Shown: one piece after another, positions 1 through 64,000 of the stretch
How the letters are laid out: every line of letters starts with the position of its first letter
Position numbering within the stretch: position 1 is the stretch's first letter
NCBI RefSeq assembly: GCF_036245865.1
Contig: NZ_BTTW01000008.1
Location: 160,396 to 224,395 of the forward strand
DNA from: Corallococcus caeni
GTDB lineage: Bacteria; Myxococcota; Myxococcia; Myxococcales; Myxococcaceae
Direction of reading: 5' to 3'
Length of the DNA: 64,000 nucleotides
Made by a program: the position numbers and the translations under genes
Notes under the pieces: model-generated
Database searches by the model: none
Told to the model about the DNA's origin: nothing
The model's input: the letters and a program-made list of their open reading frames with translations, nothing else

Positions 1-595
1 CCCCGGCTGGCTCACGGAGCTGGTGTCCCAGGCGCAGCGCCCGGAGGTGGGCGCGGTGGGCGCGAAGCTCCTCTTCCCCGAGGGCACCGTGCAGCACGCG
101 GGCATCGTCGTGGGAATGACGGGCATGGCGGGCCACCCCTTCTGGCGCCTGCCGGACGGGCCCATCGTCACGCCCTTCGGCCACACGGAGTGGGTGCGCA
201 ACTGGCTGTCCGTCACCAGCGCGTGCGTGATGATCCGCCGGCCCCTCTTTGACGCGCTGGGCGGCTTCGACGAGCGCTTCCTGCTGTGCGGCAGCGACGT
301 GGACCTGGGCCTGCGGCTGCACACCCGGGGCCTGCGCGTGGTGTGCACGCCGTTCGCGCGCGTGGTGCACCATGAGTCCGCCAGCCGCCGCACGGACGCC
401 ATTCCAGAGCCGGACTACTGGCGCTCCTTCACGTCGTACCGGCCGTGGCTGCTCAAGGGCGACCCCTACTACAACCCCAACCTCACCCTCCTGTCGGGGG
501 ACTGCGACCTGCGCCGCCACCCCGAGGACGGCGAGGCGCTGGCGGTGCGCACGCTGGCCCACGAAGTGCCCAGCGCACGGCGCCCGCCAACGTGA
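1..595 (+). CDS. Glycosyltransferase (GT2-like), C-terminal fragment; 5' end lies outside the window
   Basis: The ORF runs in from the window edge (track ORF 23..595). The translation resembles family-2 glycosyltransferase C-terminal regions. Confidence 0.55.
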   Translation, partial: PGWLTELVSQAQRPEVGAVGAKLLFPEGTVQHAGIVVGMTGMAGHPFWRLPDGPIVTPFGHTEWVRNWLSVTSACVMIRRPLFDALGGFDERFLLCGSDVDLGLRLHTRGLRVVCTPFARVVHHESASRRTDAIPEPDYWRSFTSYRPWLLKGDPYYNPNLTLLSGDCDLRRHPEDGEALAVRTLAHEVPSARRPPT

Positions 596-752
596 CGGCG
601 CGCTTGCGCGAGGGCAGTCTGGGCGAGCAGGCCTCGCGATTCGTCGCGGTGCGGCTTCCCCAAGGGTGAGGCCGGTCGCCTGGTGGGGCCAACCGCCGGA
701 AGCCGAAGGTCAGAAGTCAGAATCGCCCCGTCCCGGGTGCACTGCCGCGCGC

Positions 753-1241
753 ATGCAGGTCCTCGCAATGACAGCCCCGCGGGCGGTCTGGTTCCAGGCA
801 TGCGACTTGCTCAAGGGACAGGGCATGCCGACGCGAATGTTGATTGTGGAGGACGAGGCATCTCTGCGCTGGGCGCTCAACCGGTACTTCACCCTTCGCG
901 GCTATGAGGTCATCTGCGCGGAGAACATCGCCGAGGCCCTGGAAACTGTCTCCGTCGCGAAGACTCCCTTCCATGTCGTCCTGACCGACCTTCACTTCGA
1001 GGGTCGGTCCTGCGAGGACGGCCTGGAACTGGTGAAGTGCCTGAAGCCTCTCATGCCCCAGCTGCGCTTCATCTTGTTGACGGCCTCCCTGGAGGAAGAC
1101 CTCCGCGAGCGCGCCCGCACCGCGGGTGTGGACGTCGCCCTCGTGAAGCCCCAGCGCCTTCCCACGCTGGAAAGCTACATCGCGGCCTTCACCAGCCCTG
1201 CCCAGCTCTCGGCGCCTGAATCCATGCCCGCGGCATCGTGA
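753..1241 (+). CDS. Single-domain response regulator (receiver only)
   Basis: Track ORF 249..1241 with an internal ATG at 753 (MQVLAMT; alternative start at 825, MPTRMLIVEDE). It has the receiver hallmarks LIVEDE...D...K. Confidence 0.7.
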   Translation: MQVLAMTAPRAVWFQACDLLKGQGMPTRMLIVEDEASLRWALNRYFTLRGYEVICAENIAEALETVSVAKTPFHVVLTDLHFEGRSCEDGLELVKCLKPLMPQLRFILLTASLEEDLRERARTAGVDVALVKPQRLPTLESYIAAFTSPAQLSAPESMPAAS

Positions 1242-1570
1242 GATTGGCTTGCACACGAGGGCGCGGTGGAGTCCTCGTCACCCTGCAGGCGCACCACGAA
1301 GTCGCCAGGGGTGATGACATCCGCGTCGCTGAAGGGCCGCGACACCCTGCCCCGCGAGTGGCCGTTGAGCAGCGTGCCGTTGCGACTGCCCAGGTCGCTG
1401 ACGCGCAGCCCGTTGTCGGTGGCGACCAGGCGGGCATGCCGCCGGGACACAGGGTCCGACGGCAGGACCACGTCGTTGTCGGGCGCGCGCCCCAGGACGA
1501 GCGTCGCGCCCGCGACCCGCGGGTGCTTGCGCGGAGGGCGCAGCGGACCGGAGATGATGCTGTTCCACAT
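1175..1570 (-). CDS. FHA-domain protein
   Basis: The 131-aa ORF contains the FHA motifs LGRAPDNDVVLPSDPVSRRHARL and NGTLLNG. It is divergent from the downstream kinase and its tail overlaps the response-regulator 3' end. Confidence 0.65.
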   Translation of the reverse strand: MWNSIISGPLRPPRKHPRVAGATLVLGRAPDNDVVLPSDPVSRRHARLVATDNGLRVSDLGSRNGTLLNGHSRGRVSRPFSDADVITPGDFVVRLQGDEDSTAPSCASQSHDAAGMDSGAESWAGLVKAAM

Positions 1571-1768
1571 GCGCTCCCGTCCCTTTGCATGAGCCGGACA
1601 CGGCCAGGGAGGTGTGGGCGTGCTCCGAGCAGACGGGAAGGCCCCGTCGGGTCATTTTTCGCGGCAGGTCGTCCCAGCCCCGGTAGCGCGTGAACGAAGG
1701 TCTCACTCCGCGCGCAACGCCCGGAGTGGGGCCCATGGCCATGCTCTTGCACACCCATTCCTCGCGCC

Positions 1769-4339
1769 ATGGCGGCTCCTCCCTCTTCCTCGTATGGCTT
1801 CGACACGCTTCCCTGCGCTCCGGCCGACTCCCGGTCGGAGACGGTGGCGGGCGTGGCGCGTCCGTCCGTCGGCGCCTTCCCGGAGTGGGAGCCGCCTCCC
1901 CACTTCGACGGCTACCAGGTGCTCCGGTGCGTGGGCCGCGGAACCATGGGGCAGGTCTTCCTCGCGCACGACACGGTGCTGGACCGGCCAGTGGCGCTCA
2001 AGCTCCTCACCGCGGGGGGGGCGGACGCGGCGGAGCGTGAGCGGCTCCTGGTTGAGGCGCGCGCCGTCGCGAGGCTCCAGCACCCGAACGTCGTCACCCT
2101 CTACCGCGTGGGCGAGGTGGAGGGGCGGCCGTACCTCGCCTGTGAGTTCGTACGGGGGCATGGCCTGGACGCGCTGCCGCTGCCGCTGCCCGCGGCCCAG
2201 GTGGTGAAGATTGGCCTCGACCTGGCGCGTGGCCTCGCCGCGGCGCACCGCCGGGGCGTGCTGCACCGGGACCTGAAGCCCGCCAACGCCATCCTCGCGG
2301 ACTCGGGGGAGGTGAAGCTGCTCGACTTCGGCCTGGCGAAGCTGGTGGAGGCCGGGTCCGACCCCGCGCTCACGGACGACTCAAGCCTGGTGGGCACGCC
2401 GGCGTACATGGCGCCCGAGCTGTGGCGGGGCGAGCCGGCGTCGGTCCAGTCCGACATCTATTCGCTCGGGGCGCTCCTCTATCACCTGTGCTCGGGGCGG
2501 CCGCCCCACGTGGGGGCCACCCTCCATGCCCTGGTGACCCAGGTGCTACGCGAGGCGCCCTCGCCCCTGGAGGGCGTGGAGCGCGCGCTGGCGGAGCCCA
2601 TCCTCCGCTGCCTCCGCAAGACGCCCGGCGAGCGGTTCCCCCTGGCGGACGCGCTGTGCGAGGTGTTGGAAGGGCTGTCGCCCGAGCGCCGGCACCTGGC
2701 GCTGCCCGAGGGAAACCCCTACCGCGGGTTGCAGTCCTTCGAAGCGCAGCACCGCGCGCTGTTCTTCGGCCGCGACGCGGAGATGCGTGCGCTGCTCGAG
2801 CGCTTGCGCACCGAGCCGTTCCTCCTGGTCGCCGGCACCTCGGGCCTGGGCAAGTCCTCGCTCTGCAGCGCGGGAGTCCTCCCCCGGGTGAGGGAAGGGG
2901 CCCTCGACGGAAGCGGACGAGGCGGCGGAGGACGTGTCTGGGCGGTCGCCACTCTCACCCCCGGCAAGCGTCCCCTGCGGGCCCTGGCCGCCGCGATGGC
3001 GCAGCACCTCAAGGAGGACGAGGAGGCCCTCGCGCTGCGGCTGGGCGGCGAGTGGCGGGACGTCACCCGGGAGCTGCGCCGCCGTGCCCGCCAGGGTGCG
3101 CCGCTCTGCGTCTTCCTGGACCAGCTGGAGGAACTCGTCACCCTCAGCGCACCGGACGAGGCGCGGCGGATGGCGGAGGTGCTCGAGGACCTCGCGGTGC
3201 CGGGGCCGGGACTGCGCGTGCTCGCAACCTGCCGCGCTGACTTCATCGCGAGGCTCGCTTCGCTGCCGGGCATGGGAGACTCCATCAACCGGGGACTCTT
3301 CCTGCTGAGGCCGCTGTCACCCGAAGGCCTCCGCGCCGCCGTGGTGGGCCCCGCTCGCGCCATGGGTGTGGAGTTCGAGTCGGACGCCATGGTGGAGGAG
3401 TTCGTGGAGGCGGCGTCCCGCGCCGAGGGTGCGCTGCCCCTCCTCCAGTTCGCCCTGGCCGAGCTGTGGGAGGCCCGCGACACCGGCCGGCGCGTCATCA
3501 CCGCGACGGCGCTGACGGCCGTGGGCGGCGTGGTGGGCGCGCTGGCCCGGCACGCGGACGCGGTCGTGGCGCACCTGCCCCCGGAGCATCGCACCGCCGC
3601 CCGCCGCCAGCTGCTCGCGCTGGTGACGCTGGAGGGCACGCGCGCCCGGCGCACCGAGGCGGAGCTGCTCGACGGCACCCCCCAGGCCAGGGCCGCCCTG
3701 GCGGCGCTCGTCCGGGGACGGCTGCTCACGGTGGGGGAGGCACCCGAGGGGGCCATGTACGAAGTCACCCACGAGGCGCTCATCCAGTCCTGGCCGCTCC
3801 TGCGCCAGTGGCTGAAGGAGGACGCGGAGCTGCGCGTGCTCCGGGAGCGGCTCGCGGTGGCCGCCGCCGAGTGGGAGCGGCTGGGCCGCCGGCGGGAGGC
3901 CGTCTGGGGGCCACGCCAGCTCGCGGAAGCGGCCCTGCTGCCGACGTCGGAGCTGCCGGAGCGGGAGCGGGACTTCGTCGCGGCCAGCCATCAGGTCATC
4001 CACCGCGGACGGGTGGTGCGCGTGGGCCTCTCGCTCTGCGGACTCCTGATGCTCAGCGTGGTGCTGGCCGGCGTGCGCTACCGCGGCCAGGTCCGGGAGC
4101 TCGCGCGGGCCCAGCTGGCTGAAAGGCAGCACCAGACCTCCAGGCGCGACGAGCTGCTGTCGCGCCTGGCCGCCCACGATATGGAGGGGGACGGCAGCGA
4201 GGCGCGGGTCCTTGGCCGGACGCCGGTGTCCGTCCCCCAGCTCGCGCCGGGACACTACGTGCTCACCCCCGCGCCCCTGCACCCCGTGAAGGGCGGCGCG
4301 TCCTTCATCACCCGCTTCGAGACGACCTTCGGCGAATAG
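1769..4339 (+). CDS. Ser/Thr protein kinase fused to a STAND/AAA+ NTPase domain, with a transmembrane segment near the C-terminus
   Basis: The 856-aa protein has a Hanks kinase N-terminus (GxGxxG, HRDLKPAN, DFG, APE). A P-loop NTPase follows (GTSGLGKSS). Later there is a hydrophobic helix (VGLSLCGLLMLSVVLAGV) and a C-terminal region. Confidence 0.85.
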   Translation: MAAPPSSSYGFDTLPCAPADSRSETVAGVARPSVGAFPEWEPPPHFDGYQVLRCVGRGTMGQVFLAHDTVLDRPVALKLLTAGGADAAERERLLVEARAVARLQHPNVVTLYRVGEVEGRPYLACEFVRGHGLDALPLPLPAAQVVKIGLDLARGLAAAHRRGVLHRDLKPANAILADSGEVKLLDFGLAKLVEAGSDPALTDDSSLVGTPAYMAPELWRGEPASVQSDIYSLGALLYHLCSGRPPHVGATLHALVTQVLREAPSPLEGVERALAEPILRCLRKTPGERFPLADALCEVLEGLSPERRHLALPEGNPYRGLQSFEAQHRALFFGRDAEMRALLERLRTEPFLLVAGTSGLGKSSLCSAGVLPRVREGALDGSGRGGGGRVWAVATLTPGKRPLRALAAAMAQHLKEDEEALALRLGGEWRDVTRELRRRARQGAPLCVFLDQLEELVTLSAPDEARRMAEVLEDLAVPGPGLRVLATCRADFIARLASLPGMGDSINRGLFLLRPLSPEGLRAAVVGPARAMGVEFESDAMVEEFVEAASRAEGALPLLQFALAELWEARDTGRRVITATALTAVGGVVGALARHADAVVAHLPPEHRTAARRQLLALVTLEGTRARRTEAELLDGTPQARAALAALVRGRLLTVGEAPEGAMYEVTHEALIQSWPLLRQWLKEDAELRVLRERLAVAAAEWERLGRRREAVWGPRQLAEAALLPTSELPERERDFVAASHQVIHRGRVVRVGLSLCGLLMLSVVLAGVRYRGQVRELARAQLAERQHQTSRRDELLSRLAAHDMEGDGSEARVLGRTPVSVPQLAPGHYVLTPAPLHPVKGGASFITRFETTFGE

Positions 4340-4808
4340 CTCGACGACCTCGAGGCGCGCGGCGCGGACGGGCGCGCCTACCCCCACGGCGAGCAGGTGC
4401 TGCCCGCGGACGCCCACTTCGACGAGACGTACCGGCGGCAGCCCCTGGCCACGAGCCCGGCGAGTCATTACCGGAATCGAGTCGAAGGATGCTCAGACAG
4501 TGGATGCTCGGACTGGCCTTCGGGCGGCGGGCTGCAACGCGGTGGATGGCCAGGAGCGGTTCGATGAGGCCGGGAGCACCCGCTCCCAGTCCCCGGAGGT
4601 GGCCCGCGGCACGGCGCTCAACGGCCACGAGCTGAATGGCCGCGAGCTCAACGGCACCCAGCTCAGCGGGCGCGAGTTGGACGGCACTTCAGCTGACTGG
4701 AGGAAGAAGGGCGGGCGGCTCCGCGCCCTCTCGAATGCAGGAACACCGGGTGGCCTGATGAGGGCCCACCCGGTGTCCTGGCAATCCGGTGCGTCGCGGA
4801 CGGGCGCG

Positions 4809-7727
4809 CTACGGCGTGTGAGAGCCCATGTACTGGAACGTGCCCGTGGGGAACAGGTTCCACTCGGTTGCGTCGAAGCGCGCGGCGCCAATGCCGATGC
4901 CGGGATTGCGCACCAGGGTCCCCCCCAGCGGCAGGATGTCGCCGCGGGCCGAGTTGCTGGGGTCGCCCAGCACGTCCACCGTCTGCCCATCACGCGTGAG
5001 CACCATGGCCGTGGTGACCAGCCCGTTCAAGCGCAGCGTCACCTCGTCGTTGTAGTACATCGCGGACGTCACATCGAAGAAGTCGTAGAACTGCGCATCG
5101 ATGGCGACGTGCACCATGCCCGCCCAGGTTTCGGACAGCGGGACGTTGACGATGTTCATCCGGCCGTTCGCGCTGTCCCACTGGTGCAGCTCGAGCACGT
5201 AGCCCTCGGCCATCGTGTTCGGCTCGCCCGCGTAGTAGAGCTCCACCGCGAGCCGGTTGTCGCCCGCATCGAGGAACTCCGAGAAGAACAGCGTCGGGTC
5301 GCTCACGGTCACCGCGAAGCGCTGCTCGGCCGTGCCGCCGTGGCCGTCATCCGCGTGCACGGTGACGTGAGCGATGCCCAGGCCCGCCCCCGAGAGGGTC
5401 ACCATCCCGTTGCTCACGCTCGCGCCCGTCACCTGCGGCGCATCGCTGCTCACGGTGAAGGTGAGCGGGTCGCCGTCCTCGTCGGTGAAGAAGTCCGCAG
5501 CCGCGAACGTGCGCGTGTTGCCGGGGACGATGAGCCGGTCCGCGATCGGCGCGGCCACGGGCACATGGTTGGGCGGCGCCTCCACGACGGTGAGGGTGAG
5601 CGGCTCGCTGCTCGCGCGCAACTGGCTCGCGTCGACCGCGACGACGCTGAAGGTGTGCTCGCCGAGGCTCGCGCCCTGGACGGTGAACGTCGCGGTGTAG
5701 CCGCCAGTGCCCTCGCTCGCGCTCTGCGTGTCGAGCAACTGCGCGCCGTCATAAAGCTCGAAGGACGCCACGCGGTCGTTGTCGGCCGCGGCGGCGATGA
5801 GGGTGAGGGGCGTGCCCTCCGCGACCTCGGTCACCGCGCTCCCCAGGACGACCGTGGTCGGCGCGGTGACGTCCTCCCGGTTGAAGGCCACGCTCAGGAG
5901 CGCCCGCTGCCCGGCGGCCACCACCGTGCTCGCGCCGCTCACCGCCGGGCGGTATCGCCAGCCGGCATCGGAGAACTCCACGGTGGTCAGCGAGTAGTCA
6001 CCCGGGACGAGGTCGCGCAGGAGGGTGCCGTCCTGGCCCTGGAAGGACTGGCCGTCAGGGCCGGCCACCGTCACGGACTGGCTCGAGGGCACGCCCTGGA
6101 GCGCCACTTCGAGCAGGCCGGTCACCGCGTGGTACGCGACCTCGGGCTCCGCCGTCTGGCCGGCGGCGAGCGTGAAACTCCCCGCGCTCACGGTTGCCGC
6201 GTACTGGTACGTGCCATCGCTCGCGCGAGCCGCCGTGAGGACGTAGTCACCGGGCACCAGGTGCTCGAGCATGAAGGTGCCGCCCTCGTGAAGTGTCCGG
6301 GTGTATCCCTCCGGCCCGGTGAGCGTCACGTCCGGGGTGATGGCCGTCACCGTCACCGTCAGCCGCACACGCGAGTCGATGACGGCGAACGTCAGCGTGG
6401 GCGTTGCCGTCTCGCCCGCGCGGATCTCGAGCGGCACCGGCGCGGCGCGGTAGGTGAATCCATCGAACTCCACGTCCGCGCCCGAGAGGACGTACGCGCC
6501 CGGCGCGAGGTCGCCCAGCTGCCCGTTCACGGGCAGCGCGACAGGGTCCGCGCCGGCGGCCCCGAGCTTCAGGAGGGTGCTCGCTCCCTGCGGCAGGCCG
6601 GTGGAGCTCGCGACCAGGTGACCGGTGGAGGCCCGGTACGTGACGGTGAGCTGCCGCGTCTCCCCGGCCACCAGCGTGAAGTTCGCCTCGCTGAGTGCGG
6701 GCGTGTATTGGTAGGTGCCATCCGTCGCCGGCACGGCCGACAGGCCGTACTCGCCGGGCGCGAGGGCGCTGAGCGTGACGTCACCCGCCTGCGTGAATGT
6801 GGCCGAGTAGCCATGGGGGCCGCTCAGGGTCACGCTGGGGGTGATGCCGCTCACCGCGGGGATGCTCACGGCGATGCGAGCGTCGATGGCGGCGAACACC
6901 AGCGTGGCCGTGGCGATTTCACCGACCTTCACCTCGAAGACGACCGGAGCGGCGCGGTAGGTGATGCCACCGGACTTCACGTCGGGCGCCTTGAGGGTGA
7001 AGGTCCCCGGGGTCAGGTTGTCCACCATGTTGCCCGCCGGGATGCGAAAGGTGGCCCCCTGCGCATTCTGCAGCCTGAGGGACGCGCTCGCGCCGCTCGG
7101 CAGGCCGGTCGAGCCCAACTGCGCGGCACCGCTGAGCGTCATGCCGCCGGACGCCGCGGTCTGCCCCGCGCTCACGGTGACGCTGCTGGACTGCCCGACA
7201 GGGCCGCTGATGTTGTAGGTGCCGGGCGTGAGGTCCTCCAGCTTGTAGGTGCCGCTGCCGGTCAGGGTCTGGCTGTAGCCGCCCGGGCCGCTCACCGTGA
7301 CGGACGTGACGGGCTCGGCGGCGGCGGCATGGCCGCGGCGGGCCATGGCCTCGACAGCCGCGTTGCCGTCCGCGCTCACGGTGACCACCAGCGCGCCGGT
7401 GATGGGGACGTAAGCGATGTCGAGCGTGGGTGTCTCGCCCGCGCTGACCGTGAGGGTGAGGGGAGGCGCCGCGAAGGTGTACCCATCCTGCTTATAGGGC
7501 TCGCCCGTCACCGTGTACGTCCCGGGGGGCAGTTGGAGCTGGCCGGTCGCATCGACGCGATAGACCTGCCCGTCGGCGCCGGTGAGGGTCACCCGGGTGA
7601 GCACCTCCTCGGGGGCGGAGATGGTGACGACGGCATTGGCATTGCCAATGACAACGGGGGCGGGCGCTTGACCGCAGGCGGTAAGCAGGAGGAGGGCCGT
7701 GAGGAACAGCAGGGATGTGCGCTTCAT
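4809..7727 (-). CDS. Large surface lipoprotein with tandem Ig-like repeats and a lamin-tail-like (LTD) C-terminal domain
   Basis: The track ORF is 4809..7802 and the likely start is the internal MKRTSLLFLTALLLLTACG (lipobox LTAC). At least seven repeats of about 85 aa follow the pattern VT(L/V)xGPxGY...LxPGxYxL. Confidence 0.8.
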   Translation of the reverse strand: MKRTSLLFLTALLLLTACGQAPAPVVIGNANAVVTISAPEEVLTRVTLTGADGQVYRVDATGQLQLPPGTYTVTGEPYKQDGYTFAAPPLTLTVSAGETPTLDIAYVPITGALVVTVSADGNAAVEAMARRGHAAAAEPVTSVTVSGPGGYSQTLTGSGTYKLEDLTPGTYNISGPVGQSSSVTVSAGQTAASGGMTLSGAAQLGSTGLPSGASASLRLQNAQGATFRIPAGNMVDNLTPGTFTLKAPDVKSGGITYRAAPVVFEVKVGEIATATLVFAAIDARIAVSIPAVSGITPSVTLSGPHGYSATFTQAGDVTLSALAPGEYGLSAVPATDGTYQYTPALSEANFTLVAGETRQLTVTYRASTGHLVASSTGLPQGASTLLKLGAAGADPVALPVNGQLGDLAPGAYVLSGADVEFDGFTYRAAPVPLEIRAGETATPTLTFAVIDSRVRLTVTVTAITPDVTLTGPEGYTRTLHEGGTFMLEHLVPGDYVLTAARASDGTYQYAATVSAGSFTLAAGQTAEPEVAYHAVTGLLEVALQGVPSSQSVTVAGPDGQSFQGQDGTLLRDLVPGDYSLTTVEFSDAGWRYRPAVSGASTVVAAGQRALLSVAFNREDVTAPTTVVLGSAVTEVAEGTPLTLIAAAADNDRVASFELYDGAQLLDTQSASEGTGGYTATFTVQGASLGEHTFSVVAVDASQLRASSEPLTLTVVEAPPNHVPVAAPIADRLIVPGNTRTFAAADFFTDEDGDPLTFTVSSDAPQVTGASVSNGMVTLSGAGLGIAHVTVHADDGHGGTAEQRFAVTVSDPTLFFSEFLDAGDNRLAVELYYAGEPNTMAEGYVLELHQWDSANGRMNIVNVPLSETWAGMVHVAIDAQFYDFFDVTSAMYYNDEVTLRLNGLVTTAMVLTRDGQTVDVLGDPSNSARGDILPLGGTLVRNPGIGIGAARFDATEWNLFPTGTFQYMGSHTP

Positions 7728-7975
7728 GGATGGGTCTCGGTCTGTGAACTGACTGCGACCCGCGCTTGAGCAAGGAGCGCACCAGGGGAATTTTGAGGGC
7801 AACGCTGGATCCGGCGCGCCGGGGCTGGTGCGCCGGAACCGGGTCGTTCTCCGATGTCCATGGAAAATGACCCGCCAGGACTGTCAGGAATTGGCCGGCC
7901 GCTGGGGGCAAACCAGACACGGGCTCGCGGTGCTGAAGGCCTGTCACTTCACGGTACGGCGTTTGCTCTGGCCTC

Positions 7976-8731
7976 GTGGCCATGAGCTCCCGGGGTGTGG
8001 ATTCCAATTCGCGGTGCCGACGCCGTCCTGCTTCGGCAGGTGGGCAGCCGCGCGAGCGGGGCTTCGCCCTGCTCGGAGCCCTGGGAGTCACCCTTGCGCT
8101 CACATTGGCGGTGACCATCACCTGGCGCATGGTGCGCCAGGAGGCCGACGTCCAGGGTGACCTGCGCCGACAGAAGGAGGCGTTCTTCGCGGCGGAGGCG
8201 GGACTGGCGGAAGGGCGCGAGACGATGCGCCTGCTGCTCGGGAACGCGGAGACCTACAACCCGGCCATCACCGCGCTCGGCGCTCCCGCGAGCGAGCCAG
8301 GACTCGGCTCCCCGACGCAGCCCTGGTACGACGTGCTGCCAGGCGCCAGCAGTGCTGGCGACGGCTGGACCCCGTACGCGCTCACCCCGGAGGACATGGC
8401 GCCCTCGGAGCTGGCGAGCGGGAGCGGAGACGTCTACGCGGACTACCCGCGTCAGGCGAACGTCCGCTACCGGGTCTTCGTCCACGACGACGCGGACGAC
8501 GGCGACTTCACCGAGGACAGCAACCGTCAGGTCTGGCTCGTCGCCGTGGGAGAGGTGGTCGGCGGCAGCGGGCGTCCCACGCGCGCCGTGGTCCAGGCCC
8601 TCATCACCAACGACAACGCCCAGCAGCTCACGGGCCCCGGTTGCGTGAACCGGGGCTGCGGTCCCAGCAACTCCTTCAACAACACCCAGGACCGCCAGGC
8701 GCCGGCCACCCAGACGGTCCGCTTCTTCTGA
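7976..8731 (+). CDS. PilX-like type IV pilus minor pilin / assembly protein (PilX_N-type N-terminus)
   Basis: A hydrophobic N-terminal helix (RGFALLGALGVTLALTLAVTI) is followed by EAFFAAEAGL, which is typical of PilX_N. The gene sits directly upstream of pilY1-like and minor pilin genes. The exact start is uncertain. Confidence 0.55.
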   Translation: MAMSSRGVDSNSRCRRRPASAGGQPRERGFALLGALGVTLALTLAVTITWRMVRQEADVQGDLRRQKEAFFAAEAGLAEGRETMRLLLGNAETYNPAITALGAPASEPGLGSPTQPWYDVLPGASSAGDGWTPYALTPEDMAPSELASGSGDVYADYPRQANVRYRVFVHDDADDGDFTEDSNRQVWLVAVGEVVGGSGRPTRAVVQALITNDNAQQLTGPGCVNRGCGPSNSFNNTQDRQAPATQTVRFF

Positions 8732-8759
8732 GGATTGCAAAGACATGCATGCGGCATCC

Positions 8760-9203
8760 ATGCGAGCTCATCTGATTCCCTGGCTCCTCCTGCTCGCGCC
8801 GCTCGCCCGCGCGGAGAACCGGGGAGAGGACTTGTTCAACCAGGCGTGCTCGCGCTGTCACATCGCCCAGGCAGCGACGCGGGCCTCGCCCACCTCGGGA
8901 CTCGTCGGGGCCTCCAAGGGCAGTGGCCCCAACCTGGGCGAGCTGATGCCTCGCCGCACCTACGAACAGGTCCGCGCGTGGATCCAGGCGCCCCAGCGGC
9001 AACGGCCCGAAACGGGGTGCGACACCCGCATGCTGGCGCCCTCGGACGTGGGCGCGCTCATGTCCTATCTCGCCACTGTCTCGCAGCCTCCCGAACCGCC
9101 GCGGGCGGAGCGGTTGCGGCAGGAACTGGCGCAGCAGGTTGCCGAGCGGCGTGCCCGGCAACGACAGGCCGGGACGAGCACCGGCTCGAAGGAGCCGCGA
9201 TGA
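8760..9203 (+). CDS. Secreted class I c-type cytochrome
   Basis: It has a signal peptide (MRAHLIPWLLLLAPLARA) and a single CSRCH heme-binding motif preceded by DLFNQA. The stop overlaps the pilY1-like start (ATGA). Confidence 0.65.
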   Translation: MRAHLIPWLLLLAPLARAENRGEDLFNQACSRCHIAQAATRASPTSGLVGASKGSGPNLGELMPRRTYEQVRAWIQAPQRQRPETGCDTRMLAPSDVGALMSYLATVSQPPEPPRAERLRQELAQQVAERRARQRQAGTSTGSKEPR

Positions 9204-12200
9204 CCCGTGCGCTCCGTCGCTTCATCGCTCCCGCGCTCCTGCTGGCACCGCTGCTCGCCGGGGCGGAAGGTCTCAGTCAGCTCTGCGCGGACGTGCTGGA
9301 CCAGGACAAACAGCCCACGTTCCAGGCCAGCGGCTTCGACACGAACCAGTCCATCCTCATCACGAGCGAGAACCCGGCACGCCTTCAGCTCAACACCAAC
9401 CTGACGGTGCTGGACCCCGAGCACATCTCCTTACCGTTCGACCAGCACGTCACCATCAGCTACGTGTTCGAGTCCGCCGGCGCATCCCACGCGCTTGGCT
9501 ACATGTACCTGGATGATGTGAAGGCACGCGGCTACGCGGATGAAAGTGGGAACCTCGTGGATGCCAATGGCAATGGCATCCTGGACCTGCACGAAGACCT
9601 GTACAACCTGGCTCCCACCAGCGGCTCCAGGGCGCGTCCCTATATCGGGCCCTACACGTCGGACGGTGTTCCCAATCGCCGGTGCAACGTCTCGTTCACC
9701 TCGGGCGGCTTCACCTACAACCAGCCCGAGCTGGCCATGAGTGGCGGCTGCGCCAATACCTTCAGCTCCCAGCAGAGCGTGAGGGATGCGCGGCCGGGAC
9801 AGACGGGCACCACCATCAAGGTGGACCTGGTGGGCAGCACCATGGGCGGCACTCCCACCGCGCCCGCCTTCTCCGACCGGGGCGTCTTCAACTTCATTCC
9901 CAACCTGCTGGAGCCGCCGGACCCGCGCAACAACAAGCTGGGGCTGGGGAAGATGGTCTTCCTGCTGTCCGACGACGACACGGACACGACCGTCTTCAAC
10001 AACCTCGCCCCGGTCGCGGACTCGAGCACCACCGCCGACGGCGTGCCCGACTACGACGTCTCCAAGTACGACGCCAACGGCCTCCAGCGCGCCACCAATC
10101 CGGACACGGGCATCACCACGTACGACCGGACGGTGGACCTGGGGCAGCTTCAAGGCGGCAAGGAAATCGTCTTCTTCCTCGTCGTCTTCTACGACGCGAC
10201 CCACGCCCCCACGTCGACGGGCGGTACCGTCTACCCGTGCCTGCGCCGTGACTCGGCGGACAAGTGCACCCTCCACTTGCGCACGTCCGTCTCCGTCTTC
10301 TTCTCCAAGGCGTCGTGGAACCTGGACCAGAACGCCGTGGCTGGCACCACGGTGGCCGAGCGCAACATCGGCTGCAGCTACAATGCGAGCTGCGACCCGA
10401 ACAGTCCCAGCAGCTCCGCCGGGGCCTGCACGGTGGTCAACTCCACCCAGAAGCTGTGCGGCTGGCTGGAGGGCCCGAAGACCAGCACCAACTCCACGCT
10501 GGGCCGGTTGAACACGTCGGCCTACGGCAACCTCGACATGCCCATGGAGAAGGTCTCCATTCCCCGGCCCGCCAACAACCGCATGCCCCACGTCATCGTG
10601 GGGGCGCCGAGCACGGACCCGTTCCGGTGGATCCTCGGGTTCGAGGACCTCAATGGAGGCGGCGACCGCGACTTCAACGACGTCGTGTTCATGATCAACA
10701 AGGAGAACGGCGGAGGCGTGCGCTCGGGCACCGTCTCCGGTGACATCTCACCTTCCGTCGCCGAGGACTTCACCATCACCAAGGTCCGCTTCCGGCGTCA
10801 GGACGACCTCGCGCCCGCGCCGCGCACCTGTTCCGGTGGCGCTCCGTGCTGGTCGGAGGAGCTGCCGGGCGCGTGCCGGCCCCCCGGAGGGCCGCTGCCC
10901 ACCATCCGGTATTCCATCGCCGTGGACTGCCGCGTCTGCAGCGATGGCGCCTGCACCCGCAATCCCAACCCCGCCTGGTATCCGGTGGATTTCCCCAACA
11001 CCTCACCCCCCACCCAGCAGGTGGAGCTGGACATGCTGGCGCTGGGCTTCACCGGCTCACAGCTGTGCTGGAAGGCGGACATCACCAGCCCGAACGAGCG
11101 GTGCCGTCCCATCATCGATAACGTCGACGTGGGCTACCAGGCCGTACGCGCCGGCACGTACGCGCGCGCGTCGCCCTCCACCGTGGGCAACGCCATCATC
11201 TGGGGCACGAACGAGACCCCGGGCCGCGGCTGGGGCACGGGCTGGACGCCGCCCGGCTATGCCGGCATGCCCGCCGCCAGCCAGCGGGCCTACGATGACA
11301 GCAAGGACCAGTCGGTGCGGGGGCACCTCTCCTTCCGCTCGCTCTACGACCCGGAGGACCCCACCCGGACGAGCGTCGTCGAGCGGTGGGATGGCGGTCG
11401 CGTCATGGCGGTCGCGCTGGCGCAGGGCCAGGACCCCACCACCCGCCGCCTCTTCACCATGGACGGCACCGGGGCGCGCACGGACATCGAAACGGTCGCC
11501 GCGGACAGCGCGTCCACCAGTCCGCTCTTCCCCGACTCCCTCTGTGACCAGGTGGTCAACGGCCGCTATGTCTTCGACCTGAACGACGACGGGACGTGCG
11601 GGACGCCCACCCATCCGTTCAAGCAGATTGACGACGACACCAACGACCGCGCCTTCCTGCGCGAGTGGCTGTATGGCTGGGAGGACCTGCACCCGCCGGC
11701 CCCCTCGAATGCGCGGCGCGCCTGGCCCATGGGCGGCGTCAACCAGTCCACCGTGGCGCTCGCGGTGCCGCCGTTCTTCGACGCCTGGTACCAGGGCGCC
11801 CGCCCCGCGGAGCGCGACCAGTACCGCAAGAACTTCATGGAGCCGCTGAAGGACCGTCGCACCGTGGCCTATGTCGGCACGATGAGCGGCTACCTGCATG
11901 CCTTCGACGCGGGGGCGTTCCGCACCGATACACGCGATGGCTGCGTGGACGCGGACCAGCGGCGCGGCTACTTCGCGCCGACCTCATGCGGCGCGGGCAC
12001 CTCCCCGCGCGACTATGGCACCGGCCAGGAAGCGTTCGCCTACCTCCCGAGGCTCCTGCTCGACCGCTACGTCAACCGCTACGTGCGGTACCTGGGCTCG
12101 GGCTCGCTGCCTCGTCCGCAGGTGGACGCCTCGCCCACCATCGCCAACGTGGACCTCGGCGTGCCCGGCAAGCCCGCGTGGACGATGTCCAGCTCGCCCT

Positions 12201-13426
12201 CGCGGACGGAGGGCGCCAAGACGGTGCTGGTGTCCGCCACGGGCAAGGGGAGCCCGGCCGTCTTCGCGCTCGACATCACCCGTCCGGACCTTCCGGCCCG
12301 ATTCCCGCTGCCCCTCTGGGAGTTCAGCCTGGCGGACACCGCGGTGCAGCAGGCCTTCTCGGATGCGCGCGCCACGGACACCTCCTCTCCCAAGAAGGTG
12401 AAGCTCCCGGATGACGCTGGCTCGCGGCACGCTCCGAGCGTGGGGCGCCTGGCGTGGGGCTCCAGCAAGGACAAGGGCGTCTGGGCCGCGGTCGTCGGCA
12501 CGGACTACGTCCCCAGTTCGGGCCGGGCGGGCACGCTCTACCTGCTCGACATGAAGACGGGGCGCCCGCTCGACCTGGGCACCACCGCCGCCGGCCGCAT
12601 GGCGGGGGTCATCACCCTGGACGACGGCTCGGGCATCGCCGCCGAGTCCACGCTGGTGGACGTGAACCGGGATGGCACCTACGAGGTCCTCTATGTTCCG
12701 ACCACGGCCGGCCGCGTGTACCGCGTCAACCTGGACCAGGTCGACACGGGCGCGCCGCCAGGCGCCAAGGTGAGCCGGTGCCGCGTGGCGGACGCCCCGG
12801 TGGACGTATCGTTGAGCAGCGGCGCGGCCCAGTCCCAGGACCAGAGCTACCAGCAGCTCTACTCCAACCTGGCCGTGAGGGTGGTGGACGCTCCCGACGG
12901 CCCCGTGGTGCGCTTCTACTTCGGCACGGCCGACAATCCGGACGAGTCCTCGGACGGGCCGGCGAACAACACCTCCTACCGCTACCACCTGCTGGGCTAC
13001 GAGGACCCGGACCCCACGGGCACCCGGGGATGCGTGGCGCTGACCCCGCTCTGGGTAAAGCCGCTGGATGCGGGGCAGGCGGTGTGGGGCGGCGTCTCGC
13101 TCTCCGAGGACCAGGTCTATGCCACCACGGCCGTCGGGAAGGCCGCGGACATTTGCAGCCTGAGCAGCACGCAGAGCGGACGGTTCTACGCCGTCGGCCA
13201 GCTGGGCGGAGGGACGCAGGGGCCCACGATGTCGAGCGCGCCCATCCAGGGCCACGGTGTCAGCGCGCCGGTGGTGCACGACGAGCACCTCTTCGTGCTC
13301 ACCGCGGACGGAAAGCTGCTGATGGTGGGCGACGACTCCTGGAACAACGACACCGGAAGCGCGGCGACGACGCGCTCGCGGGTCTTGCTCTGGGAGCCCG
13401 CGCCCGAAGGACGGTTGCCGAAATGA
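9200..13426 (+). CDS. pilY1: PilY1-like type IV pilus tip adhesin/assembly protein
   Basis: The 1408-aa protein has a signal peptide (MTRALRRFIAPALLLAPLLAGA). Its C-terminal region carries the PilY1 beta-propeller signature (VAYVGTMSGYLHAFDAGAF...EAFAYLP). It sits in a minor-pilin operon. The long track ORF 8735..13426 shares this frame and the start is taken at the ATG at 9200. Confidence 0.8.
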   Translation: MTRALRRFIAPALLLAPLLAGAEGLSQLCADVLDQDKQPTFQASGFDTNQSILITSENPARLQLNTNLTVLDPEHISLPFDQHVTISYVFESAGASHALGYMYLDDVKARGYADESGNLVDANGNGILDLHEDLYNLAPTSGSRARPYIGPYTSDGVPNRRCNVSFTSGGFTYNQPELAMSGGCANTFSSQQSVRDARPGQTGTTIKVDLVGSTMGGTPTAPAFSDRGVFNFIPNLLEPPDPRNNKLGLGKMVFLLSDDDTDTTVFNNLAPVADSSTTADGVPDYDVSKYDANGLQRATNPDTGITTYDRTVDLGQLQGGKEIVFFLVVFYDATHAPTSTGGTVYPCLRRDSADKCTLHLRTSVSVFFSKASWNLDQNAVAGTTVAERNIGCSYNASCDPNSPSSSAGACTVVNSTQKLCGWLEGPKTSTNSTLGRLNTSAYGNLDMPMEKVSIPRPANNRMPHVIVGAPSTDPFRWILGFEDLNGGGDRDFNDVVFMINKENGGGVRSGTVSGDISPSVAEDFTITKVRFRRQDDLAPAPRTCSGGAPCWSEELPGACRPPGGPLPTIRYSIAVDCRVCSDGACTRNPNPAWYPVDFPNTSPPTQQVELDMLALGFTGSQLCWKADITSPNERCRPIIDNVDVGYQAVRAGTYARASPSTVGNAIIWGTNETPGRGWGTGWTPPGYAGMPAASQRAYDDSKDQSVRGHLSFRSLYDPEDPTRTSVVERWDGGRVMAVALAQGQDPTTRRLFTMDGTGARTDIETVAADSASTSPLFPDSLCDQVVNGRYVFDLNDDGTCGTPTHPFKQIDDDTNDRAFLREWLYGWEDLHPPAPSNARRAWPMGGVNQSTVALAVPPFFDAWYQGARPAERDQYRKNFMEPLKDRRTVAYVGTMSGYLHAFDAGAFRTDTRDGCVDADQRRGYFAPTSCGAGTSPRDYGTGQEAFAYLPRLLLDRYVNRYVRYLGSGSLPRPQVDASPTIANVDLGVPGKPAWTMSSSPSRTEGAKTVLVSATGKGSPAVFALDITRPDLPARFPLPLWEFSLADTAVQQAFSDARATDTSSPKKVKLPDDAGSRHAPSVGRLAWGSSKDKGVWAAVVGTDYVPSSGRAGTLYLLDMKTGRPLDLGTTAAGRMAGVITLDDGSGIAAESTLVDVNRDGTYEVLYVPTTAGRVYRVNLDQVDTGAPPGAKVSRCRVADAPVDVSLSSGAAQSQDQSYQQLYSNLAVRVVDAPDGPVVRFYFGTADNPDESSDGPANNTSYRYHLLGYEDPDPTGTRGCVALTPLWVKPLDAGQAVWGGVSLSEDQVYATTAVGKAADICSLSSTQSGRFYAVGQLGGGTQGPTMSSAPIQGHGVSAPVVHDEHLFVLTADGKLLMVGDDSWNNDTGSAATTRSRVLLWEPAPEGRLPK

Positions 13427-13944
13427 AGACCCGGGGACTCAGCAAAGGCCGCGGCGTCGCGCTGATGGAGACGATGGTCGCTTCGGTGGTCCTCGTCATG
13501 GGGCTGATGGCGGCCCTGACGCTGATGGTGGAGACGAACCGCGCCAACCGCCGGACCCTCACCGCCACCCAGGCGCAGACCCTCGCCGAGCAGACCCTGG
13601 AGAACATCGTCTCCATGGGCTGCACGCGCGCACCGCCGTGCGGCAACATCGCCACGCTGGATGGCAGCCGCTCCAAGGTGTGGCAGACCGCCGCCGGGGC
13701 GGTGCTGACGACACGGCCCCAGGCGCCCATCGTCGCGCGCGAATACGAGATCGCGGTGGACGTGGATGGCGCCGTCCAGCCGGGCCTCAACGAGAACGGC
13801 TCCCTTGGACAGCCGCCCTTGAACCGCTCGCTTCGGGGGATGGGGCCCGGCAACCTCGTCAACGTGCGGGTCAGCGTCAGCTGGGTCGAGCCGGCCCGGT
13901 CCGGACGTCAGGTGGTCGTCCTCCAGACGCGGATGGCGCCATGA
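13423..13944 (+). CDS. Type IV minor pilin (PilV-like) with a class III signal peptide
   Basis: The N-terminus (KGRG|VALMETMVASVVLVMGL) has Glu at +5. The start ATG overlaps the pilY1 stop (ATGA), and its own stop overlaps the next gene. Confidence 0.65.
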   Translation: MKTRGLSKGRGVALMETMVASVVLVMGLMAALTLMVETNRANRRTLTATQAQTLAEQTLENIVSMGCTRAPPCGNIATLDGSRSKVWQTAAGAVLTTRPQAPIVAREYEIAVDVDGAVQPGLNENGSLGQPPLNRSLRGMGPGNLVNVRVSVSWVEPARSGRQVVVLQTRMAP

Positions 13945-15131
13945 AACGCACTCCTTCCTGGATGCGTGGCTTCACGTTGGTGGAGCTCATGATTGCCGCC
14001 GCGGTGTCCGTGCTGCTGCTCACGCTGGCCCTGAGCGCCAGCGCCCAGGTCCAGCGGCGCCTGGTGCTCGAACAGCAGACGATGTCGGCGCAGGTCACCG
14101 GGCGCGCCGTCAAGGAGTTCCTGGGCACCGAGGTCCTCCGCGTCGGCGTGGGCATGGGGAACGCGACGGTGGTGTTCTCACAAGGGGATTTGCGCCAGGG
14201 CTTCACCGTGTGGTCGGAGCCGGACCTGTCGCAGGGCCGTCCCCCCCTGCTGGCCGCGGACCCCGGCTTCGCGCTTCCGCCCGCGAGCGGGCCGTACGCG
14301 GGCATGGCCTCGGATGCCCTGCAGCTGTGGTGGGGGGACACCCGGGGACTGATTGCGTTGGACGACTGTCCCGGCGGAAAGGCCTATCGGGTCCGCGAGG
14401 GCGGCCCCTCGCGGTTCTGCACGGCGCCCGCGCCCTCCTCGGAGCTCCAGCCCCAGGCGGGGCAGTCCACGCCGGCGTTCCTCGTCAATTCCGGCCTGGC
14501 GCTGGCCTGCCACGTGGAGGTGAGCCAGGTGCGGGTGGCGGCCCGGGAGGTCTCCGCCTTCGTCGGCAGGGGGACGTCATCCACCCAGAGCGGCCCTTGC
14601 GCGGACGCGCAGGACCCCGTGTGGGAGCGGACGGGCTGGCTGCTGCTGAGGGCCCAGGGCTCGTCGTACCGGGTGAACTGGGCCACGGGCAATCCCGTCC
14701 TGGAGTACCTCGCGTCGGGGGCCACCACGTGGACCGCCATGAGCCGCGATGTCGAGCGTCTGAAGATTCGGCAGGGGATCATCGACCTGTCACAGCCACA
14801 GCTGCCCCCGCGGTGGTTTCCGGACGCGGCGGCCGGGCGGCCCGCCGTCGATGCCTGCACACGGGGCCAGCCGGAGTGCGCAGTGGACGCGGGGCCTGCG
14901 GGCGCTCCCGAGGCCCCTGCCTCCACGGATGCGGAGCTCCGGCGGCTCCTCCAGGAGCGCGTCCGGTCCGTGGAGGTGACGCTCGTCGTCCGCACGCCGC
15001 GCCGGGACCTTTCCTCCATCCAGACGGACACGACCGATGACGAGGGGCTTCCCAGGGACGGGTACAACCGGCGGACGCTCACCTTCCGGGTGAGCCTCCG
15101 GAACAACGCTTTCGCGGGAAGGCTGCCCTGA
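13941..15131 (+). CDS. Type IV minor pilin (PilW-like)
   Basis: The 396-aa protein has a classical prepilin N-terminus (MRGFTLVELMIAAAVSVLLL). The start is taken at the internal ATG of track ORF 13638..15131 and overlaps the previous stop (ATGA). Confidence 0.7.
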   Translation: MKRTPSWMRGFTLVELMIAAAVSVLLLTLALSASAQVQRRLVLEQQTMSAQVTGRAVKEFLGTEVLRVGVGMGNATVVFSQGDLRQGFTVWSEPDLSQGRPPLLAADPGFALPPASGPYAGMASDALQLWWGDTRGLIALDDCPGGKAYRVREGGPSRFCTAPAPSSELQPQAGQSTPAFLVNSGLALACHVEVSQVRVAAREVSAFVGRGTSSTQSGPCADAQDPVWERTGWLLLRAQGSSYRVNWATGNPVLEYLASGATTWTAMSRDVERLKIRQGIIDLSQPQLPPRWFPDAAAGRPAVDACTRGQPECAVDAGPAGAPEAPASTDAELRRLLQERVRSVEVTLVVRTPRRDLSSIQTDTTDDEGLPRDGYNRRTLTFRVSLRNNAFAGRLP

Positions 15132-15148
15132 CCGGGCCCGAGGACTCC

Positions 15149-15796
15149 ATGAGTGGCTTTCGAGGAATGACTTTGCTGGAGCTGCTGGCGGGGCTGGCCG
15201 TGCTCGGCATCCTGGCGACGCTGGCGCTGGGGGAGCTGGGCGGCAGCATGGAGCGCCAGCGTGAGAGCGGTGCCGCTCGCGACCTCGTCTCCGCGGCGCT
15301 GCAGGCGCGGCAGCGAGCCCAGGCCACCCATCAACCCATCCGCTTCGTCGTGGATGCGAACGTGCCGCTGGCGGATGGCACCGTGCGGAACGTGGCCCGC
15401 TGGGAGCGGCCGCGGTGCGACAACACCTGGGACAGTGACTCCTGCCCGGCCACGAGCTGCGAGGCCACGACGTGCCGGCAGACGCCATCGTGCTGCGACG
15501 AGGTGGGGGCGGACATCCCGCTGCCCCCGTCGATGAACGCCTCGCCCGTGCATGGGTTGTGTTTCCTGCCCACCACGGGACGGCCCGTGCGCGTCGAGGG
15601 CGACCTGACTTGCATGCTGTCCAGCCGGGGGCGGCCTGACGCGCTCGCGGCCGCCGCGCCCGGGACGCTGAAGCTCACCTATTCGTCCGGGCGTGCCCCC
15701 ACGCTGTTCCAGGTCGAAGGGCTGACCGGCCTGGTGAGCCTCCTGGACTGCGATGCGCTGTCCGCGAGCGCCACCGCGGGCAAGGACTGCCCGTAG
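15149..15796 (+). CDS. FimT/GspH-like minor pilin
   Basis: It has a prepilin N-terminus (GMTLLELLAGLAVLGILATLA) and a Cys-rich C-terminal part. It is the last gene of the pilin operon. Confidence 0.7.
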   Translation: MSGFRGMTLLELLAGLAVLGILATLALGELGGSMERQRESGAARDLVSAALQARQRAQATHQPIRFVVDANVPLADGTVRNVARWERPRCDNTWDSDSCPATSCEATTCRQTPSCCDEVGADIPLPPSMNASPVHGLCFLPTTGRPVRVEGDLTCMLSSRGRPDALAAAAPGTLKLTYSSGRAPTLFQVEGLTGLVSLLDCDALSASATAGKDCP

Positions 15797-15832
15797 GACG
15801 CAGCCCGAAGGGGAGGAGGCCCGGGCTGCGTC
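15797..15832. terminator. GC-rich hairpin between convergent genes, likely a bidirectional terminator
   Basis: An 11-bp perfect inverted repeat (GACGCAGCCCG / CGGGCTGCGTC) flanks a 14-nt loop. It lies between the fimT-like stop (15796) and the lipoprotein stop (15849). There is no clear T-tract. Confidence 0.45.
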
Positions 15833-15848
15833 AGGGACAATCCCGCTG

Positions 15849-16421
15849 CTACAGCGACTCCTCCACCTTGTCACCGTAGCGGATGCGCCCCTTCAGGCCC
15901 AGGCAGAGGACGGGCTCGACTTCCGTGTCCTTGTCCGGCATGCGCGCGGTGAAGCCCACCGCCACCTTCAGCATTCCATCCTGCGTGTAGGGGAACAGGT
16001 TGACGGCGTCGTTGCCCGGCAGGTTCAACTCCGTGCTGGCACCGGCCTCCGTGCGGCTCCATTCCGTCAGCACGACGGGGCCGCCGCTCACCGTGGCGTT
16101 GTCCATGCCCAGCTTCACGGCGTCCAGGAAGCCGAGGTCGCCGCCGACGGCCCGGAAGGTGGCGCGACGGAAGCGCACGTCCGCGCTGACCATGTCCATG
16201 TCCTCGGGGAGCAGGCTCTTCACGTCCACCTCCAGGCTGAGGGTGGGCGAGAACGTGCCCTCCACCGGCAGGTTCGAGGCCTGGAACGCGTAGGGCTTCA
16301 TCCGGGTGCAGATCTCCGGGATGTCCACGTCGCCGAAGAGCAGTTCGCCGCAGCCGGACAGCAGGGAGGCACCGGCGAGCAGCACCAGGCGCAGGGGAGG
16401 GGAATCGAGCATCGACTTCAT
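15849..16421 (-). CDS. Hypothetical lipoprotein
   Basis: The 190-aa protein has a signal peptide with lipobox LLSGC. Confidence 0.55.
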   Translation of the reverse strand: MKSMLDSPPLRLVLLAGASLLSGCGELLFGDVDIPEICTRMKPYAFQASNLPVEGTFSPTLSLEVDVKSLLPEDMDMVSADVRFRRATFRAVGGDLGFLDAVKLGMDNATVSGGPVVLTEWSRTEAGASTELNLPGNDAVNLFPYTQDGMLKVAVGFTARMPDKDTEVEPVLCLGLKGRIRYGDKVEESL

Positions 16422-16454
16422 CGAGGAACTCCAGTGGGGAAGCCGCAGGGACGC

Positions 16455-17123
16455 TCAGCCCAGGTACAGCAGGAAGCCGAGCTTGAGGGTGGGAAGGGTG
16501 CCGCTCACGCGTGGCGCGGTGATGCTCTCCACGGTGACGTCGGAGGCGCGGGCCTTGGACCAGTCCTCCACGCCGTGCACGCGGGTGCGCACGTAGGACA
16601 GGCCTCCGCGCAGGAAGAAGGAGAAGCGCCGCGCACTGCCCAGCTCCAGGCCCAGATGGACGTTGGCGAAGTCGTAGCCCACGCGCTCGAGCAGCAGGCC
16701 CTCCGCCCCGAGCGTCCCGGCGACTCGCTCGATGGCCCGGCGTGCATTGCCCTCGGGCAGCCGGCCCACCTCCGCCGTCAGCGTGGGGCGCACGAAGGCT
16801 TGGAGCGGGATGAAGGACGCGCCGAAGCGGCCGCCCAGGCTGACGGCGTTGTGCACGACACCGCCGTGCAACCGCAGCATGCGGAGCGGGCGCAGCGCCA
16901 GCGACACACCGGCTCCCTCGGGAATGCCCGTGTCCAGCATCAGCCCCAGCCAGGGCAGGCCGGGCGCGGCGGACGCCACCGGAGCAGCGGGCACCTCGTG
17001 CGTGACTGGCACCGCTTGGGCAGCAGGTGCCTCGTGCGCGGCTGGCGCCGCATGAGCAGCGGGTGCCTCATGAGCCGCGACCCGCGGGTTGAACATCAGC
17101 GCACCGAGCAGCATCAACGACAT
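16455..17123 (-). CDS. Secreted protein with an N-terminal His/Ala/Pro-rich tandem repeat, possibly an outer-membrane protein
   Basis: The track ORF is 16455..17237 and the likely start is MSLMLLGALMF (signal peptide). It is followed by repeats AAHEAPAAH / VTHEVPAAP and a C-terminal hydrophobic/aromatic end. Confidence 0.5.
   Translation of the reverse strand: MSLMLLGALMFNPRVAAHEAPAAHAAPAAHEAPAAQAVPVTHEVPAAPVASAAPGLPWLGLMLDTGIPEGAGVSLALRPLRMLRLHGGVVHNAVSLGGRFGASFIPLQAFVRPTLTAEVGRLPEGNARRAIERVAGTLGAEGLLLERVGYDFANVHLGLELGSARRFSFFLRGGLSYVRTRVHGVEDWSKARASDVTVESITAPRVSGTLPTLKLGFLLYLG
16984..17083. repeat. Three imperfect tandem repeats of about 33 bp encoding the His/Ala/Pro repeat
   Basis: The unit gcagcGggCacctcGtgCg recurs three times at a period of about 33 bp inside CDS 16455..17123. 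Confidence 0.5.
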
Positions 17124-17414
17124 GAGCGGGGAAACCTCGTGGAGAGAAACGCTCTCCCGGAGGTCCATGGACCTGGGCCTCGCGGATGGCCGAGGAGCGT
17201 GTCCTTCGGGACTGCAATCACGGGTCCATCCCTCCACACGCCGGCCCTCGCCCTGAACGCGAGCCCGGTGGTGCGCGGGTGACCGGGTGATTCACACTCC
17301 AGTGCCACGGTCCTACTCGCCTGTTGCGGGGACCGCCGCTCGGACGCTCACGAGCGGGCCATTGGCCCCGAAACTGAATCACCGCTCCGGGAAACACCGA
17401 CCGGAGTACCCACG

Positions 17415-17975
17415 ATGCAACACAGGCCCCCCCGGAGCATTCTCATCGTGGATGACGAGGCCAGCGTCATCCATGCCCTGCGCCGCTGCCTGCGCAAGGA
17501 GAACTGCGAAATCCTGCACGCCAGCGGCCCTCATGAGGCGCTGAAGGTGCTCAATGACACGCCGACCGACCTCGTCATCTCGGACCACCTGATGGGGGAC
17601 ATGACGGGCCTTGCGTTCCTCAAGCTCGTGCGCGACAGGCACCCCGACTGCGTCCGCATGCTGCTGACCGGTCAGGCCGATATGCAGACGGCCATCGCCG
17701 CCATCAATCACGGAGGAATCTACCGCTTCCTCACCAAGCCCTGGGACGACATGGAGCTGCGGGTGACGGTGAACCTCGCCTTCGACCATCTCAAGCGCGA
17801 GCGTGAGAACCGTCTGCTGATGGCCCGGGCCCGGAACCCCGCGCTCCAAAACAAGATGGCTCGAGTCGAGCTGTCGCGTCCCCTGCCGCCGCCGCACCTG
17901 CCCAGCATCATCCGGGACGCCGACGGCGCCATCCTCCTCCCCGCTGAGCCGGACTCCGAGCTCGCACCCGCCTGA
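17415..17975 (+). CDS. Response regulator (receiver domain with a short C-terminal extension)
   Basis: It contains SILIVDDE...DLVISD...K (RFLTKPW). The histidine kinase gene starts 6 bp downstream. Confidence 0.85.
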   Translation: MQHRPPRSILIVDDEASVIHALRRCLRKENCEILHASGPHEALKVLNDTPTDLVISDHLMGDMTGLAFLKLVRDRHPDCVRMLLTGQADMQTAIAAINHGGIYRFLTKPWDDMELRVTVNLAFDHLKRERENRLLMARARNPALQNKMARVELSRPLPPPHLPSIIRDADGAILLPAEPDSELAPA

Positions 17976-17981
17976 GCCCCC

Positions 17982-20120
17982 GTGACGACACTCCCCCTCA
18001 TCCTGGTCTTCCGCTCCGCCATGCCGGAGGCGCTCCGCCGCGCGCTCGAGGAGGCGGGGCGGCTCCGCGGGTGTACGAGTCCCCACGAGGCGGCCCGCTC
18101 CATCAGGTCTGGCTGGGGCCAGGTGGTCATCTGCGACCGGGTGCCGGGCTGGCAGGCGCTCGTCGCTCGCGTCGAGAGCGCGGGAGGCGCGGCCATCCTC
18201 TGGGGCGCTCCCCCCACGCCGGAGGAGGGAAGGCAGCTCATCCCTCCCGGCGTGGAGGCGCTCGAGGACCCCGCCTCCATCCTCGACGCCGTCGCGCGCG
18301 CGGAGCGGCGCAGGCAGGCCCGCCTGGAGCGGGGCACCCCGGCTGACGTCCTCCCGCCTGGAGAGGCGGTGGAGCGGGCCATCCGCTTCACCCAGTCCAT
18401 CGCCAGCCAGGCCACCCTGCACGACGTCATCGCCGAGTCCATGGCGTGCGCGAGGGATCTGTGCGACGCGGATGGTGCCATGCTCCTGCTGGTCGACCCT
18501 GACACGGGCGACCTCTGCCTCCTGCCCCAGTGCGAGGGCACGGCGGCGCCGGCCCGGCTCCATCCAGACCAGGGGGTCGCCAGCAGGGTGGCCCGTGAGG
18601 CCCGGCCCCTGCTCGTGACGGACGCGGGCCCCGGTGCGGAGCTGTCCTCCTCGCACGGCGCCTTCGCCGGCTTCAGGCCGGGCTCGGTCGTCGCCGTTCC
18701 CCTCCTGTTCTCGGGGGATGTCATCGGCGTGCTCGAGGCCGTCCGTGGCGTGGACCGTCCCGCCTTCACCGCCAGGGAGCTTCGCTGCCTGGAGCAGCTG
18801 GCGCCGCACGTGGCCGTCTCGGTGCACAACACGCAGACGCGGCTGGCACTGTACGAGAGCCGGGAGGAGCTCCTCCGCTACAACCTCCGGCTGGAGGAGC
18901 GGGTGCGCGAGCGGACCGCGCAGATTGCCCGGGCCCAGCGCGAGTGGGTGGCCACGTTCGACTCCATCGGTGAGCCGGTGGCCTTGCAGGACGGCTTCAC
19001 CCTCCGGCGCGCCAACCTCGCCTATGCGCGTCGGGCCGGCGTGGCCGTGAAGGAGCTGCCGGGGAAGACCTGCCACGAGCTGCTCGCGAGGCGTGACAGC
19101 CCCTGCCCCGGCTGCCCCCTGGGCGCGCCGTCGAAGCCCCCCCTCTCGGGCGACATCCGCCTGCCAGATGGAACCGTCTTCACCTTCCACGGGTTCAAGC
19201 TGCTCGACGACACGGCGGGCGACTCCGTGGTGGTGCACTACCGCGACATCACCGCCAAGAAGCTCCTCGAAGCGAAGCTGCGGGAGAGCGAGCGACTCGC
19301 CTCGGTGGGACAGCTCGCCTCCGGAGCGGCGCACGAAATCAACAACCCGCTGGCCTTCATGGTCTCCAACCTGCGCAACCTCTCCGAGTCCCTCCAGGAG
19401 GTCTCCCAGCAACTCCAGGTCCTTCACGGCGCGGCGCGGGCGTTCGCCTCCGGGCAGCGGGGCGACGCGGAGCGCGCCCTCTGCGGCGTGGACTTCGAGG
19501 CGCTCGACGGGGAACTGCGGGAAGGACTCGTCATGATTGACGAGTCGCTCGCCGGAGGGGAGCGGGTCGGCAACATCGTTCGCAGCCTCCGCGAGCTGTC
19601 GCGGCTCGAGATGACCCGTGAGGAGCTCACGCGCGTCAATGACTCCGTCCTCCGCTCGGTGCGGGCGGAGTTCGGGGAGGACGCGCGGGCCGTGGGGCTG
19701 GAGCTGTCCGCGCGCGCGCGGACCTGGCTGTCTCCGCTCCACCTGGACCAGGCCCTCGGGCACGTGCTGCGCAATGCGCGTCAGGCGATCCAACCCGGGC
19801 AGCGCGTCTTCGTGAGGACCTGGGATGAAGAGCGGACCGTCGTCATCGAGGTTCAAGACGAGGGCCGCGGCATTCCCCAGGAGTGCCTGGGCCGGGTCTT
19901 CGAGCCGTTCTTCACGGTGGCTGGAATCGGCAGGAGCGTGGGGCTGGGCCTGACGGCGGCCCATGGCATCGTCGAGCGCAGCGGCGGCACCATCGACATC
20001 CAGTCCCGCGTCCACCACGGCACCACCGTCCGCATCACGCTGCCACGCGCGGAGGCCCCCGCCTTCCCCGCCAGCGCCGAGGGCCTCGGCCCGGACGCCG
20101 TAGCCGAAGCGGCTGTTTGA
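17982..20120 (+). CDS. Sensor histidine kinase (degenerate receiver-like N-terminus, GAF, PAS, HisKA, HATPase_c)
   Basis: It has a GAF region, a PAS region with CHx10PCPGC, the H-box [11 protein letters not shown], and N/G boxes. It starts with GTG. Confidence 0.85.
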   Translation: MTTLPLILVFRSAMPEALRRALEEAGRLRGCTSPHEAARSIRSGWGQVVICDRVPGWQALVARVESAGGAAILWGAPPTPEEGRQLIPPGVEALEDPASILDAVARAERRRQARLERGTPADVLPPGEAVERAIRFTQSIASQATLHDVIAESMACARDLCDADGAMLLLVDPDTGDLCLLPQCEGTAAPARLHPDQGVASRVAREARPLLVTDAGPGAELSSSHGAFAGFRPGSVVAVPLLFSGDVIGVLEAVRGVDRPAFTARELRCLEQLAPHVAVSVHNTQTRLALYESREELLRYNLRLEERVRERTAQIARAQREWVATFDSIGEPVALQDGFTLRRANLAYARRAGVAVKELPGKTCHELLARRDSPCPGCPLGAPSKPPLSGDIRLPDGTVFTFHGFKLLDDTAGDSVVVHYRDITAKKLLEAKLRESERLASVGQLASGAAHEINNPLAFMVSNLRNLSESLQEVSQQLQVLHGAARAFASGQRGDAERALCGVDFEALDGELREGLVMIDESLAGGERVGNIVRSLRELSRLEMTREELTRVNDSVLRSVRAEFGEDARAVGLELSARARTWLSPLHLDQALGHVLRNARQAIQPGQRVFVRTWDEERTVVIEVQDEGRGIPQECLGRVFEPFFTVAGIGRSVGLGLTAAHGIVERSGGTIDIQSRVHHGTTVRITLPRAEAPAFPASAEGLGPDAVAEAAV

Positions 20121-20334
20121 CCCGGCGGGCCTTCGCGGCTCCCACGCCTGCCCTCGCGGCGCGGGTCGGATCCTGCCGGGTGGAAGACGACCCGTTACCA
20201 CGGGCAGACCCGCTGACTGATGAACAGCCGCGCACCGCGGCCCCCCGACGCCGTGCGCCGGGGGCAGCGGCACACGTCTCGCATTGGTGGAATTTGGAAA
20301 TTCAAACACATGCGTTGCATTGGAGGGTGCGTAC

Positions 20335-20634
20335 ATGTCTGTTACTTCCTGCCGCCAGGGTTCGGCCGAGTCACGGGTCCCAGACATCCAGGCAACGGCC
20401 CGGGCGGTCCTCACCGAGGGCCTCACGCAGCTCGCCGACCCGGCGGCCCCGCGCCAGCGTCAGGCCATCATCCTGCTCGTCTGGCTGGTCGCCCGCCTCA
20501 CGGGAACCCATGACCTGGCTGCTGCCTCACGGCTGTGGACGGCCATGCAGGAGAACGGGACGGCCGTCTTCCAGGGACTCCGCCTGCGCTTCGATCCGGC
20601 GGGGCCCGGCTCGCCCATCTCGGTCGAGACCTGA
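20335..20634 (+). CDS. Small hypothetical protein (weak call)
   Basis: This is an internal ATG of track ORF 20284..20634. It follows an AT-rich inverted repeat, and the third codon position is GC-rich. Confidence 0.3.
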   Translation: MSVTSCRQGSAESRVPDIQATARAVLTEGLTQLADPAAPRQRQAIILLVWLVARLTGTHDLAAASRLWTAMQENGTAVFQGLRLRFDPAGPGSPISVET

Positions 20635-21105
20635 ATGGCGCGCACCTCACACATCGTCTTGCGCTCCGGTGGCGCTGGCGCGCCGCCAGGCCTGAGGCTC
20701 ATCCTGCGACTGGGGTTGACGAGTGACGAATTGCTGCCCGTCCTCCAGCTCGCGGAGCGAGCGCCGGAGCAGCTTCGCGTGGGCCTGACCGAGCACCTGT
20801 CACGTGGGGAGCACTGCCTCCTGGGCGCCTCGGCGGCCGGGCCGGGGCTGGCGATGGGCCTCCTGGCCTCCGGTGCGCCCATGCCCGCCCTGCTCGCGGC
20901 GGGGATGCTGTCCGTCGTGTCGGGGCTCGCCTTCCTCGCGCTCTGGCCGTGGCGCCTGCGCGCCATCGTCGTGCGCCGGGCCCGTGCGGCGCCGGGATTT
21001 CCCCTGAGCCTCTCGCTGAACCCATCCACGAAGCTTCCGCACCCGGTGACTCCCTCGCATGTCCTGCTCGCATCCAGGCCAGGGAAGAATCCTCGTCGTC
21101 GGTGA
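20635..21105 (+). CDS. Hypothetical small membrane protein (weak call)
   Basis: The 156-aa ORF starts at the stop of the previous small ORF (TGAATG). It has hydrophobic segments and overlaps the start of the next gene. Confidence 0.25.
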   Translation: MARTSHIVLRSGGAGAPPGLRLILRLGLTSDELLPVLQLAERAPEQLRVGLTEHLSRGEHCLLGASAAGPGLAMGLLASGAPMPALLAAGMLSVVSGLAFLALWPWRLRAIVVRRARAAPGFPLSLSLNPSTKLPHPVTPSHVLLASRPGKNPRRR

Positions 21106-22189
21106 CAGCGCTGGCTCGCTCCATGGCGAGCAGGCGGTTGTTACCGGTGCGGGCTACACCGTCACGCCCGTCTCCGGCGGTGACGGGGCGCTCGCGGCGT
21201 TCGAGGCCCAGCCCCACGACCTCGTCCTCATCGACCTCGTAACCACCGGGCATGCGGGGCTCCAGACCTGCTCTCGCTTGAGGTCCGTGCCGTCCGCGCG
21301 CCACACGCCGGTGGTCTTCCTGGCCGCTCCGAACGACTCGCCGACCTTGCGCGAGGCGCTGCGGTGCGGGGCGGATGACCTCCTGCTCAGGCCGGTCCAT
21401 CCGGCCGCGCTGCTCCTGCGCGTCCGGTCGCTCCTGCGCGGCTCGCTGCTCCACGGGGAGCTGGCGCGAGAGTGCGCGCGCCTGCGGCAGCGGCTCGATG
21501 AGGCCTACATCGCGCGTCGGCAGAAGGAGGAGCTGACGGAGCTGGCGGTGCATGACCTCAAGAACCCGTTGGCCTGCATCGAGGCGAACGTGCGCTACCT
21601 GCTGGCGGAGGACGCCTCGGAGGTCCTGGAGTCCCTGCGGGACATCCTCACGGCCTCCGAGTCGATGCAGCGGCTGGTGATGGACCTGATGGACCTCAGC
21701 AGGGGCGAGGTCCGCCAGCTCACCCCGAAGCTGGCCCCGGTCGACCTGGTCCCGCTGGTGCGCGAGGTGTGCACCTCGATGCGGCGGCGGGCGGATGAGC
21801 GACGTCAGCGCTTCGAGTTCTCCCCCAGCGCCCACCCGGGCCGCGTCCTGGCGGACCAGGACCTCCTGAGGCGCATGCTGGAGAACCTGCTCGACAACTG
21901 TCTCAAGTACGCGCCTCCGGGGAGCGCCATCCAGATAGCGGCGCGGTCCGTGTGCGCGGGCTTCCTCGACGTGTGCATCTGCGACCAGGGGCCCGGGATT
22001 CCTCCCGCGCTGCGCAAGAAGGTCTTCGAGAGGTACACGCGGCTCGACACCGCGGGCCACGCGGGCGGCCACGGCGTCGGGCTGGCCTTCTGTCAGCTCG
22101 CCGCGGAGGCCCACGGCGGCCGCATCTGGGTCGAGGACAACGCGCCGGTCGGCAGCATGTTCTGCTTGCGACTGCGCGCCGCCCAATGA
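21059..22189 (+). CDS. Hybrid response regulator / histidine kinase (REC, HisKA, HATPase_c)
   Basis: The N-terminal receiver (RILVVGD...DLVLIDL...) is followed by the H-box AVHDLKNPLACI and N/G boxes. Confidence 0.8.
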   Translation: MSCSHPGQGRILVVGDSAGSLHGEQAVVTGAGYTVTPVSGGDGALAAFEAQPHDLVLIDLVTTGHAGLQTCSRLRSVPSARHTPVVFLAAPNDSPTLREALRCGADDLLLRPVHPAALLLRVRSLLRGSLLHGELARECARLRQRLDEAYIARRQKEELTELAVHDLKNPLACIEANVRYLLAEDASEVLESLRDILTASESMQRLVMDLMDLSRGEVRQLTPKLAPVDLVPLVREVCTSMRRRADERRQRFEFSPSAHPGRVLADQDLLRRMLENLLDNCLKYAPPGSAIQIAARSVCAGFLDVCICDQGPGIPPALRKKVFERYTRLDTAGHAGGHGVGLAFCQLAAEAHGGRIWVEDNAPVGSMFCLRLRAAQ

Positions 22190-22483
22190 GCCCCGCGTGC
22201 CCGACGGGTCAAACACCTCGAAGCGGTGCAACTCCAACCCGCTCGGTCGCTTCCCATGTCTGGGCTCCACTTCTTCACTCGGGAAAAGCCTGGCGCGCGG
22301 CGAGGACTCCGGCCCCGAAGGGTGGACTTCGACCTTGCGGCATCCGCGGATTCCCGTCGCGCACGGCCGGCCGGCGGGCGTCGCCCCGGCGGGAATGCGC
22401 TGGCACGGCGAATGAAAGGACAGACATCCGCCGGTGAACACAAACACCGCGCTTCGCAGTCCTACTCCCACGATTGGAACACC

Positions 22484-22996
22484 ATGAAGTCCCCCCAGCG
22501 TCTCGCCCTCACCCTCGCCGGAGTCGTCGCCCTGTCCTCGCCCGCGGTCGCCGCCACCGCGACGAGCAACCTGGACGTCTCCGCCAGCGTGGCGGCCAAC
22601 TGCCTCATCAGCACGGCCGCGGTCGCCTTCGGCGCTTATGACCCGGTCTCCGCCAACGCCTCCACCGCGCTCACCGGCACCGGCTCCGTGTCCGTCACGT
22701 GCACCAGCGGCTCGGGAGCCACCATCACGCTGGGCCAGGGCGACAACGCGGATGCGGCCTCCACCGACGCGGCCCCGCTGCGCCGCATGAGCGACGGCGC
22801 GGCCAACGTCCTGTCGTACGGCCTCTACCAGGACGCGGGCCGCACCACCGAGTGGGGTAACACCGCCGGGACGGGCGTGGCGCACCTGGGCACCGGCAGC
22901 GCCACCAGCATCACGGTGTACGGCAGCATCCCCGCCGGCCAGAGCGTGCCGGTCGGTGCCTACGCCGACACCGTCCTCGCCACCATCACCTTCTAG
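22484..22996 (+). CDS. Spore coat protein U (SCPU) domain protein, a Csu/archaic chaperone-usher pilin-like subunit (McuA-like)
   Basis: The 170-aa protein has a signal peptide (MKSPQRLALTLAGVVALSSPAVA) and an SCPU-type sequence ending ...TVLATITF. The start is the internal ATG of track ORF 22226..22996. Confidence 0.8.
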   Translation: MKSPQRLALTLAGVVALSSPAVAATATSNLDVSASVAANCLISTAAVAFGAYDPVSANASTALTGTGSVSVTCTSGSGATITLGQGDNADAASTDAAPLRRMSDGAANVLSYGLYQDAGRTTEWGNTAGTGVAHLGTGSATSITVYGSIPAGQSVPVGAYADTVLATITF

Positions 22997-23010
22997 GCCA
23001 GGGCCTTCCG

Positions 23011-23778
23011 ATGATGCGCATGGCTCGGCCCGCCCGCTCCTTCCCCACGCTCCTCCTGGGGCTCCTGCTGCTCGTCACCACGGGCGCCGGGGCTTCCGAC
23101 TTCCAGGTCAGCCCGGTCCGCGTGGACGTCGGTGACCGGGTGCGCTCCGCGCTGCTGACGGTGCGCAACCAGGGCCAGGAGCCGCTCCGGCTCCAGGTCA
23201 CCGCGTTCGCCTGGGACCAGGACTCGCGCGGAGAGCAGCGGCTCACCGCGACGACGGATGTCTCGTTCTTCCCCTCCCTCCTGTCGTTGGAGGCGGGAGA
23301 GGTGCGGAACATCCGGGTCGGAGTGGCGGGAGCTCCGGGCGCGACCGAGCGCACGTACCGGCTCATCATCGAGCAGCTTCCGCCGCTCGTCCGCGGCGGA
23401 AGCTCGCCTCCGGGCATCCGCGTCCTCACGCGGATGTCCATCCCCGTCTTCATGGCCCCGGTTCGCGGCGCGGGTATCGGGGGCATCCGCGCGCCCTGCC
23501 TCAAGGCAGGCGCCGTCGCCTTCTCCGTCTACAACAAAGGCACCGCCCACTTCCTCGTGCAATCCGTGCACGTCCGCGGGCTGGACGCGGCGGGGGCCGT
23601 CGTCATGGAGCGGCAGCTCCCCGGCTGGTACGTGCTCGCCGGCGGCCGGCGGGACTACACGCTCGACCTTACCGCGCCTCTCGTCCGCCAGATCCGCCGC
23701 ATCACGGTGGACGCGCGGACGGACGTCTCCAACCTCTCCGGCAGCTTCGACGTGGCTGCTGGCGTCTGCTCCTCCTGA
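23011..23778 (+). CDS. Periplasmic pilus chaperone (PapD/CsuC-like)
   Basis: The 255-aa protein has a signal peptide and a two-domain chaperone-like sequence. It lies between the SCPU subunit and the usher. Confidence 0.75.
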   Translation: MMRMARPARSFPTLLLGLLLLVTTGAGASDFQVSPVRVDVGDRVRSALLTVRNQGQEPLRLQVTAFAWDQDSRGEQRLTATTDVSFFPSLLSLEAGEVRNIRVGVAGAPGATERTYRLIIEQLPPLVRGGSSPPGIRVLTRMSIPVFMAPVRGAGIGGIRAPCLKAGAVAFSVYNKGTAHFLVQSVHVRGLDAAGAVVMERQLPGWYVLAGGRRDYTLDLTAPLVRQIRRITVDARTDVSNLSGSFDVAAGVCSS

Positions 23779-23781
23779 GCG

Positions 23782-26127
23782 ATGGCGTGCTCCAGCCCCC
23801 AGCCCGCCCGGCCCCGCCGCGCGCCCGTCGCCGTCCTCTCGTGGGTGCTCTGGCTCTGGCTCGCCGCGCTTCCCGCGGCGGCCCTGCCCCCCGCGCCGGA
23901 GGAGCGGCTGGTGCTGGCGCTGGAGGTCAACGGAGTGGCCCGCGGTGAAGTCTTCCCGCTGCGCAGCGACGGGCGGCTGCTCATGGAGAGCGGGGAGTTG
24001 CTCCGCGCGGGCATCCTCCCTTCCATGCTGCCCGGCCGCCGCGAGACGCGTGACGGGCGCACGTACCTCGTCCTGGACGAGGCCGCGCCCGACCTGCGCT
24101 ACACGCTCGACGAGCGGCGGGCCCTGCTCCGCGTCACCGTCTCCCTCGCCGCGCTTCCCCTGTCGTTCGTGGACCTGCGTGCCGGCGCGCGGCCGGACGC
24201 GCTGGAGGTCTCCCAGCCCGCCAGCGGCTTCCTCAACTACGCCGCGCGCATGGTGGGAAGCCGGCTGTCGCTGCAGGCCGATGCCGGCGCGAGCCTGCGC
24301 GGCGCGCTCCTCACCACCACGGCCTCCTGGGCGCCGGGGGCACCGCCCGTCCGCGGGCTGACGCGGCTCTCCTTCGACGAACCGTCCCGGCTGCTGCGCT
24401 GGACCTTCGGGGACGCCATCACCTCCGGCGGTCCGCTCGGCGGCGGCGCGGTGCTGGCCGGCCTCCACGTGTCGCGCGAGTTCGGGCTGGACCCCTATGG
24501 CGTCTACGTCCCCACCGTCGGGCGGGTGGAGGGTGTCTCGACGCCGTCCACGCTGGAGGTCTACGTCAACGACATGCTCGTGCGCCGGCTCGAGCTGCCG
24601 CCCGGCCCCGTCTCGCTGCAGGACCTGCCGCTGGCGCGCGGCGCCAACCAGGCCCGGTATGTGATTCGGGATGCCTTTGGCCGCACGCGCGAGGTGACCG
24701 AGCGCTTCTACCTGGCGTCCGACTTGCTGGCGCCAGGGTACAGCGACCTGGCGCTGTCCGCGGGCTTCCGCCGGGAGCACCTGTCCACGGCCAGCTTCGA
24801 CTACGGCCCCCCGGCGCTCATCGCGCGGTACCGCCGGGGCATGAGCTCGGGCTCCACGGTGGGCGCCCGGCTGGAGGCCGCGCTGGACCGCGTCAGCGGC
24901 GGTCCGGAGCTCGCGCGCGGGCTGCCCGTGGGAGAGCTGTCCCTGTCGCTGTCCGGCAGCTTCGCGGACGGGCACGCGGGGGCGGCGGGCCAGCTGAAGT
25001 ATGCCTTCCTGGGCCGCCAGCTCGGCCTCGGCCTCTTCGCTCGCGCCATGAGCAGGGGCTACTCGACGGTGAGCCTCGAACCGGAGGAGGACCGCCCGTT
25101 GCTGGAGGCGGGGGGCTCGGTGACCACGTCGCTCGGGCGCGTCGGCTCGGTGGGCGTCCAGGGCTCCGCGTCGTCCTGGAAGGGACAGGGCCGCGCGTTC
25201 CGCGTCACCGCGCTCGGCGGCGCGCGGCTGACGCGCACGCTCTCGCTCGCTGTCTCGGCGGGCCGGGCCGCGGGGCCGGGCCAGCCCGCCGCGTGGGAGG
25301 GGCAGCTGTCGCTGAGCCTCGTGCTCGGCGCGCACGCCACGGCCAGACTCTGGCGGGAGCAGGGCGAGCGGCAGGGCTCCACGGCGATGGACGTGCTGCG
25401 CACGCCTCCCGTGGGCGGAGGGTGGGGCTATCGGGTGCAGGGACAGCACGGCGTCCAGGACTTGCTCGATGCGAGCGCCGAGTACCAGGGCACCGCCGGA
25501 CGCGCCGCCGCGGGCGCCGAGTGGCGCGAGGGCGTGCTGACCCCGCGGGCCGAGGTGTCCGGCGCGCTCGTCGCCATGGATGGCGAGGTGCTGCCCACCC
25601 GCTCCGTCGAGCAGGGCTTCGCGCTCGTGCGCGTCCCCGGCGCGGCCCACGTCCAGGTCCGCCTCAACAACCAGGACGTCGGGAGGACGAATGCGTCCGG
25701 GGCCGCCATCGTTCCCGGGCTGCTGCCCTACTACGCGAACCGCGTCTCCATCTCCGAACAGGACCTGCCCCCGGAGTTCGCCGTCGCGGAGGTCGAGCAC
25801 GCCGTGGCGCCCGTGTTCCGTGGAGGGGCGCTCGTGCGCTTCGACGCCCGGCGCTTCCGGGCGCTCCGGGGCACGGTCGTCCTCAAGGGGCCGGGCGGGC
25901 CCGTGATCCCCTCGTTCGGTGAGCTCGCCGTCACGCTCGACGCCGTGCGCGGGCTGGAGCGGCGCTCGCCCCTGGGCCGCCAGGGCGAGTTCGAGCTGGA
26001 GGGCCTGGAGCCGGGGCTCTACCGGGCGACCGTCGAGTCCCCCGGCGGCACCTGCGTGTTCATCCTCACCGTGCCCTCCGGCGGGCCCGACATCACCGAA
26101 CTGGGACAACTGAGATGCGGAAGATGA
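23782..26127 (+). CDS. Outer-membrane fimbrial usher (CsuD/FimD-like)
   Basis: The 781-aa protein has a signal peptide. Its size and position after the chaperone fit an usher. Confidence 0.75.
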   Translation: MACSSPQPARPRRAPVAVLSWVLWLWLAALPAAALPPAPEERLVLALEVNGVARGEVFPLRSDGRLLMESGELLRAGILPSMLPGRRETRDGRTYLVLDEAAPDLRYTLDERRALLRVTVSLAALPLSFVDLRAGARPDALEVSQPASGFLNYAARMVGSRLSLQADAGASLRGALLTTTASWAPGAPPVRGLTRLSFDEPSRLLRWTFGDAITSGGPLGGGAVLAGLHVSREFGLDPYGVYVPTVGRVEGVSTPSTLEVYVNDMLVRRLELPPGPVSLQDLPLARGANQARYVIRDAFGRTREVTERFYLASDLLAPGYSDLALSAGFRREHLSTASFDYGPPALIARYRRGMSSGSTVGARLEAALDRVSGGPELARGLPVGELSLSLSGSFADGHAGAAGQLKYAFLGRQLGLGLFARAMSRGYSTVSLEPEEDRPLLEAGGSVTTSLGRVGSVGVQGSASSWKGQGRAFRVTALGGARLTRTLSLAVSAGRAAGPGQPAAWEGQLSLSLVLGAHATARLWREQGERQGSTAMDVLRTPPVGGGWGYRVQGQHGVQDLLDASAEYQGTAGRAAAGAEWREGVLTPRAEVSGALVAMDGEVLPTRSVEQGFALVRVPGAAHVQVRLNNQDVGRTNASGAAIVPGLLPYYANRVSISEQDLPPEFAVAEVEHAVAPVFRGGALVRFDARRFRALRGTVVLKGPGGPVIPSFGELAVTLDAVRGLERRSPLGRQGEFELEGLEPGLYRATVESPGGTCVFILTVPSGGPDITELGQLRCGR

Positions 26128-26588
26128 AGCACGCCGTTATCAGGAGCGGCTGGGCCGTGGCGTTGCTGGCCGTGCTCCAAGCGCCTCTCGCGGGCGCCGA
26201 GCCCGTCTGCTCGCTTGACGTCGTGGGCTGCGGCTTCGGTCCGTACGACGTCTTCAGCACGGCGCCACGGGACTCGACGGGGAGCATCACCGTGTCGTGC
26301 CAGGGGAGCACGGGCCCCGTCCCCGTGACGCTCACGCTGGATGCGGGGTGGTCCGGAGACGCCGCGCGCCGGACCATGAGCAGCGGGGCGGGAGCGCTCG
26401 AATACAACCTCTTCGTAGACGCGTCCCGCACCCAGGTCTGGGGCGATGGGTTCTCCGGCACGTCGAACCGGCAGCTCAGCGTCGACGGAAGCCCCGTGAC
26501 GGTCTCCGTCTTCGGGCGCATCCCCGAAGGCCAGGTGGTGCCCCCCGGCACCTACGCCGACACGGTGGTGGTGACGGTGAGCTTCTGA
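26115..26588 (+). CDS. Second SCPU-domain subunit (tip/minor subunit-like)
   Basis: The 157-aa protein has a signal peptide. It is a paralogue of the 22484 protein and ends ...TVVVTVSF. Confidence 0.8.
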   Translation: MRKMKHAVIRSGWAVALLAVLQAPLAGAEPVCSLDVVGCGFGPYDVFSTAPRDSTGSITVSCQGSTGPVPVTLTLDAGWSGDAARRTMSSGAGALEYNLFVDASRTQVWGDGFSGTSNRQLSVDGSPVTVSVFGRIPEGQVVPPGTYADTVVVTVSF

Positions 26589-26592
26589 AGGA

Positions 26593-28269
26593 ATGGCAGC
26601 GGCTCCAAGGGAATGGAGTCGGTTCGAAGGTGCCGAGGCGGAAGGCTTCGTCATCGAGAATGGTTGTCTGGAGATGTCCGTCGAAACCCAAACGAGGCTT
26701 GGATTGGAAGACCTGGTGACACCCGCGGTCTCGCCACGGCGCCGGCTGCTCGTGGTGGACGACGAGAAGAGCGTCCTCAATGCCCTCCGCCGGACGTTGC
26801 GCGGGGGGGGCTGGGAAGTGGCGACGGCCCAGGACGCGGAGTCGGGGCTGGAGGCGCTCGAGCGGTTCACCCCCGAGGTGGTCATCGCCGACTTCCGCAT
26901 GCCGGGGATGGACGGCGTGGACTTCCTCACCCGGGTGAAGGAGCACATGCCGCACGCCCAGCGCATCATGCTGACCGGGCAGGCGGATGAGCAGGTCATC
27001 GAGGAGGCCATCAACCGCTCCGAAATCTTCCGCTTCATCTCCAAGCCGTGGAACGACAACCACCTGCGGTTGACGGTGAAGAGCGCCTTCGAGCAGTACC
27101 TGCTCCGGGCGGAGAACGCCTGCCTGTATCGCGTGGCGCGGGAGCAGAATGCGCAGCTCAAGGATCTCAACGCGGACCTGGAGGCGCGCGTGGTCCAGCG
27201 CACCCAGGCGCTCAGCCAGGCGAAGCGCGACTGGGAGCTGACCTTCGACAGCCTGGACACGCCGCTGGCACTGGTGGACCTCGCGGACGGCACCGTGCGC
27301 CGCGCCAACCAGGCATACGCGCGCGCCGCCGGGCGGCGGGTGGAGGACGCGCGGGGTGTTGCCTGCCACCGCTACCTCTTCGGCCGGGACACGCCCTGCC
27401 CGGGCTGTTCGCTCCAGGCCGCGGCCAGGAGCGGCCAGGTGGCGCGCGCGACGCTGGAGCTGGGCGACCGCACGTACCTGCTCTCCGCCCACCCGCTGCC
27501 GGGTGAGAACTGCGCGGTGTGCACCTACCAGGACGTCACCGAGGAGCGGGCGATGACGCGCCGGCTCGTCGAGGCGGAGAAGATGGCCGCGGTGGGCCAG
27601 CTTGCCGGAGGCGTGGCCCATGAAATCAACAACCCGCTGGGCGGCATCCTGGCCTTCTCGCAGTTGATGAAGCGCGACCGGGGCCGGACGGAGGCGGACC
27701 TGGAGTCGCTCGACCTCATCGAGGAGAGCGCGCTGCGCTGCAAGCGCATCGTGGACAGCCTGCTGAAGCTCAGCCGGCACAGCCGCAGGGAGGACCGGTA
27801 TCCGCTGGACCTGTCGCGCTGCGTGGAGGACGCCACGCTCCTCTTCAAGGCCCAGCTCAAGTCCATCCCGAAGGTGAAGCTGGAGCTGAAGCTGGCGCCG
27901 GAGCTGCCCCCGGTGCTGGCCGACGCGGGTCAAATCGCCCAGGTGGTGCTCATCCTCCTGCAGAACGGGCTCCAGGCGCTGCCCCAGGCGGCGGGCACGC
28001 TGACGCTGGAGACGGGCCGCCGCGCCGAGCGCTGCTTCCTCTGCGTGAGCGACACGGGCCGGGGCATCGAGGAGCGCCACCTGCCCCACATCTTCGAGCC
28101 GTCCTTCACCACCAAGCCCCCGGGCGAGGGGACGGGCCTGGGGCTCTCCATCGCCTACCGCATCGTCCATGACCATGGGGGCACCTTCGACGTCGACACG
28201 CGGGTCGGCGCGGGCTCCCGCTTCACCGTCTTGCTTCCCATTCCCACGCACCCCCAGGAATCACAGTGA
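26593..28269 (+). CDS. Hybrid response-regulator / histidine kinase (REC, PAS, HisKA, HATPase_c)
   Basis: It has a receiver (LLVVDDE...VVIADF...FISKPW), a PAS region with CHx10PCPGC, the H-box [11 protein letters not shown], and a G-box. Confidence 0.8.
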
Positions 28270-29726
28270 CCCACTGCAAGCGTGCCAGGATTCTCGTCGT
28301 GGACGACGACACGGTCGTCCTCAAGGCCGTGACCCAGATTCTCCAGCGCGAGGGCCATCACGTCCTCTCCATCGACGACGCAGTGGAGGGACTGGTGGCC
28401 GCGAAGGACCCCACCATCGACGTGGTGGTGCTGGACATCAACATGCCCAACGTCTCCGGGATGCACCTGCTGCGCGCCATCAAGGCCGAGCGCCCGGATG
28501 TCGAGGTCGTCATGATGACCGCCTACGCCACCATCGGCACCGCCGTGGAGGCGGTGAGGGTGGGGGCGTACGACTTCCTCACCAAGCCCTTCGAGAACAT
28601 CGATGTGCTGAGCCTCACGGTGGCCAAGGCCATCGAGCGCAGGACGCTCAAGGCCCACACCCGGGTGCTGGAGGATGCGCTCCACACCCGCAACCACTTC
28701 GAGGACCTCATCGGCCAGTCGGCGCAGATGCACTCCGTCTTCAAGCTGGCGCAGATGGTGAGCGAGTCCACCGTCACCGTCCTCATCCAGGGTGAGAGCG
28801 GCACGGGCAAGGAGCTGGTGGCGCGCGCCATCCATTACCGCGGCCCGCGCAAGGACAGGCCCTTCGTCGCCGTCAACTGCTCCGCGCTGACGGAGACGCT
28901 GCTGGAGAGCGAGCTGTTCGGTCACGTGAAGGGCAGCTTCACCGGCGCCACCGGCAACAAGAAGGGCCTCTTCGAGGCGGCCGACGGCGGCACCCTCTTC
29001 CTCGACGAGATTGGCGACATTTCCCCCGCCACCCAGGTGCGCCTCTTGCGCGTGCTGCAGGAGGGCGAGGTCAAGCGCGTGGGCGCCAACGAGTCCATCA
29101 AGGTGGACGTGCGCGTCATCGCCGCCACCCACGTGGACCTGGTCCGCGCCAAGTCGCAGGGCAAGTTCCGCGAGGACCTCTTCTACCGCCTCAACGTCAT
29201 CAAGATAGAGCTGCCGCCCCTGCGTGACAGACCCGAGGACGTGCCGGTGCTGGCGCACCACTTCCTGCGGATCTACACGCAGAAGGCCGGCAAGCAGGTG
29301 ACGGGCTTCACGCCGCACGCCATGGAGGCCCTCATGGCCCACCGGTGGGAGGGCAACGTGCGCGAACTGGAGAACATCATCGAGCGGGCGCTGGTCCTCA
29401 CCCAGAACCAGGTGCTGGACGTGGAGGACCTCCCTCCCGGCTTCGAGGACGTCTCCCACATCAGCTCGCCAGCGGAGGTCGTCAGCCTGGCGCACCTGGA
29501 ATACGCCCAGGCCAAGCGCCTCACCCTGCGCGCCTTCGAGCGGCGCTACCTCGCCACGCTCATGGAGAAGTACGGCCACAACATCACCAACGCCGCGCGT
29601 GCGGCGGGGCTGGACCGCTCCAACTTCCGCCGCCTGCTCAAGCAGTACGAGGTGGCCGGCCGCTCGATGAAGCCGCGCGCCGACGACTCCTCCGAGGACA
29701 CCGACTCCTCCTCGCTGTCTCCGTGA
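28266..29726 (+). CDS. Sigma-54-dependent response regulator (NtrC family: REC, AAA+ sigma-54 interaction, Fis-type HTH)
   Basis: It contains ILVVDDD, GESGTGKELVARAIH, GAFTGA and a C-terminal HTH. The GTG start overlaps the upstream stop (GTGA). Confidence 0.9.
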   Translation: MTHCKRARILVVDDDTVVLKAVTQILQREGHHVLSIDDAVEGLVAAKDPTIDVVVLDINMPNVSGMHLLRAIKAERPDVEVVMMTAYATIGTAVEAVRVGAYDFLTKPFENIDVLSLTVAKAIERRTLKAHTRVLEDALHTRNHFEDLIGQSAQMHSVFKLAQMVSESTVTVLIQGESGTGKELVARAIHYRGPRKDRPFVAVNCSALTETLLESELFGHVKGSFTGATGNKKGLFEAADGGTLFLDEIGDISPATQVRLLRVLQEGEVKRVGANESIKVDVRVIAATHVDLVRAKSQGKFREDLFYRLNVIKIELPPLRDRPEDVPVLAHHFLRIYTQKAGKQVTGFTPHAMEALMAHRWEGNVRELENIIERALVLTQNQVLDVEDLPPGFEDVSHISSPAEVVSLAHLEYAQAKRLTLRAFERRYLATLMEKYGHNITNAARAAGLDRSNFRRLLKQYEVAGRSMKPRADDSSEDTDSSSLSP

Positions 29727-29803
29727 CCCACGGCGGGACCCCGGCGCAGCCACGCCGGGGGGCCCGCGCCTCCGCGTTCCTGCAACGTCCGTTGGGACGG
29801 CCC

Positions 29804-32755
29804 ATGCCCTTTCGAAGCGAAGAACCCAGCCCCGAGCCCATCGAAGCGAGGAGCAAGGCGCTCCTTGGCGAGCACCTGCACCGGGTCCACGTCCGCATGG
29901 ACCACCTGATGGGCGGCTTGATGCTGCTCCAGTGGGGCCTGGTCGCCGCCGTCGCCATCCTCGTGTCGCGGGTCTTCCGGGAGCACGGGTCGCACCTGCT
30001 CAATGCCCGCGTCGACAGGGCCCTCCTGGTCGGCGCCGCCCTGGGCACCGTGCCCGCCGCCCTGGCCTACCTGCGTCCGGGCAGGGCGTCCACGCGGCAT
30101 CTCATCGCCGCGGCCCAGATGCTCTGGATTACCGTCCTGGCCTGGCTGAGTGACGGCCGGGGGGAGACGCTGTTCTATGTCTTCGCCTCGCTCGCCCTCC
30201 TCGCCGCCTACCGCGACTGGAAGGTGCTCGTCACCGCGACGCTGGTCTTCATCGCGGAGTACGCCGTCTGGGGCCAGGCCTGGCCCGAGTCCCTGTACGG
30301 CGGGACGTCCCTTCAGTGGTGGCACGTCTTCGAGCATGCGGGCTGGGCGGTGCTCACGGATGTCTTCCTGCTCCTGGGCATCCGACGCAGCATCGAGGAG
30401 ATGCGCGGCACCGCCCTGCAGCAGGCCCGTGCCGAGGAGCTCACCCGGAGCCTGGACCAGCGGGTGGTGGAGCGCACCGCCCAGCTCGAGGAGGCCCAGG
30501 CCGTGGCGCACGTGGGGAGCTGGGAGACGACCTCCGCCTCGGGCTGTATGCAGTGGAGCCCCGAGCTGTTCCGGATCTGTGGGGTGGACCCGAAGACCTT
30601 CACCCCCTCGATCGAGACGGCCCTGGTGCTCGTGCACCCGGAGGAGCGGGAGTCCGTCCGCCAGGAACTCGATCAGCTCCTGATCTCGGGAGGCGAGCTC
30701 ACCCGCGAGGTGCGCATCCGCCGGCCGGATGGACAGCCGCGGCACCTGCTGATGCGGGCCAGGGCCCGGGCGGACGAAGCCGGACGTGGAATGCGGCTCG
30801 TCGGCACGCAGGCGGATATCACCGAGCGCAAGCGGGCCGATGCGGCGCTGCGCGCCAGCGAGGCGAAGTACCGCCAGATTGTCGAGACCTCGCACGAGGG
30901 CATCTGCTCCCTGGACCTGGAGTCCCGCATCACCTTCGCCAACGGGCGCATGGCCGAGATGCTGGGCGTGGAGCCGTCGGAGCTGCCGGGCGCGTACGCG
31001 CTCGACTTCATCGACGAGGAGAGCCGCCGGGCCTGCCAGGAGCGGATGGGGCGCTTCCGAAAGGGTCGCGCGGAGCTCGTCGACGTCAGGCTTCGCCGGA
31101 AGGACGGCGACGAGCTGTGGGCATTCGTGTCGGCCAGTCCCGTGCTCGGTCCGGACGGGCAGCGGACCGGCGCCTTCGTCATGGTGACGGACATCACCGA
31201 GCGCAAACAGATGGAGGAGCGCCTCAGGAGCCGCGAGGCCAAGCTGGCGGAGGTCGAGGTGCTGGTCCATGCGGGGAGCTGGGAGCTGGAGCTCCCATCG
31301 GAGCGGCTCCGGCTGTCGGACGAGCTCTGCCGCATCCTCGGCTTCGAACCCTCGCGGTTCCTGGGGACCCACGCAGCCTTCATGGAGCGCGTCCACCCCG
31401 AGGACCGCGGTGCCCTCCAGGTCGGCGTCACCCGCTCGGCGGAGAGGGGAGCGGTCTTCTCCTCGGAGTTCCGCATCGTCCGGCCCGGAGGAGAGGTGCG
31501 CATCCTCAGCGCGCTGGGCCGCGTCGCACCCCACGTGACGGGAGGGCCCGTCCACGTCGTCGGCATCACCCAGGACGTGACGGAGCGACGGGAGATGGAG
31601 GCGAGGCTCATGGTGGCGGACCGCATGGTGTCCATGGGCACGCTCGCGAGCGGTGTGGCCCACGAAATCAACAACCCCCTCGCCTACGTCCACAGCAACC
31701 TGGACTTCATGGCGGGCCAGCTGGAGCAACTGCGGGCCGCGCACCCCCAGGAGTGCCTCGACGAATTGGTGGAGGTGGTGCGCGAGACGCAGGAGGGCGC
31801 CGGCCGCATCCGCCGCATCGTGCGCGACCTGGGGACGCTGTCCCGGGCCGACGATGAGAAGCTCGGCCGCGTCGCCGTGGAGGAGGTGCTCGAGTGGTCC
31901 GCGAAGATGGCGTGGAACGAAATCCGCCATCGCGCGCGGCTCGTGAAGGACTTCGCGAGCGTGCCCGCCGTCGAGGCCAACGGCGCCCGCCTGGGACAGG
32001 TCTTCCTGAACCTGCTCATCAACGCGGCGCATGCCATTCCCGAAGGCCAGGTGGAGAAGAACGAAATCCGGCTCAGGTCGCGGCTGGACGAATCGGGCCG
32101 GGTGGCCATCGAGATCTCGGACACCGGCTCGGGCATTCCCTCCGAGATTCGCGGCCGCATCTTCGACCCGTTCTTCACCACCAAGCCGGTGGGGGTGGGC
32201 ACGGGGCTGGGACTGTCCATCTGCCATGGCATCGTCAAGTCCATGGGCGGCGAGATTTCCGTGGCGAGCGAGATGGGCCGGGGGACGACCTTCACTGTCT
32301 GCCTGCCCGCGGCGGGGCAGGACGTCGACGACGAGGAGGCGTCGGAGGAGGCGCCCAGGAGGGCGGCCACGCGGAGGGCGAGGATCCTCATCGTGGACGA
32401 CGAGCCCGCGGTGGCCGGCTCGCTGCGCCGGCTGCTGGCCTCGGAGCATGACGTGGAGGTGGTGCTCCGGGGCCGTGAGGCGCTCGAGCGGGTGGAGGCG
32501 CACGAGGACTTCGACCTCATCCTCTGCGACCTCCTCATGCCGGACATGACGGGGATGGACCTCTTCGACGAACTGGTGCGCGTGGCGCCGCGGCTCGCGG
32601 ACAGGGTGGTGTTCCTGACGGGCGGGGCGTTCACCCAGCGGGCGCGGGAGTTCCTGGACCGGGTGCCCGGTCGGTACATGCAGAAGCCGGTCGACACCCG
32701 GCAGGTGCGTCGGCTGGTGCGGGAGCGGGTCTCCACCCAGGACGTGGCATCGTGA
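29804..32755 (+). CDS. Membrane-bound multi-PAS hybrid sensor histidine kinase with a C-terminal receiver
   Basis: The start is the internal ATG (MPFRSEEP) of track ORF 29345..32755. It has N-terminal TM helices, three PAS-like modules, the H-box [11 protein letters not shown], an HATPase domain and a receiver (ILIVDDE...). Confidence 0.85.
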   Translation: MPFRSEEPSPEPIEARSKALLGEHLHRVHVRMDHLMGGLMLLQWGLVAAVAILVSRVFREHGSHLLNARVDRALLVGAALGTVPAALAYLRPGRASTRHLIAAAQMLWITVLAWLSDGRGETLFYVFASLALLAAYRDWKVLVTATLVFIAEYAVWGQAWPESLYGGTSLQWWHVFEHAGWAVLTDVFLLLGIRRSIEEMRGTALQQARAEELTRSLDQRVVERTAQLEEAQAVAHVGSWETTSASGCMQWSPELFRICGVDPKTFTPSIETALVLVHPEERESVRQELDQLLISGGELTREVRIRRPDGQPRHLLMRARARADEAGRGMRLVGTQADITERKRADAALRASEAKYRQIVETSHEGICSLDLESRITFANGRMAEMLGVEPSELPGAYALDFIDEESRRACQERMGRFRKGRAELVDVRLRRKDGDELWAFVSASPVLGPDGQRTGAFVMVTDITERKQMEERLRSREAKLAEVEVLVHAGSWELELPSERLRLSDELCRILGFEPSRFLGTHAAFMERVHPEDRGALQVGVTRSAERGAVFSSEFRIVRPGGEVRILSALGRVAPHVTGGPVHVVGITQDVTERREMEARLMVADRMVSMGTLASGVAHEINNPLAYVHSNLDFMAGQLEQLRAAHPQECLDELVEVVRETQEGAGRIRRIVRDLGTLSRADDEKLGRVAVEEVLEWSAKMAWNEIRHRARLVKDFASVPAVEANGARLGQVFLNLLINAAHAIPEGQVEKNEIRLRSRLDESGRVAIEISDTGSGIPSEIRGRIFDPFFTTKPVGVGTGLGLSICHGIVKSMGGEISVASEMGRGTTFTVCLPAAGQDVDDEEASEEAPRRAATRRARILIVDDEPAVAGSLRRLLASEHDVEVVLRGREALERVEAHEDFDLILCDLLMPDMTGMDLFDELVRVAPRLADRVVFLTGGAFTQRAREFLDRVPGRYMQKPVDTRQVRRLVRERVSTQDVAS

Positions 32756-32756
32756 C

Positions 32757-32905
32757 GCCGGTGTCCCCCGGGCACCCTGCCGCGTGTTGGTGGGCTCGCA
32801 CCACGCTGGCGTCCACGTAGTGCCGCGTCCACTCCAGCCGACCGTGCTCATGCGCCTCGGCCTGCAACCGTCGCGGGATTCGCGCCCAGGTGCCCGGCCG
32901 CTGTG
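32757..32905 (-). pseudogene. IS5-family transposase internal fragment (relic)
   Basis: The minus-strand translation of this intergenic stretch reads ...LQAEAHEHGRLEWTRHYVDASVVRAHQHAAG. That matches the conserved IS5-family (DDE_Tnp_1) motif D-S-T-x-V-R-A-H-Q-H-A-A-G. An in-frame stop lies upstream and the remainder is missing. Confidence 0.5.
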
Positions 32906-33008
32906 ATGGCAGCCGGCCGGCCAGTCTCGCCCATCGCGCGTCGGGTCTGTTCGCCCCGGCTCATGCTCTCTCGAAGCCGGGCGCGCTCGACCTATTTGCG
33001 GACACGCA

Positions 33009-35333
33009 CTAGCGGATGGCCCGCCAGGTGAACCAGGCGTCGTAGGCCAGGTTCGCCAGCGGCACGCCGCTGCGGCGCACCACGCTGTCGCGCCAGGGGT
33101 TGGTCTCGAAGGCCTTCCACGCCTCCTTGAGCGCCCCCTTCACCGAGCCCAGCTGAGCCAGCTTCGCCAGCTCCAGCTTGAGGCCGAAGGTGGTGATCTC
33201 ATGCACGCCGAAGCTCTCCACGTGCGAGTACTTGAGGAACTCGCGCGCCTCCTGCTCCGTGGGGTAGCGCGTGTAGCGCAGGAGCTCCTGGAGCGTGCCG
33301 GGCTGCAGCTCGTCCGCGGTGAAGCGCAGCAGGGGAGACAGCCGCGCGTAGTCCCTCGCGTAGTCGTACATGCCCTCCTGCACGCGGCGGAAGAAGCGGG
33401 CGCTGTTGTCCTTCTCCTGGTCGTGGTGCAAGAGCTCCGGCATGGGCAGGTGCGGCGCCCACGGGTTCTTCCCGTAGCGCACCGTGCTGCCGTGGTTCGC
33501 CGTGGTGATCATCTCGAAGATGGCGGTGTTGCGCAGGAAGTCCGCCTCCTCCAGGTCGCGCCGCCGCAGGTCCGACAGGTAGCCGTACTTGAAGGACTTC
33601 TTCGCCAGGGGCTGACCGTCCGGCACGTAGGCCAGGTAGAAGCCGTGCAGCTCCGGGAAGCGCGCGTCGTGCTCGAAGGCGCGCATCAGGTTGTCCTGCA
33701 TGCTGCCCTTCCACCCGATGTCCACGAGCGCCGTGCGCGTGAGGCCCATCAGCCCGCGGTACTCCAGGTAGCGGGACAGATTCGCCTTCGCCTCGTCGCG
33801 GCGCTGGTGGAAGGCCACGCGCACGCGGCGCGACGCGAGGAAGCGCTGGAAGGCGGCGTCCTTCGTGGGCTCCACGATGGGCCGGTCCGGGTCCGTGAGG
33901 CCGCACTCGGCGGCCAGCCGGATGAACTCGTCCTGGGGCAGCGACAGGTTCTTGAGCAGGCCGCGCAGCGACTGGCGGCTGTACTGGCGCCAGAAGCGGT
34001 GCACCTCCTCCCAGCTCAGCTCGCGCATGGACGCGAGGATGGTGGAGGCCCGGCTGACGAACAGGTAGTGCGCCTTCGGCACCCGGCGGAACAGCCCGGA
34101 GTCCTTCAGGAGCGCGAACACCTTGAGCAGCGTCAGGCCCTCGCGCGCCAGGAAGTAGACGTGGTCGATGCCCAGCTTCTCCGAGCGCTCGATGACGTCC
34201 ACCACGAAGGCCACGATGCCCGGCGCCAGCGTGCGGCCCAGCTGGTAGCTGGCGTCGTCGTCCGGCGGGCGGACGTGGCGGGCCTCGTTGCCCAGCACGA
34301 CGTCCACGTAGTGCGCGGCCCAGTACGGGTTCTGCTCCACGGCCTTCTGGGCAATCTCCAGCCGGCGGCGGCGCACCTTCTCGTCCGGGTCCTCCACGCG
34401 CAGGGTGGAGATGCCCAGCCGGCGCGGCTGCACGTTGTCGGCGTTCTCGTCGTCGCCGACGAAGAAGAGCTGCTCGGGCTTGAGCCCCTCGCGCTCCAGC
34501 ACGCGCGGGAAGAGCCGGCCGGACGCCTTGCGCAGCCCCTCGTCGATGGAGACGTAGCCCGCGTCGAAGTACTGCTCCAGCCCGCAGTGCCGCAGCAGCT
34601 CACGCAAGAGCGGCTGCGACAGGTACATGTCGCTCACGAAGATGAGCCGCTTGCCCTGGGCCTTCAGCGCGGACAGCACCTCCGGGATGCCCGGCGCGGG
34701 ACGCAGCGCCAGCTTCTCCAGCTCCAGCTCCAGCGCGCGCAGCTCCGCGGCCATGCGCGAGCGCATCGGCTCCCGAGGCAGCCAGCTGCCCGCCCAGCGC
34801 TGCAGGAGCGCCTCGAAGTCCACCTCGTTGTCGCGGCCCTGGGCCACCTGCTCCCCGGCGATCTCCATCTCCAGGGCGAAGCGGCGCTGACGCACCTGGG
34901 CCACCGTGGGCAGGGCCTTGGGGTGCACCAGCTCCTTCAGCCGCGCGTGGAAGCCGCGCGCCACGGCCGTCTTGAGCCACTCGCCCTCCACGCTGCGCAC
35001 CACCAGCGTGTTGAAGACGTCGAAGCCCACCACGTCGTAGCCCGCCGTCGCGGTGAGCAGCCGCTCGCGCAGCGTGGCGAAGGGGGAGGATTCAATGGGG
35101 GGCGCGTCGCCCGCGCGGAAGAGGCGCGAGGCCTGGGCCAGGCCGTCCACCACGTTGGGCGGCAGGGCCTCCGAGGCAATCACCGACATGCGCTCGCCGG
35201 GCGTCGCGCGCGGGTGCTTCGTGGCGACGGGAGCGCCCTTCTGCGTCAGGTACAGGTCGCGCGCGGTCTCCACCGCCCAGCGCTGGAGGGCGGGAAGCAG
35301 CGCGGCCGCTGCGGGTTCACGGCGGGCTGTCAT
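33009..35333 (-). CDS. HAD-like hydrolase domain fused to a large C-terminal domain of unknown function
   Basis: The 774-aa protein has an N-terminal region with HAD-like motifs (VVGFDVFNTLV, IFVSD, FFVGDDENAD). It sits in a polysaccharide locus. Confidence 0.55.
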   Translation of the reverse strand: MTARREPAAAALLPALQRWAVETARDLYLTQKGAPVATKHPRATPGERMSVIASEALPPNVVDGLAQASRLFRAGDAPPIESSPFATLRERLLTATAGYDVVGFDVFNTLVVRSVEGEWLKTAVARGFHARLKELVHPKALPTVAQVRQRRFALEMEIAGEQVAQGRDNEVDFEALLQRWAGSWLPREPMRSRMAAELRALELELEKLALRPAPGIPEVLSALKAQGKRLIFVSDMYLSQPLLRELLRHCGLEQYFDAGYVSIDEGLRKASGRLFPRVLEREGLKPEQLFFVGDDENADNVQPRRLGISTLRVEDPDEKVRRRRLEIAQKAVEQNPYWAAHYVDVVLGNEARHVRPPDDDASYQLGRTLAPGIVAFVVDVIERSEKLGIDHVYFLAREGLTLLKVFALLKDSGLFRRVPKAHYLFVSRASTILASMRELSWEEVHRFWRQYSRQSLRGLLKNLSLPQDEFIRLAAECGLTDPDRPIVEPTKDAAFQRFLASRRVRVAFHQRRDEAKANLSRYLEYRGLMGLTRTALVDIGWKGSMQDNLMRAFEHDARFPELHGFYLAYVPDGQPLAKKSFKYGYLSDLRRRDLEEADFLRNTAIFEMITTANHGSTVRYGKNPWAPHLPMPELLHHDQEKDNSARFFRRVQEGMYDYARDYARLSPLLRFTADELQPGTLQELLRYTRYPTEQEAREFLKYSHVESFGVHEITTFGLKLELAKLAQLGSVKGALKEAWKAFETNPWRDSVVRRSGVPLANLAYDAWFTWRAIR

Positions 35334-35354
35334 CTGCTTCCGGTGTCCTTGGCT

Positions 35355-36398
35355 CTAGTTGGGGACGGCCGCGAGGGTGCGGCTGGGACGCGTGAGCTTC
35401 TCCGCGCCCAGGGCCTCCGGGGCGGAGGCCTCCGGGGCGCGCGCGCCGGTGGACTCGACGGCGACGGGCACCGCCACCGGGGGCCGCGTGGGCGTCAGCG
35501 ACGCCAGGTGCGCCACGGGGTCCGCGAACAGGTGGGCGTCGTGCAGCACGCGCTGGAAGCACGCGGACGCGTCGAAGGCCTCGCGCATCTTCTGCCACGC
35601 GCGGATGCGCACCGCGCGGAAGGACACCGGCATGCGGAAGACTTCGTCCAGCGAGCGCGCCCACTGGCCGTCCGGCCGGTAGAGGAACTCGTCCTCCGGC
35701 TCGATGTTCCACTCCCCGGCGAAGACCGTGTCGGCGATGACGAGCAGCCCGTGCGCCATGGCCAGCAGCGGCAGCGGATCAAAGCGGCCCATCAGGTCGC
35801 GCGACGCGTAGACGAGCGTCCCGGCCTTCTCCAGCGCCTGGGACACCTCTTGCGGCGTGGCGTGCGAGGACAGGACGTCCACCGGCCCCAGCTTGCGCAG
35901 GTCGTCCAGGGCCTCCGGCGAGGGGCTGGCCCAGTCCGCCACCAGCATCCTCCGGACCTCCAGCCGCGGGCCCGTCGGGCACCGCGCGGTGTCCACCGGC
36001 AGGGGCAGCGTCTGCAGCAGCGGCAGCCGCGCCAGCTCCGGCGACGTGGGCGTCTCCAGGTAGGTGAGCCAGCGGAAGCCCTGCGCGTCCGGACCGCTGG
36101 TGCGCGAGAGCCGCTCAATCTCCTCCGCGCTGAACAGCGGCGCGGGGATGACGCCGATGCGCATGCTCCCGGGCACCCGCGCCACCTGCTCCGGCGTGAG
36201 GTCCTGCGGCCGGAACACGAGCGTCGCGTTCGCGCCCCAGGCCTGGGCCGCGTCGAGCGCGGGCTCCCACTGGCCGGCCGTCACGGGGAAGAAGCGGACC
36301 TCGGCCCACGCCGCCTGGACGGGCACGTGCGGCTCGAAGGTCGGCTCGCCCACGAAGGCGACGCGCTGGAGGGAGGGGGAGGGCGGATGGACTCTCAT
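35355..36398 (-). CDS. Hypothetical protein, glycosyltransferase-like C-terminal region
   Basis: The start is the internal ATG (MRVHPPSP) of track ORF 35355..37529. It overlaps the upstream stop (ATGA). Confidence 0.45.
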   Translation of the reverse strand: MRVHPPSPSLQRVAFVGEPTFEPHVPVQAAWAEVRFFPVTAGQWEPALDAAQAWGANATLVFRPQDLTPEQVARVPGSMRIGVIPAPLFSAEEIERLSRTSGPDAQGFRWLTYLETPTSPELARLPLLQTLPLPVDTARCPTGPRLEVRRMLVADWASPSPEALDDLRKLGPVDVLSSHATPQEVSQALEKAGTLVYASRDLMGRFDPLPLLAMAHGLLVIADTVFAGEWNIEPEDEFLYRPDGQWARSLDEVFRMPVSFRAVRIRAWQKMREAFDASACFQRVLHDAHLFADPVAHLASLTPTRPPVAVPVAVESTGARAPEASAPEALGAEKLTRPSRTLAAVPN

Positions 36399-37672
36399 GA
36401 CAGGACTCGCGTCAGACGCGCGCGGAGGGACTTCTTCAAGTCGTCGCCCACCAGCTTCTGCAGCGCGCGGACGGGGCGGGACTTCTTGAACTGGCGGTAG
36501 CGCTCCAGCAGCACCTGCTCGCCGGGCCCCACGTACGGGTGCAGCGGCGAGTGGCCTCCGCGCTCCGCGCGCCAGACGTCGTCCAGCCAGTGGCCGTGCA
36601 TGGTGGACATCGCGGCCAGCGCGGGGCGCAGGTGCGTGTTCGTCCAGCCCTCCGCGTGCAGCGCTTCCAGACCGGAGGCCACCTGGCGCGTGCTGGACTC
36701 CCAGTCCGTGAACGCCTTCGCGGTGGCGAGCGCGTTCGTGCGCAGGTGCGCGAGGTACGCCGGCTGCGTGCTCAACAGCCGCAGGAACTGGACGATCTGC
36801 CGGTGGTTGTACGGCTCCACCATCAGCGAGTTCTGCCCGTGCACCATGTACTCGTCGGTGCCGGTGACGGTGTACGTGATGGCGGTGCCGCCCTGGGAGA
36901 ACATCTCCAGCGGCGGGCCGAACATGCCCTCCACGCGAGAGAGCTTCAGCAGCACGTCGTACTGGCCGTAGACCTGGTGCACCTGGTTGATGGGGATGCG
37001 CTCGTGCACCTGCACCGGCTGCCCGCCCACGGTGGGCTTCTGCCCGCCGGAGGACGACGCCAGCCACCCCGTCTCGAACTGGACGCCCGCCTGCGCCGCC
37101 AGTTCCAGGACCTCGAACGTCTCCGGCACGCCCTTGAAGCCCACGCCCCACGGGCCCTCCACCAGCACGCGCAGCTTGCCGCCACGCTGGGGCGGGGCCT
37201 GCACGCAGGGGAAGTGGTCGCGGGACAGGCCGTTCTGCACGTAGAGCGTGCGCCCCTCGGGCTGCAGCGTCTGGATGAACTCCACCAGCCACTTCGCCTC
37301 GGTGACGAACAGCAGCGGCAGCGAATACGTCTGCCGGTTGAGCAGCTTGTAGTGGCGCTCCGCGTGGAAGCGCGACTCCAGGCTCTGGTTCAGGTAGCCG
37401 TACACCCGGGCGTTGACGCGCCACAGGTCGTAGAAGGTGATCCACCACGTGGCCAGCGCGAAGTCGAAGGACTCGCCCTCGGCCTCCGCGAGCGACCGGC
37501 GCGGCAGGTCCGCCAGCCGCGGGTGCCACAGGGGATACGTCAGCTTGACGGGGCCCGGGGTGATGAGGACGGCCTCATGGCCGAGGTCCTGGAGCCGTGA
37601 GGCGTACTCCAGGATGACGTTGGACCCACCGGAGATATTGGCGATGTCCCCAACGAGGAACCCGATCTTCAT
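36395..37672 (-). CDS. Glycosyltransferase (GT1/GT4 fold)
   Basis: The 425-aa protein starts with MKIGFLVGDIANISGGSNVILEY. Confidence 0.7.
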   Translation of the reverse strand: MKIGFLVGDIANISGGSNVILEYASRLQDLGHEAVLITPGPVKLTYPLWHPRLADLPRRSLAEAEGESFDFALATWWITFYDLWRVNARVYGYLNQSLESRFHAERHYKLLNRQTYSLPLLFVTEAKWLVEFIQTLQPEGRTLYVQNGLSRDHFPCVQAPPQRGGKLRVLVEGPWGVGFKGVPETFEVLELAAQAGVQFETGWLASSSGGQKPTVGGQPVQVHERIPINQVHQVYGQYDVLLKLSRVEGMFGPPLEMFSQGGTAITYTVTGTDEYMVHGQNSLMVEPYNHRQIVQFLRLLSTQPAYLAHLRTNALATAKAFTDWESSTRQVASGLEALHAEGWTNTHLRPALAAMSTMHGHWLDDVWRAERGGHSPLHPYVGPGEQVLLERYRQFKKSRPVRALQKLVGDDLKKSLRARLTRVLS

Positions 37673-37861
37673 GCCTTGGCAACTCGCGTCGTGGGCTGGA
37701 TGCGGCCCGGAGGAAACGATTCGCCGCCGCCGTTGATTCTCCCCGTGGCATCCCCCTCAGGATTGACGAGGCAGGCGAAGCGAGGGGCCGATGTAGCGCG
37801 GAGATGGTTGCTGCGTCAACGCCCGCCAGGGCCGCTGTCCGTCGAGCAGGCAGCCATTCGC

Positions 37862-38317
37862 TCAGGGTGAGGATGGGCCTGGCGGATCCTTCTCCAGCTG
37901 CTTCAACCGCGCTTCCAGTTCGCGCCGCCACAGCGCCTGCGTCCGCGCGTGTTCGCGCTGGTTCTCGATGACGACGGTGAGCGCGTCCAGGATGGCCTCG
38001 TTGAAGTGCACCTGGCGGCGCAGCACCTCGTTGATGAACGGCTGGAACGCGCCGCGGAACGTCCGCTTGGCGAACACGAGCACGGGCCCCAGGACGGGGC
38101 GGTGCGACGTCGCAGGCTCCACGTAGCGCACGTCCGCCTTGGCCCGGGCCTCCAGCAGCAGCGCCGGCCACTGGCCCGCGACGGGGGCGCGCAGCGACGC
38201 GGCCAGCGTGCGGCGCAGGTGGTCGCGCGCGGCGGCGGACGGCTCGGGGAGCCGCTCGGTGGCGGCGGCCACGGCCTGGGCCGTGGGCTCGGCCGTGAGC
38301 AGGTCAGCGGCGTGCAT
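37862..38317 (-). CDS. Hypothetical protein
   Basis: The 151-aa ORF overlaps the upstream GT4 stop by 14 bp. It has no recognised motifs. Confidence 0.35.
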   Translation of the reverse strand: MHAADLLTAEPTAQAVAAATERLPEPSAAARDHLRRTLAASLRAPVAGQWPALLLEARAKADVRYVEPATSHRPVLGPVLVFAKRTFRGAFQPFINEVLRRQVHFNEAILDALTVVIENQREHARTQALWRRELEARLKQLEKDPPGPSSP

Positions 38318-39953
38318 CGCGGGCTCCTCGCTTCTTCTTCGATGACAGGGCCTGGACCAGGACGTTGGCCACCGCGTCCAGGTCCGTGCGGTCCAGCTCC
38401 ACCAGGCGCGGCCCCAGGTGGTGCCGGGCCGCCTCCGTCGACGCCTCGTCGGACGCGCCGGCCGCGTCGCGCACCCCCCAGCTCCGCCGCCCCACGCTGG
38501 CCATCAGCGCCTGCGCCGCGGCGGTGTCCACGCCCAACAGCACCACCTTCCCGGACGACGCCCGCACCGCCGTCTCCAGCGACGACGAGCTCGGCAGCAG
38601 CTCGGGCGCGGGGCCGACGGGCTGGTCGGGGGTGAAGTGCCAGACAGGCGCTCCTCCGGTCGTCTGGGGCCCGAGCGAGAGAGTGGGCTCCTCGCCGCGC
38701 CCCCGGAGGGCGAGGATGCGGGAGTCAGGCAGGCGGCGGTGCAGCTCGCGGGCGAGCCGCGACATGGGCGCCTCCGGCCGCGCGGAGAAGCCGGGGCAGA
38801 CGAGTTCGATGGCGGGCGCCTGCGAGGCGGCCACCGCCGGACCGGGCCCGCTTCCTCCCAGCCAGCCCTGCAGCGCGGTGCGCACCTGCGCGGCCACGGC
38901 CTTCTGGGACAGCCCGGCCACGCGGGCGCGCTGCGCGGTGAGCACCTGCTGGCGCAGCGCGGGTTCGCGCTCCAGCACCGCGAGCAGCTGCGCCACGTCC
39001 ATGGGCTCGCGCGAGAACGTGGTGAGGCCCGCGCCGCCCATCGTCTCCGGGACGGCCGCGGCGCCGTACGCGACGACGGGGACGTCGCGGTACATGGCCT
39101 CCAGCAGCGGCACGCCGAAGCCCTCGTGCCGGCTCATGGAGAGGTAGGCCGTGGCGGACGCGAAGCAGGCGGACAGCTGCGCGGCGTTGACGCGGCCCAG
39201 GAACTGGATGCGGTCCGGGCCGAGCAGGTCCTTGAGGCCGTGCAGGAAACCGCCATAAGGCGCGTCGCGGTGGATGTTGCCCGCGATGAGCAGGCGGCTC
39301 TTGGGCTGGTACAGGCGCTGGTACGCGGTGAAGACGCGCAGCACGTCGTCCACGTACTTGCTGGGCACCGCGCGGCCCACGAAGAGGATGTTGGAGCAGC
39401 CGTCGTCCAGCTCCGCCATCAGCGCAGGGTCTGGCGGCGTGTCGAACGCGTTCCAGTCGATGGCGAAGGGCAGCACGTCCACGCGCGGGTAGCCCGCGGC
39501 GACCAGCTCCTCCGCGCTGAAGCGCGAGTAGGCGAAGGCGCCGTCCACGTGCGGGCGCAGCGCGAGCAACTCCAGGCGGGCGGCGTCGCACGCGAGCACC
39601 GCGCCCCGGTCATAGCCCTCGAAGAGCCGGGCGGGGGTGATGTTGTGGTAGACGAGCAGCTTGCGTCCGCGCGACCGGGCGATGAGCGGCACCTGCCTCG
39701 ATTCGAAGCTGTGGTGCACGAGCAGCACGGAGTCGCGGGTGGCCTCGCGCGGGTAGCTCCTGGCGGCGCGCACCTGGTCGCGGCACGCGTCGTCCCAGGA
39801 GTCCGCGTAGATTTCGGAGGTGTGGCCCCAGGAGCGCAGCAGGCTCTGGAGGTAGCGCACCTGGTTGCCAATCGCGTCACCCCACGCCAGGCGGGTGACC
39901 AGCTGATGGATGTGCAAGGGTCCGCCCGGGCCGTGAGGAGGTCGCGGTGACAC
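38304..39953 (-). CDS. Glycosyltransferase family 4
   Basis: The 549-aa protein has an EGFGVPLLEAM-type motif within a GT4 C-terminal domain. Confidence 0.75.
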   Translation of the reverse strand: MSPRPPHGPGGPLHIHQLVTRLAWGDAIGNQVRYLQSLLRSWGHTSEIYADSWDDACRDQVRAARSYPREATRDSVLLVHHSFESRQVPLIARSRGRKLLVYHNITPARLFEGYDRGAVLACDAARLELLALRPHVDGAFAYSRFSAEELVAAGYPRVDVLPFAIDWNAFDTPPDPALMAELDDGCSNILFVGRAVPSKYVDDVLRVFTAYQRLYQPKSRLLIAGNIHRDAPYGGFLHGLKDLLGPDRIQFLGRVNAAQLSACFASATAYLSMSRHEGFGVPLLEAMYRDVPVVAYGAAAVPETMGGAGLTTFSREPMDVAQLLAVLEREPALRQQVLTAQRARVAGLSQKAVAAQVRTALQGWLGGSGPGPAVAASQAPAIELVCPGFSARPEAPMSRLARELHRRLPDSRILALRGRGEEPTLSLGPQTTGGAPVWHFTPDQPVGPAPELLPSSSSLETAVRASSGKVVLLGVDTAAAQALMASVGRRSWGVRDAAGASDEASTEAARHHLGPRLVELDRTDLDAVANVLVQALSSKKKRGARDARR

Positions 39954-40069
39954 GCGCGCGTTCCCTTACAACCGTCCAGCCCGCCCTTACAAGGGCGCCG
40001 CACGTGCCTTGACGGGGGGACTTCCGCACAGTAGCCAGGGCGGCCCACGCGTCCCCCAAGGTTGGGTCC

Positions 40070-41092
40070 ATGTCAACGAACGTCCTGGTCACGGGAGGGT
40101 GCGGCTTCATCGGGTCCAACCTGGTCCGTTACCTGCTCCGCGAGCGGCCGGACTGGAAGGTCGTCAACCTGGACCGGCTCACCTACGCCGGCAACCTGGA
40201 GAACCTCGCCGGCCTGGAGGACGACACCCGCCACGTCTTCGTGCACGGCGACGTGGGCGACCGGGCGTGCGTGGACCGGGTGCTCCAGGAGCACGCCATC
40301 GACAGCGTCCTCCATCTGGCCGCGGAGAGCCACGTGGACCGCTCCATCGAAGGCCCGGCCGTCTTCGTCACCACCAACGTCCTGGGCACGCAGCACCTGC
40401 TGGAGGCCTGCCGCGTGCACGGCGTCCGGCGGTTCGTGCAGGTCTCCACGGACGAGGTGTACGGCTCGCTGGGGCCCTCCGGGGCGTTCACGGAAGCGTC
40501 GCCCCTCCAGCCCTCCAGCCCCTATTCGGCGTCCAAGACGGGCGCGGACCTGCTGGCCCTGGCGTACCACCACACCTACGGCCTGGACGTGGTGGTGACC
40601 CGCTGCTCGAACAACTACGGCCGCTACCAGTTCCCGGAGAAGCTCATCCCCCGCATGGTGGTGAACGCGCTGAGGAACCAGCCGCTGCCCGTCTACGGCG
40701 ACGGCCAGCACGTGCGCGACTGGTTGCACGTGGAGGACCACTGCCAGGGGCTGCTCCAGGCGCTGGAGCGGGGCCGGGCGGGGCAGGTCTACAACCTGGG
40801 CGGCGGCGCGGAGCGCAAGAACCTGGACCTGGTGAAGGGCATCCTCGCGGCGCTGGGCAAGCCGGAGTCGCTCATCGAGTTCGTCACGGACCGCCTGGGG
40901 CACGACCGCCGCTACGCCATCGACCCCGCGAAGAGCCGGTGCGAGCTGGGCTGGACGCCCACGCATTCCTTCGAAGCGGGGCTGGCGGACACGGTGCGCT
41001 GGTACGTGGAGCACCCGGAGTGGTGGGAGCGCGTGCTGAGCGGTGCGTACCGGAGCACCGTGACGCTGACGCGCCGGAGGAACGGAGCATGA
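40070..41092 (+). CDS. rfbB: dTDP-glucose 4,6-dehydratase
   Basis: It has VLVTGGCGFIGSN, a YxxxK short-chain dehydrogenase signature and overall RfbB-like sequence. Confidence 0.9.
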   Translation: MSTNVLVTGGCGFIGSNLVRYLLRERPDWKVVNLDRLTYAGNLENLAGLEDDTRHVFVHGDVGDRACVDRVLQEHAIDSVLHLAAESHVDRSIEGPAVFVTTNVLGTQHLLEACRVHGVRRFVQVSTDEVYGSLGPSGAFTEASPLQPSSPYSASKTGADLLALAYHHTYGLDVVVTRCSNNYGRYQFPEKLIPRMVVNALRNQPLPVYGDGQHVRDWLHVEDHCQGLLQALERGRAGQVYNLGGGAERKNLDLVKGILAALGKPESLIEFVTDRLGHDRRYAIDPAKSRCELGWTPTHSFEAGLADTVRWYVEHPEWWERVLSGAYRSTVTLTRRRNGA

Positions 41093-42003
41093 GCCGCTTC
41101 GTCGTGACGGGAGCGAACGGGCTGGTGGGGCGCCGGGCGTGCGCGCTGCTGGCCGCGCGGGGGCACTCGGTGGTCGGAGTGGGGAAGGGCCCGCGCCGCG
41201 CCTTGGGGCCGTTCGACTACGAGGCGCTGGACCTCACGCGCGAGGCGGACGTGGCGCCCGCGTTGGGGCGGCTGTCCCCGGCGGTCGTCCTGCACTGCGC
41301 GTCCATGACGGAGGTGGACGCCTGCGAGAAGGCGCCCGAGGCCGCGTACGCCGCGAACGTCACCGCCACGGCGGCGGTGGCCCGCTGGACGCGCGAGGCC
41401 GGCGCGCACCTGGTGCACGTGTCCACCGACTACGTCTTCGACGGCGACGCGGGGCCCTACGGTGAGGACGCGGTGCCGAACCCGCGCGGCGTCTACGCGG
41501 TGACGAAGCACATGGGCGAACAGGCCGCGCGCGTGCTCTCGCCCGGGTGCGCGATTGCGCGGACCGCGGTGGTGTATGGCTGGCCTCCAGTGGAGGGCCG
41601 GCTCAACTTCGGCGCGTGGCTGGTGAAGACGCTGTCGGCGGGGCAGCCGGTGAAGCTCTTCGAGGATCAGGTCGTGTCCCCGAGCTTCGCGGACAACGTG
41701 GCCGCGATGCTGGTGGAGATGGGCGAGCGGCGGCTGGGCGGGACGTGGAACACCTGCGGCGGCACGGTGCTGGACCGCGTGGCCTTCGGGCGGGCGCTGT
41801 GCGACGTGTTCGGCTTCGACGGGGGCCTGGTGGTCCCCACGCGGATGGCGGACCTGAAGTTGTCAGCGCCCCGGCCGCTGAAGAGCGGGCTCTTGACGGA
41901 CAAGGCGCGGGAACAGCTGTCGGAGAAGCCGCTGGCGCTGGCGGAGTCCCTGCGGCGCTTCCATGCGAGCTGGCTCGAGGCCCAGGCCGGGGAGGCGGGA
42001 TGA
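41089..42003 (+). CDS. rfbD: dTDP-4-dehydrorhamnose reductase
   Basis: The protein starts [15 protein letters not shown] and contains YAVTKH. The start overlaps the rfbB stop (ATGA). Confidence 0.85.
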
Positions 42004-42881
42004 AGGGAATCATCCTCGCGGGAGGCTCGGGGACGCGCCTGTATCCGCTGACGCTCGTGGTGAGCAAGCAACTGCTGCCCGTCTACGACAAGCCGATGAT
42101 CTACTACCCGCTGACCACGCTGATGCTGGCGGGCATCCGGGAGGTGTTGATCATCTCCACGCCGCACGACCTGCCGCGCTTCCGCGACCTGCTGGGCGAC
42201 GGCGAGCAGTGGGGCATGTCCTTCCAGTACGCGGAGCAGCCCCGGCCGGAGGGCCTGGCGCAGGCGTTCGTCATTGGCCGGGACTTCGTGGGGAGCGACG
42301 CCGTGTCGCTCATCCTGGGGGACAACATCTTCTACGGGGACGGCCTGAGCGAGCTGGTGCGCCGGGCGGTGCGGCGCGCGTCCGGGGCGACGGTGTTCGG
42401 CTACCAGGTGAAGGATCCGCAGCGCTACGGCGTGGTGGAGCTGGCGCCGGGCAACCGGGCCATCAGCATCGAGGAGAAGCCCGCGAAGCCGAAGTCCCAC
42501 TACGCCGTCACGGGGCTGTACTTCTACGACAACCAGGTGCTGGACATCGCCGCCGCGCTGAAGCCCAGCAAGCGGGGCGAGCTGGAGATCACCGACGTCA
42601 ACGCGGAGTACATGCGCCGCGACCAGCTCACGGTGGAGTTGATGGGCCGCGGCTACGCGTGGCTGGACACCGGGACGCACGAGTCGCTGATGCAGGCCTC
42701 GTCGTTCATCGAGATCATCGAGCGCCGGCAGGGCCTGAAGATCGCCTGCCCGGAGGAGATCGCCTACCGCATGGGCTACATCGACGAGGCGCGGCTGGAG
42801 GCGCTCGCGGAGCCCATGTTGAAGAACGACTACGGCCAGTACCTGAAGGCGCTCCTGGGGACCCGGGGGACGACGCCATGA
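42000..42881 (+). CDS. rfbA: Glucose-1-phosphate thymidylyltransferase
   Basis: It contains [18 protein letters not shown] and [16 protein letters not shown]. The start overlaps the rfbD stop (ATGA). Confidence 0.9.
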
Positions 42882-43423
42882 AGGTGCAGACGACGGAGCT
42901 TCCCGGGGTCCTGCTGCTGGAGCCCCGCGTGTTCGGAGACTCGCGGGGCTTCTTCGTGGAGACGTTCCACGCCCAGCGCTACCAGGACGCGGGCATCCCG
43001 AGCGCCTTCGTGCAGGACAACCTGTCGCGGTCGGTGCGGGGCACGCTCCGGGGCCTGCACTTCCAGGAACCGAACGGGCAGGGGAAGCTGGTGCAGGTGC
43101 TGGCGGGCGCGGTCTGGGACGTGGTGGTGGACGTGCGCAAGGGCTCGCCCACGTTCGGCCGGTGGATGGGGGCGGAGCTGTCCTCCGGCAACAAGTGGCA
43201 GCTGTGGATCCCCCCGGGCTTCGCGCACGGGTTCTGCGTGCTGAGCGACTCGGCGGACTTCTTCTACAAGTGCACCGCGCAATACGCCCCGGAGTCCGAG
43301 CGGAGCGTGGCCTGGGACGATCCGGACCTGGCCATCCCCTGGCCCGTGAAGGAGCCGCTGCTGTCGGTGAAGGATCAGCGCGCGCCCCGGCTGAAGGACG
43401 CCCAGGTGCTGCCCGTCTACTGA
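42877..43423 (+). CDS. rfbC: dTDP-4-dehydrorhamnose 3,5-epimerase
   Basis: It contains VFGDSRGFF and RGLHFQ. The start overlaps the rfbA stop (ATGA). Confidence 0.9.
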
Positions 43424-43589
43424 GCTTCGGGCGGCCGGGCAGGCTTGGGACGGGGGCTTGTCATTCCATGCGCCCTGCGCGGTGAGCAGGCAGGGGGGCA
43501 GGCAACGTCCCAGGGGAGGAAGCCGACCGGGGGATGGAATGCCCAATCTCCTCCGAGGAGGAGAAGGCATGGTCCTGCCCGGCAGGGGA

Positions 43590-44630
43590 ATGAGTTGGAA
43601 GGAGTTCTTCAAGTCCCTCAAGGACGAGTGGGGGCGCGACAACGTGGGCAACGTCGCGGGGGCGCTGACGTTCCAGAGCATCCTCGCGCTGTTCCCGTTC
43701 CTGCTGTTCCTCGTGTCGCTGGCCGGCGTGCTGATTGATCCGCATCAGGCGCAGCAGCTCATCCAGGAGCTGTCCAAGGTGGCGCCCCAGGAGGTGACGA
43801 AGATCCTGGGCGAGCGGCTGGAGGCGCTGGCGACCAGCAACCCGGTGGGACTCCTGACCATCGGTGGCGTGGGCGCCATCTGGGCGGCGTCAGGCGGCGT
43901 GGTGGCGCTGATGGAGGCGCTCAACACCGTGTACGGCGTGGAGGAGAAGCGCCCCTTCTGGAAGAAGCGGGGCATCGCGCTGCTGACGACGCTGGGCACG
44001 GCGGTGACGGTGGTGCTGGCGGCCATCGTCGCGATCGTCACCCCGGCGGTGGCGGACAAGCTGGGTGAACCGCTGGCGGGCCTCATGCTGTGGCTGCGCA
44101 TGCCGGTGGCCGGCATCCTGATGATGCTGCTGCTGGCGGTGCTCTATTACGTGCTGCCGGACGTGAAGCAGAAGTTCAAGTTCATCACCCCGGGTTCGGT
44201 GGTGAGCGTGATCATCTGGGTGATCGCGTCGTGGGGCTTCTCGAAGTACGTGTCGAACTTCGGCTCGTATGACGTGAACTACGGCGCCATCGGCGGTGTC
44301 ATCGTGATGCTGCTGTGGATGCAGATCTCCTGCATGGTCGTGCTGCTGGGTGCGGAGATCAACGGCGTCCTCGAGCACAAGTCACCGGATGGGAAGTCGC
44401 CGGGCCAGCGGGATCCGGACGCGCCGGGACCGAACGTGACGAAGACGGAGGCGGAGGAGCAGGGCGCGAACCTGCCCGGCGCCACCGACTTCCGGCCCAT
44501 CCCGCCGCAGCCGAGCTACCAGAGCCAGCCGGTGCCCCTGAGCAAGACGCCCCTGGCCGCGGCGGCGAAGTGGGCCGCGGGTGTGGGCCTGGGCGTGTTC
44601 CTGATGCGCCGCAAGTCCGCGGCGCGGTAG
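43590..44630 (+). CDS. YihY/BrkB-family inner-membrane protein
   Basis: The start is the internal ATG (MSWKEFFKSLKDEWGRDNVGNVAGALTFQSILALFPF) of track ORF 43458..44630. It has multiple TM helices. Confidence 0.8.
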   Translation: MSWKEFFKSLKDEWGRDNVGNVAGALTFQSILALFPFLLFLVSLAGVLIDPHQAQQLIQELSKVAPQEVTKILGERLEALATSNPVGLLTIGGVGAIWAASGGVVALMEALNTVYGVEEKRPFWKKRGIALLTTLGTAVTVVLAAIVAIVTPAVADKLGEPLAGLMLWLRMPVAGILMMLLLAVLYYVLPDVKQKFKFITPGSVVSVIIWVIASWGFSKYVSNFGSYDVNYGAIGGVIVMLLWMQISCMVVLLGAEINGVLEHKSPDGKSPGQRDPDAPGPNVTKTEAEEQGANLPGATDFRPIPPQPSYQSQPVPLSKTPLAAAAKWAAGVGLGVFLMRRKSAAR

Positions 44631-44648
44631 GCACGACAACGCCTTGCA

Positions 44649-44689
44649 CGGCGGGCGGTCCTCGCGAGGGGGCCGCCCGTTGTCTTTTC
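44649..44689. terminator. Rho-independent terminator between convergent genes
   Basis: A GC hairpin (CGGGCGG tCCTCGCGAGGgg CCGCCCG) is followed by TTGTCTTTTC. Confidence 0.6.
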
Positions 44690-45173
44690 AGGGGAGCGGA
44701 GAGGTGACGTAGTCCTTCCCGTCGGAATGACAGCCGTGGCAGCTGGAGTGGGCGCGGCCGTAATAGTTGTCGGAGTAGGTCGGGCCGAAGCCCTCGTAGA
44801 AGACCCAGGTGTCCTTGCCGGGGCCCTCGGCGACCTTCACGTCCAGCGCGTGGCCCCGGAGCGTCTTCCCGTCGTCCTCGAAGAGCTCCTTCACGAGGAT
44901 GCTGCCCACGGGATGGGTGGCATTGCCTTCCCGGAGCGAGCTCGCGACGACGTCGTTGAAGAAGACGCGGACCTTGCTGCCGTGAGGGGCGCGCGTGTCG
45001 TGGACGGAGGGCTCCGCGAGCCAGGAGCTGTACTGGCCGGAGCGCACGAAGGCGGTGATGCCCTGTTCGGACGTGTCGAGCTGCTGGATGACGCCGAGCC
45101 CCTCGTCCACGGAGGAGGAGGGACCGCAGGCGCTGGCGAACAGGAGCGGCAGGAGCAGGGCATGGGGGCGCAT
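44688..45173 (-). CDS. Lipoprotein with a C-terminal CxxCH heme motif, resembling cytochrome P460 / cytochrome c'-beta
   Basis: The 161-aa protein has the lipobox LFASAC and a single CHGCH motif 15 residues from the C-terminus. Confidence 0.5.
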   Translation of the reverse strand: MRPHALLLPLLFASACGPSSSVDEGLGVIQQLDTSEQGITAFVRSGQYSSWLAEPSVHDTRAPHGSKVRVFFNDVVASSLREGNATHPVGSILVKELFEDDGKTLRGHALDVKVAEGPGKDTWVFYEGFGPTYSDNYYGRAHSSCHGCHSDGKDYVTSPLP

Positions 45174-45221
45174 GCACTGGGCTACGCCCCGGGCGCCGGG
45201 ACGGTTACAGCGGCGGACTGC

Positions 45222-45842
45222 TCATTGGGGCGAATAGGTGTGGGTCAGGTCGATGACCAGGGACTCCACGATGGGCGGAAACGCGAGCTCGATGTGGCCC
45301 CGGTTCAGATCCGCGCGGGTGACCTGGTAGGAGGTTCCGCCGAACTCGTCATCGAAGGTGAAGTCATCGTTGTCGAAGATGGAGATCTCGATGGGGTGCA
45401 GGAGGAGGTTGGACGTGATGACCTCACAGCTGCCCGAGCGCCATTCGGGCTCCCAGCTCTCGTCCTCGGCGGTGCGGGTGCGCTCCGGAGCGGAGGGGCA
45501 GCGCATCTCCACGACGACGTCGGGAGGGGAGCCGTCGGAATCCCAGTCCTCGCCGTTGTCCGGATCGACGTCCACGATGAAGGCCCGGCGGGGCTGCACC
45601 CGCGTCCGCATCACGCCCGCGTAACAGGCCCGGGTATCGAGCCGACAGACATTGCCGTCGGGACAGCTCTCACAGAGGGCGCCGCTGGAGCCGCAGAGGG
45701 CGTCGCCGAGGTCGAGGACGCACACGTTGCTCACGGAGCAGCAGCCGTTCGCGCAGCTCTCCGGAGTGCACTCGGGCTCACCGCAGGCCGGGAGGAAGAG
45801 GGCGCACGTCAGGGCCATCAGGAGCAGGCAGGGCGTTTTCAT
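45222..45842 (-). CDS. Cys-rich lipoprotein (paralogue A)
   Basis: The start is the internal ATG (MKTPCLLLMALTCALFLPACG) of track ORF 45222..45920. It is paralogous to the 50338..51018 product. Confidence 0.6.
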   Translation of the reverse strand: MKTPCLLLMALTCALFLPACGEPECTPESCANGCCSVSNVCVLDLGDALCGSSGALCESCPDGNVCRLDTRACYAGVMRTRVQPRRAFIVDVDPDNGEDWDSDGSPPDVVVEMRCPSAPERTRTAEDESWEPEWRSGSCEVITSNLLLHPIEISIFDNDDFTFDDEFGGTSYQVTRADLNRGHIELAFPPIVESLVIDLTHTYSPQ

Positions 45843-45880
45843 GACGGTCGTGAAGGCTACCAGAGGCGGTTCACTTCGCG

Positions 45881-47098
45881 GTGACTGCGGCCAGGATGTA
45901 TCGGGGCAGCAGATCCTCACGGAACTTCCGCCAGACCCGCGGTGAACAGCACGACGAGGTCGAACTTCATGAGATCGGCGATCTGCTATTCATTCGTCTC
46001 GTGACATCCCACGTCGGCCAATACCAGCGCATCCGCCTGCTCGCCGAAGGCATCATCGAGGACCATCTGGCCAAGGCCGCTGGCCCGCAGGGCATCGAGA
46101 AGACGCTGGTGCTCCAGTGCCTCCGGCCGGACATGGCCGAGCAGATGGAGTTCCCGGAGCTGTTCCTCGACACGGCGAGGACCGCCGCCCGGCTCACGCA
46201 CCCGCACCTCGTGAAGGTCTTCGACTTCGGTGCGGCGGACGGCACGTACTTCCTAGCCAGGGAGCACGTCGATGGGATCAGCCTGAGCAGGTTGATCAAG
46301 CACCTGGCGGTCCAGCGGATGACCCTGCCGGCGACGCTGTGCGCGCGCATCATCTCGCAAGCCTGCGAGGGGCTCGCCTATGCCCACGACCTGACCCACC
46401 CCGAGACGCACGAGCCGCTGAGGCTCATCCACCGCTGCATCCGGCCGTACAACATCCTCCTGTCGCGTCAGGGGACGACCAAGGTGGTGGACTTCGGCAT
46501 CGACCATCTCCGGTCCCGGTGGACCCCCGAACACCCGCTCCCCGTCATGAGCAAGTACGTGTACATGGCGCCCGAGGAGATAAGGGGCGAGCGGGCAGAC
46601 CGGCGGGTCGACGTCTACGCGCTCGGAGTGGTGCTCTACGAGTTGCTCACCACGCGCAGGCCCTTTTCGTCCACGTCCGAATGGGATTTGCCTCGGGCCG
46701 TCATGTCCGAGCCCATGGTGCCCGCCGAGCAGCACCGCCCGGACCTGCCCGGAGTCCTGCGAGCCATCCTCGCCCGGGCGCTCGCGAAGGATCGGGACCA
46801 GCGCTACCCGGACTGCCAGGCGTTCCGGGAGGACCTGGAGCAGTTCATCCGCTCGGAGGGTGAGCCGGTGACACCGCGGCAGGTGGCCCAGCTCGTCCAG
46901 CAGATCACCGCGAGCGACGACCCAGCCGTCAGTGCTCCGGCTCCGGACGACCTGGAGACCCAGGCACGGCTCCGCTTGGGACGACGCTGGATCCTCGCGG
47001 CGGCCGTGGGCCTGGGGGTCCTGCTCGGAGGCGGCGCGCTGCTCTGGAAGATGAGCGCTGCGCCCGAGCCCGAGAAGGTCCGCGCTACTCCACCGTGA
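45881..47098 (+). CDS. Ser/Thr kinase-like protein, a predicted pseudokinase, with a C-terminal TM anchor
   Basis: The kinase fold has DFG and APE, but the catalytic loop reads HRCIRPYN instead of HRDLKPxN. No VAIK lysine is evident. A C-terminal helix (WILAAAVGLGVLLGGGALLW) follows. Confidence 0.55.
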   Translation: MTAARMYRGSRSSRNFRQTRGEQHDEVELHEIGDLLFIRLVTSHVGQYQRIRLLAEGIIEDHLAKAAGPQGIEKTLVLQCLRPDMAEQMEFPELFLDTARTAARLTHPHLVKVFDFGAADGTYFLAREHVDGISLSRLIKHLAVQRMTLPATLCARIISQACEGLAYAHDLTHPETHEPLRLIHRCIRPYNILLSRQGTTKVVDFGIDHLRSRWTPEHPLPVMSKYVYMAPEEIRGERADRRVDVYALGVVLYELLTTRRPFSSTSEWDLPRAVMSEPMVPAEQHRPDLPGVLRAILARALAKDRDQRYPDCQAFREDLEQFIRSEGEPVTPRQVAQLVQQITASDDPAVSAPAPDDLETQARLRLGRRWILAAAVGLGVLLGGGALLWKMSAAPEPEKVRATPP

Positions 47099-48536
47099 GC
47101 GGGAACAAGGCGGATGCCGGATGGCCCGTCACCGTGAGGACGCGAGGCTCCTCCTTGTCCTGCCACTGCCAGTATTTGGCCTGCGACTGCCACGAGCACG
47201 GCTCGACGGTGATGGTCAGCGGTCCTGAGCCCTCTCCCCGGGGCTTGAAGGTCACCTCCAGCTCCGCGGTGGCCTCTCCCTCCAGGCCGGCGGCAACCCC
47301 CACGAGATTCACGCGGTTCTCATCCACCATCGGGAGTGGCTGGCCGCGATACCGCACGCTCACGTCCACCACGCGAGCGCCGACGAGCGCCCCGGACACC
47401 CGGATCCGCACGGCCTCACACGAGGTCCCGTCATTGCGCACCACCGAACGCCACGTCTCGGTCACGGGCACGGACACGGTCAGCGGTCCCGAGGAGTGCT
47501 CGGTCCAGTGGAGCGCGGGCGTCTTGTAGCCCACGTGCATGAGCGGCGCGCCCGGGCTCACCGGCCGGTTCGAGGCGTGGAGGCGCAAGGGGGGGCCGGG
47601 CTCGGCGGTGAGCAGGAAGAGCGCGTCACTGTCCTCGGCGCCCACCCACCACCGGTCAGTCCCCGCGGGCGTCACGGACACGATGCGGGGCCACTCTCCC
47701 ACGAGTGTCTCCATCACCTGGAGCCCGGGCAGGGACACCAGGAGGGTCTTGTCCTGCACGAAGAGGAGCGCCCGGGACGCGTCGAGAACGCACACCCCGG
47801 CACCACCCCAGATCAGTTCATCCTCTTCATCGTCATCACCCTCTTGGTCCGGGATGGACCCGAGCAGGGTGCCGTCGAGCGCGAAGTGGAGGAGCGCCGT
47901 CTGCCGGTAGTTGATGACGAGCAGGAGAAGCACGCCCTGGGGAGTGGCTAGGGCCCGCCAGATGTCCTGCTCACCGCCCGGCTCCACCTGAAGCGCGCCC
48001 TCCGGCTGAGTCGCCCCCGGGCGGAGCACGTAGACGCGGCCTCGGCCTTTCTCGAGGACGGTGATGCCAAAGGGGCTCGAGTCGAGGAACGCCCCATCGG
48101 AAACCTGCCGGAGGGGGAGCCCCTCCGAGTATCCGTACCCGTGCGTGGCGTGCACGGGCTTGGGCAAGGTCATGGGCTCCCATCGCTGCCCGGACGCATC
48201 GGTCGCGAAGAGGGTGGTCAGCTTAAGGGCGCCGTCCACCACCGCTCCGACGAGCCGGTCCCCATCGGAGGTGAGATCGAAGCACTCCCTCGGAAAGGCC
48301 AGGACGGGAGCGCTCGCGCCGGCTCCTGCGGAGAAGACACGGCGATCCCCGTTTCCCACCCAGACGTCCTGTCCCTCATTGAGCGCGGCGAGCACCACGG
48401 GCGCGGACGGATGATCCACCACGTCTCCACTGGCCTCCCGGCGCACGCCTTCGGCTCCATGGAAGACGATGAGCCGCTGCGGTCTGAGATCAAACAACCA
48501 CGGTCCACGGGCCAGGAGGCGACGTCTCGGGTACAT
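47085..48536 (-). CDS. Hypothetical protein
   Basis: The 483-aa ORF has GC-rich third codon positions. It is convergent with the pseudokinase and overlaps it by 14 bp. Confidence 0.45.
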   Translation of the reverse strand: MYPRRRLLARGPWLFDLRPQRLIVFHGAEGVRREASGDVVDHPSAPVVLAALNEGQDVWVGNGDRRVFSAGAGASAPVLAFPRECFDLTSDGDRLVGAVVDGALKLTTLFATDASGQRWEPMTLPKPVHATHGYGYSEGLPLRQVSDGAFLDSSPFGITVLEKGRGRVYVLRPGATQPEGALQVEPGGEQDIWRALATPQGVLLLLVINYRQTALLHFALDGTLLGSIPDQEGDDDEEDELIWGGAGVCVLDASRALLFVQDKTLLVSLPGLQVMETLVGEWPRIVSVTPAGTDRWWVGAEDSDALFLLTAEPGPPLRLHASNRPVSPGAPLMHVGYKTPALHWTEHSSGPLTVSVPVTETWRSVVRNDGTSCEAVRIRVSGALVGARVVDVSVRYRGQPLPMVDENRVNLVGVAAGLEGEATAELEVTFKPRGEGSGPLTITVEPCSWQSQAKYWQWQDKEEPRVLTVTGHPASALFPLTVE

Positions 48537-48545
48537 GGGCCTGCA

Positions 48546-48659
48546 TCATACCCACGGACACCCGTCCCCCTGCGGCATCAAGTGTTCCACCTGCCGGTTG
48601 TACTCGGCGGCCACCTTGCTCCGAATGGAACTGGAGGAGGCGAACTTCATCTCGTTCAT
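48546..48659 (-). CDS. Candidate small peptide (37 aa) downstream of the radical SAM gene
   Basis: My hand translation of the minus strand gives MNEMKFASSSSIRSKVAAEYNRQVEHLMPQGDGCPWV. Third-position GC is about 80%. It is co-oriented with the radical SAM gene and has no obvious Shine-Dalgarno sequence. Confidence 0.25.
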   Translation of the reverse strand: MNEMKFASSSSIRSKVAAEYNRQVEHLMPQGDGCPWV

Positions 48660-48700
48660 GAGCGCGCGAGGCTGGATCAATTAACCGGTGATGCTCTTGC

Positions 48701-50068
48701 CTATGCCGAGGGTGACCACCAGCCGGAAGTGTCCGGAAGGGAGACCACCCGCTCCTCCAAGGCTTCGACACAATCCGGATGCCTGCCTTCAGTCTGGCGG
48801 AGTGCTTCCGCGAGCGCCTCCATCCGACTCCACTCCTGTTCTTTGAACGTGTGGCTGCGGATGACGCTTGGGATGGGGGCGTCATTCTCCTCCAGCCCCC
48901 ATCGTGCCCGCTCACGTTCCAGTTGGGTTCCCCGTAGCAACATGAGGGGAAACGCCTTGAGCACGGGCACTTGCCGACGGAGGCAGAAGTCGACCGTTTG
49001 TCGAAAGGACTCCAACGTCTGCTCGGGCAGCCCGAAGATGATGGAAACCTCGAAAGGGATGCCGCGCGCGTGGAGCTTGCGGACTCCTTCCACCACCTTC
49101 TCGAGATGATTCACGCGCTCCACGGCGCGTGCCTCCTTCTCGTGGATGGTCTGCAGGCCAAACTCAAGCCGGACCGCGAGCCCTTCGCAGGCGTCGAGGA
49201 ACTCATCATCCAACGTCGAGAAGTGGCACTGCAAAGACAGCCGTCCGCGATAGTCAAGCCGCTGGAAGGTTCGCAGCACCGCCAGCGCGTGATCCCCGAG
49301 ATTGAAGAGCGGATCCAGCACGGCGATGTCGTTCACTCCCGAGCGCACGAACAGCCCAATCTCTTCCTCAAGCCGAGCCATGGGGAGGTCACGGCGACGC
49401 AACCGGCTGCCGGCCTCCCGGTGCTGGCAGAACGAGCAGCGGAAGGGACACCCGCGCTGGGTTTCCCACCGGATGAACCGTTGCTCCCCTGAAAGTTCAA
49501 TCACGTCTTCGAGGAAGGGGGACGCAAGCGTCTCCAGCTTCGCCTGTGCTTGGACGCCAGCATCCAACTGGCCAGCCCAATGGACTCCTGGAAACCGGAT
49601 TCGATCGGACGTGGCGGCAATCGCCACCATGGCCTCTTCGCCATAACCCCGGACGAATCCATCCGCTTCAGGGTAGAGCTGCTCAAGGCCCGGTCCCGCG
49701 TAGGAGACCTGGGGCCCTCCGAGGATGATACGCCCCGCGAATCCGCTCCGACGCAGCGCCCCCAGAAGCTTCTTCACCACCCGGTCGTTCCACACGTAGA
49801 CGCCAAGGCCCAAGTCTACGTCCCGAGCCTCAAGTCCCCGTGCACCTTCAAGCACGCTCCACAGGATGTGCTCCTCACTGAAGTCAGAGCGATTGATGGC
49901 AAACGAGAACGCTCGCACGTCGACGTTCGCCTTTCGCAGTGCCGCGACGATGGAGGCATGTCCCAGGGGGAGGCGAGGGTCTTTGTCGCGCGTCCAATCA
50001 ATCGAGACCAGAATGACCCGCCGTGGCTGAGGTGGGACAGAAATGACCTCGGAGCTCCGACTGGACAT
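48701..50068 (-). CDS. B12-binding-domain radical SAM protein
   Basis: The 455-aa protein has an N-terminal B12-binding-like domain (RVILVSIDW...). It carries the CPFRCSFC (Cx3Cx2C) radical SAM cluster motif. Confidence 0.8.
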   Translation of the reverse strand: MSSRSSEVISVPPQPRRVILVSIDWTRDKDPRLPLGHASIVAALRKANVDVRAFSFAINRSDFSEEHILWSVLEGARGLEARDVDLGLGVYVWNDRVVKKLLGALRRSGFAGRIILGGPQVSYAGPGLEQLYPEADGFVRGYGEEAMVAIAATSDRIRFPGVHWAGQLDAGVQAQAKLETLASPFLEDVIELSGEQRFIRWETQRGCPFRCSFCQHREAGSRLRRRDLPMARLEEEIGLFVRSGVNDIAVLDPLFNLGDHALAVLRTFQRLDYRGRLSLQCHFSTLDDEFLDACEGLAVRLEFGLQTIHEKEARAVERVNHLEKVVEGVRKLHARGIPFEVSIIFGLPEQTLESFRQTVDFCLRRQVPVLKAFPLMLLRGTQLERERARWGLEENDAPIPSVIRSHTFKEQEWSRMEALAEALRQTEGRHPDCVEALEERVVSLPDTSGWWSPSA

Positions 50069-50256
50069 TTGCTCCCCCAGAAACGGCTCGCGTGGACTGT
50101 TCTGCGGTGCCGATGACTCCGCTCTCTCCGGACGAAAAGGGCCGCGGAAGATTCAACCGCAAGGAGAAGGGCTGGTGAGCCCTCTTATCCAAGTGGAGGA
50201 GATGGTTCTGACCGATTTCACTTCGCCTGTGCATCCCCCATGAGGAGTAGGAACCG

Positions 50257-50310
50257 GATACGAAAACGCCGCCCCACTTCCGATGGACCGGAAGTGGGCG
50301 GCGATGACAC
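50257..50310. repeat. Palindromic repeat element, copy Y (15-16 bp inverted repeat CGCCGCCCCACTTCCG/CGGAAGTGGGCGGCG)
   Basis: It lies downstream of the minus-strand lipoprotein gene. It is about 80% identical by eye to the element at 59708..59768. Confidence 0.55.
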
Positions 50311-50337
50311 TGCTTGGGACCTCGGCGCGGTGACCGG

Positions 50338-51018
50338 CTATTCGGCGTAGTAGGTGGTGACCTGGAAGGCCACGGACATCAACGCACTGGAACCCGTGAG
50401 CTCCACGACGCCACGGTCGATGTCGGAGCGGGTCATCTGGTACTGCGCCGACGCAATCGGGTCGTCGAAGATGGCGTCAACATCAATGACGGTGAACTGG
50501 ATGGGGGCCGAAAGCAGATCGGTACTGAGGACGTCGCATGAGCCCTTCGTCCAGGTGGGGGTGAAGCTCTCAACTTCCTCCGAAGGGGGGACGGCGGCTG
50601 GCGTGTTGGGGCACGACAGCTGAATCACGACATCCGGCGGCGAGCCATCAACGTCCCAGTCGCTGTTGTCAGCGGGATCCAGCGGCGCGATCTGCGCACG
50701 AAGGGGCTGGATCTTCGTGCGGATGGTGGGGGTGTAGCACTGCTGCTTGGAAGGGTGGCACATCATCCCGGTTGTGCACTTGGAGCAGGTGCTGCCGTTA
50801 GGACCGCATGCGTCGGCGGTGCGAGTCATGACGCACTTGTTGGTGGTTGGGTCGCAGCAGCCTTCACAGCTCTCCGCAGTACAAAGCTCGGTGAGCGGAG
50901 GCGGGTCATCCGTGATGGGGTCGGGGCCGCCTGGGCTGAGGTCCTCGGGCCCACATGCGGCAAGCAACAAGAAGGACGCCAAGCCAAGGCAAGTAAGGAT
51001 TCGATGGGTGATTTTCAT
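50338..51018 (-). CDS. Cys-rich lipoprotein (paralogue B)
   Basis: The 226-aa protein has the lipobox LLLAACG. It shares CxxGCC, a DWDxDGSPPDVV block and C-terminal similarity with the 45222..45842 product. Confidence 0.65.
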   Translation of the reverse strand: MKITHRILTCLGLASFLLLAACGPEDLSPGGPDPITDDPPPLTELCTAESCEGCCDPTTNKCVMTRTADACGPNGSTCSKCTTGMMCHPSKQQCYTPTIRTKIQPLRAQIAPLDPADNSDWDVDGSPPDVVIQLSCPNTPAAVPPSEEVESFTPTWTKGSCDVLSTDLLSAPIQFTVIDVDAIFDDPIASAQYQMTRSDIDRGVVELTGSSALMSVAFQVTTYYAE

Positions 51019-51024
51019 TGTCTT

Positions 51025-52782
51025 TTAGTTGAGTTGAAGCACGAGAACGCGGGTACTTTTGTCCATCCGCACTTCGGCCGTTGACATCCTGATCACAGGA
51101 ACGCTCGCAACCTGGGTGCGCCGTCCTCCTGGCGTGGCCGCGAGAACGATGGGCGCGGGGGTTGTAGATGCGAGCGCAGTGACGGTTTGAGGTTCGGCAT
51201 AGCCAACGAGGAAGAGTTCGCCAGTGGCTCGTACACGGTGAACCTCGATTCCGTCTGGCAGGTTCCCGTAGGTCGGAGTGTTGGCGTTGTAGGTTGGAAT
51301 CGAATCCATCCGAAGGAAGGCGTAGCGACCTCTCGGAAGCTGAGCGATCCGCGATCCTCGCTCGGATTCTGACGCAGGCACGACCTGGTGCTGCTGGCGC
51401 ACAGCCCTGATCTGTGTACCTGGAGCCATGGGCACGAAAGCGGAAGGTGGCTGCTCGATGGGACGCACATCCGTCATTGGTGGTGATCCCTTGCCGCTTT
51501 CAGGTCGCTGCGAGACCACGGCAATCCCCCCTGCGATCACCCCTCCCGCGATGACGACCGCGAGCCGACTGGAGCCCGAGCGACTCGGTGTAGCAGGCGG
51601 TGCTGGGACTTGGATGACAGGAGAGACCGTGATGACTGGAGAGACCGTGACAGTCGCGGTGCTCGGCGCTGGCGTTGAGCCAGCCGGCACGGATGGCGCG
51701 GGCTCAGGAGGTTTCGGGGGGCTGTGCGACGTCGGCGCAGTCTGCACCGTGGCGTTGGCGCTTGCGTCGGATCGTGTGGAGGGTGGCGGTGTCGGTTGGC
51801 CCGCGGTTCGAGGGTACGAGAGCTGGGCGCTGGCCGCGCCAAATTGTTTCCGCAGGTCGGGGAAGAACTTGTGGCAGTCGATTCCGCCATAGCAGCGAAG
51901 CCCCTTGCTACCTCTCAGATTGGCGACCCTGCTGAAGAGATTTGGATTGCGGGCCTCAATCACGGCGTCTTCTTCTCCGTAGAACCCCCAGAGGATGTCG
52001 ACGTCCTTGTGTCGATCGACGTCAATGGTTGCGAGGGTCTGGGTGAAGACGTCATCCCACCCGCCGTACCCGATCACGACCAGCGTGTGGTCTTGAAGAA
52101 TCTGGATCAACTCCGCGGAGACGTGTCTGCGCTCGCGACCAAGCTGGATACCCGTGTGTAACGTAGGCGAACGGTGCCAGTAGCCGTGAAGATGGATGAT
52201 GTGTGTGGATTTGGATGAGGCAGGGACTGTCTGCCCAAACGGGATGTCACTGGCCACGATGGTGCGATGGAAATCGCCACCGGCCACCTTCACCGATGCC
52301 GAGATGAGGGGATCAAAGTTCGTGGTCAAGACAGGACCAAACGTCTCAGCTCTTTCCACCAGCAATCTACCGAGGTGCTCCGTCGCGGGCGGCAAGGCCC
52401 ATCCGCCATGGTCCAGATCCAACTGGTCGTCAGTCGCCGCTCCATCGCGTTTGCGGTCCACCCGTGCGCGAAGCACCGCCTCTCGAACAACCCTCTCGGA
52501 GACATCCTTATCGCAATGGCCTTGTACGAAGCGCATGGCCCATTGGTATTTGTTTTCTTTGGTGTACTCGCGCTCCGTGTCGAATTTCGCTTGGAATCCG
52601 GCCGGAACGTGCTCGCGGATGAGATCCAGCATTGCATTCACCCCAGGAACCTGAGGGGCGTCAGCTCGTTCCTGCGTCGACAAGGGAGAGCCCACTAGAA
52701 ACGCGATTTTCCGGTTTTTAGAGGCAGCGATGACAGCGTTTGGGAGCGCATCCTTCGGATGCAGGAACGGGTAGGAACTCAT
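51025..52782 (-). CDS. SIR2-like (SIR2_2 family) protein with a Pro/Thr-rich linker, one TM helix and a C-terminal domain of unknown function
   Basis: The N-terminal roughly 300 aa carry KIAFLVGSPLS (Rossmann), TTNFDPLI (catalytic Asn) and IIHLHGYWH (catalytic His). A TM helix (LAVVIAGGVIAGGIAVV) and a roughly 150-aa C-terminal domain follow. GC content is lower than in the surrounding DNA. Confidence 0.75.
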   Translation of the reverse strand: MSSYPFLHPKDALPNAVIAASKNRKIAFLVGSPLSTQERADAPQVPGVNAMLDLIREHVPAGFQAKFDTEREYTKENKYQWAMRFVQGHCDKDVSERVVREAVLRARVDRKRDGAATDDQLDLDHGGWALPPATEHLGRLLVERAETFGPVLTTNFDPLISASVKVAGGDFHRTIVASDIPFGQTVPASSKSTHIIHLHGYWHRSPTLHTGIQLGRERRHVSAELIQILQDHTLVVIGYGGWDDVFTQTLATIDVDRHKDVDILWGFYGEEDAVIEARNPNLFSRVANLRGSKGLRCYGGIDCHKFFPDLRKQFGAASAQLSYPRTAGQPTPPPSTRSDASANATVQTAPTSHSPPKPPEPAPSVPAGSTPAPSTATVTVSPVITVSPVIQVPAPPATPSRSGSSRLAVVIAGGVIAGGIAVVSQRPESGKGSPPMTDVRPIEQPPSAFVPMAPGTQIRAVRQQHQVVPASESERGSRIAQLPRGRYAFLRMDSIPTYNANTPTYGNLPDGIEVHRVRATGELFLVGYAEPQTVTALASTTPAPIVLAATPGGRRTQVASVPVIRMSTAEVRMDKSTRVLVLQLN

Positions 52783-52822
52783 CGGGAGACGAACGCTATC
52801 AGAAGCGCAGGCGGGTTCGAGT

Positions 52823-54388
52823 TCAGGCGGCCCGCTCGCGTTGACCGCCCTGTTCCTCCTCTTGGAGCGCCAAGGTCTTACGGTACTCCGCCGCCTCCGC
52901 GAGCTGGGTCAGCTCGAACTCCCCGTGGTGCTTGCGCACGGCCTGGGCGATCTCATCCAAGCTGACGCGGAAGAACTCCTTGCGCTCATTGATGCGGTTG
53001 ACGCGCCTGTTCGCGAACGTCCTGTGGAGTGCGTTCTCCAGGGCCGGGGCGTCCGAGGTCCGGATGATGGCGTGGACATCGAACTCGAAGGGCACGGATG
53101 CATCCCCCAGCTCGTCGATGCGGTCCTGGGGCACGAGCCTCCTCGTCATTCCCAGCTTGAACACACCTTCCCCAAACGAGCCGATGTTGGAGATGACGTA
53201 GACGTGCCCCGTCCGCGTGAGCTGGGCCTGGGAGATGGCTCGCTGCTTCTCCAGGTCTTCGGCCACGCGGCGCTCCAGCTCGGCGATGCGTTCCAGCAAC
53301 TTCTGCTGCTCGGAGCCCTTTGCCCGATCGTAGTCCGCCTTCGCCTTCGCCAGGGCCTCGGCGTCACGCTTCGACTCGCGCTCCGCCTCCAGCTTCGCCT
53401 TCTCCAGCTCGCGCTGGGCGGCCTCCTCCTCTCGCATCTGCTCCCGGATGCGGCGCTGTTCGTCCCGCTCCTGTTGCACCTTCTCCGAGTACTCATACGC
53501 GAGCATCAGCTCCTCGACCTTGAGCTTGACGTAGCGCCTGTCGATGACACACCGCTGTATCTCCACAAGGCCATTTATGGCGGCAGCTGCCTTCTCGATG
53601 CGCGTCTCCATTGCCTTCACGTTCTTGTACGAAACCTTCGCGACACACGCATCCGCTTCGCCATTGAAGGCCCGGAGCATCAGCTTCAAGGTACGGTCCG
53701 TCTGCTTCTTGCCCTCCGCCTTGCTGCCATTGACCTCCCACTGGAGAGAGCACGTGGCGGCTTCCTTGTTCTTCAGCATCTGTTTCTGAGAATCGCGGAG
53801 CCTCTCCAGGCGGTCCTCGTATTCCTTCACGGACGAGAGGGCGTACACCGGCTTGTAGAAGCCAAAGGAGAGCAGGACCTCCTCTTCCTCAAGGGCCTTC
53901 AGCTCGGCCTTCAACCGGGCGAGGCTTGACTCCAGGCTGGTTCGCTCGGTGTTCGCCTGCTTTCGCCGCGCTTCCGCCTCCTCCATGGCGCGTGTCGCGC
54001 TCTGGGTCGTCTTCGCCGTCTCTTCACGGATCCGGCTCAGCTCCGCCTTCGCCCGGCTCTGTTCGGCCGCGATGGCTTGCTCCACGTCCGCCTTGGCCCG
54101 GGCCAGCTGGGTTTCCACCCGCTTCTGCTCCGCCGCCAGCGCGTTGTCCGCCTCGCTCCTGGCTTTCGCCAACTCTTCACGGACCCGCTTCTGCTCCGCG
54201 GCAAGCGCAGCGTCCGCGTCCGTGCGCGCCCGCGTCAACTCCTCGGCCACCCGCCGCCGTTCGGCCTCCAGGTCCAGGATGGGCTTGAAGCGCTCCTGGA
54301 CGGCCTTGAGCCGACTTCGTGTCTGGAACCACAACCCGAGGAGCAACAGACTCAATACGCCCAGTCCAACGGCAATCATCGTGGTCAT
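52823..54388 (-). CDS. DUF4041-like coiled-coil protein with a C-terminal T5orf172 (GIY-YIG-like, MUG113) domain and an N-terminal TM helix
   Basis: The start is the internal ATG (MTTMIAVGLGVLSLLLLGLWF) of track ORF 52823..54496, preceded by AGGAGA. It has 22-aa coiled-coil repeats. The C-terminus reads GHVYVISN...FKLGMTRR...DRIDEL...PFEFDVHAII...LHRTFANRRVN...EFF. Confidence 0.8.
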   Translation of the reverse strand: MTTMIAVGLGVLSLLLLGLWFQTRSRLKAVQERFKPILDLEAERRRVAEELTRARTDADAALAAEQKRVREELAKARSEADNALAAEQKRVETQLARAKADVEQAIAAEQSRAKAELSRIREETAKTTQSATRAMEEAEARRKQANTERTSLESSLARLKAELKALEEEEVLLSFGFYKPVYALSSVKEYEDRLERLRDSQKQMLKNKEAATCSLQWEVNGSKAEGKKQTDRTLKLMLRAFNGEADACVAKVSYKNVKAMETRIEKAAAAINGLVEIQRCVIDRRYVKLKVEELMLAYEYSEKVQQERDEQRRIREQMREEEAAQRELEKAKLEAERESKRDAEALAKAKADYDRAKGSEQQKLLERIAELERRVAEDLEKQRAISQAQLTRTGHVYVISNIGSFGEGVFKLGMTRRLVPQDRIDELGDASVPFEFDVHAIIRTSDAPALENALHRTFANRRVNRINERKEFFRVSLDEIAQAVRKHHGEFELTQLAEAAEYRKTLALQEEEQGGQRERAA

Positions 54389-54401
54389 GGTTGTCTCCTG
54401 T

Positions 54402-57400
54402 TCAGGCGCTGGCGGCGCGCATCTGGTTCTCCGCCGCGGGCTCCTCGCGCACCACGGCCGGCAGCTCCGCCGCCTCTTCCCGAAGCACCTCTTCAACGTG
54501 CGCGACGATCCGGGCGACCTCTTCCGATGGCGAGCGGAACCAGTCCGTGGACCAGATGCGGTGCAGCCTCCATCCCAGGCCCTTCAGCACCTGATCCCGG
54601 AGGCGGTCCCGGTCCCGGGCGGAACGTGACGAGTGATACCTCTCTCCGTCACACTCGACGCCAAGGACGTAACGGCCCGCTTGCCGAGGATGCCGCAGGG
54701 CCATGTCGATGAAATAACCCGCGACGCCCACCTGCGGGACCACTTCGAATCCCCGCGCGACGAGCGCCTTCGCGACGGCAATCTCGAAGTCGGAGTCGGG
54801 TGGCCGACCGCTGCCCACGCCGTGCGCCACCTTCTCTCCCTTGGCTTCGGACAGGTATCGCTGCAGGACGCGCATCCCGCGGGGACTGCTTTCCTGGACC
54901 TTGAGCTCCGACGGGTCGAAGGACGCGAACACCGTCAGCGCGCACCGCGCCCGCGTGAAGAGGACGTTCAGCCGGCGGTACCCGTCCGCTTGATTGATGG
55001 GCCCGAAGTTCATCCGGAAGCGCTCGTTCTTGTCGGGACCGAACGTGACCGACACGAAGATGGCGTCGCGCTCGTCGCCCTGGACGTTCTCCAGGTTCTT
55101 CACGTCGAAGGGCATGGGGGACTTCTCCCACTTCGCCAGGAAGGCCCGGAGGGCCGCGTCGTTCTTCTCCTCGGCAGTCACCAGGTCGTCGATGAGCTCT
55201 CGCTGCTTCGAGTTCAACGTGACGACCAGCAGGCTCTGCTCCGGGCGCGTACGCGCATGCGCCTTCACCGCCGCCAGCACCTCGCGGGCCTCGGGAACGT
55301 TCCGGTTGGACTCGTACAATCCCTGCTCCACGCGGTGGAAGTGGAGGCCCAGCCCGTCCAACTGCTCGCCGGGCGCGGGGAAGGTGATGAGGTCGCCGTT
55401 GTAGAACTCGCGGTTGCTGAAGGCGATGAGCGAGGGGTGGCGGGACCGGTAATGCCAACGCAACATGCGCATGGGAAACCGCTCCGCCGCCGCCGTGAGG
55501 ATGCTCTCCGAATCCTCCAGGAAGGACGGCCCCTGGACCTCGTCTCCCTCCGCGCCCTCGGTGTCGGCGTCCTCCTGCTCCACCTGCGCGAAGAAGCTGG
55601 TGGGAGGAAGCTGCTCCGGGTCGCCCACCACCACCAGTTGCCGACCTCGGGCAATGGCTCCCAGCGCGTCCTCGGGACGCATCTGGCTGGCCTCGTCCAT
55701 CACGACCAGGTCGAAGGTCAGCTGCCCGGCGGGCAGGTATTGGGCGACGGACTGCGGCCCCATCATGAAGCAGGGCATCAACGTCTGGAGTGCACTGCCG
55801 GCGCGTGCCACCAGCTCGCGAATGGGGAGGTGCCGCTGCTTCTTGCCCAGCTCGTGCCGCAGGAGATGCGTCTCCGTCATGCCCGCAACCTTTGCCGACG
55901 ACACGCCGGGAGGGACCGGACGCTGACTGAGTTGACGCGCCAGGTATCGGCCCTGCTTTTCGATGCAATGCGTGTCCAGGCGGGCGAACTCCTCACGCTG
56001 GGAGGCGTGAACCGCGCCCGTGAATTGATCGAGCTCCGGCTGGTCTCGCAGGATGGCTTCCGCCAGGGAGCGGAAGAAGACGGCGTCAAAGGCCGCGACC
56101 AACTGCTCCGGCTCCAGGCCGGGACGGGTGTCGACGCGCTCCAGGAACCCCAGGGTGCTCCGCGCTCGCGCGACGGCGCGCCGCTGCCGTTGGTACGCGC
56201 ACCAGGCCGGGAGCGTCGCGGACTGGCTTCGAGCCTGGCGCAGGCGCATGACCGTCGCCTGGAGCGGCTTCTCGGCGGCGGGTTCCTCCCAGGTGCCGGG
56301 CGCCATCCTTCCCAGCTCCCAGGCCTGATTGGCGGACTGGCTATAGGCGGTGAGCGCTACCTCCACGTCATGCGTGGCGGTGAGCAGGTCCGCGTGCCTC
56401 CGTGGCGTGTCCTTCCTCAGCAGCCACTCCGCCAGCCCCTCGGGCAGTGGCGCCGCGAAGAGGACGTCGACATGGCGCAGGGCGCTTCGAGGGCCCGCGA
56501 GGGACGTCTTCCGACCCCGGTATGCGATCCCTGGCAAGCCCGCCGCCGGGGCATGCGCTTCCAGCCGGTTCTCGGCTTCGCAGGCCTCGCGCACCCGGCG
56601 CAGCTGTCCCTGGAGCTGGGAAAGGGTCAAGGACGGCAGGGCATCTCCCTTTCGTGCCCAGTTCAGGACCTCACCCAGGTGTTTCAACAAGGCATCGAGG
56701 CTGTCCTGGGCCTTGCCGCAGGGTTCGGTGTTCCAGGGGGCGTGCGGCAGACCCATGCGCGTCGCGGCTTCCTGCACGGTAGTGCTCACGTCGCGGGCCT
56801 GGAGCAACTCGTCACCCCACACGCGGGTCTTCGCCAGGGCCTCCTGCCAATGGCTCGCCGGCCGCTCCAACACCGCGCGGCGGAGTTCCGCCCCTCGCTC
56901 TCCCAGCGAAAGGAGCAATGCATCGACGTTCCGGTAGGCGTCCACCCACGAAAGAATCCGGTCGAAACGCGTATCGACTCCCTGGAAGCGGGCGCCCAGG
57001 GTCGCTTTCAAGGTCGCGTCCTCGTGGAATCGCTCCCGCGCCGCGTGGTGCGCCAGCAGGTCGGTGTAACCCTGGAGCAACACGGGCCGCGTCGGACGGA
57101 CGCCGTGGGACATGGCCTGGAAGTCCCGCCTCGCCGCACGCCATGCACCCGAGAGCCAGGGGATGAAGGGCGCGGTCGAAACCGCGACGGCATGTGCCTT
57201 GAGCGTCGTGAGCGGAGGAACGAGTTCGGGCATGAAGCGCACCGCGAGCGCTCGCGCCTGGTCCTTCAGCTCCGAGCAGGTGCTGCCGGCCTTCCGAAGC
57301 AACTCCTCGGCCTCGCGCTCGACCCAACGCGCGTCCCGCCACTCCAGGGCGGCGTCATCCAGGACCGCCATCGCTTCGACGACGCGGACAAACGTCTGGA

Positions 57401-59606
57401 GCTGCTGCGGCGTCCAGAGCGTGACGTCCACCTCCAGGCATGAGGCCACTGCAGCCATGAACCGGCGTCCCTGTGCCAGGGCCCGGGCTGCTGCATCCAC
57501 CGCTTCATGCGCGCGTGTCAGCGTGATGAGCGTGGTGTCTGGCGAAAGCAGGCGCAGGGCCGTGTCGAGGATGGCTTGCGCGTCACGCACGGTGGGTACG
57601 GTCAGGTCCTCCTGGGCACGCCAGCCCGCCTCCAGCCCCGCCCACCGCGCCTGGACCGACTCGATGGCATCGAGCAGGGCGCGCAATCCCTCGCGCTGCG
57701 TGGCATCAAGCAGGGTAGGGATCAGCTCCGGAGGAGCCCCCTCCGGAAGGCGTGGAAGGACCCGGACGTTTGAGACCAGGGCATCCGCCGCGAGCGCGCT
57801 CGACCTGGGGGTGATGCCAGTTCGGACTGTGAACGCAGCCAGCGCCTTCTCCAGGAGCAGCGTGGACTCTTCCCAGGCCGCGATCCGTTGAACGAGTGTC
57901 TGGCGGTCCTTGTCCGTCAGCGCGTCGTTCGTCACCCCCGCAAAGGGGTGGGCGCAGAGGACGGGAGCGACGCGGCGAACGTCCCCCAACTGCGCAGCGA
58001 GGCCCCGAACCGTGTCGCGGACCTCCGCCAGCGCAGTGGAGGACATGCTCTCCGCGCCCTCGAAGCGCAGGCCCTCCAACTCGACGACTGCTTCTCCCAG
58101 CTCCGCTTCAGTGCGACTGACCTTCCAGAACACGTCGTGCGGTGACATGCCGAGCGCCCCGAATGGCTTGTGCATCCGCTCGGTATGCGCGCGCAGGATG
58201 CCCGCGGCGCTCGAGACCTGTTCGGTGAGCGGCCGGGGAGCGCTCGCGCCTGCGTCCAGGTTGAGCCTTCGCCGCAGGTCCTCCATGAACTGCTGCTTCT
58301 GGGTCTTGTGGCTGTGCAGCTCCAGGCAGAACTCACCCAGCCCCGCCTGCTGGAGGCGGCGTGAGACGACCTCCAGCGCCGCCAGCTTCTGCGTGACGAA
58401 CAGCACGGTCTTGCCCGCCGCCAGCGCAGCTCCGATGAGGTTGGTGATGGTCTGTGACTTCCCGGTGCCGGGCGGTCCCTGCACCACCAGGTTCTCACCC
58501 CGGAGCACGTCCACCAGCACGCTGTGCTGACTGCTGTCCGCGTCCGTGATGAGGGGTGGAGGATTCAGCTCCGGCGAGTCCAGGTCATAGACCTCGCTTC
58601 GGCGTTCCCGGAGGCCGCCTCCGCCTCCTGCGCCTCCTCCCGGTTCATTCGCCTGCGCCTGTCCTCCCATCAGCGTGCGAACGAGCGGGTTGGCCAGCGG
58701 GGAACCGTTCTGCGGCCATCGGGTTGGCTCCAGGTCCCGCCACATCAGGAGCCGCCCGAAGGACAGCAGCGTCAGCGTGACCTGCCGCTCCAGCCCCCAT
58801 CCGGGGCGCAGGCCCTTGAGCAGCGCCGTCACCTTGTCGAAGTACGCCTCCAGGCCTTCCTCGGCGGAGAAGGCCGGCAGCGCGATGCCGAACTCCTGCC
58901 TCAGCTTCTCCTGGAGCGTGAGGTTCAGCTCGATGGACTCGCCTTCGTTGTAGTCGACCTCGTAAGCGTGGACCTGGGTGTCCGGGTGGGCCTGGCCGCG
59001 CTTGAGGCTCACCGGCATGAGCACGAGCGGTGCGCTGCGCGGCTTCTCCTGCCGGGTATCACCAGACTCGTACCAGCGCAGGAACCCGAAGACGAAGTGG
59101 AGCAGGTTGGCTCCGGTCTCCTGGATGGCTGTCTGCGCGAGCCCCTGGAGGCGGTGCAGGTGGCCCTCCAGATCCTCCGGGAAGTACAACGTCTGCAGGT
59201 GGCGGTCCTGATGCTTGCGAGGAGGGGTGCCGCTCTCCGTGGGGGCCGCCTTGGGCAGCTCATACCGGGTGTCGATGCCCAGGCGCTTCGCCTGTTGAAG
59301 CAGCAGCTTCTGCCGGGCGTCCTTGCTGGGGACCTCCTCGGTCATCGAGAACACCACGGTCGCGGCGGCGGGGTCGAAGTCCTCCTGTTCCTCGGAGTCC
59401 TGCTCCGGTGGCGTCACCGGGAGGAACGTGAGCGCGCGGTGGTTGCTCAGCCGCTCGAAGACGACACCTGGAAGTTCATCCACGATTCGCAGCGACGTCC
59501 TGGCCGTGTGCTTGAAGTGGAGGAGCCGGTTGGTTGCGCTCAAATCCAGCAACCGGTTGCGTTGCCGCTGAAGCTCTTTCAGCATGACCGAGTCGTGCGG
59601 AGTCAT
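54402..59606 (-). CDS. Giant DUF4011-family SF1 (Upf1-like) helicase with a C-terminal DUF559 / PD-(D/E)xK endonuclease-like domain
   Basis: The 1734-aa protein has the N-terminal DUF4011 signature LxxLxxRLLDLSATNRLLHFK, Walker A VQGPPGTGKSQTI, motif II VVMDEASQM and motif VVVGDPEQLPP. The C-terminus (ECDGERYHSS...DRDRLRDQVLKGLGWRLHRIW) is Vsr/DUF559-like. Confidence 0.85.
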   Translation of the reverse strand: MTPHDSVMLKELQRQRNRLLDLSATNRLLHFKHTARTSLRIVDELPGVVFERLSNHRALTFLPVTPPEQDSEEQEDFDPAAATVVFSMTEEVPSKDARQKLLLQQAKRLGIDTRYELPKAAPTESGTPPRKHQDRHLQTLYFPEDLEGHLHRLQGLAQTAIQETGANLLHFVFGFLRWYESGDTRQEKPRSAPLVLMPVSLKRGQAHPDTQVHAYEVDYNEGESIELNLTLQEKLRQEFGIALPAFSAEEGLEAYFDKVTALLKGLRPGWGLERQVTLTLLSFGRLLMWRDLEPTRWPQNGSPLANPLVRTLMGGQAQANEPGGGAGGGGGLRERRSEVYDLDSPELNPPPLITDADSSQHSVLVDVLRGENLVVQGPPGTGKSQTITNLIGAALAAGKTVLFVTQKLAALEVVSRRLQQAGLGEFCLELHSHKTQKQQFMEDLRRRLNLDAGASAPRPLTEQVSSAAGILRAHTERMHKPFGALGMSPHDVFWKVSRTEAELGEAVVELEGLRFEGAESMSSTALAEVRDTVRGLAAQLGDVRRVAPVLCAHPFAGVTNDALTDKDRQTLVQRIAAWEESTLLLEKALAAFTVRTGITPRSSALAADALVSNVRVLPRLPEGAPPELIPTLLDATQREGLRALLDAIESVQARWAGLEAGWRAQEDLTVPTVRDAQAILDTALRLLSPDTTLITLTRAHEAVDAAARALAQGRRFMAAVASCLEVDVTLWTPQQLQTFVRVVEAMAVLDDAALEWRDARWVEREAEELLRKAGSTCSELKDQARALAVRFMPELVPPLTTLKAHAVAVSTAPFIPWLSGAWRAARRDFQAMSHGVRPTRPVLLQGYTDLLAHHAARERFHEDATLKATLGARFQGVDTRFDRILSWVDAYRNVDALLLSLGERGAELRRAVLERPASHWQEALAKTRVWGDELLQARDVSTTVQEAATRMGLPHAPWNTEPCGKAQDSLDALLKHLGEVLNWARKGDALPSLTLSQLQGQLRRVREACEAENRLEAHAPAAGLPGIAYRGRKTSLAGPRSALRHVDVLFAAPLPEGLAEWLLRKDTPRRHADLLTATHDVEVALTAYSQSANQAWELGRMAPGTWEEPAAEKPLQATVMRLRQARSQSATLPAWCAYQRQRRAVARARSTLGFLERVDTRPGLEPEQLVAAFDAVFFRSLAEAILRDQPELDQFTGAVHASQREEFARLDTHCIEKQGRYLARQLSQRPVPPGVSSAKVAGMTETHLLRHELGKKQRHLPIRELVARAGSALQTLMPCFMMGPQSVAQYLPAGQLTFDLVVMDEASQMRPEDALGAIARGRQLVVVGDPEQLPPTSFFAQVEQEDADTEGAEGDEVQGPSFLEDSESILTAAAERFPMRMLRWHYRSRHPSLIAFSNREFYNGDLITFPAPGEQLDGLGLHFHRVEQGLYESNRNVPEAREVLAAVKAHARTRPEQSLLVVTLNSKQRELIDDLVTAEEKNDAALRAFLAKWEKSPMPFDVKNLENVQGDERDAIFVSVTFGPDKNERFRMNFGPINQADGYRRLNVLFTRARCALTVFASFDPSELKVQESSPRGMRVLQRYLSEAKGEKVAHGVGSGRPPDSDFEIAVAKALVARGFEVVPQVGVAGYFIDMALRHPRQAGRYVLGVECDGERYHSSRSARDRDRLRDQVLKGLGWRLHRIWSTDWFRSPSEEVARIVAHVEEVLREEAAELPAVVREEPAAENQMRAASA

Positions 59607-59707
59607 GAATGTCTTCGCCCCCCCGGGCCGTCATGGGTGGGACGACCTGGCACCCCAGGTTCTGGCCCATTCCCCACGAAAGGGACATCACCCGGAAGAG
59701 GGATGGA

Positions 59708-59768
59708 CAGCCCACGAAAACGCCGCCTCGCTTCCGGAGGACCGGAAACGGGCGGCGTTTGGCACTGC
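59708..59768. repeat. Palindromic repeat element, copy X; likely terminator of the ABC-F gene (10-bp inverted repeat AAACGCCGCC/GGCGGCGTTT around a sub-hairpin)
   Basis: It lies immediately downstream of the minus-strand ABC-F stop and upstream of the helicase gene. It is about 80% identical to copy Y at 50257..50310. Confidence 0.55.
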
Positions 59769-59787
59769 CTACGGATGTGACGAAGGA

Positions 59788-61386
59788 CTACCGGCGCTTC
59801 TGCGCCGCGTCCGCGTGCTTCTCCATGAACTCCGAATACGGGCCGTTGAAGTCGAGCACTTCCTTGCCCTGCTCCAGGCTCCAGATGCGGGTCGCGACCT
59901 CGGAGATGAGCTCCTGGTCGTGCGTCACGCAGATGACCGTGCCTTCGAACTTCGACAGGCCTTCCGCCAGCGCCGCGATGGACTCCAGGTCCAGGTGGTT
60001 CGTCGGCTCGTCGAGAATCAGCACGTTGTCCTGCATGATCATCAGCTTGGACAACAGCACGCGCACCGTCTCACCACCGGAGAGCGTGTCCGTGGGCTTC
60101 ATCCGCTCCTCACCCGAGAAGAGCATCCGGCCCAGCACGCCGGAGATCTCCTCGTTGGTCAGCTTCTCGCTGATCTCCCGGAGGTAGCCGAAGCACGTCG
60201 TGCCCTTGTGGATGACGCCGTGGTGGTCCTGCGGCAGGTAGCCCACCGTCGCCTGGTGACCCCAGGTGATGGTGCCCGCGTCCGGCTCCAGCTGCCCCGC
60301 CAGCATCTTCACCAGCGTGGACTTGCCCACCGCGTTGCGGCCGATGACGCAGATGCGCTCGCCCTTGCAGACCAGCCCCTTGAACGGCTTGATGACCGGC
60401 ACCCCGTCGAAGGACTTCTTCAGGCCCTCGAACATCAGCGTCTGCCGGCCGCTGACCACCTTCTGGTCGAACCGGATGAACGGCCGCGCGATGTTCGAGC
60501 GCTTCAGGTCCTCCGTCTTCAGCTTGTCGATCTGCTTGATGCGGCTCTGCACCTGCGACGCGCGCGTACCCGCGTGGAAGCGCGCCACGAAGTCCTGCAG
60601 CTGGGCGATCTTCTTCTTCTTCTCCGCCGTCTCGGACTCCACCCGGGTCCGCAGCTGCGACTTCTGCCGGACCATGTCGTCGTAACCACCCGTGTACTGG
60701 ATGATGGTCTCGTAATCGATGTCCGCGATGTGCGTGCAGATGGAGTTCAGGAAGTGCCGGTCGTGGCTGATGGTGATCAGCACGCCCTCGTAGGCATGGA
60801 GGAAGTTCTCCAGCCAGCGGATGGAGTCGATGTCCAGGTTGTTCGTGGGCTCGTCCAACAGCAGCCCTTCCGGCTTGCCGAACAGCGCCTGCGCGAGCAA
60901 CACGCGCAGCTTCAGGCCGCCGGTGAGCTGGCGCATGGGCTCTTCGTGGAAGGACTCCTCGATGCCAAGGCCCGCCAGCAGCGTGGCCGCGTCGCTCTCC
61001 GCGGAATAGCCGTCCTCCTCCGCGATGACGCCTTCCAGCTCACCCAGCCGGTTGCCGTCCTCTTCCGTGATGTCGGCCTTGGCCAGGAGCTTGTTCTTCT
61101 CGTCCATGGCCGCCCACAGGTGGCGGTTGCCCATCAGCACCACGTCGATGACGCGGTCGTTCTCGTAGCGGAAGTGGTCCTGGCGCAGGATGCCCAGCTT
61201 CCGCGGGCGGATGATCTCGCCCATGTCCTGCTCCTCGTCACCCGCGAGGATCTTCATGAACGTGGACTTGCCGGCCCCGTTCGGACCGGTCAGGCCGTAG
61301 CGACGGCCCGGCGAGAAGGCGACGTTGACCTCCTCGAAAAGTTTCTTGGGCCCGTAGGCCTTGGAGACGTTGATGACGTTGAACAT
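59788..61386 (-). CDS. ABC-F family ATPase (two ABC domains, EttA/YbiT-like)
   Basis: The start is the internal ATG (MFNVINVSKAYG) of track ORF 59788..61803. It has two sets of Walker A/B and LSGG signature motifs (GPNGAGKST, GRNAVGKST). Confidence 0.85.
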   Translation of the reverse strand: MFNVINVSKAYGPKKLFEEVNVAFSPGRRYGLTGPNGAGKSTFMKILAGDEEQDMGEIIRPRKLGILRQDHFRYENDRVIDVVLMGNRHLWAAMDEKNKLLAKADITEEDGNRLGELEGVIAEEDGYSAESDAATLLAGLGIEESFHEEPMRQLTGGLKLRVLLAQALFGKPEGLLLDEPTNNLDIDSIRWLENFLHAYEGVLITISHDRHFLNSICTHIADIDYETIIQYTGGYDDMVRQKSQLRTRVESETAEKKKKIAQLQDFVARFHAGTRASQVQSRIKQIDKLKTEDLKRSNIARPFIRFDQKVVSGRQTLMFEGLKKSFDGVPVIKPFKGLVCKGERICVIGRNAVGKSTLVKMLAGQLEPDAGTITWGHQATVGYLPQDHHGVIHKGTTCFGYLREISEKLTNEEISGVLGRMLFSGEERMKPTDTLSGGETVRVLLSKLMIMQDNVLILDEPTNHLDLESIAALAEGLSKFEGTVICVTHDQELISEVATRIWSLEQGKEVLDFNGPYSEFMEKHADAAQKRR

Positions 61387-61612
61387 GGCGGCGGCTTGTA
61401 ACGGAAATGGCGCGGCGACCCAAGACGCGCGGTGAATCGTGTACCGGAGGACCCAATGTAACCGCCGCCACGCCCCGGAAATGCCGGCTTCCGACCCCGC
61501 CCCTGGGGGCCGGGTAGGGAAAACGGAGCCTTCCCTGGGAGGAACGGCCTCCCGGGGACCAGGCAGGCGTCCCCAGGAAGCGGGTGCCCTCGGACGGGCA
61601 GGCTGGGTATAA

Positions 61613-62791
<1,179 letters not shown>

Positions 62792-62920
62792 GCCTCGGGC
62801 GCGCGTTCCGCTGGCCGCCCCCCGGCCGGGTTGAAGAAGGCCTGACGCGGACGGCGGTATGGCGGGACGTGGCGGGTTAGCCTGCGGTGCCCGGGCGCGT
62901 AGGCCCGGCGCTCTCGCCGC

Positions 62921-64000
62921 ATGGACCCGCGCACCGCCACCCTCCTGAGTCACGTCCGCGCGAGCGCGGAGAACCGGCCCGGCGTGTACCGGTTCTTCGG
63001 TCCCGCCGGTGAGCTGCTCTACGTGGGCAAGTCCGTGCGGGTGCGCACGCGACTCCTGTCGTACTTCCGCGCGGACGAGGGCGAGAAGGCGTGGGAGATC
63101 GTCTCCCAGGCGCACCAGGTGGAGTGGGAGTACACGGCCAGCGAGTTCGCGGCGCTCCTGCACGAGTTCCGGCTCATCAAGAGCCACCGGCCGCTCTACA
63201 ACGTGGAGCACAAGCGCGACCGCGCGCACTGCTTCCTCCAGCTCACGCGCGAGGCCGTGCCCCGGCTGCGCGTGGTGGGGCAGCCCGGCGGCGGCGGGAC
63301 CGCGGAGTACTTCGGGCCCTTCCACGGCCGGCACACCATGGCGGACGTGGTGCGCGCGGTGAACGACCTGCTGGAGCTGCGCGACTGTCCGTCCGAGACG
63401 CCCATGCGGCTGGCGGATCAGATTCAACTCTTCCCCATGAAGGACGACCCGCGGTGCATGCGCGGGCAGACGGCGCGGTGCCTCTCGCCGTGCGCGGCCG
63501 GGTGCACGACGGCGGAGTACCAGGCGCAGGTCGCGCTGGCGCGGGCGTTCCTCAACGGCGAGTCGGACCGGCCGCTGGTCATCCTGCGCGAGCGCATGGC
63601 GATGGCGGCGCGGCGGCTCCAGTTCGAGTACGCGGCGGAGCTCCGCGACCGCGCGGAGCGGCTGGAGAACGTCCAGGCGTGGATCGTCGAGCTGGGGCGC
63701 ACGCTGCGGCGGCTGTCGCTGGTCTACACGGTGCGCGGGCACGGCGGCGAGGACCGCACGTACGTGCTCAGGCGGGGACGGATCCGCGCGGAGGTCCCCG
63801 CGCCCCGGACGATGGAGGAGCACGCGGCGCTGGACGCGCGGGTGCGGGACATCTTCGCCATGCCGGAGCCGGAGGCGATGGGCCTCCGCGCGCAGGAGGC
63901 CCAGGAGCTGATGCTCGTCGCGAAGTGGTTCCGCCTGCACCCGGAGGAACTGGATGCGACGGTGCCTGCCCCGGCGCGGGCTGGAAGCGATGAGCCCTTC
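62921..64000 (+). CDS. GIY-YIG nuclease-domain protein (UvrC N-terminal-like), 3' end outside the window
   Basis: My hand translation from the ATG at 62921 gives MDPRTATLLSHVRASAENRPGVYRFFGPAGELLYVGKSVRVRTRLLSYF...NVEHKRD (GIY...YVG motif). The frame stays open to the window end. It is absent from the ORF track because there is no stop. Confidence 0.55.
   Translation, partial: MDPRTATLLSHVRASAENRPGVYRFFGPAGELLYVGKSVRVRTRLLSYFRADEGEKAWEIVSQAHQVEWEYTASEFAALLHEFRLIKSHRPLYNVEHKRDRAHCFLQLTREAVPRLRVVGQPGGGGTAEYFGPFHGRHTMADVVRAVNDLLELRDCPSETPMRLADQIQLFPMKDDPRCMRGQTARCLSPCAAGCTTAEYQAQVALARAFLNGESDRPLVILRERMAMAARRLQFEYAAELRDRAERLENVQAWIVELGRTLRRLSLVYTVRGHGGEDRTYVLRRGRIRAEVPAPRTMEEHAALDARVRDIFAMPEPEAMGLRAQEAQELMLVAKWFRLHPEELDATVPAPARAGSDEPF

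Follow-up and report, generated by a model that had tools for sequence, protein, structure and literature searches.

The window, a stretch of 64,000 nucleotides of Corallococcus caeni DNA, carries at 7982..15796 an operon of six forward-strand genes for a priming and tip complex of the PilY1.1 type. The first of these is a pilX-like minor pilin gene (7982..8731, + strand; 249 aa), assigned by a Pfam PilX_N match of 25.9 bits (cut-off 25.5) and by its position, which is that of pilX1 (mxan_0364) in cluster_1 of Myxococcus xanthus; orthologues of 246-248 aa are found in three related loci (L003-L005). The second is a tfcP-family gene (8760..9203, + strand), identified by Pfam, by sequence identity and by a conserved start, which encodes a noncanonical mono-haem cytochrome c precursor of 147 aa. 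The third, pilY1 (9200..13426, + strand; 1408 aa), is of the PilY1.1 type and encodes a protein with DUF4114 in its N-terminal region and a beta-propeller at the C-terminus (Pfam matches DUF4114, 35.4 bits, and T4P_PilY1, 28.5 bits); this protein contains 24 Cys, as compared to a median of 23 in clade 1.1. The propeller includes an EF-hand-like Ca2+ motif, DVNRDGTYE (aa 1154-1162; 12659..12685, + strand), which aligns with D1165xDxDNxxD1173 of M. xanthus PilY1.1 (primer-derived RDGNY-D-VMYVP); the last ligand position is Glu in C. caeni and Asp in M. xanthus.

The remaining three genes encode minor pilins. The pilV-like gene (13423..13944, + strand; 173 aa) overlaps the pilY1 stop in an ATGA and encodes a prepilin-like N-terminus (KGRG/VALME); its product has no Pfam match and is named from position only, which is that of pilV1 (mxan_0361), and orthologues that are also 173 aa long occur in L003-L005. 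The pilW-like gene (13941..15131, + strand; 396 aa) overlaps the pilV stop in another ATGA and encodes an N_methyl motif (RG/FTLVE), while the fimU-like gene (15149..15796, + strand; 215 aa) shows N_methyl, IV_pilin_GFxxxE and weak GspH matches; their positions match those of pilW1 (mxan_0360) and fimU1 (mxan_0359), respectively.

Upstream of pilX, the intergenic region at 7803..7981 (+ strand), which separates it from a divergent minus-strand gene (4809..7802), is the presumed promoter region of the operon. When 7600..16600 was scanned for the sigma-70 consensus, no promoter was detected, including in 7803..7981, and terminators in the same interval were no more numerous than in shuffled controls. 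A + strand ORF at 4500..7769 was considered as a further operon member upstream of pilX; it was rejected because it has no Pfam match and because the minus-strand ORF at 4809..7802 has gene-like codon-position GC and matches to Ig domains.

At the junction of the tfcP-family gene and pilY1 (9189..9203, + strand), a Shine-Dalgarno sequence, AAGGAG (9189-9194), lies inside the former gene, and the tfcP stop TGA (9201-9203) overlaps the pilY1 ATG (9200-9202), giving an ATGA at 9200-9203. Through this internal Shine-Dalgarno sequence and stop/start overlap, the two genes are co-translated. An earlier note on this DNA had already described translational coupling to pilY1 and a location between pilX-like and pilY1-like genes; the junction bears out the former, and the PilX_N match upstream and the DUF4114 and T4P_PilY1 matches downstream confirm the latter. 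The same gaaggag...ATGA junction is found in L003-L005, and a one-base TGATG overlap is found in L001, L002, L006 and L007.

The cytochrome gene and its conservation

The product of 8760..9203 is 100% identical to P0001, a protein annotated as 'c-type cytochrome [Corallococcus caeni]', and Cytochrom_C (PF00034) matches it with 25.0 bits (cut-off 21.3) over profile positions 3-89 of 90; NCBIfam gave no specific family for the tfcP-family cytochrome, PilX or PilY1. Its N-terminus, MRAHLIPWLLLLAPLARA/ENRGEDLFNQACSRCH..., has a charged n-region, a hydrophobic core and an A-R-A cleavage motif, and a signal peptide comprising aa 1-18 (8760..8813, + strand) can be read directly from it. ENRGEDLF, with which the mature protein is predicted to begin, lines up with TDEGKLAF, the start of the M. 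xanthus TfcP construct that lacks the signal peptide (primer '0363 ... -SP'). The haem-attachment motif, C30-S-R-C-H34 (8847..8861, + strand), is the sole CxxCH in the protein, and all six-frame ORF segments of at least 80 aa in the 64-kb window contain only two such motifs. The description of the product as a secreted mono-haem c-type cytochrome is therefore upheld by the signal peptide, the single CSRCH and a PF00034 score above the cut-off. Orthologues share the start at 8760. An alternative in-frame ATG at 8745, with GAGGA 10 nt upstream, was rejected, since in orthologues this ATG is missing or an in-frame stop occurs at its place, which leaves 8760 as the conserved start.

Given that the ORF is short (147 aa), that this 70% GC genome is rich in long spurious ORFs and that the Pfam score is barely over the cut-off, the gene could be regarded as a spurious ORF, or as a relic in decay, whose CxxCH arose by coincidence. 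Several observations speak against this reading, to which we give practically no credence. The GC3 in the tfcP frame is 0.84, as compared to 0.70 for the antisense ORF, and the start is conserved. A profile search retrieved 86 relatives (cluster representatives) at E 1e-10 or better, and orthologues or paralogues were found in every related cluster examined, with invariant motifs. In 8/8 related loci (L001-L007 and one JGI contig), the gene order is pilX - cytochrome - PilY1 and the stop codon abuts or overlaps the next start, and wherever the contig was long enough, PilY1 contains DUF4114 and is followed by three minor pilin genes. Of these loci, L001, from C. exercitus, was the single locus from a contig scan with one protein, and the others were obtained through exact-protein look-ups; a look-up of this kind for P0001 gave no record. 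The dN/dS was 0.18-0.31 for tfcP, with 0.24-0.31 in comparisons of the gene at 8760..9203 with three orthologues, 0.24-0.30 for pilY1 and 0.28-0.35 for pilX; tfcP is under purifying selection comparable to that on the neighboring genes. Conservation and purifying selection have thus already refuted the chance or relic reading. The earlier note had asked whether homologous PilY1 clusters retain the cytochrome gene and had named its absence, relaxed selection or an unconserved CxxCH as grounds for doubt; the gene was present in all eight loci, selection was purifying and the CxxCH was conserved in 90/90 family members.

The distal haem ligand and the C-terminal extension

Conservation within the family was counted over a collection of 90 short single-haem members. 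Both the CxxCH and Cys87 (9018..9020, + strand) are invariant in 90/90 of these, and Cys87 is also invariant in an alignment of 26 Corallococcus-type sequences. Apart from the start Met and His34, no Met or His column is more than 31% conserved among the 90 members, and M63, M91 and M101 are all variable among relatives. In profile alignments, where the family profile matched PDB cytochromes c with E values of 1.6e-6 to 1e-3, C87 falls on the Met that ligates the haem in the Thermus caa3 subunit II cytochrome c domain (2yev_B) and, in testis-specific cytochrome c of the mouse (2aiu_A), on Met80, the conserved Met of IPGTKM. Its local context, TGCDTR, is identical to the TG-C91-DTR of M. xanthus TfcP, as read from mutagenesis primers. 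Conservation and profile alignment therefore suggest that Cys87 serves as the distal axial ligand of the haem and corresponds to Cys91 in M. xanthus TfcP.

With Cys, and not Met or His, at the predicted distal-ligand position, the protein is, by its sequence, not a canonical class I cytochrome c. Its designation as 'class I cytochrome c' in the earlier note is thus sound as regards the Cytochrom_C family match and needs to be amended as regards canonical ligation. Like canonical class I cytochromes c (PF00034), the protein has a CxxCH N-terminal helix, a conserved aromatic residue and Pro in the middle and a C-terminal helix of the form 'L..D...L..YL'; it differs from them in the sixth ligand, which is Met in the canonical proteins, in an extra charged C-terminal extension and in being encoded by a gene that is unlinked to respiratory or photosynthetic genes. 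In the extension (9084..9179, + strand), delineated from the alignment and from AlphaFold2, the Pro-rich linker QPPEPP (aa 109-114) precedes a charged C-terminal helix (aa 115-140) in the sequence RAERLRQELAQQVAERRARQRQ. AlphaFold2 models aa 115-140 as helical, and the block-mean pLDDT is 81-94 over aa 101-140; the model as a whole has a mean pLDDT of 69.8, with residues 35-55 below 50, and represents the apo form, for which a poor model is expected without haem. A Foldseek search of the PDB with this apo model gave cytochromes c6 and c as best matches, none of them significant, with E values of at least 2.

Since ligation by His34 and Cys87 is expected to make the redox potential very low, the protein would be unsuited to respiratory or extracellular electron transfer. 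A distal Cys thiolate ligand and a very low potential are also known from DsrJ, a tri-haem protein from Allochromatium vinosum that PMC8833165 cites, but the other haems of this His/Cys type occur in multi-haem proteins or in complexes of sulfur metabolism, whereas the tfcP-family protein is mono-haem and encoded in a type IV pilus operon.

The protein could instead be a canonical class I electron carrier to or from the pilus or tip complex, as part of the extracellular electron-transfer pilus variant that the earlier note had envisaged. The Pfam Cytochrom_C match, the single CxxCH, the signal peptide and co-expression with pilus tip proteins would all fit such a role. Nevertheless, we consider it highly improbable, as no Met or His is conserved as a sixth ligand and an invariant Cys is found at that position. 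For the homologous TfcP of M. xanthus, the midpoint potential lies between -304 and -320 mV (about -312 mV), some 550 mV below that of canonical cytochromes c (approximately +250 mV); the protein is diffuse in the periplasm, neither polar nor detected in purified pili, and its deletion does not affect growth (PMC8833165). Moreover, known extracellular electron-transfer cytochromes are multi-haem proteins with canonical ligation, and Myxococcus and its relatives are aerobes (PMC8833165). The cytochromes and nanowires of extracellular electron transfer contain multiple haem motifs per polypeptide and lie on the outer surface, against one CxxCH and one haem in the tfcP-family protein and a periplasmic location of its homologue.

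Relationship to TfcP of Myxococcus xanthus

A cytochrome c encoded in a pilus operon has been described in M. xanthus by Herfurth et al. (PNAS 2022; PMC8833165), who named it TfcP, an abbreviation of 'T4aP formation cytochrome c protein' (Mxan_0363), and demonstrated His/Cys ligation by UV-Vis and EPR. According to the literature, tfcP lies immediately upstream of pilY1.1-type genes and is translationally coupled to a neighboring gene, and a Corallococcus cluster encodes a TfcP orthologue. The arrangement at 8760..9203, regarded in the earlier note as unexpected for a redox protein, is thus already known, including for Corallococcus, and the feature is not new.

The comparison with M. xanthus TfcP was made through peptides translated from published primers and through a proxy protein, P0030, in place of the full Mxan_0363 sequence. 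M. xanthus TfcP was not among the matches listed (at least 12 proteins) from a homologue search with the broad alignment A3. Translation of published primers for M. xanthus tfcP gave nine peptides, of which P0030 contains 6/9; the peptides include MNRLILL, TDEGKLAF, QIKPKTG-C91-DTRL, LALSLHPTPP and RSQGKK, and on account of these matches P0030 is taken as a near-identical Myxococcus-type TfcP. The product of 8760..9203 aligns with P0030 with 37% identity over 123 residues (E 5e-23).

The C. caeni protein and TfcP share a type I signal peptide, a single CxxCH near residue 30 (C31xxCH in M. xanthus) and a Cys about 57-60 residues past this motif, with no conserved Met or His. They are also similar in size (147 aa in C. 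caeni and 153 aa in M. xanthus), and in both a charged C-terminal helix comes after a Pro-rich linker, described for TfcP as a short Pro-rich region and a 30-residue charged helix (PMC8833165). The gene order pilX-tfcP-pilY1-pilV-pilW-fimU corresponds to mxan_0364 to mxan_0359, and in both organisms the stop codon overlaps the start of a DUF4114-type pilY1. The differences are the low identity to the Myxococcus-type proxy (only about 35-37%), a C-terminus ending in ...GSKEPR in C. caeni and in ...RSQGKK in M. xanthus, an overlap of ATGA rather than TGATG, the Glu instead of Asp that ends the Ca2+ motif of the partner PilY1, and the number of TfcP-bearing clusters, which is at least two in C. 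caeni and one in M. xanthus. At an identity to the proxy of only about 35-37%, and with the C. caeni protein in one of at least three diverged TfcP subgroups of Corallococcus, its functional equivalence to M. xanthus TfcP is putative.

A probable role in PilY1 stability at low calcium

The product of 8760..9203 is very probably a C. caeni member of the TfcP family, a haem protein that has been repurposed to stabilize PilY1 at low calcium and does not act as an electron carrier. In M. xanthus, deletion of tfcP leads to loss of PilY1.1 and of pili, and CaCl2 at 1 mM or above rescues this phenotype; TfcP is reported to stimulate Ca2+ binding when Ca2+ is low and in this way to stabilize PilY1.1, an effect that needs the EF-hand-like motif of PilY1.1 (PMC8833165). 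This stimulation of calcium binding is a model, and a direct interaction between TfcP and PilY1.1 in M. xanthus is putative (PMC8833165).

In C. caeni, the precursor would, from its sequence, be exported by Sec, with the signal peptide cut after Ala18, and one haem c would be bound covalently to C30 and C33, with His34 and, unusually, the thiolate of Cys87 as iron ligands. These features, as predicted from the sequence, suggest that the haem may serve mainly to fold and stabilize a small domain bearing the Pro-rich linker and the charged C-terminal helix. If it behaves like its M. xanthus homologue, the protein, soluble in the periplasm, may then transiently contact newly exported, calcium-free PilY1 and promote Ca2+ binding at the DVNRDGTYE site of the beta-propeller, the presumed site of action. 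PilY1, and through PilY1 the four minor pilins, would in this way be shielded from degradation when environmental calcium is low, and Ca2+-loaded PilY1 would subsequently join the type IVa pilus priming and tip complex without the cytochrome.

Alternatively, the His/Cys haem could be a redox or ligand-switch sensor, such that PilY1 stability and piliation would follow oxygen or redox conditions or a small ligand. His/Cys-ligated haems serve as sensors in other proteins, and the conservation of Cys87 in 90/90 family members indicates that the ligand matters. In addition, the heme peroxidase activity of MalE-TfcP is lost on reduction with DTT, indicating that the haem is redox-active, and the authors of the TfcP study state that a function in signaling cannot be ruled out (PMC8833165). 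On the other hand, C91M and C91H variants of TfcP fail to accumulate in M. xanthus, which fits a structural role of the ligand, and added calcium bypasses the whole tfcP deletion phenotype (PMC8833165). At a potential near -312 mV, the haem is furthermore expected to stay oxidized in the periplasm of a strict aerobe, and no partner signaling domain was found by Pfam to be encoded in the operon. A sensor function, and with it the redox-linked control suggested in the earlier note, is therefore judged quite unlikely, and an unexpected new redox link is not supported.

With stabilization of PilY1 as the preferred reading, the protein currently annotated as 'c-type cytochrome' would be better named TfcP-like. 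The underlying biology, a cytochrome c repurposed as a calcium-dependent stabilizer of a pilus adhesin, has been published; the present analysis adds that the TfcP family is larger than first reported, that the distal Cys is invariant among the 90 short members, that the gene order is conserved across the loci examined and that Corallococcus has several diverged copies. Family size, Cys invariance, synteny and copy diversity could guide studies of TfcP-PilY1 co-evolution or interaction.

Corallococcus genomes carry two or three diverged TfcP/PilY1.1 modules, and among the TfcP cytochromes of this genus at least three subgroups can be told apart, with 38-50% identity between them; one subgroup contains the product of 8760..9203. 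It is conceivable, if unlikely, that the diverged TfcPs have each co-evolved with their own PilY1 as dedicated partners and that the His/Cys haem also acts as a redox or thiol switch gating PilY1 stability; if such a switch were true, calcium and redox signals would be combined in the control of piliation. The regions flanking the 8760..9203 locus differ between species.

The tfcP-like gene and the pilX-fimU operon

The cytochrome gene at 8760..9203 (+ strand) encodes a protein of 147 aa that begins MRAHLIPWLLLLAPLARA, with cleavage predicted immediately before ENRGEDLFNQACSRCHIAQ; its signal peptide is of the typical kind, with a charged n-region and hydrophobic core and with A-R-A ahead of the predicted cleavage site. 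The protein contains one CxxCH (C30-H34 of the precursor, nt 8847-8861) and matches Pfam Cytochrom_C (PF00034) over profile positions 3-89 of 90, scoring 25.0 bits (gathering cut-off 21.3); a search of NCBIfam with this protein returned no specific model. It is 100% identical to P0001, a 147-aa protein annotated as "c-type cytochrome [Corallococcus caeni]". Orthologues do not keep the in-frame ATG at 8745 (two have an in-frame stop at that point and a third lacks an ATG), which makes 8760 the conserved start.

The cytochrome gene is preceded by a pilX-like gene (7982..8731, PilX_N match) and followed by pilY1 (9200..13426), which encodes a 1408-aa protein with DUF4114 and PilY1 beta-propeller matches. 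Three further genes, named by position, are pilV-like (13423..13944, 173 aa), pilW-like (13941..15131, 396 aa) and fimU-like (15149..15796, 215 aa); all three products are prepilin-like, with N-terminal motifs G/VALME, G/FTLVE and G/MTLLE respectively, and the last also has a weak GspH match. The cytochrome TGA (9201-9203) overlaps the pilY1 ATG (9200-9202), and a Shine-Dalgarno sequence, AAGGAG (9189-9194), lies within the cytochrome gene. ATGA overlaps are also found at the pilY1/pilV and pilV/pilW junctions. The ORF, signal peptide, single CxxCH and pilX and pilY1 neighbours thus bear out the earlier note, which had described a secreted mono-haem cytochrome inside a PilY1/minor-pilin operon, its stop overlapping the pilY1 start. 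Gene order is identical in cluster_1 of Myxococcus xanthus (mxan_0364 pilX1, 0363 tfcP, 0362 pilY1.1, 0361 pilV1, 0360 pilW1 and 0359 fimU1), where stop and start are coupled in the same way at the tfcP/pilY1.1 junction (AAGTGATGCGC).

Since the gene 5' of pilX is on the minus strand, the transcription unit starts at pilX; promoter and terminator scans of the operon gave nothing informative. This divergent, Ig-domain-rich gene (4809..7802) was called from its GC content by codon position together with weak matches to Big_7, Big_9 and fn3-like domains, and a + strand ORF opposite it (4500..7769; both encode about 1000 aa) was rejected as a high-GC shadow ORF on codon-position GC and the weak minus-strand Ig-like matches. 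The gene at 1769-4339 (+) encodes a Ser/Thr protein kinase fused to a "novel STAND NTPase 1" domain (nSTAND1, E 1e-103); this signalling or possibly defence-type protein of 856 aa has no apparent relation to the pilus operon.

Only two CxxCH motifs were found across the 64-kb window, counting all six-frame ORF segments of at least 80 aa. The sole other one is in a lipoprotein-like ORF (…LLFASAC…) at 44688-45221 (-), of about 160 aa, with a C-terminal CHGCH and a Cytochrome_P460 match below threshold (23 bits vs a cut-off of 27). It adjoins a BrkB-family gene (43395-44630) and a gene whose product has a weak C2-domain match (45222-45989, -).

Membership in the TfcP family

TfcP (Mxan_0363) of M. 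xanthus has a signal peptide, one CxxCH, a cysteine (Cys91) where a distal Met or His is usual, and a brief Pro-rich stretch leading into a charged C-terminal helix of 30 residues, and is conserved in Myxococcales minor-pilin/PilY1 clusters (Herfurth et al., PNAS 2022, PMC8833165). It was compared here through peptides translated from the cloning and mutagenesis primers in SI Table 3 of that study, including MNRLILL, TDEGKLAF, LAFEK, HVVPRK, QIKPKTG-[C91]-DTRL, LALSLHPTPP and RSQGKK-stop, and through a proxy, P0030. As P0030 contains exact copies of six of the nine peptides, it is a near-identical Myxococcus-type TfcP. The window cytochrome is 37% identical to P0030 over 123 residues (E 5e-23), and the hexapeptide around the distal Cys, TGCDTR, is the same as in M. 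xanthus TfcP. Its C-terminus reads QPPEPP-RAERLRQELAQQVAERRARQRQ, and AlphaFold2 predicts a helix at aa 115-140 (block-mean pLDDT 81-94 over aa 101-140); a fold search with the apo (haem-free) model gave no significant match.

Among 26 Corallococcus-type homologues, CxxCH, W74, P78, C87, T89 and R90 are invariant, and M63, M91 and M101 are each variable. When 1.84 billion cluster representatives were searched with a profile, 591 matched at E <=1e-3 (86 at <=1e-10), and C87 is found in 90/90 of the short single-CxxCH proteins collected; a family larger than first reported, with an invariant distal Cys in the 90 short members collected, adds to what is known of TfcP. In these 90 proteins no Met or His column rises above 31% except the start Met and His34. 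In alignments of the family profile with PDB sequences, C87 coincides with the ligand Met in the cytochrome c domain of Thermus caa3 oxidase subunit II (2yev_B, E 1.6e-6) and with Met80, the conserved Met of IPGTKM, in mouse testis-specific cytochrome c (2aiu_A). The window cytochrome is almost certainly a TfcP family member, and the feature corresponds to the TfcP/PilY1.1 module described before.

Conservation and Corallococcus copies

Of the loci compared, L003-L005 are three orthologous clusters from Corallococcus, L002 is another cluster of C. caeni, L001 comes from C. exercitus, L006 and L007 come from two metagenome-assembled Myxococcaceae, and one more is on a JGI metagenome contig; a single-protein genome scan gave one locus. 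At every related locus fetched the cytochrome lies between pilX and a PilY1 gene, its stop abutting or overlapping the start, a constancy of gene order that extends the known TfcP picture, and wherever the contig was long enough DUF4114 is present in the PilY1 and its gene is followed by three minor pilin genes. Identity to the window cytochrome is 74-77% in L003-L005, 48% in L002 and 43% in L001. Nei-Gojobori dN/dS among orthologues is 0.18-0.31 for the cytochrome, comparable to pilY1 (0.24-0.30) and pilX (0.28-0.35), and the cytochrome gene is therefore under purifying selection, as are its neighbours. Retention in homologous PilY1 clusters, the check proposed in the earlier note, was seen at all related loci fetched, with CxxCH conserved and selection not relaxed. 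A chance ORF at 8760..9203 is refuted by this conservation and selection; the tfcP-like gene is real. A 2026 survey describes tfcP "immediately upstream of pilY1.1" as the conserved organisation of PilY1.1-type clusters, with tfcP coupled in translation to a neighbouring gene (PMC13190605), and C. coralloides has a TfcP orthologue in its single cluster (PMC8833165).

Corallococcus TfcP homologues P0001-P0026 form at least three diverged subgroups, a further addition to the known family: the window type (P0001-5), the "NQGKK" type (P0006-20) and the "QGSK/QGNK" type (P0021-23, 25, 26). Proteins named C. caeni, C. macrosporus and C. exiguus are each spread over two or three subgroups; at least two TfcP clusters are present in C. 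caeni.

What flanks the six-gene cluster of the window type is not conserved between Corallococcus species (window 1-7802 and 15849-20120 vs L003-L005), and the cluster therefore behaves like a movable module or lies in a variable region. L003 and L005 have a CmlA_N/Lactamase_B gene in common downstream, the L004 flank has a giant ORF (14,529 aa), and the window 3' flank has two small minus-strand ORFs, then a response regulator (17415-17975) and a GAF histidine kinase (17982-20120). L002 is flanked by mfd downstream and polysaccharide-synthesis genes upstream. Two genes upstream of its pilX, L002 8325-8663 encodes a small cytochrome c of canonical type and 112 aa (CKNCH, with the Met of NPKMKAY downstream; matches to Cytochrom_C and Cytochrome_CBB3 of Pfam), which has no counterpart in the window cluster.

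Proposed role and the PilY1 partner

In M. xanthus, MalE-TfcP binds haem with His/Cys ligation, as shown by UV-Vis bands, an absent Soret shift and EPR g values and lost in C91M, and has a midpoint potential of -304 to -320 mV; variants altered at the haem site or at C91, or lacking the helix, fail to accumulate (PMC8833165). The protein is periplasmic, non-polar and absent from pili. Deletion of tfcP leads to loss of PilY1.1, minor pilins and pili at ~30-150 uM Ca2+, a defect rescued by CaCl2 at >=1 mM. TfcP does not itself bind Ca2+, fails to stabilise PilY1.1 under Ca2+ chelation, and is required even at high Ca2+ when PilY1.1 carries D1173A (motif D1165xDxDNxxD1173). The authors' model is of a repurposed, redox-inert cytochrome that transiently contacts Ca2+-free PilY1.1 and promotes Ca2+ binding (all PMC8833165).

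An electron-transfer role, including the extracellular one suggested in the earlier note, is contradicted by Cys, not Met/His, at the sixth-ligand position, by the single haem and by these published properties of the homologue. A role as redox or ligand sensor is an unlikely alternative: the TfcP authors left signalling open (PMC8833165), the data can be explained without such a role, and the pilX-fimU operon encodes no signalling partner.

By analogy with M. xanthus, the window TfcP would transiently engage Ca2+-free PilY1 and promote Ca2+ binding. This mechanism was assigned because of the M. xanthus findings and a matching PilY1 motif and Cys count: the window PilY1 beta-propeller has DVNRDGTYE-VLYVP (aa 1154-1162, 12659-12685), the counterpart of M. 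xanthus ...RDGNYD-VMYVP, and 24 Cys, consistent with a clade 1.1 median of 23. The last Ca2+-motif position is Glu in the window, L003-L005 and L007, whereas it is Asp in L002, L006 and M. xanthus PilY1.1 (D1173). That the window cytochrome shares the TfcP mechanism is probable, though less certain than its family membership, since identity between its subgroup and the studied protein is only ~35-37%.

The N-terminal region of PilY1 (aa 121-129, window 9560-9586) has another EF-hand-like motif, DANGNGILD (D-x-N-x-N-G-x-x-D, then LHED). All seven proteins of PilY1.1 type that were compared (window, L002-L007) keep this motif, which may provide an additional calcium site besides the one in the beta-propeller that the M. 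xanthus work addressed.

Follow-up and report, generated by a model that had tools for sequence, protein, structure and literature searches.

Two similar GC-rich palindromes, here termed X and Y, bracket a block of candidate defence genes in the 64-kb stretch of Corallococcus caeni DNA analysed here (the window). Do they belong to a genome-wide repeat family, do they mark the ends of a mobile element, or were they left when the block was inserted? An earlier note on this DNA had proposed either a REP-like genome-wide element or direct repeats from insertion of the block. X and Y are an ordinary insertion scar rather than a genome-wide repeat family. With a probability of roughly 75%, they represent the terminator module of an ABC-F ATPase gene, duplicated around a block that was inserted at a hotspot by recombination with an illegitimate join, not by an integrase or a transposase.

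X and Y are copies of a longer unit

X (59714–59768) and Y (50260–50313) are direct repeats in the same orientation, and their best local alignment is 82% identical (45 of 55 columns, one gap). The alignment score of 63 is about 16 standard deviations above the scores of 200 shuffles (21.7 ± 2.6, maximum 31). Blastn within the window reports a core of 44 nt (86%, E 7e-6), and a repeat search of the window reports the pair as repeat family D12 (72 nt at 74%). The 64-kb window has no third copy, as judged among others by blastn and an nhmmer profile. A run of 14 nt at the U-tract, GGCGGCGTTTTCGT, is identical in X and Y.

The sequences quoted in the earlier note are present, and its estimate of about 80% identity agrees with the alignment. 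However, Y ends with CACTGC at 50308–50313 rather than at 50310, and the homologous unit is not 55 bp but about 130–145 nt long, from the last ABC-F codons through to a CAGAAC motif. A profile made from island-less strains only aligns with X at 59829–59659 (E 5.5e-40) and with Y, which was not in the training set, at 50347–50195 (E 5.3e-26); the Y alignment begins within the part of the profile that represents the 3′ end of ABC-F. The similarity of X and Y reaches about 90 nt past the stem on both sides, and the homology of the adjoining flank F1 is significant alone, with the stem disregarded. In the X unit (59659–59790, minus strand), the ABC-F stop codon is separated by a spacer of about 20 nt from the hairpin and its U-tract, after which some 55 nt of conserved sequence extend to a terminal CAGAAC. 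It is 95–99% identical to the single-copy unit of other Corallococcus genomes. The Y unit (50205–50347, minus strand) is a diverged second copy of the module, which overlaps the last codons and the stop codon of a lipoprotein gene and abuts the ancestral flank.

Both hairpins resemble intrinsic terminators

The predicted terminator core of X (59714–59758, minus strand) consists of a stem-loop at 59721–59758 and a U-tract, UUUUCGU, at 59714–59720. The predicted core of Y (50260–50303, minus strand) has its stem-loop at 50267–50303 and its U-tract at 50260–50266, and UUUUCGU is directly 3′ of both window stems on the coding strand. X folds with −44.8 kcal/mol on the minus strand (z −6.1) and −36.6 on the plus strand, and Y folds with −30.1 kcal/mol (z −3.9, minus strand); z-scores from −3.9 to −6.1 bear out the description of both as long GC hairpins. 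The RNAalifold consensus over 13 alleles is a GC-rich stem of 17 bp interrupted by a single bulge. Wobble pairs are tolerated on the coding strand only; one stem pair is G-C in X, G·U in the Y of strain locus L006, and A-U in the window Y. Relative to X, the Y stem is preserved via G-C to A-U and U·G to C-G changes.

The X hairpin lies about 20–30 nt past the ABC-F stop (59788) and the Y hairpin about 25 nt past the lipoprotein stop (50338), both on the minus strand. Because the coding strand has, 20–25 nt beyond a stop codon, a GC-rich stem-loop and then UUUUCGU, both X and Y look like Rho-independent terminators of minus-strand genes. The earlier note had placed each element correctly downstream of a minus-strand gene, and its claim that each works as a terminator is supported as a prediction by the stem-loop, the U-tract, and the position after the stop. 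As in known Rho-independent terminators, the predicted structures lie tens of nucleotides past the stop on the coding strand, and compensatory and wobble changes preserve the stem on that strand only. Unlike usual terminators of this class, the ABC-F terminator is accompanied by about 55 nt of extra conserved downstream sequence, and the Y copy, a displaced duplicate, is in decay among related strains. In particular, the U-tract of Y is degraded to GGUUCGU in L006, half of the Y stem is lost in L055, and L008, L010, and L012 have no Y. Y, decayed or missing in these strains, is dispensable, and its predicted terminator role may therefore be incidental.

Both hairpins were missed by a simple promoter/terminator scanner because of the bulge in the stem. 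No tRNA was found in the window. A second conserved hairpin past the U-tract, hp2 (CATCCCTC..GGGGGATG), was considered and dropped, as RNAalifold gives four weak pairs and no covariation. An ECF- or sigma-54-type promoter at the CAGAAC region was also rejected, the spacing being unsuitable as judged by eye.

Genes of the block and its neighbours

The four genes of the block lie on the minus strand. The first (54402–59606) encodes a 1734-aa DUF4011-helicase-MTES_1575 nuclease, Hhe/PDC-S37-like (PADLOC PDC-S37, E 0; Hhe, 8e-278; Pfam). The second (52823–54388) encodes a 521-aa protein of PD-Lambda-1/SNIPE type with DUF4041 and T5orf172 (PADLOC PD-Lambda-1, 7e-155; Pfam). The third (51025–52782) encodes a SIR2_2-domain protein (Pfam SIR2_2, 1.4e-7; SIR2 effector families matched weakly in PADLOC). 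The fourth (50338–51018) encodes lipoprotein B, a 226-aa protein that has a lipobox and is paralogous (38%) to the native lipoprotein at 45231–45770. The bracketing of lipoprotein B and a three-gene candidate defence locus by X and Y, as first described, is confirmed in the order lipoprotein-SIR2-PD-Lambda-1-helicase. Lipoprotein B accompanies the SIR2 gene in every island-bearing strain examined. Exact-protein look-ups of lipoprotein B and P0123 gave no match.

On the X side, the block is preceded by a conserved gene (59788–61386, minus strand; Pfam domains) for a 532-aa ABC-F ATPase that has orthologues throughout Myxococcaceae; X is its predicted terminator. On the Y side, the ancestral intergenic flank F1-F2 (50069–50204, minus strand), which comes directly after the single unit in island-less strains, leads into a radical SAM/B12-binding gene (48701–50068, minus strand; PDC-M51A-like, PADLOC PDC-M51A 1.3e-151; Pfam). 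This gene, missing from L008, L010, L012, and L014, constitutes the hotspot's next variable module. No integrase, recombinase, or transposase domain was found with Pfam and PADLOC in the four block proteins or their neighbours.

Empty sites define an insertion at a defence-gene hotspot

In the island-less loci L007, L009, L011, and L050, ABC-F is followed by one unit and then by F1. In blastn comparisons, Y plus F1 of the window is colinear with the unit plus F1 of L007 (75%, E 2e-20) and of L050 (80%, E 2e-29). Since the single copy of the island-less strains is followed directly by the DNA found beyond Y in the window, the block and one copy of the unit constitute an insertion. The suggestion that the direct repeats arose through insertion of the block was thus essentially right. 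The island-less sites may be ancestral, or else they may be deletions through recombination of X with Y. L050 is a hybrid, with an X-type hairpin and then a Y-type flank, the structure expected of a crossover between X and Y.

The single-copy module, an X-type terminator plus about 55 nt downstream, is present in every Corallococcus genome examined. The slot past ABC-F holds different, mostly anti-phage, gene sets among strains, including TIR-SIR2 and RT (L001), Shedu (L050), PD-Lambda-1 and DUF3800 (L025), a Kelch protein (C. carmarthensis, L053), and a 145-aa gene with radical SAM and AAA_21-methyltransferase genes (L007). This slot is a defence-gene hotspot in Corallococcus. Inserts join at three positions, which are after the U-tract (L030 and L053), within the downstream segment (L035), and after CAGAAC elsewhere.

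Hotspots of defence islands flanked by core genes have been described for the pan-genomes of E. coli and Pseudomonas. As in those, a fixed slot by a housekeeping gene holds strain-specific defence systems with no obvious mobile-element backbone. In contrast to those, the boundary here is set at the nucleotide level by a terminator module, which has itself been duplicated at least twice. Two other roles for the unit were rejected. It is not a cassette-boundary element between hotspot modules, as ABC-F and the lipoprotein gene are the only genes that it follows; nor is it an integron attC site or gene cassette, as there is no integrase and the unit is not repeated at the other module boundaries. 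The hotspot also holds a 59-nt fragment of ABC-F at another place, and a hypervariable patch lies exactly at Y.

Y and a second duplication in related strains

In L055 (C. interemptor), the architecture is the same as in the window, with Y reduced to a decayed remnant in which GAGCGCCGGT, from the end of ABC-F, and the right stem arm survive; the lipoprotein is only 69% identical. Three loci (L008, L012, and L013) have the block and no Y. A block without the repeats in relatives had been named in advance as evidence against insertion, and in the literal sense these loci are such cases; later replacement of the distal flank accounts for the arrangement. Y is old and has been retained unevenly among the strains.

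In C. carmarthensis (L053), two copies of the unit lie 2.7 kb apart around the Kelch gene. The distal copy includes the final 26 nt of ABC-F, and its spacer allele is a different one; the breakpoints therefore differ from those in the window. In particular, the L053 duplication begins at −26 relative to the ABC-F stop and reaches as far as the U-tract, and the window duplication extends from about −11 to CAGAAC. The L053 arrangement is an independent second duplication at ABC-F.

Alternative explanations

X and Y share with REP/BIME elements an imperfect GC-rich extragenic palindrome capable of terminator action, and two copies in one window could be chance neighbours from a dispersed family. 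REP elements, however, are dispersed and associated with RAYT. In a scan of 185,579 species genomes, a degenerate pattern that matches X, the window Y, and the L006 Y, and so allows for their divergence, was found at one locus per Corallococcus genome, always downstream of ABC-F; the Corallococcus sample was about 11 species genomes, two of them complete (9.7 and 10.1 Mb), and the scan, being exact matching to the pattern, passes over copies diverged well past about 20%. The nhmmer profile gave no additional copies in about 360 kb of window and comparison loci, the homology runs into ABC-F codons and non-palindromic flank, Rfam has no family that matches the hairpin unit, and Pfam detects no RAYT/IS200-IS605-type transposase in the window block. 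The dispersed family is accordingly rejected, and the genome-wide REP-like element of the earlier note is effectively refuted. Convergence of two unrelated terminators on GC-rich stems would account for the palindromes alone, as GCCGCC/GGCGGC stems are common at 70% G+C and the remaining matches to the pattern are single chance ones in unrelated taxa (Streptomyces, Novosphingobium, and others). But the similarity continues about 90 nt past the stem, in colinearity with the orthologous flank in strains that lack the island (E 5e-26 with the Y-untrained profile), and the alignment score far exceeds those of the shuffles; convergence has next to no probability.

Islands that target tRNA genes carry a copy of the 3′ end of their target. 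X and Y could likewise be attL/attR-type sites of an integrative island that targets the ABC-F 3′ end or terminator, its integrase being lost or supplied in trans. As in islands integrated at the 3′ ends of tRNA, tmRNA, or protein-coding genes, the flanking direct repeats correspond to the 3′ end of the target gene, which one of them overlaps, the proximal copy leaves the gene intact, and the empty sites of relatives are single-copy. The 14-nt identical run at the U-tract is readable as a recombination core, L050 resembles a crossover product exactly at this run, and different gene sets start at nearly one position past the unit. Unlike such islands, however, the block is densely coded and neither contains nor adjoins an integrase, recombinase, or transposase gene (Pfam and PADLOC). 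The repeats are 75–82% identical over about 140 nt with no clean shared core, and the 14-nt identity is interrupted in L006. Independent insertions do not share core and junctions; both the left and the right boundaries of the L053 duplication differ from those in the window, and the other inserts join at three different points. X and Y give no indication of a classical target-site duplication or att site, and we consider site-specific integration improbable.

Proposed origin of the duplication

We favour duplication of the ABC-F terminator module by an illegitimate join over att sites because the breakpoints of the C. carmarthensis duplication are different and an integrase is missing from the block. 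X would be the Rho-independent terminator of ABC-F, and the hotspot begins just past its module. In the lineage of the window, the four-gene block (Hhe-like helicase-nuclease, PD-Lambda-1/SNIPE, SIR2, and lipoprotein) occupies this slot. Incoming DNA of the form ABC-F-terminator-block probably recombined beside the resident terminator and was joined, illegitimately or through short homology, within the 3′ end of the resident ABC-F gene, possibly by homology-facilitated illegitimate recombination or a Campbell-like event. The proximal X would still terminate ABC-F, and the distal Y, to which the end of the lipoprotein gene is fused and which leads into the original F1-F2-radical SAM flank, would now serve as the terminator of the block. 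The terminators, the bracketing, and the insertion repeats of the earlier interpretation are retained in this proposal; its REP alternative and its 55-bp element, now a module of about 130–145 nt, are not.

In homology-facilitated illegitimate recombination, homology anchors the DNA at one end, and the other end is attached by an illegitimate join (PMC3240628). In our proposal, ABC-F homology would likewise anchor one end. Merodiploids generated by transformation are partial chromosome duplications (PMC3784515), and the two copies in L053 differ in their spacer allele, as expected if one of them is incoming DNA. Unlike these systems, the Corallococcus case is read from sequence scars alone. 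The module might also be a recurrent, integrase-independent landing pad, at which the highly conserved ABC-F and terminator sequence would hold incoming DNA while its other end joins the resident ABC-F 3′ end illegitimately; the module would be duplicated each time, and its copies would let the block be deleted or swapped. This fits two independent duplications, the 59-nt ABC-F fragment, the hypervariable patch at Y, and the crossover-like structure of L050, but we regard it as doubtful.

Implications

The analysis removes a false lead, as the locus holds neither a REP family nor a new mobile-element end. The two natural examples, with their different breakpoints, illustrate how defence blocks without an integrase may settle beside a housekeeping gene and leave its terminator intact. 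In addition, the boundary is now nucleotide-exact for a defence-gene hotspot, not described before, that lies downstream of the ABC-F/TGT genes of Corallococcus, and this boundary provides a practical anchor for mining the variable defence content of myxobacterial genomes.

Two predicted terminator hairpins flank the block

Hairpin copy X (59714-59768) lies between the genes for an ABC-F ATPase (59788-61386) and a DUF4011-helicase-MTES_1575 protein (54402-59606; PADLOC PDC-S37, E 0, and Hhe, 8e-278), both on the minus strand. The helicase gene belongs to a four-gene block that continues on that strand with genes for a DUF4041+T5orf172 protein (52823-54388; PADLOC PD-Lambda-1, 7e-155), a SIR2_2 protein (51025-52782), and lipoprotein 'B' (50338-51018). 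Copy Y (50260-50313) lies between the lipoprotein gene and the minus-strand gene for a radical SAM/B12 protein (48701-50068; PADLOC PDC-M51A, 1e-151). The TGT gene (61622-62791) is on the plus strand. The G+C content of the window is 70%, and the assemblies nearest to it are those of C. caeni NO1 (GCA_036245885.1) and run DRR510903.

The radical SAM/B12 gene, a match to a candidate defence family, varies in presence among strains and is only 83% identical to its allele at L007 (L numbers denote orthologous loci from other strains), versus 95% for ABC-F. The native lipoprotein 'A' (45231-45770) is a 38% paralogue of the island lipoprotein, and the C2-like protein directly after the ABC-F terminator in C. 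praedator-group strains (L014) is its probable orthologue.

Both palindromes described in an earlier note are present in the window as quoted there, in the same orientation, and both are predicted to form a long GC hairpin. In the best local alignment, X (59768-59714) pairs with Y (50313-50260) on the minus strand with 45 of 55 columns matching (82%) and one gap; the score is 63, versus 21.7 ± 2.6 (maximum 31) in 200 shuffles. Within the window, blastn finds a 44-nt core of 86% identity (E 7e-6), and a repeat search finds a 72-nt repeat at 74% (family D12). A 14-nt stretch at the U-tract is identical in the two copies. No third copy is present in the 64 kb.

On the minus (coding) strand, each copy starts 20-25 nt past a stop codon and consists of a stem-loop followed by UUUUCGU. 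The predicted fold of X is -44.8 kcal/mol on the minus strand versus -36.6 on the plus strand. RNAalifold of 13 distinct alleles gives a consensus stem of 17 bp with one bulged base and double changes at five stem pairs. One pair is G-C in X, G.U in the Y of L006, and A-U in the window Y; the adjoining pair is U.G in X and C-G in Y. The wobble pairs are compatible with sense RNA only, as expected for a Rho-independent terminator of the ABC-F or lipoprotein transcript. The hairpins match no Rfam family, and a tRNA search finds no tRNA. By every sequence criterion the element is predicted to be an intrinsic terminator, as the earlier note had proposed for both copies.

The unit is confined to the ABC-F locus

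The earlier note considered either a REP-like family or direct repeats left by insertion. A degenerate pattern, GCCGCCCNNNTCCN{4,10}GGAAGNGNGGCGGC, which covers X, the window Y, and the diverged L006 Y, was run against 185,579 species, each represented by a single genome. The scan yields 39 matches in all. Each matched Corallococcus genome (praedator, interemptor, sicarius, terminator, carmarthensis, two strains of exercitus, sp. RDP092CA, sp. CA053C, and the complete chromosomes of C. coralloides KYC2213 and C. exercitus SDU142) has a single matching stretch, in every case downstream of ABC-F; the other matches are single and from unrelated taxa. An nhmmer profile finds no further copies in the window or any fetched locus. 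The dispersed, multicopy occurrence that defines a REP-like element is thus not seen in the scanned genomes and loci, and that reading is wrong.

Island-less strains define the insertion

Orthologous loci were gathered via TGT and ABC-F proteins that are identical or nearly so, and by the pattern scan. L007, L009, and L011 (C. exiguus) and L050 (C. exercitus AB043A) lack the island and have ABC-F, a single unit, and F1, part of the flank between Y and the radical SAM gene (50069-50204), followed by other genes. Window 50323-50174, comprising Y and the following sequence, is colinear with this arrangement. Identity over Y and F1 is 75% to L007 (E 2e-20) and 80% to L050 (E 2e-29); over ABC-F and X it is 95-99%.

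A profile built from three island-less alleles (L007, L011, and L050), with Y kept out of training, matches X at 59829-59659 (E 5.5e-40) and Y at 50347-50195 (E 5.3e-26). The Y match starts at the last ABC-F codons, CGCCGAATAGCCGGT against cgctgaagcgccggtag. The repeated unit is therefore ~130-145 nt and spans the ABC-F 3' end, a spacer, the terminator, and ~55 nt to a CAGAAC motif. Compared with haplotypes that lack the island, the 9.3-kb block and one copy of the unit are inserted. The direct-repeat reading is therefore essentially right, since island-less sites hold a single unit with which Y is colinear, but the repeat is ~130-145 nt rather than 55 bp, and a dedicated recombinase is unsupported.

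The ~55 nt past the U-tract (59659-59713 and 50205-50259) are conserved at the same offset whichever genes come next, and end in CAGAAC or, in some haplotypes, CAAGAC. No conserved secondary structure is detected in this segment, a possible 3' UTR or promoter element. The lipoprotein stop codon apparently lies inside ABC-F-derived sequence (GAATAGCCGGT, 50338-50350, versus GAAGCGCCGGTAG in ABC-F).

A variable slot follows the unit

The slot directly past the unit is a defence hotspot whose gene content differs among strains. The same four-gene block follows the unit in L006, L008, L012, L013, L021, L023, L037, L046, L047, and L055. Elsewhere the unit is followed by PD-Lambda-1 and DUF3800 (L025); a 237-aa gene, a HATPase protein, IS66, a TIR-SIR2/ThsA-like protein, and a reverse transcriptase (L001); Shedu SduA (L050); a 145-aa gene, radical SAM, and an AAA_21-methyltransferase (L007, L009, and L011); a C2-like lipoprotein (L014); or a Kelch protein (L053). 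Insert junctions fall directly past the U-tract (L030 and L053), within the downstream segment (L035), or past CAGAAC (most others).

In L010 (C. exiguus GCA_012985225.1, 1731-5898), ABC-F is followed by another leader, common to L001, L025, and L051, and then by PD-Lambda-1, SIR2, and the lipoprotein. The 1734-aa helicase gene is absent there, so the helicase may be a separable module. A 59-nt ABC-F coding fragment from the Walker B region (window 59962-60020, 96.6% identical) adjoins the AAA_21-methyltransferase gene at its 3' end, within the hotspot, in L007 (4036-4094) and L009 (6429-6487) and is another ABC-F-derived scar.

Y is old and has been remodelled

L055 (C. interemptor) has the window's order of ABC-F, X, block, Y remnant, and radical SAM, with a lipoprotein 69% identical to that of the window. 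Its remnant (nhmmer, E 3.5e-10) retains GAGCGCCGGT (the counterpart of GAAGCGCCGGTAG at the ABC-F end), the stem's right arm (GCGAGGCGGTGTT), and both the downstream segment and F1; the left arm and loop are gone. The duplication is thus older than the divergence of these block alleles. At this junction (L055 10672-10692), the remnant begins 4 nt past the lipoprotein stop codon.

In L006, the U-tract of Y has decayed to GGTTCGT. L008, L010, L012, and L013 have the block without Y, because a pentapeptide-repeat or C2-like gene has taken the place of the distal flank. The window and L006 share 97-100% identity in the block and 92-98% in the radical SAM gene, but only 68-85% in the 280 nt of Y-F1-F2 (50060-50340 versus L006 21060-21330). 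This pattern indicates patchy recombination, seemingly a localized exchange or gene conversion, at Y; the partners were probably alleles of the terminator flank from other strains.

Origin of the two copies

The comparisons identify X as the conserved terminator module of ABC-F, normally present once, and Y as its paralogue, which runs straight into the ancestral flank; the block is inserted at a slot of variable content. L053 (C. carmarthensis CA043D, NZ_RAWE01000030.1) has a second duplication, with copies at 3209-3336 and 5903-5997, 2.7 kb apart, on either side of an 833-aa Kelch-repeat gene. The final 26 nt of ABC-F (GACGCGGCGGTCAAGCGCCGGTAGTC) stand ahead of the distal copy, which has a spacer allele that is unlike the proximal one and resembles window X; in the hairpin the two copies hardly differ. 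Each stops at or just past the U-tract. This duplication is independent of the window's and has different breakpoints.

The main rival holds that X and Y are att sites of site-specific recombination. The 14-nt identity at the U-tract fits this, as does L050, whose X-type hairpin runs into downstream sequence of the Y type, the hybrid expected from a crossover exactly there. The locus also resembles att sites of 3'-end-targeting islands in having flanking repeats and empty sites, which could be either ancestral or products of deletion between X and Y. However, it has neither an integrase nor a constant core.

Pfam and PADLOC find no integrase, recombinase, or transposase in the block. Because of this absence, the two events with different boundaries, the scattered junctions, and the differing L053 alleles, we favour a recombinational origin, the manner of which we infer. 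The incoming fragment would comprise ABC-F, its terminator, and the block. Homology in or upstream of ABC-F would hold one end in place, and an illegitimate join within the 3' end of the resident ABC-F would attach the other, leaving the resident terminator downstream of the insert. Selection for an intact ABC-F terminator would set the seemingly shared boundary. Merodiploids, that is, partial chromosome duplications, are reported as a product of transformation (PMC3784515).

A literature search finds nothing specific on a myxobacterial hotspot of this type. Defence hotspots flanked by core genes are described in enterobacteria and pseudomonads, and the Corallococcus locus as a whole behaves alike. 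Overall, the case is a neat but unexceptional example of genome archaeology.

Follow-up and report, generated by a model that had tools for sequence, protein, structure and literature searches.

A Corallococcus caeni defence island with Hhe-like and SNIPE genes and a candidate two-gene module of a membrane SIR2 protein and a lipoprotein

Do three closely packed minus-strand genes of Corallococcus caeni form one undescribed defence system, or are they independent neighbours at a shared site? The genes lie in a 64,000-nucleotide stretch of contig NZ_BTTW01000008.1 (hereafter the window). The first-pass annotation had read these ORFs of 1734, 521, and 585 aa (genes 1, 2, and 3), separated by gaps of 13 and 40 bp, as a single candidate system, and our coordinates agreed with its gene calls. 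All of its domain calls were also recovered in the Pfam search (DUF4011, AAA_11/AAA_12, a weak DUF559, DUF4041, T5orf172, and SIR2_2), and its description of a defence locus under horizontal influence was upheld. In contrast, the proposal of one undescribed system was not supported. Of the trio, genes 1 and 2 belong to published single-gene defences, and what remains is gene 3 paired with a lipoprotein gene.

Gene 1 (54402-59606, minus strand) encodes a 1734 aa Hhe-like protein matched by Pfam, PADLOC, and NCBIfam models. DUF4011 (PF13195) was detected at residues 18-235 (E = 1.8e-33), together with an SF1 helicase core (AAA_11, 1.7e-15; AAA_12, 3e-14) and a C-terminal Vsr-like nuclease at residues 1607-1703 (MTES_1575 REase, 1.3e-36; DUF559 weakly, 0.0026). 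The translation contains the Walker A motif GPPGTGKS and a DEAS box, VVMDEAS. The hhe gene is a single-gene defence with helicase and nuclease domains (PMC11482910), and the order of DUF4011, SF1 helicase (AAA_11/AAA_12), and C-terminal MTES_1575/DUF559 nuclease is the same in gene 1; the helicase-DUF559 fusion, earlier thought unusual, is the hhe architecture itself. The NCBIfam Hhe profile (NF042953) aligned end to end (residues 12-1727 to profile positions 2-1703 of 1797), but its 1398 bits fell below the equivalog cut-off of 2000 bits, and in PADLOC the PDC-S37 model (1243 bits) scored above the Hhe model (923 bits), both being single-gene models. Because of these two results, the protein was filed as Hhe-like rather than as an Hhe equivalog. 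No documentation of PDC-S37, a PADLOC candidate, was found in the literature searched. The NCBIfam ProA model matched gene 1 with 1121 bits, and identity to plasmid genes that PGAP labels hhe was approximately 38%. It differs from hhe in being chromosomal and syntenic throughout the genus Corallococcus. The Hhe-like protein would work alone, as its hhe relatives do.

Gene 2 (52823-54388, minus strand) is SNIPE (PD-lambda-1), as identified by PADLOC and Pfam. Its 521 aa are counted from an ATG, and the open frame extends to a TTG at 54496. An N-terminal hydrophobic helix, predicted to span the membrane (residues 3-21, Kyte-Doolittle mean 2.23), is followed by a coiled coil, DUF4041 over the whole profile length (PF13250, E = 9.3e-21), and a C-terminal GIY-YIG nuclease (T5orf172, 8.4e-18; MUG113, 1.6e-17). 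The PADLOC PD-Lambda-1 model matched residues 92-516 with profile positions 52-479 of 496 (E = 6.9e-155). SNIPE is a single-gene, membrane-anchored GIY-YIG nuclease that, in E. coli, cuts phage DNA during injection; a TM helix is found in 59% of homologues, and the N-terminal regions are the variable part of the family (PMC13190303). The TM helix, DUF4041, and GIY-YIG/T5orf172 nuclease occur in the identical order in gene 2, whereas the coiled coil makes its N-terminal part longer, and this part has diverged. Identity to an E. coli DUF4041 protein was approximately 45%, and E451 of gene 2 aligned with E414 of this homologue, whose numbering may differ from that of the published protein, in which E414A abolishes defence (PMC13190303). 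The gene 2 product would likewise act alone, as a nuclease anchored in the inner membrane. A below-threshold match to DUF87, the HerA central domain, was seen in its coiled coil.

Gene 3 (51025-52782, minus strand) encodes a 585 aa protein assigned to SIR2_2 by Pfam with a modest E-value (1.4e-7). The SIR2 effector domain (residues 1-318; 51829-52782) is followed by a low-complexity linker rich in Pro, Ser, and Thr (residues 319-406; 51565-51828), a predicted TM helix, LAVVIAGGVIAGGIAVVSQ (residues 407-425; 51508-51564), and a C-terminal domain (CTD) of 133 aa (residues 453-585; 51028-51426), all on the minus strand. As the first-pass annotation had noted, the catalytic Asn and His are intact: N155 (TTNFD) and H199 (HLHG), as well as D157, were invariant in 14 homologues, and both motifs aligned with FAM118B in a PDB profile search. 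The SIR2 domain was modelled by AF2 with pLDDT values mostly of 80-94. The 50 PDB matches listed by Foldseek were SPARSA SIR2, SIR2-HerA, KomC, DSR2, and ThsA (E = 2e-10 to 5e-7), and the nearest sequence relatives of the domain were SIR2-STAND fusions. By this analogy, gene 3 would carry a defence-type effector with NAD+ depletion as its expected output. The single hydrophobic segment and the separate C-terminal domain were also borne out. Segment 407-425 has a Kyte-Doolittle mean of 2.08 and is the only one above 1.6, although AF2 confidence was low at this helix; residues 319-452 had pLDDT below 50, and the linker was poorly conserved in the homologue alignment. In the PADLOC check, which assigned genes 1 and 2 to single-gene systems, gene 3 was covered only at its SIR2 core (residues 143-271).

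Beyond the coordinates of the first-pass annotation, a co-oriented gene for a 226 aa lipoprotein (50338-51018, minus strand) starts 6 bp downstream of gene 3. Its product has a signal peptide, a lipobox (LLAAC), a Pro-rich tether, a module with 10 Cys, and, at the C terminus, a C2-like domain that contains an acidic cluster. The cysteines were invariant among homologues, the C2 signals were weak, with E between about 3e-4 and 0.05, and the lipobox match was poor in several homologues. This lipoprotein had no match in PADLOC, Pfam, or NCBIfam. A homologue of it lay immediately downstream of the CTD-bearing gene at 14 of 15 informative distinct loci, nine of them outside Corallococcus; the CTD protein P0141 (L096/L097) had no adjoining lipoprotein gene. 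The SIR2-TM-CTD protein and the lipoprotein thus look like a candidate undescribed two-gene module. The earlier view that the membrane SIR2 protein is undescribed stands, but the unit is this pair and not the trio.

The CTD was modelled on its own by AF2 as an alpha+beta fold (pLDDT 87, pTM 0.80). The model had no fold match in the PDB and nothing at E <= 0.001 among the viral structures of BFVD, and no PADLOC model spans the CTD or the lipoprotein. The family is rare, with 19 clusters among 1.84 billion representatives, and is seemingly restricted to Myxococcota. Each of the 15 full-length CTD proteins has a hydrophobic 19-mer that lies 25-71 residues ahead of the CTD, and at the nine loci outside Corallococcus five N-terminal states were found before the TM-CTD part: SIR2, TIR (L090), PNP nucleosidase (L091 and L094), a Lamassu LmuA-type domain (L093 and L099), and no effector (L095). 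A lipoprotein homologue followed the CTD gene at each of these six loci. All four swapped N-terminal domains matched domains of anti-phage systems in PADLOC, and one CTD variant carried EAD5. TM-CTD and lipoprotein are the constant parts of the module, and the N-terminal domain is swapped. We propose that the CTD, which is predicted to lie outside the cytoplasm, is a sensor or partner-binding domain. Pairs of SIR2-TM-CTD protein and lipoprotein were also found in L006, at a different chromosomal site, and in L081 and L083 (31-33% SIR2 identity), and neither Hhe nor SNIPE was present at these three loci. Because the pair occurs at loci that have neither gene, it moves independently of them. Myxococcus hansupus retains a decayed remnant at the site where L006 holds the intact pair. 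Polymorphic-toxin immunity genes adjoin two CTD loci (Imm52 at one, Imm11-AHH-Imm11 at the other).

The placement of the CTD outside the cytoplasm is inferred because the effectors are of cytoplasmic type and have no signal peptide, the protein has a single TM helix, and the partner is exported. The overall distribution of positive charge (K+R) around the helix, with 45 residues N-terminal and 29 C-terminal to it, may lend weak support to this topology, whereas the SIR2 protein of the window has 2 and 3, respectively, and the stand-alone TM-CTD proteins P0130 and P0131 have their positive charges after the helix. In such an arrangement, the SIR2 domain would be cytoplasmic, and the periplasmic CTD would touch the exported, Cys-rich, C2-like lipoprotein, which is probably tethered to the outer membrane. 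If this complex in the envelope were disturbed, as when a phage adsorbs or injects its genome, the signal would pass through the single TM helix, probably by a change in oligomeric state, and would turn on the SIR2 NADase, leading to NAD+ depletion and abortion of the infection. It is possible, and we suggest it tentatively, that the pair represents an undescribed class of outside-in immune receptor, in which an extracytoplasmic sensor domain of unmatched fold, with the lipoprotein as its envelope co-receptor, is joined by one TM helix to interchangeable cytoplasmic death effectors. Such a receptor would recognise an attacking phage, or some other insult to the envelope, either ahead of genome entry or during it. 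If the topology is right, the module would offer a simple two-gene model of transmembrane signalling in bacterial immunity, with a swappable effector and a constant sensor, and would be directly amenable to assays of myxophage infection and NAD+.

Other explanations of the locus have to be weighed against this receptor reading. Hhe, SNIPE, the membrane SIR2 protein, and possibly the lipoprotein might form one integrated system, with the helicase-nuclease and the membrane nuclease sensing or processing the DNA of the phage and the SIR2 protein as their NAD+-depleting effector. The genes share one orientation, no terminator-like site was found in the gaps of 13, 40, and 6 bp between the four of them, so that they may be co-transcribed, and both SNIPE and the SIR2 protein are placed at the membrane. 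The order of the trio is kept in C. coralloides, C. sicarius, and C. praedator, and partially in C. interemptor; this retention of the block in four Corallococcus species would be compatible with some functional cooperation. However, the check for co-occurrence found the trio adjacent only at this one syntenic Corallococcus site, and because the synteny is confined to a single site in one genus, its conservation amounts to one evolutionary event. Hhe and SNIPE were absent from all nine CTD-bearing loci outside Corallococcus and from 76 further loci with relatives of the SIR2 domain, and in the four plasmid contexts of Hhe or SNIPE examined the other genes of the trio and the lipoprotein were absent. 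Moreover, hhe and PD-lambda-1/SNIPE have each been described as single-gene defences (PMC11482910; PMC13190303), and the unequal divergence across Corallococcus species (SNIPE 85-91% identity, Hhe 69-89%, and SIR2 protein 48-67%) does not suggest a co-adapted complex. An integrated system is hence improbable; nothing supports a functional link among the four genes, and it would be wrong to annotate these three genes as a novel system. Tight spacing combined with synteny within a genus can mimic an operon-encoded system.

A different function for a genuine pair has also to be considered. Myxococcota commonly possess other kinds of conflict system, and Cys-rich modules are typical of myxobacterial secreted proteins. 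The effector-TM-CTD protein and the lipoprotein might serve myxobacterial social conflict, with the NADase causing suicide or growth arrest in response, for example, to toxins or non-kin lipoproteins delivered by outer-membrane exchange, to predators or prey, or in developmental programmed cell death. The apparent confinement of the family to Myxococcota-like genomes, the Cys-rich module of the lipoprotein, the Imm52 and Imm11-AHH-Imm11 genes beside two loci, and the presence of EAD5 in one variant are in line with this explanation. Multicellular bacteria have conflict systems in which EAD5 was described as an adaptor (PMC7159879). An extracytoplasmic sensor would also suit an extracellular or contact-dependent cue. 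However, the adsorption and injection of a phage are likewise envelope events, the Corallococcus pair stands among anti-phage genes and a PADLOC candidate, and the four swapped N-terminal domains match anti-phage domains in PADLOC. We consider a role in social conflict rather unlikely. It is very improbable that the SIR2 protein is a membrane-anchored housekeeping or regulatory deacylase with the lipoprotein as an unrelated neighbour. The SIR2 superfamily does contain protein deacetylases, and the Pfam match is modest, but this is a domain of the SIR2_2 clade whose listed structural matches are defence NADases and whose closest sequence relatives are SIR2-STAND fusions. Fusion of the same TM-CTD part to TIR, PNP, and LmuA-type domains would make no sense for deacylation, and the adjacency of the lipoprotein outlasts the swapping of effectors. 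Fast evolution, patchy distribution, and decay in M. hansupus also argue against a housekeeping role.

Gene 3 shares the SIR2_2 fold and the catalytic Asn and His with Thoeris ThsA, DSR1/DSR2, SIR2-HerA, SPARSA (SIR2-APAZ/pAgo), Kongming KomC, and SIR2-STAND/Avs-type proteins. In contrast to these named systems, it has no SLOG domain, DSR2-type C-terminal sensor, HerA, APAZ/pAgo, or STAND NTPase; instead, a single TM helix leads to a CTD of unmatched fold, probably extracytoplasmic, and a lipoprotein gene is dedicated to it. Apart from the below-threshold DUF87 match in gene 2, none of the defining partner modules (SLOG and ThsB, the DSR2 C-terminal sensor, HerA, APAZ/pAgo, or STAND) was detected in the six genes scanned at 47085-59606, and membership of gene 3 in Thoeris, DSR, SIR2-HerA, SIR2-pAgo, or SIR2-STAND was rejected for this reason. 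To our knowledge, almost all characterised abortive-infection effectors of the SIR2, TIR, and PNP types are under the control of cytoplasmic sensors. In the module reported here, the same effectors are joined through one TM helix to a domain without a recognised fold, with a lipoprotein gene adjacent at nearly every locus. ZorAB of Zorya and KwaA of Kiwa are envelope-associated defence sensors, and if the topology is right, the logic would be the same, with a membrane component detecting an envelope event and triggering a cytoplasmic response, whereas the lipoprotein co-component has no known counterpart in either system. The TIR-TM-CTD variant P0137 would resemble Toll-like receptors in topology only, with the sensor outside, one TM helix, and TIR inside, but the order is reversed in CTD proteins, in which the effector is N-terminal. 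The likeness of the module to Zorya, Kiwa, and Toll-like receptors is conceptual, with no relation in sequence or fold.

A chromosomal defence island extends over 45.2-59.6 kb, at a fixed Corallococcus site between ABC-F/Tgt and BrkB/rhamnose-synthesis genes. It probably stacks independent modules, namely the Hhe-like gene, SNIPE, and the candidate SIR2-TM-CTD and lipoprotein system with its proposed mechanism. On one side, the flank consists of an ABC-F ATPase gene (59788-61401, minus strand; NCBIfam ABC-F) and tgt (61622-62791, plus strand; NCBIfam Tgt), and on the other side of BrkB (43458-44630, plus strand). The variable region ends on its far side with lipo2 (45222-45920, minus strand), a paralogue of the first lipoprotein with 38% identity to it and a Pfam C2 match of 2.9e-4. 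A common frame from ABC-F to BrkB was seen in L001-L004, with lipo2 before BrkB in all loci. The cargo between the two paralogues varied, and in L003 and L004 lipo2 came directly after the first lipoprotein. In the window, this cargo includes a B12-binding radical SAM protein (48701-50068, minus strand; Pfam Radical_SAM and B12-binding) that matched the PADLOC candidate PDC-M51A (E = 1.3e-151). The corresponding gene follows the lipoprotein in C. interemptor (L002) and is absent from L001, L003, and L004, and the radical SAM protein is outside the conserved pair. The cargo also includes a 483-aa ORF (47085-48536, minus strand), for which no match was found in Pfam, PADLOC, or NCBIfam and no homologue in related Corallococcus loci, and a Ser/Thr protein kinase (45881-47098, plus strand; Pfam Pkinase, 2.3e-27), whose match to the PADLOC PD-T4-6 kinase models (8e-57) is a lead only, these models being generic.

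The lower GC content earlier reported for the two downstream genes was confirmed for the SIR2 gene (60.7%), whereas SNIPE, at 64.4%, was not within the stated 55-60%; the values for Hhe and the window were 68.0% and 69.6%, respectively. GC3 separated the island genes (SIR2 0.67, lipoprotein 0.79, Hhe 0.85, and SNIPE 0.86) from the flanking ABC-F and Tgt genes (0.95-0.98) better than GC did. The ABC-F protein was 95-97% identical across Corallococcus species, and the SIR2 gene, with both its identity across species and its GC3 far below those of the flanking genes, behaves as an accessory gene.

Three minus-strand open reading frames in the window had been proposed by the first-pass annotation to form one undescribed defense system. 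All three were found, namely gene 1 at 54402-59606 (1734 aa), gene 2 at 52823-54388 (521 aa counted from its ATG), and gene 3 at 51025-52782 (585 aa), and the gaps of 13 and 40 bp between them were confirmed. The open gene 2 frame extended beyond its ATG as far as a TTG at 54496 (54389-54496, minus strand), and a start there would overlap the 3' end of gene 1 by 95 bp; alignments with homologs began at residue 3 counted from the ATG, favoring the ATG at 54388. Every domain named in that annotation was recovered by Pfam search: DUF4011, AAA_11, AAA_12, and MTES_1575, plus a weak DUF559, in gene 1; DUF4041 and T5orf172 in gene 2; and SIR2_2 in gene 3. The gene 2 product carried an N-terminal hydrophobic helix (residues 3-21) and the gene 3 product a single hydrophobic segment (residues 407-425). 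The catalytic Asn and His of the SIR2 domain were intact as claimed, N155 (TTNFD) and H199 (HLHG) being invariant across 14 homologs. The low GC content (55-60%) claimed for genes 2 and 3 held for gene 3 (60.7%) but not for gene 2 (64.4%), compared with 68.0% for gene 1 and 69.6% for the window. GC3 was more telling, at 0.67 in gene 3 versus 0.95-0.98 in the flanking ABC-F and Tgt genes. A fourth co-oriented gene had been overlooked. It starts only 6 bp downstream of gene 3 (50338-51018, minus strand) and encodes a 226-aa lipoprotein, recognizable by its signal peptide and its lipobox, LLAAC. Scanning for promoters and terminators was uninformative in this high-GC genome: nothing promoter-like turned up, and terminator-like sites were scarcer than in shuffled sequence.

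In PADLOC, gene 1 was matched by two models of single-gene systems, PDC-S37 (1243 bits) and Hhe (923 bits). It aligned end-to-end with the NCBIfam family "DUF4011 domain-containing anti-phage protein Hhe" at 1398 bits, under the 2000-bit equivalog cut-off, and its second-best NCBIfam family was "ProA" (1121 bits). No paper defining the name "ProA" or "PDC-S37" was found in literature searches. The fusion of a helicase to DUF559 had been regarded as unusual; however, a helicase joined to a Vsr-type nuclease is the hhe architecture. Judged by its sequence, gene 1 encodes an Hhe-like protein and belongs to an already known kind of defense. Gene 2 matched PADLOC PD-Lambda-1 across nearly the whole profile (E = 7e-155). 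PD-lambda-1 is now called SNIPE; the elongated protein has a TM helix at its N terminus, DUF4041 in the middle, and a GIY-YIG nuclease at its C terminus (PMC13190303). The gene 2 product shows all three parts, arranged in that order, and shares 45% identity with an E. coli DUF4041 protein, in which E414 aligns with its E451. Mutating E414 of the published SNIPE abolishes defense (PMC13190303), although the aligned E. coli protein may be numbered differently. By these matches, gene 2 is a SNIPE homolog.

A SIR2-protein profile was used to scan one genome per species, yielding 80 loci, against which all window proteins were compared by tblastn. The order Tgt, ABC-F, Hhe, SNIPE, SIR2, lipoprotein, further genes, a second lipoprotein paralog (lipo2), BrkB, RmlC, and RmlD was found in four Corallococcus species: C. 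coralloides, C. sicarius, C. praedator, and, in part on a short contig, C. interemptor. Since this is one syntenic chromosomal site in one genus, conservation of the trio was counted as a single evolutionary event. Identity between species was 95-97% for ABC-F, 85-91% for SNIPE, 69-89% for Hhe, 54-78% for the lipoprotein, and 48-67% for the SIR2 protein; the lipoprotein of the window was 98% identical to a C. caeni lipoprotein, which puts the window in Corallococcus. No Hhe or SNIPE homolog was detected by tblastn in any of the remaining 76 loci with SIR2-domain relatives. On plasmids, tblastn placed SNIPE homologs on 201 records and Hhe homologs on 539. In the small sample of four annotated contexts of Hhe or SNIPE homologs inspected (a Hymenobacter plasmid, beside Qat genes; an E. 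coli lambdoid region; a Vibrio plasmid; and a Ralstonia megaplasmid), the other two genes were absent nearby. A metagenome scan with the SNIPE protein returned only two loci, one of them on a 4.8 kb contig, and was of no help to the adjacency test. Neither co-occurrence nor the PADLOC and NCBIfam identities of genes 1 and 2 supported the trio as one undescribed system. It was rejected because the genes adjoin at only one Corallococcus site, Hhe and SNIPE lacked their partners in the four contexts inspected, and both are known single-gene families; the published single-gene function of these families points the same way. What may be new is the pair formed by gene 3 and the lipoprotein gene, the families of genes 1 and 2 being already known.

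Full-length relatives of the SIR2 protein outside Corallococcus (31-33% identity) were found at loci L006, L081/L082, and L083. The next gene encoded a lipoprotein homolog each time, and Hhe and SNIPE were absent. When the C-terminal 145 residues of gene 3 were used in an exhaustive phmmer search, 1.84 billion representatives yielded only 19 clusters. In the proteins found in this way to bear the C-terminal domain (CTD; residues 453-585 of gene 3), the CTD was C-terminal without exception and a strongly hydrophobic 19-mer lay 25-71 residues upstream. The N-terminal domain differed. It was SIR2 in P0132, P0134, and P0138; a PNP_UDP_1 nucleosidase, matching the CBASS "PN-superfamily" effector and PDC-M60C, in P0135, P0136, and P0140, the last with an extra EAD5 adaptor; TIR in P0137, matching PDC-S66, ThsB, and Argonaute-associated TIR models; and a Rossmann/FAD domain matching the Lamassu effector LmuA (E = 9e-91) in P0139 and P0144. 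P0130, P0131, and P0141 had no N-terminal effector. A lipoprotein homolog lay directly 3' of the CTD gene at PNP loci L091 and L094, LmuA-like loci L093 and L099, and effector-less locus L095; at TIR locus L090 it was cut by the contig end, with its signal peptide, lipobox (LASGC), and Cys motif visible. Overall, the two genes were adjacent in 14 of 15 informative distinct loci, the exception being P0141 (L096/L097); the contig of L100 ended too early to tell, and that of P0136 stopped right after the gene. This adjacency across swapped effectors indicates that the TM-CTD and lipoprotein are constant and the cytoplasmic domain is interchangeable. The interchangeable domains all matched effectors of known anti-phage systems. 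Swapping of the effector while the sensor is kept is typical of conflict systems.

PADLOC models matched neither the CTD nor the stand-alone TM-CTD proteins, nor any lipoprotein. Full-text literature searches found no account of a SIR2, TIR, or PNP effector that is linked via a TM helix to an extracytoplasmic domain and accompanied by a lipoprotein; their incomplete coverage makes this weak evidence. "System 4" of Kaur et al., a membrane two-gene system, was rejected as a prior description because its components differ (EACC1 and caspase).

In the AlphaFold2 model of the SIR2 protein (14-sequence alignment), a SIR2 domain was confidently predicted at residues 1-318 and an alpha+beta CTD at 453-585, separated by a disordered, Pro/Ser/Thr-rich region (319-452) that includes the TM segment. 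Modeled alone, the CTD reached a pLDDT of 87 and a pTM of 0.80; a Foldseek search of this model against BFVD viral proteins gave nothing at E <= 0.001. The 50 PDB matches listed by Foldseek for the SIR2 domain were defense NADases, namely SPARSA SIR2, SIR2-HerA, KomC, DSR2, and ThsA (E = 2e-10 to 5e-7). Its nearest sequence relatives outside the TM-CTD family were the N-terminal SIR2 domains of NB-ARC/TPR (STAND) proteins, and its only solved sequence relative was human FAM118B. In the lipoprotein family, the Cys that closes the signal peptide is invariant; ten more cysteines are conserved (nine of them invariant), and the C-terminal domain contains acidic residues that likewise do not vary. 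Pfam C2 matched 3 of 14 members (best E = 2.9e-4), and the top PDB profile matches were the C2 domains of Piccolo and PKC-beta (E = 0.02-0.05), a weak but consistent resemblance to C2 domains.

The N-terminal effectors lack a signal peptide and would act on cytoplasmic nucleotides. As a single TM helix follows them, the CTD is expected to lie in the periplasm, the compartment that it would share with the exported lipoprotein. Lys and Arg residues around the TM helix numbered 45 on the N-terminal side versus 29 on the C-terminal side, a bias that modestly favors a CTD outside the cytoplasm; the counts were 2 versus 3 in the protein of the window, and the bias was reversed in two stand-alone TM-CTD proteins. 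We propose that the CTD and lipoprotein could form an envelope-located sensor. A disturbance such as adsorption of a phage or injection of its genome would be relayed via the TM helix, activating the predicted NADase and causing an abortive response. Gene 3 and its lipoprotein gene are a candidate for a new form of effector-based defense with an unprecedented sensor arrangement.

A candidate defense role for the pair is supported by its island setting, where two anti-phage genes and the PADLOC candidate PDC-M51A enclose it, by the fast evolution and atypical GC3 of the SIR2 gene, by its patchy distribution, and by its decay in Myxococcus hansupus. In the latter (CP012109.1; L098 7703-8498), a decayed remnant occupies the exact site of the intact pair in L006. 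It consists of a 165-aa CTD-only ORF (P0147) and a short N-terminal SIR2 fragment, without the TM helix or lipoprotein; a word-indexed search with the CTD profile, in which low-complexity linker columns probably dominated the choice of words, found one protein and led to this remnant. A serious rival explanation is that the pair acts in inter-bacterial or social conflict. The family is seemingly limited to Myxococcota, polymorphic-toxin immunity genes adjoin two loci, and EAD5, present in one variant, is an adaptor that belongs to conflict systems of multicellular bacteria (PMC7159879).

The cargo between the two lipoprotein paralogs varied, comprising a radical-SAM gene, a 483-aa ORF, and a kinase gene in the window, nothing in L003 and L004, and about 4 kb of other sequence in L001. 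The B12-binding radical SAM gene (48701-50068, minus strand) matched the PADLOC multi-gene candidate PDC-M51A (E = 1.3e-151), and no recognizable PDC-M51 partner was found near it; this gene and the DUF4011 helicase bracket SNIPE and the SIR2 pair. The 483-aa ORF (47085-48536, minus strand) had no Pfam, PADLOC, or NCBIfam match and no homolog in the related Corallococcus loci, and is unexplained cargo. Myxobacteria encode very many Ser/Thr kinases, so the match of the Ser/Thr kinase in this variable region (45881-47098, plus strand) to PADLOC PD-T4-6 kinase models (8e-57) may be generic kinase similarity. Lipo2 (45222-45920, minus strand) was 38% identical to the first lipoprotein, with a weak Pfam C2 match. 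It was kept at the island edge in all Corallococcus loci extending far enough (L001, 16446-17081; L003, 12521-13141; L004, 11422-12054), had no CTD gene of its own, and directly followed the first lipoprotein in L003 and L004.

Locus L006 (BNCN01000021.1, "Comamonas sp. KCTC 72670") has the gene order of M. hansupus (FAD-binding protein, SBP-SLT, Lactamase_B_2, further genes, peptide deformylase); therefore, its organism name may be wrong or the assembly contaminated. Polymorphic-toxin cassettes lie directly beside pair loci, namely Imm11-AHH-Imm11 (L099 9030-13032) and Imm52 (L091 10569-11336), hinting at a broader conflict island. Both LmuA-like-TM-CTD loci have the same block ahead of them (L093 1-7939 and L099 1-5810). 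It encodes a TPR protein (about 3180 aa), another protein (about 205 aa), a QueC-like protein, and a Peptidase_M15, and may be a further linked module.

Follow-up and report, generated by a model that had tools for sequence, protein, structure and literature searches.

A SIR2-domain membrane protein and its adjacent C2 lipoprotein as a candidate envelope-spanning abortive-infection module in Corallococcus caeni

The stretch of Corallococcus caeni DNA analysed here (the window, 64,000 nucleotides) carries a gene whose product joins a SIR2-like domain to a linker, a hydrophobic segment and a C-terminal region (Table 1). The question raised by this arrangement is whether an NAD+-degrading effector may be coupled through the membrane to a sensor of envelope events, as a sequence-only reading of the same DNA had proposed. 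The open reading frame is evidently a real gene; its full-length homologues in Corallococcus are 48-67% identical over 97-100% of the length, homologues in metagenomes are 31-44% identical, and the copy in the C. caeni assembly GCA_036245885.1 is identical at 568 of 585 positions. A promoter and terminator scan of 49900-53000 gave nothing exceeding shuffled expectation. Together with the lipoprotein gene that follows it, the SIR2 gene probably makes up an undescribed two-gene, envelope-spanning, outside-to-inside abortive-infection module; a literature search found no description of a SIR2/C-terminal-domain/lipoprotein cassette.

Table 1. Features of the SIR2 gene and of the lipoprotein gene next to it, in window coordinates.
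Feature	Position	Strand	Basis or remark
SIR2 / linker / membrane helix / C-terminal domain gene	51025..52782	(-)	585 aa; stop codon 51025-51027
SIR2_2 (NADase-type) domain, aa 1-320	51823..52782	(-)	Pfam PF13289, PADLOC, invariant motifs
Pro/Ser/Thr/Ala-rich linker, predicted cytoplasmic side, aa 321-406	51565..51822	(-)	composition; variable in homologues
Single predicted membrane helix, aa 407-423 (LAVVIAGGVIAGGIAVV)	51514..51564	(-)	hydropathy, conserved position, positive-inside bias
Pro-rich spacer, aa 424-454, predicted periplasmic	51421..51513	(-)	composition across family
C-terminal alpha/beta domain (predicted), aa 455-585	51028..51420	(-)	no Pfam family, no PDB structural relative
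226-aa lipoprotein partner gene	50338..51018	(-)	starts 6 nt after SIR2 gene stop
Lipobox LAAC, Cys22 of lipoprotein	nt 50953-50955	(-)	signal peptide end
10-cysteine module, lipoprotein aa 46-94	nt 50737-50883	(-)	
Predicted C2 domain, lipoprotein aa ~98-226	nt 50341-50727	(-)	

The N-terminal domain matches the Pfam family SIR2_2 above the gathering threshold (32.2 bits against 24.5, E 1.4e-7, residues 151-253). Its motifs are GSPLS (31-35), TTNFD (153-157, with Asn155), HLHG (197-200, with His199) and GYGGWD (238-243), and the motif residues, Asn155 and His199 included, are invariant in 11 homologues. Thus the earlier assignment to a SIR2_2 NADase-type domain holds, and the motifs on which it relied are backed by the HMM as well as by the invariant residues. 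The NAD-binding loop, G31-S32-P33-L34-S35, is invariant in the clade and is a variant of the usual GxGxS; the corresponding loop of STAND-bearing relatives reads G[SA][PA]L[ST]. The closest relatives of the domain are SIR2-NB-ARC/TPR proteins (~40% identity; 36-41% over the domain), and the SIR2 parts of the PADLOC pAgo, Aga and PDC-S65 models match it weakly (E 1e-8 or weaker). A PDB sequence search with the SIR2 domain alone retrieved nothing relevant, and a PDB search with the family profile retrieved FAM118B as its sole match (E 0.04). Asn155 and His199 align with N163 and H206 of FAM118B, where mutation of either residue abolishes NAD processing, according to PMC12700824. The SIR2 domain is probably an NAD+-hydrolysing effector. 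Identity as a canonical sirtuin was considered and rejected on the missing match to the canonical Sir2 HMM (PF02146, none at E<=0.01 in the SIR2 protein) and on the missing four-Cys zinc ribbon, the protein having three cysteines (90, 297, 303) and no CxxC zinc-ribbon pairs.

The linker after the SIR2 domain differs in sequence and length among homologues, and the composition of residues 321-415 (Pro 22%, Ser 16%, Ala 14%, Thr 13%) agrees with the Pro/Thr/Ser-rich linker described before. Hydropathy reveals one strong hydrophobic segment in the SIR2 protein, L407-V423 (Kyte-Doolittle mean 2.08 over 19 residues), which is rich in small residues, and no N-terminal signal-peptide-like segment or export signal. 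The position of this helix is conserved in all full-length homologues and in variants with PNP, TIR and LmuA-type domains, all multi-domain members having a 17-residue segment with hydropathy >2 there. The single transmembrane helix foreseen from the sequence is therefore retained. Topology was judged by a positive-inside charge count in 35 distinct family members. Counted over 15 residues to either side of the helix, the N-terminal flanks have 111 K+R and 30 D+E, and the C-terminal flanks 60 K+R and 54 D+E; in the window SIR2 protein alone the bias is weak, with 2 K+R on each side. The family charge bias favours a topology in which the enzyme is cytoplasmic and the C-terminal domain extracytoplasmic. 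As there is one helix, the two ends of the protein necessarily lie on opposite sides of the membrane, and export of a 400-aa enzyme without a signal peptide is implausible. The layout of cytoplasmic SIR2 domain, helix and extracytoplasmic C-terminal domain suggested by the sequence-only reading thus gains support from helix conservation, charge bias and the lack of an export signal. The spacer between helix and C-terminal domain measures 25-76 aa across the family, with Pro contents of 15-38% in most members and 8-11% in a few.

The C-terminal domain had been put at about 150 aa with no recognisable motif. A folded domain is indeed predicted, but the length was too generous, as the conserved core spans only ~131 aa (residues 455-585), preceded by a ~30-aa Pro-rich spacer. 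AlphaFold2 models the domain with a mean pLDDT of 96.6 and a pTM of 0.90, which rules out the low-complexity C-terminus considered at the outset. It belongs to no Pfam family and resembles no structure in the PDB, and it is predicted with confidence to be a folded alpha/beta domain of no known fold. R462 and E513 are invariant, G485, H515, G527 and P562 are nearly so, and there are no cysteines. The domain has ~500 homologues; a word-indexed homologue search with a 52-row profile of the domain returned one protein and added nothing. The distant relatives P0180, P0191 and P0199 (E about 1e-12) are small and have neither helix nor signal, and P0173 and P0246 carry K/R after an N-terminal helix; no lipoprotein gene adjoins any of these. 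Thus the domain does not appear to be intrinsically extracytoplasmic, and in such distant relatives it can apparently also work in the cytoplasm.

The gene that follows on the same strand encodes a lipoprotein, with a signal peptide and lipobox (MKITHRILTCLGLASFLLLAAC) of the form sought (signal peptide ending in [LVI][ASTVI][GAS]C), the lipobox Cys being invariant in 12 homologues. The family has 12 conserved cysteines, which together with the lipobox indicates that the lipoprotein is extracytoplasmic. Its structure, predicted from a 10-row alignment, includes an eight-stranded C2 beta-sandwich. The Asp clusters D122/D129 and D179/D181/D185/D186 are invariant in the lipoprotein alignment, so that the predicted C2 domain would keep the acidic loops of Ca2+/lipid-binding C2 domains and is a putative binder of such ligands. 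PADLOC v2.0 gives no match for the lipoprotein, and an NCBIfam search with the SIR2 protein, the lipoprotein, the lipoprotein paralogue and two neighbours found none. Each of the ten distinct cassettes read (window, L001, L013, L002, L004, L005, L008, L021, L029 and L030) has a homologous lipoprotein gene, either 0-71 nt downstream or with a 4-nt overlap; these cassettes span four effector types, and the genes sometimes overlap or abut. By this gene order, the lipoprotein is a conserved and apparently translationally linked partner of the SIR2 protein. It is homologous at 39-49% identity across cassettes with SIR2, PNP, TIR and LmuA-type effectors. Between pairs of cassettes, identity in the C-terminal domain rises and falls with identity in the lipoprotein (r 0.84, Mantel p about 2e-4), a correlation that is driven largely by closely related pairs and that simple co-inheritance would also give. 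Orphan lipoproteins with no C-terminal-domain gene nearby are found as a paralogue at 45222-45920 of the window, belonging to the core genome of Corallococcus/Myxococcus, and as the full-length L037, one of six loci in a metagenome contig scan with the lipoprotein. Thus the cassette copy may borrow a housekeeping role.

The effector end of the protein is the part that varies. Among 70 C-terminal-domain relatives scanned, the N-terminal domains are PNP_UDP_1 (7), SIR2_2 (5), TIR (4), FAD/NAD Rossmann (4), Metallophos (2) and EAD5 (1), and SIR2 can thus give way to a TIR, PNP nucleosidase, Lamassu LmuA-type, Metallophos or EAD5 domain while helix, C-terminal domain and lipoprotein stay the same. 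In PADLOC, the PNP form hits the CBASS PN-superfamily effector model, and the LmuA model matches the FAD/NAD Rossmann domain of P0141/L030, the only such member scanned (E 9e-91). EAD5 is described from conflict systems of multicellular prokaryotes in PMC7159879. From these architectures, SIR2 is evidently one of several interchangeable immune effector domains on one membrane/sensor chassis. As the outside half is joined elsewhere to other known immune "killer" domains, the whole looks like a receptor-type bacterial immune system.

The SIR2 gene sits inside a low-GC3 defence island in Corallococcus. Its GC3 is 0.667, against 0.85-0.93 in flanking core genes. The neighbours are the lipoprotein gene, PD-Lambda-1, Hhe and a radical SAM protein; PADLOC places Hhe and PD-Lambda-1/SNIPE upstream, the SNIPE homologue being the immediate neighbour, and PDC-M51A downstream. 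Elsewhere, an HNH PDC-M17A protein adjoins a PNP cassette. Downstream of the cassette, gene content differs between C. coralloides and the window, and the cassette is sporadic among Corallococcus strains. The isolate-genome scan, with the lipoprotein alignment as query, found examples only in Myxococcaceae, and a scan of viral contigs found no relative of the cassette. Among the systems catalogued in PADLOC v2.0, only partial SIR2-domain matches were found and no model covers the cassette. The linked lipoprotein, the exchangeable effectors and the island setting, none of them noted in the sequence-only reading, considerably strengthen its proposal of a membrane-tethered effector with an extracytoplasmic sensor domain.

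The trigger of the module, its NADase activity and the contacts between its proteins are inferred from sequence comparison, and the mechanism would be as follows. The first gene would give a single-pass inner-membrane protein, with SIR2 in the cytoplasm and the 131-aa domain held in the periplasm on its Pro-rich spacer, and the second a disulfide-rich C2 lipoprotein. The periplasmic domain and the lipoprotein would jointly monitor the envelope, for example for a breach or for membrane disturbance from phage adsorption or genome injection. Altered contact between them would change the clustering of the membrane protein, bringing the cytoplasmic SIR2 domains together and switching on NAD+ hydrolysis, and the loss of NAD+ would arrest or kill the infected cell before the phage cycle is complete. 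The lipoprotein could either activate or restrain the enzyme. TIR effectors are activated by oligomerisation. Activation by assembly is likewise described for Avs5 in PMC11897194 and for FAM118B, the activity of which depends on head-to-tail filaments, in PMC12700824.

This mechanism would also serve a signalling or programmed-cell-death device of social bacteria, in which an envelope-stress, predation or developmental cue (e.g. fruiting-body lysis) leads to NAD+ loss; the mechanism is common to both explanations and the trigger alone differs. The restriction of isolate-genome examples to Myxococcaceae, the single member with EAD5 and its multicellular associations, and the core-genome paralogue of the lipoprotein are all consistent with such a device. 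However, the sporadic distribution, the low GC3 and the Hhe, SNIPE/PD-Lambda-1 and PDC-M51A neighbours speak for a mobile defence island and against a developmental gene, and a social cue is unlikely to be the trigger. It is distinctly unlikely that the hydrophobic segment is a mere anchor or oligomerisation helix, with the C-terminal domain on the cytoplasmic face, sensing for instance a cytoplasmic phage product, and the lipoprotein unrelated or indirect. The stand-alone relatives, for which a cytoplasmic location is implied, the cysteine-free domain and the weak charge bias of the window protein alone would fit that arrangement. Against it stand the strongly hydrophobic segment that all multi-domain members share at one position, the charge bias of the family as a whole, the separation of the two ends that a single helix forces together with the implausible export of the enzyme, and the extracytoplasmic lipoprotein gene adjacent in every cassette read, across four effector types.

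Polymorphic toxin loci are numerous in myxobacteria, and SIR2, TIR and PNP-type domains can be toxic. The cassette might then be a toxin/immunity or kin-discrimination locus, with SIR2 as toxin and the lipoprotein conferring immunity or serving in delivery, after the manner of the outer-membrane-exchange lipoprotein toxins of myxobacteria, a possibility to which the exchange of domains between homologues and the lipoprotein nature of the partner lend some colour. In polymorphic toxins, however, it is the C-terminal toxin that varies, following a trafficking region that does not, and a different toxin brings a different immunity gene. In the cassette the variation is at the N-terminal domain, which lacks an export signal, the effector domains match defence-system models, and the lipoprotein is homologous whatever the effector and so cannot be an effector-specific immunity protein; a toxin locus is very unlikely. 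Membership of the SIR2 superfamily would also allow a membrane-tethered housekeeping sirtuin, a protein deacylase regulating envelope proteins. This is hardly tenable given a match to SIR2_2 and not to the canonical sirtuin family, the mere three cysteines without CxxC pairs, the SIR2-STAND proteins as nearest relatives, the exchange of SIR2 for TIR, PNP or LmuA-type domains on a common chassis, the patchy distribution and the atypical codon usage.

The proposed abortive-infection module shares parts with several known systems. Similarity of its SIR2 domain is highest to SIR2 fused to NB-ARC/NACHT and TPR, as in Avs5 and other SIR2-STAND proteins (e.g. EfAvs5), and the effector logic is probably common, NAD+ depletion being switched on by assembly in Avs5 (PMC11897194). 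However, the window protein lacks the STAND NTPase, the P-loop and the TPR sensor of these relatives, which are 900-1000 aa long; it has instead the membrane helix, the predicted periplasmic domain and the lipoprotein partner, so that sensing would be extracytoplasmic. Thoeris ThsA, DSR1/DSR2, SIR2-HerA and SPARSA (SIR2-APAZ/pAgo) have in common with it the SIR2_2-type domain, with the Asn of TTN[FY]D and the His of HG. To our knowledge, these are all soluble and sense cytoplasmic signals. The window protein and its neighbours match no SLOG or ThsA/ThsB model and contain no HerA, pAgo/APAZ or large helical sensor. The VLTTNFD and HxHG motifs of human FAM118B and FAM118A, catalytic Asn and His included, align with the window protein, but overall similarity is very weak and the FAM118 proteins are soluble vertebrate proteins. 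The predicted C2 domain has 9-18% sequence identity to eukaryotic C2 domains (synaptotagmin/E-Syt, cPLA2, perforin), from which it differs in being bacterial, periplasmic and lipid-anchored, with a 10-Cys module before it.

Detection of phage at the envelope, or action on it there, is attributed to Zorya (ZorAB) and SNIPE/PD-Lambda-1 (PMC11890865, PMC13190303). Neither has a sequence or domain relationship to the window module. Zorya is an ion-driven motor recruiting nucleases and SNIPE a membrane-bound nuclease, whereas in the module a single-pass protein would link a metabolite-degrading enzyme in the cytoplasm to a domain predicted to be periplasmic. Another membrane-associated two-gene system, "System 4" of Kaur et al. 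2020 (EACC1 plus caspase), was considered and set aside as distinct. Animal Toll-like receptors offer an analogy only: they join a sensor outside the cytoplasm through one helix to a TIR-class death/signalling domain inside it, and TIR-bearing members are present in this family too. The sensors are non-homologous (LRR there, a new alpha/beta domain and C2 lipoprotein here), and the order is reversed, with the effector N-terminal here. More tentatively, and with the balance somewhat against it, the whole family may consist of single-pass transmembrane immune receptors that signal inwards and share the layout of Toll-like receptors, in which the new-fold domain and the putative Ca2+/lipid-binding C2 lipoprotein detect phage at the envelope before or during genome entry, and then activate by clustering an interchangeable SIR2, TIR, PNP nucleosidase or LmuA-type death effector.

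The NAD+- and ATP-depleting bacterial immune systems known to us sense phage components inside the cytoplasm. If the module does what its anatomy suggests, a receptor-like protein with a lipoprotein as co-sensor could drive these same effectors from outside the cytoplasmic membrane as well, and this would be an early-warning route for abortive infection. With two genes and about 2.5 kb, the module is directly testable. The prokaryotic immune toolkit would gain a widespread ~130-aa domain without a Pfam family or solved structural relative, as well as a bacterial periplasmic C2 domain, and the TIR-bearing members would parallel, in bacteria, the "extracellular sensor, one helix, cytosolic TIR" arrangement.

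The 585-aa ORF that carries the SIR2 domain is a genuine gene, since full-length homologues are found in several Corallococcus species (48-67% identity) and in metagenomes (31-44% identity), and a near-identical copy (568/585 residues) lies on a Corallococcus caeni contig sharing the gene order of the window at 97% DNA identity. The SIR2_2 domain, the linker and the one hydrophobic helix of the sequence-only reading are all recovered, the first above the Pfam threshold, and a signal-peptide-like segment was looked for at the N-terminus and is absent. Across 11 homologues there is no variation in the motifs TTNFD (153-157), HLHG (197-200) and GYGGWD (238-243). The sole solved relative found by the SIR2-domain family profile is human FAM118B (E 0.04), with Asn155 and His199 aligning to N163 and H206, mutation of which is reported to abolish NAD processing (PMC12700824). 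The zinc-ribbon cysteine pairs typical of canonical sirtuins are absent, and the NAD-binding loop, GSPLS, is unusual. The nearest SIR2-domain relatives (~40% identity) are SIR2-STAND proteins of ~1000 aa, which resemble the window protein in this domain but have NB-ARC/NACHT and TPR modules of their own. PADLOC gives only partial matches, confined to the SIR2 portions of candidate and pAgo-associated systems.

Coordinates and composition of the two-gene cassette and its neighbours in the window
Feature	Position	Strand	Details
SIR2/linker/helix/C-terminal domain gene	51025..52782	minus	ORF, 585 aa
SIR2_2 domain	residues 1-320		Pfam 32.2 bits, threshold 24.5
Pro/Ser/Thr/Ala-rich linker	residues 321-406		by composition
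Single strongly hydrophobic segment	residues 407-423		LAVVIAGGVIAGGIAVV
Pro-rich spacer	residues 424-454		
Conserved C-terminal domain	residues 455-585		
Partner lipoprotein gene	50338..51018	minus	226-aa ORF, starts six nt past SIR2 stop codon
Lipoprotein part 1			signal peptide with lipobox LAAC, Cys22
Lipoprotein part 2			ten-cysteine module
Lipoprotein part 3			beta-rich domain, two more conserved cysteines, invariant acidic clusters DWDVDGSPPD and IDVDAIFDD
Hhe/PDC-S37 helicase-nuclease	54402-59606	minus	upstream; 1734 aa; DUF4011, AAA_11/AAA_12, MTES_1575 REase
PD-Lambda-1/SNIPE homologue	52823-54496	minus	directly upstream of SIR2 gene; DUF4041 + T5orf172; PADLOC E 7e-155
B12-binding radical SAM protein	48701-50068	minus	downstream; PADLOC candidate PDC-M51A, E 1e-151; GC3 0.735
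483-aa protein	47085-48536	minus	convergent with kinase
Ser/Thr protein kinase	45881-47098	plus	
C2 lipoprotein paralogue	45222-45920	minus	about 40% identical; weak Pfam C2 match, E 2.9e-4
Putative lipoprotein	44688-45173	minus	161 aa; CHGCH (CxxCH haem-type) motif; follows paralogue

Flanking charges favour a cytoplasmic enzyme with the C-terminal domain outside the membrane, the orientation supposed in the sequence-only reading. The 15 residues on the N-terminal side of the helix total 29 K+R and 7 D+E in the 11 closest homologues, and those on the C-terminal side 13 and 15; over 35 distinct multi-domain members the K+R/D+E counts are 111/30 on the first side and 60/54 on the second. The N-terminal enzymes of these members are also large, lack signal peptides and have cytoplasmic substrates. 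Helix and domain are separated by 25-76 aa of spacer, most members having 15-38% proline there and a few 8-11%, and this would let the domain extend away from the membrane.

The C-terminal domain itself was modelled with AlphaFold2 (52-sequence alignment) as a compact alpha/beta fold (mean pLDDT 96.6, pTM 0.90), which rules out a low-complexity region; a folded domain had thus been rightly proposed, although its conserved core is shorter than the ~150 aa first suggested. The fold and remote-homology searches proposed with it were both run. In Foldseek, the best of 350,542 chains reached an E of only 0.53, and when eight C-terminal domains were combined into a profile and run against 1.84 billion representative proteins, 506 matches passed E<=1e-3 and 80 passed E<=1e-10. 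No Pfam family covers the domain in the 70 members scanned. R462 and E513 are invariant, and G485, H515, G527 and P562 nearly so. In P0135, a 526-aa relative, a signal peptide precedes three copies of the domain in tandem, and the protein is predicted to be a wholly secreted form. Distant stand-alone relatives either lack the helix or carry an N-terminal helix with K/R behind it, and the lipoprotein neighbour is absent. Thus, the domain is used on the inner side of the membrane in some proteins and on the outer side in others. Additionally, a 549-aa metagenomic protein (P0015) shares the SIR2 domain, linker and single helix and ends in a different domain of ~100 aa, unrelated in sequence, so the outside sensor may be exchangeable as well as the effector.

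The lipobox and 12 conserved cysteines indicate that the partner lipoprotein is extracytoplasmic. A homologue lies immediately downstream in all ten distinct cassettes read, including those of C. coralloides, C. sicarius and three metagenomic loci, in one of which (L002, SIR2 protein only 31% identical) the genes overlap by 4 nt. In C. sicarius the lipoprotein gene is present in two tandem copies (6896-7678 and 7743-8405 of locus L013). Over these ten cassettes, identities of the C-terminal domain and lipoprotein co-vary (r 0.84, Mantel p about 2e-4), which fits contact between them, yet co-inheritance would give the same result.

The N-terminal domain is variable. Among 70 C-terminal-domain relatives it is PNP_UDP_1 (7), SIR2_2 (5), TIR (4), FAD/NAD Rossmann (4), Metallophos (2) or EAD5 (1). 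A distant lipoprotein homologue (40% identity) follows a 589-aa protein with PNP_UDP_1, a Pro/Ser linker, one helix and a homologous C-terminal domain, an arrangement also seen in a Myxococcaceae MAG, and the lipoprotein gene directly follows TIR (L029) and Rossmann (L030) forms. Thus, the helix, C-terminal domain and lipoprotein are the constant unit and the effector is the variable one. The latter is drawn from the known immune-effector repertoire: the PADLOC models matched are the CBASS PN-superfamily effector (a class reported to degrade ATP; bioRxiv 10.1101/2023.01.24.525353) for the PNP domain, ThsB-like and candidate models for the TIR domain, and Lamassu LmuA (E 9e-91) for the Rossmann-type domain of the one member scanned (P0141, from L030). 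As the lipoprotein is homologous across effector types (39-49% identity), an effector-specific immunity protein is ruled out.

In the window the cassette sits between two groups of defence genes within a defence island. The helicase-nuclease upstream has PADLOC matches to Hhe (E 8e-278) and PDC-S37 (1242.7 bits; reported E of 0), and its 3' end overlaps by 95 nt the longest PD-Lambda-1 ORF call; in C. caeni and C. coralloides a shorter 521-aa form is called. A published account describes PD-Lambda-1, now named SNIPE, as a membrane-bound nuclease cutting phage DNA during injection (PMC13190303). The homologue here combines a hydrophobic segment at the N-terminus with a long region resembling a coiled coil. 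As it lies directly upstream of the SIR2 gene, two membrane-associated defence genes are adjacent. GC3 is 0.667 in the SIR2 gene and 0.789 in the lipoprotein gene, versus 0.85-0.93 in flanking core genes. C. coralloides shares the upstream genes and differs downstream; the radical SAM gene, present in C. caeni, is absent from the matching position, so island content varies. Elsewhere, an HNH protein matching PDC-M17A is a neighbour, and on two related metagenomic contigs (L004, 3902-5134; L005, 282-1517) a ~410-aa HSDR_N (restriction-endonuclease-like) protein with no PADLOC match lies directly upstream; it could be a third component particular to this lineage or a defence gene that is simply adjacent. 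Cassette copies were searched for on viral contigs and not found. The kinase, which has almost no sequence after a C-terminal hydrophobic helix, and the 483-aa protein, with no Pfam, NCBIfam or PADLOC match, separate the island from the paralogous lipoprotein. The paralogue seems to be the core-genome counterpart of the lipoprotein: its pairing with the 161-aa putative lipoprotein beside a BrkB-family gene is conserved in C. caeni and C. coralloides, and it recurs partnerless in other Corallococcus and Myxococcus genomes.

Alongside the observed anatomy, gene pairing, effector swapping, charge bias and island context, we propose that the periplasmic domain and the C2 lipoprotein would form the sensing end, that an envelope change would alter clustering of the single-pass protein, and that clustering would switch on the cytoplasmic effector, with NAD+ loss aborting infection. 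Clustering is suggested as the switch because assembly is reported to activate SIR2/TIR effectors in Avs5 (PMC11897194) and FAM118B (PMC12700824), and the small-residue-rich helix (AGGxxAGG) would suit helix-helix packing. A developmental or stress death switch of social bacteria, sharing this mechanism and differing in trigger alone, has a small but real chance of being correct, given that isolate-genome examples are all from Myxococcaceae and that no C-terminal-domain gene lies near the core-genome-like paralogue. A sensor on the cytoplasmic face, with the lipoprotein unrelated, is unlikely in light of the charge bias and the invariable lipoprotein adjacency. A toxin/immunity locus is quite improbable, as the variable domain is N-terminal, an export signal is absent and the lipoprotein is constant across cassettes, and a housekeeping sirtuin is scarcely credible, being disfavoured by the SIR2, C-terminal-domain, partner, swapping, topology and island evidence alike.

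No PADLOC model covers the two-gene system, and no description of the cassette was found in the literature open to full-text search; "System 4" of Kaur et al. 2020, also membrane-associated, is a different gene pair. The effector logic is already known; the sensing half and outside-in layout are, as far as we can tell, new. There is a substantial chance that the module represents a distinct receptor-type class.
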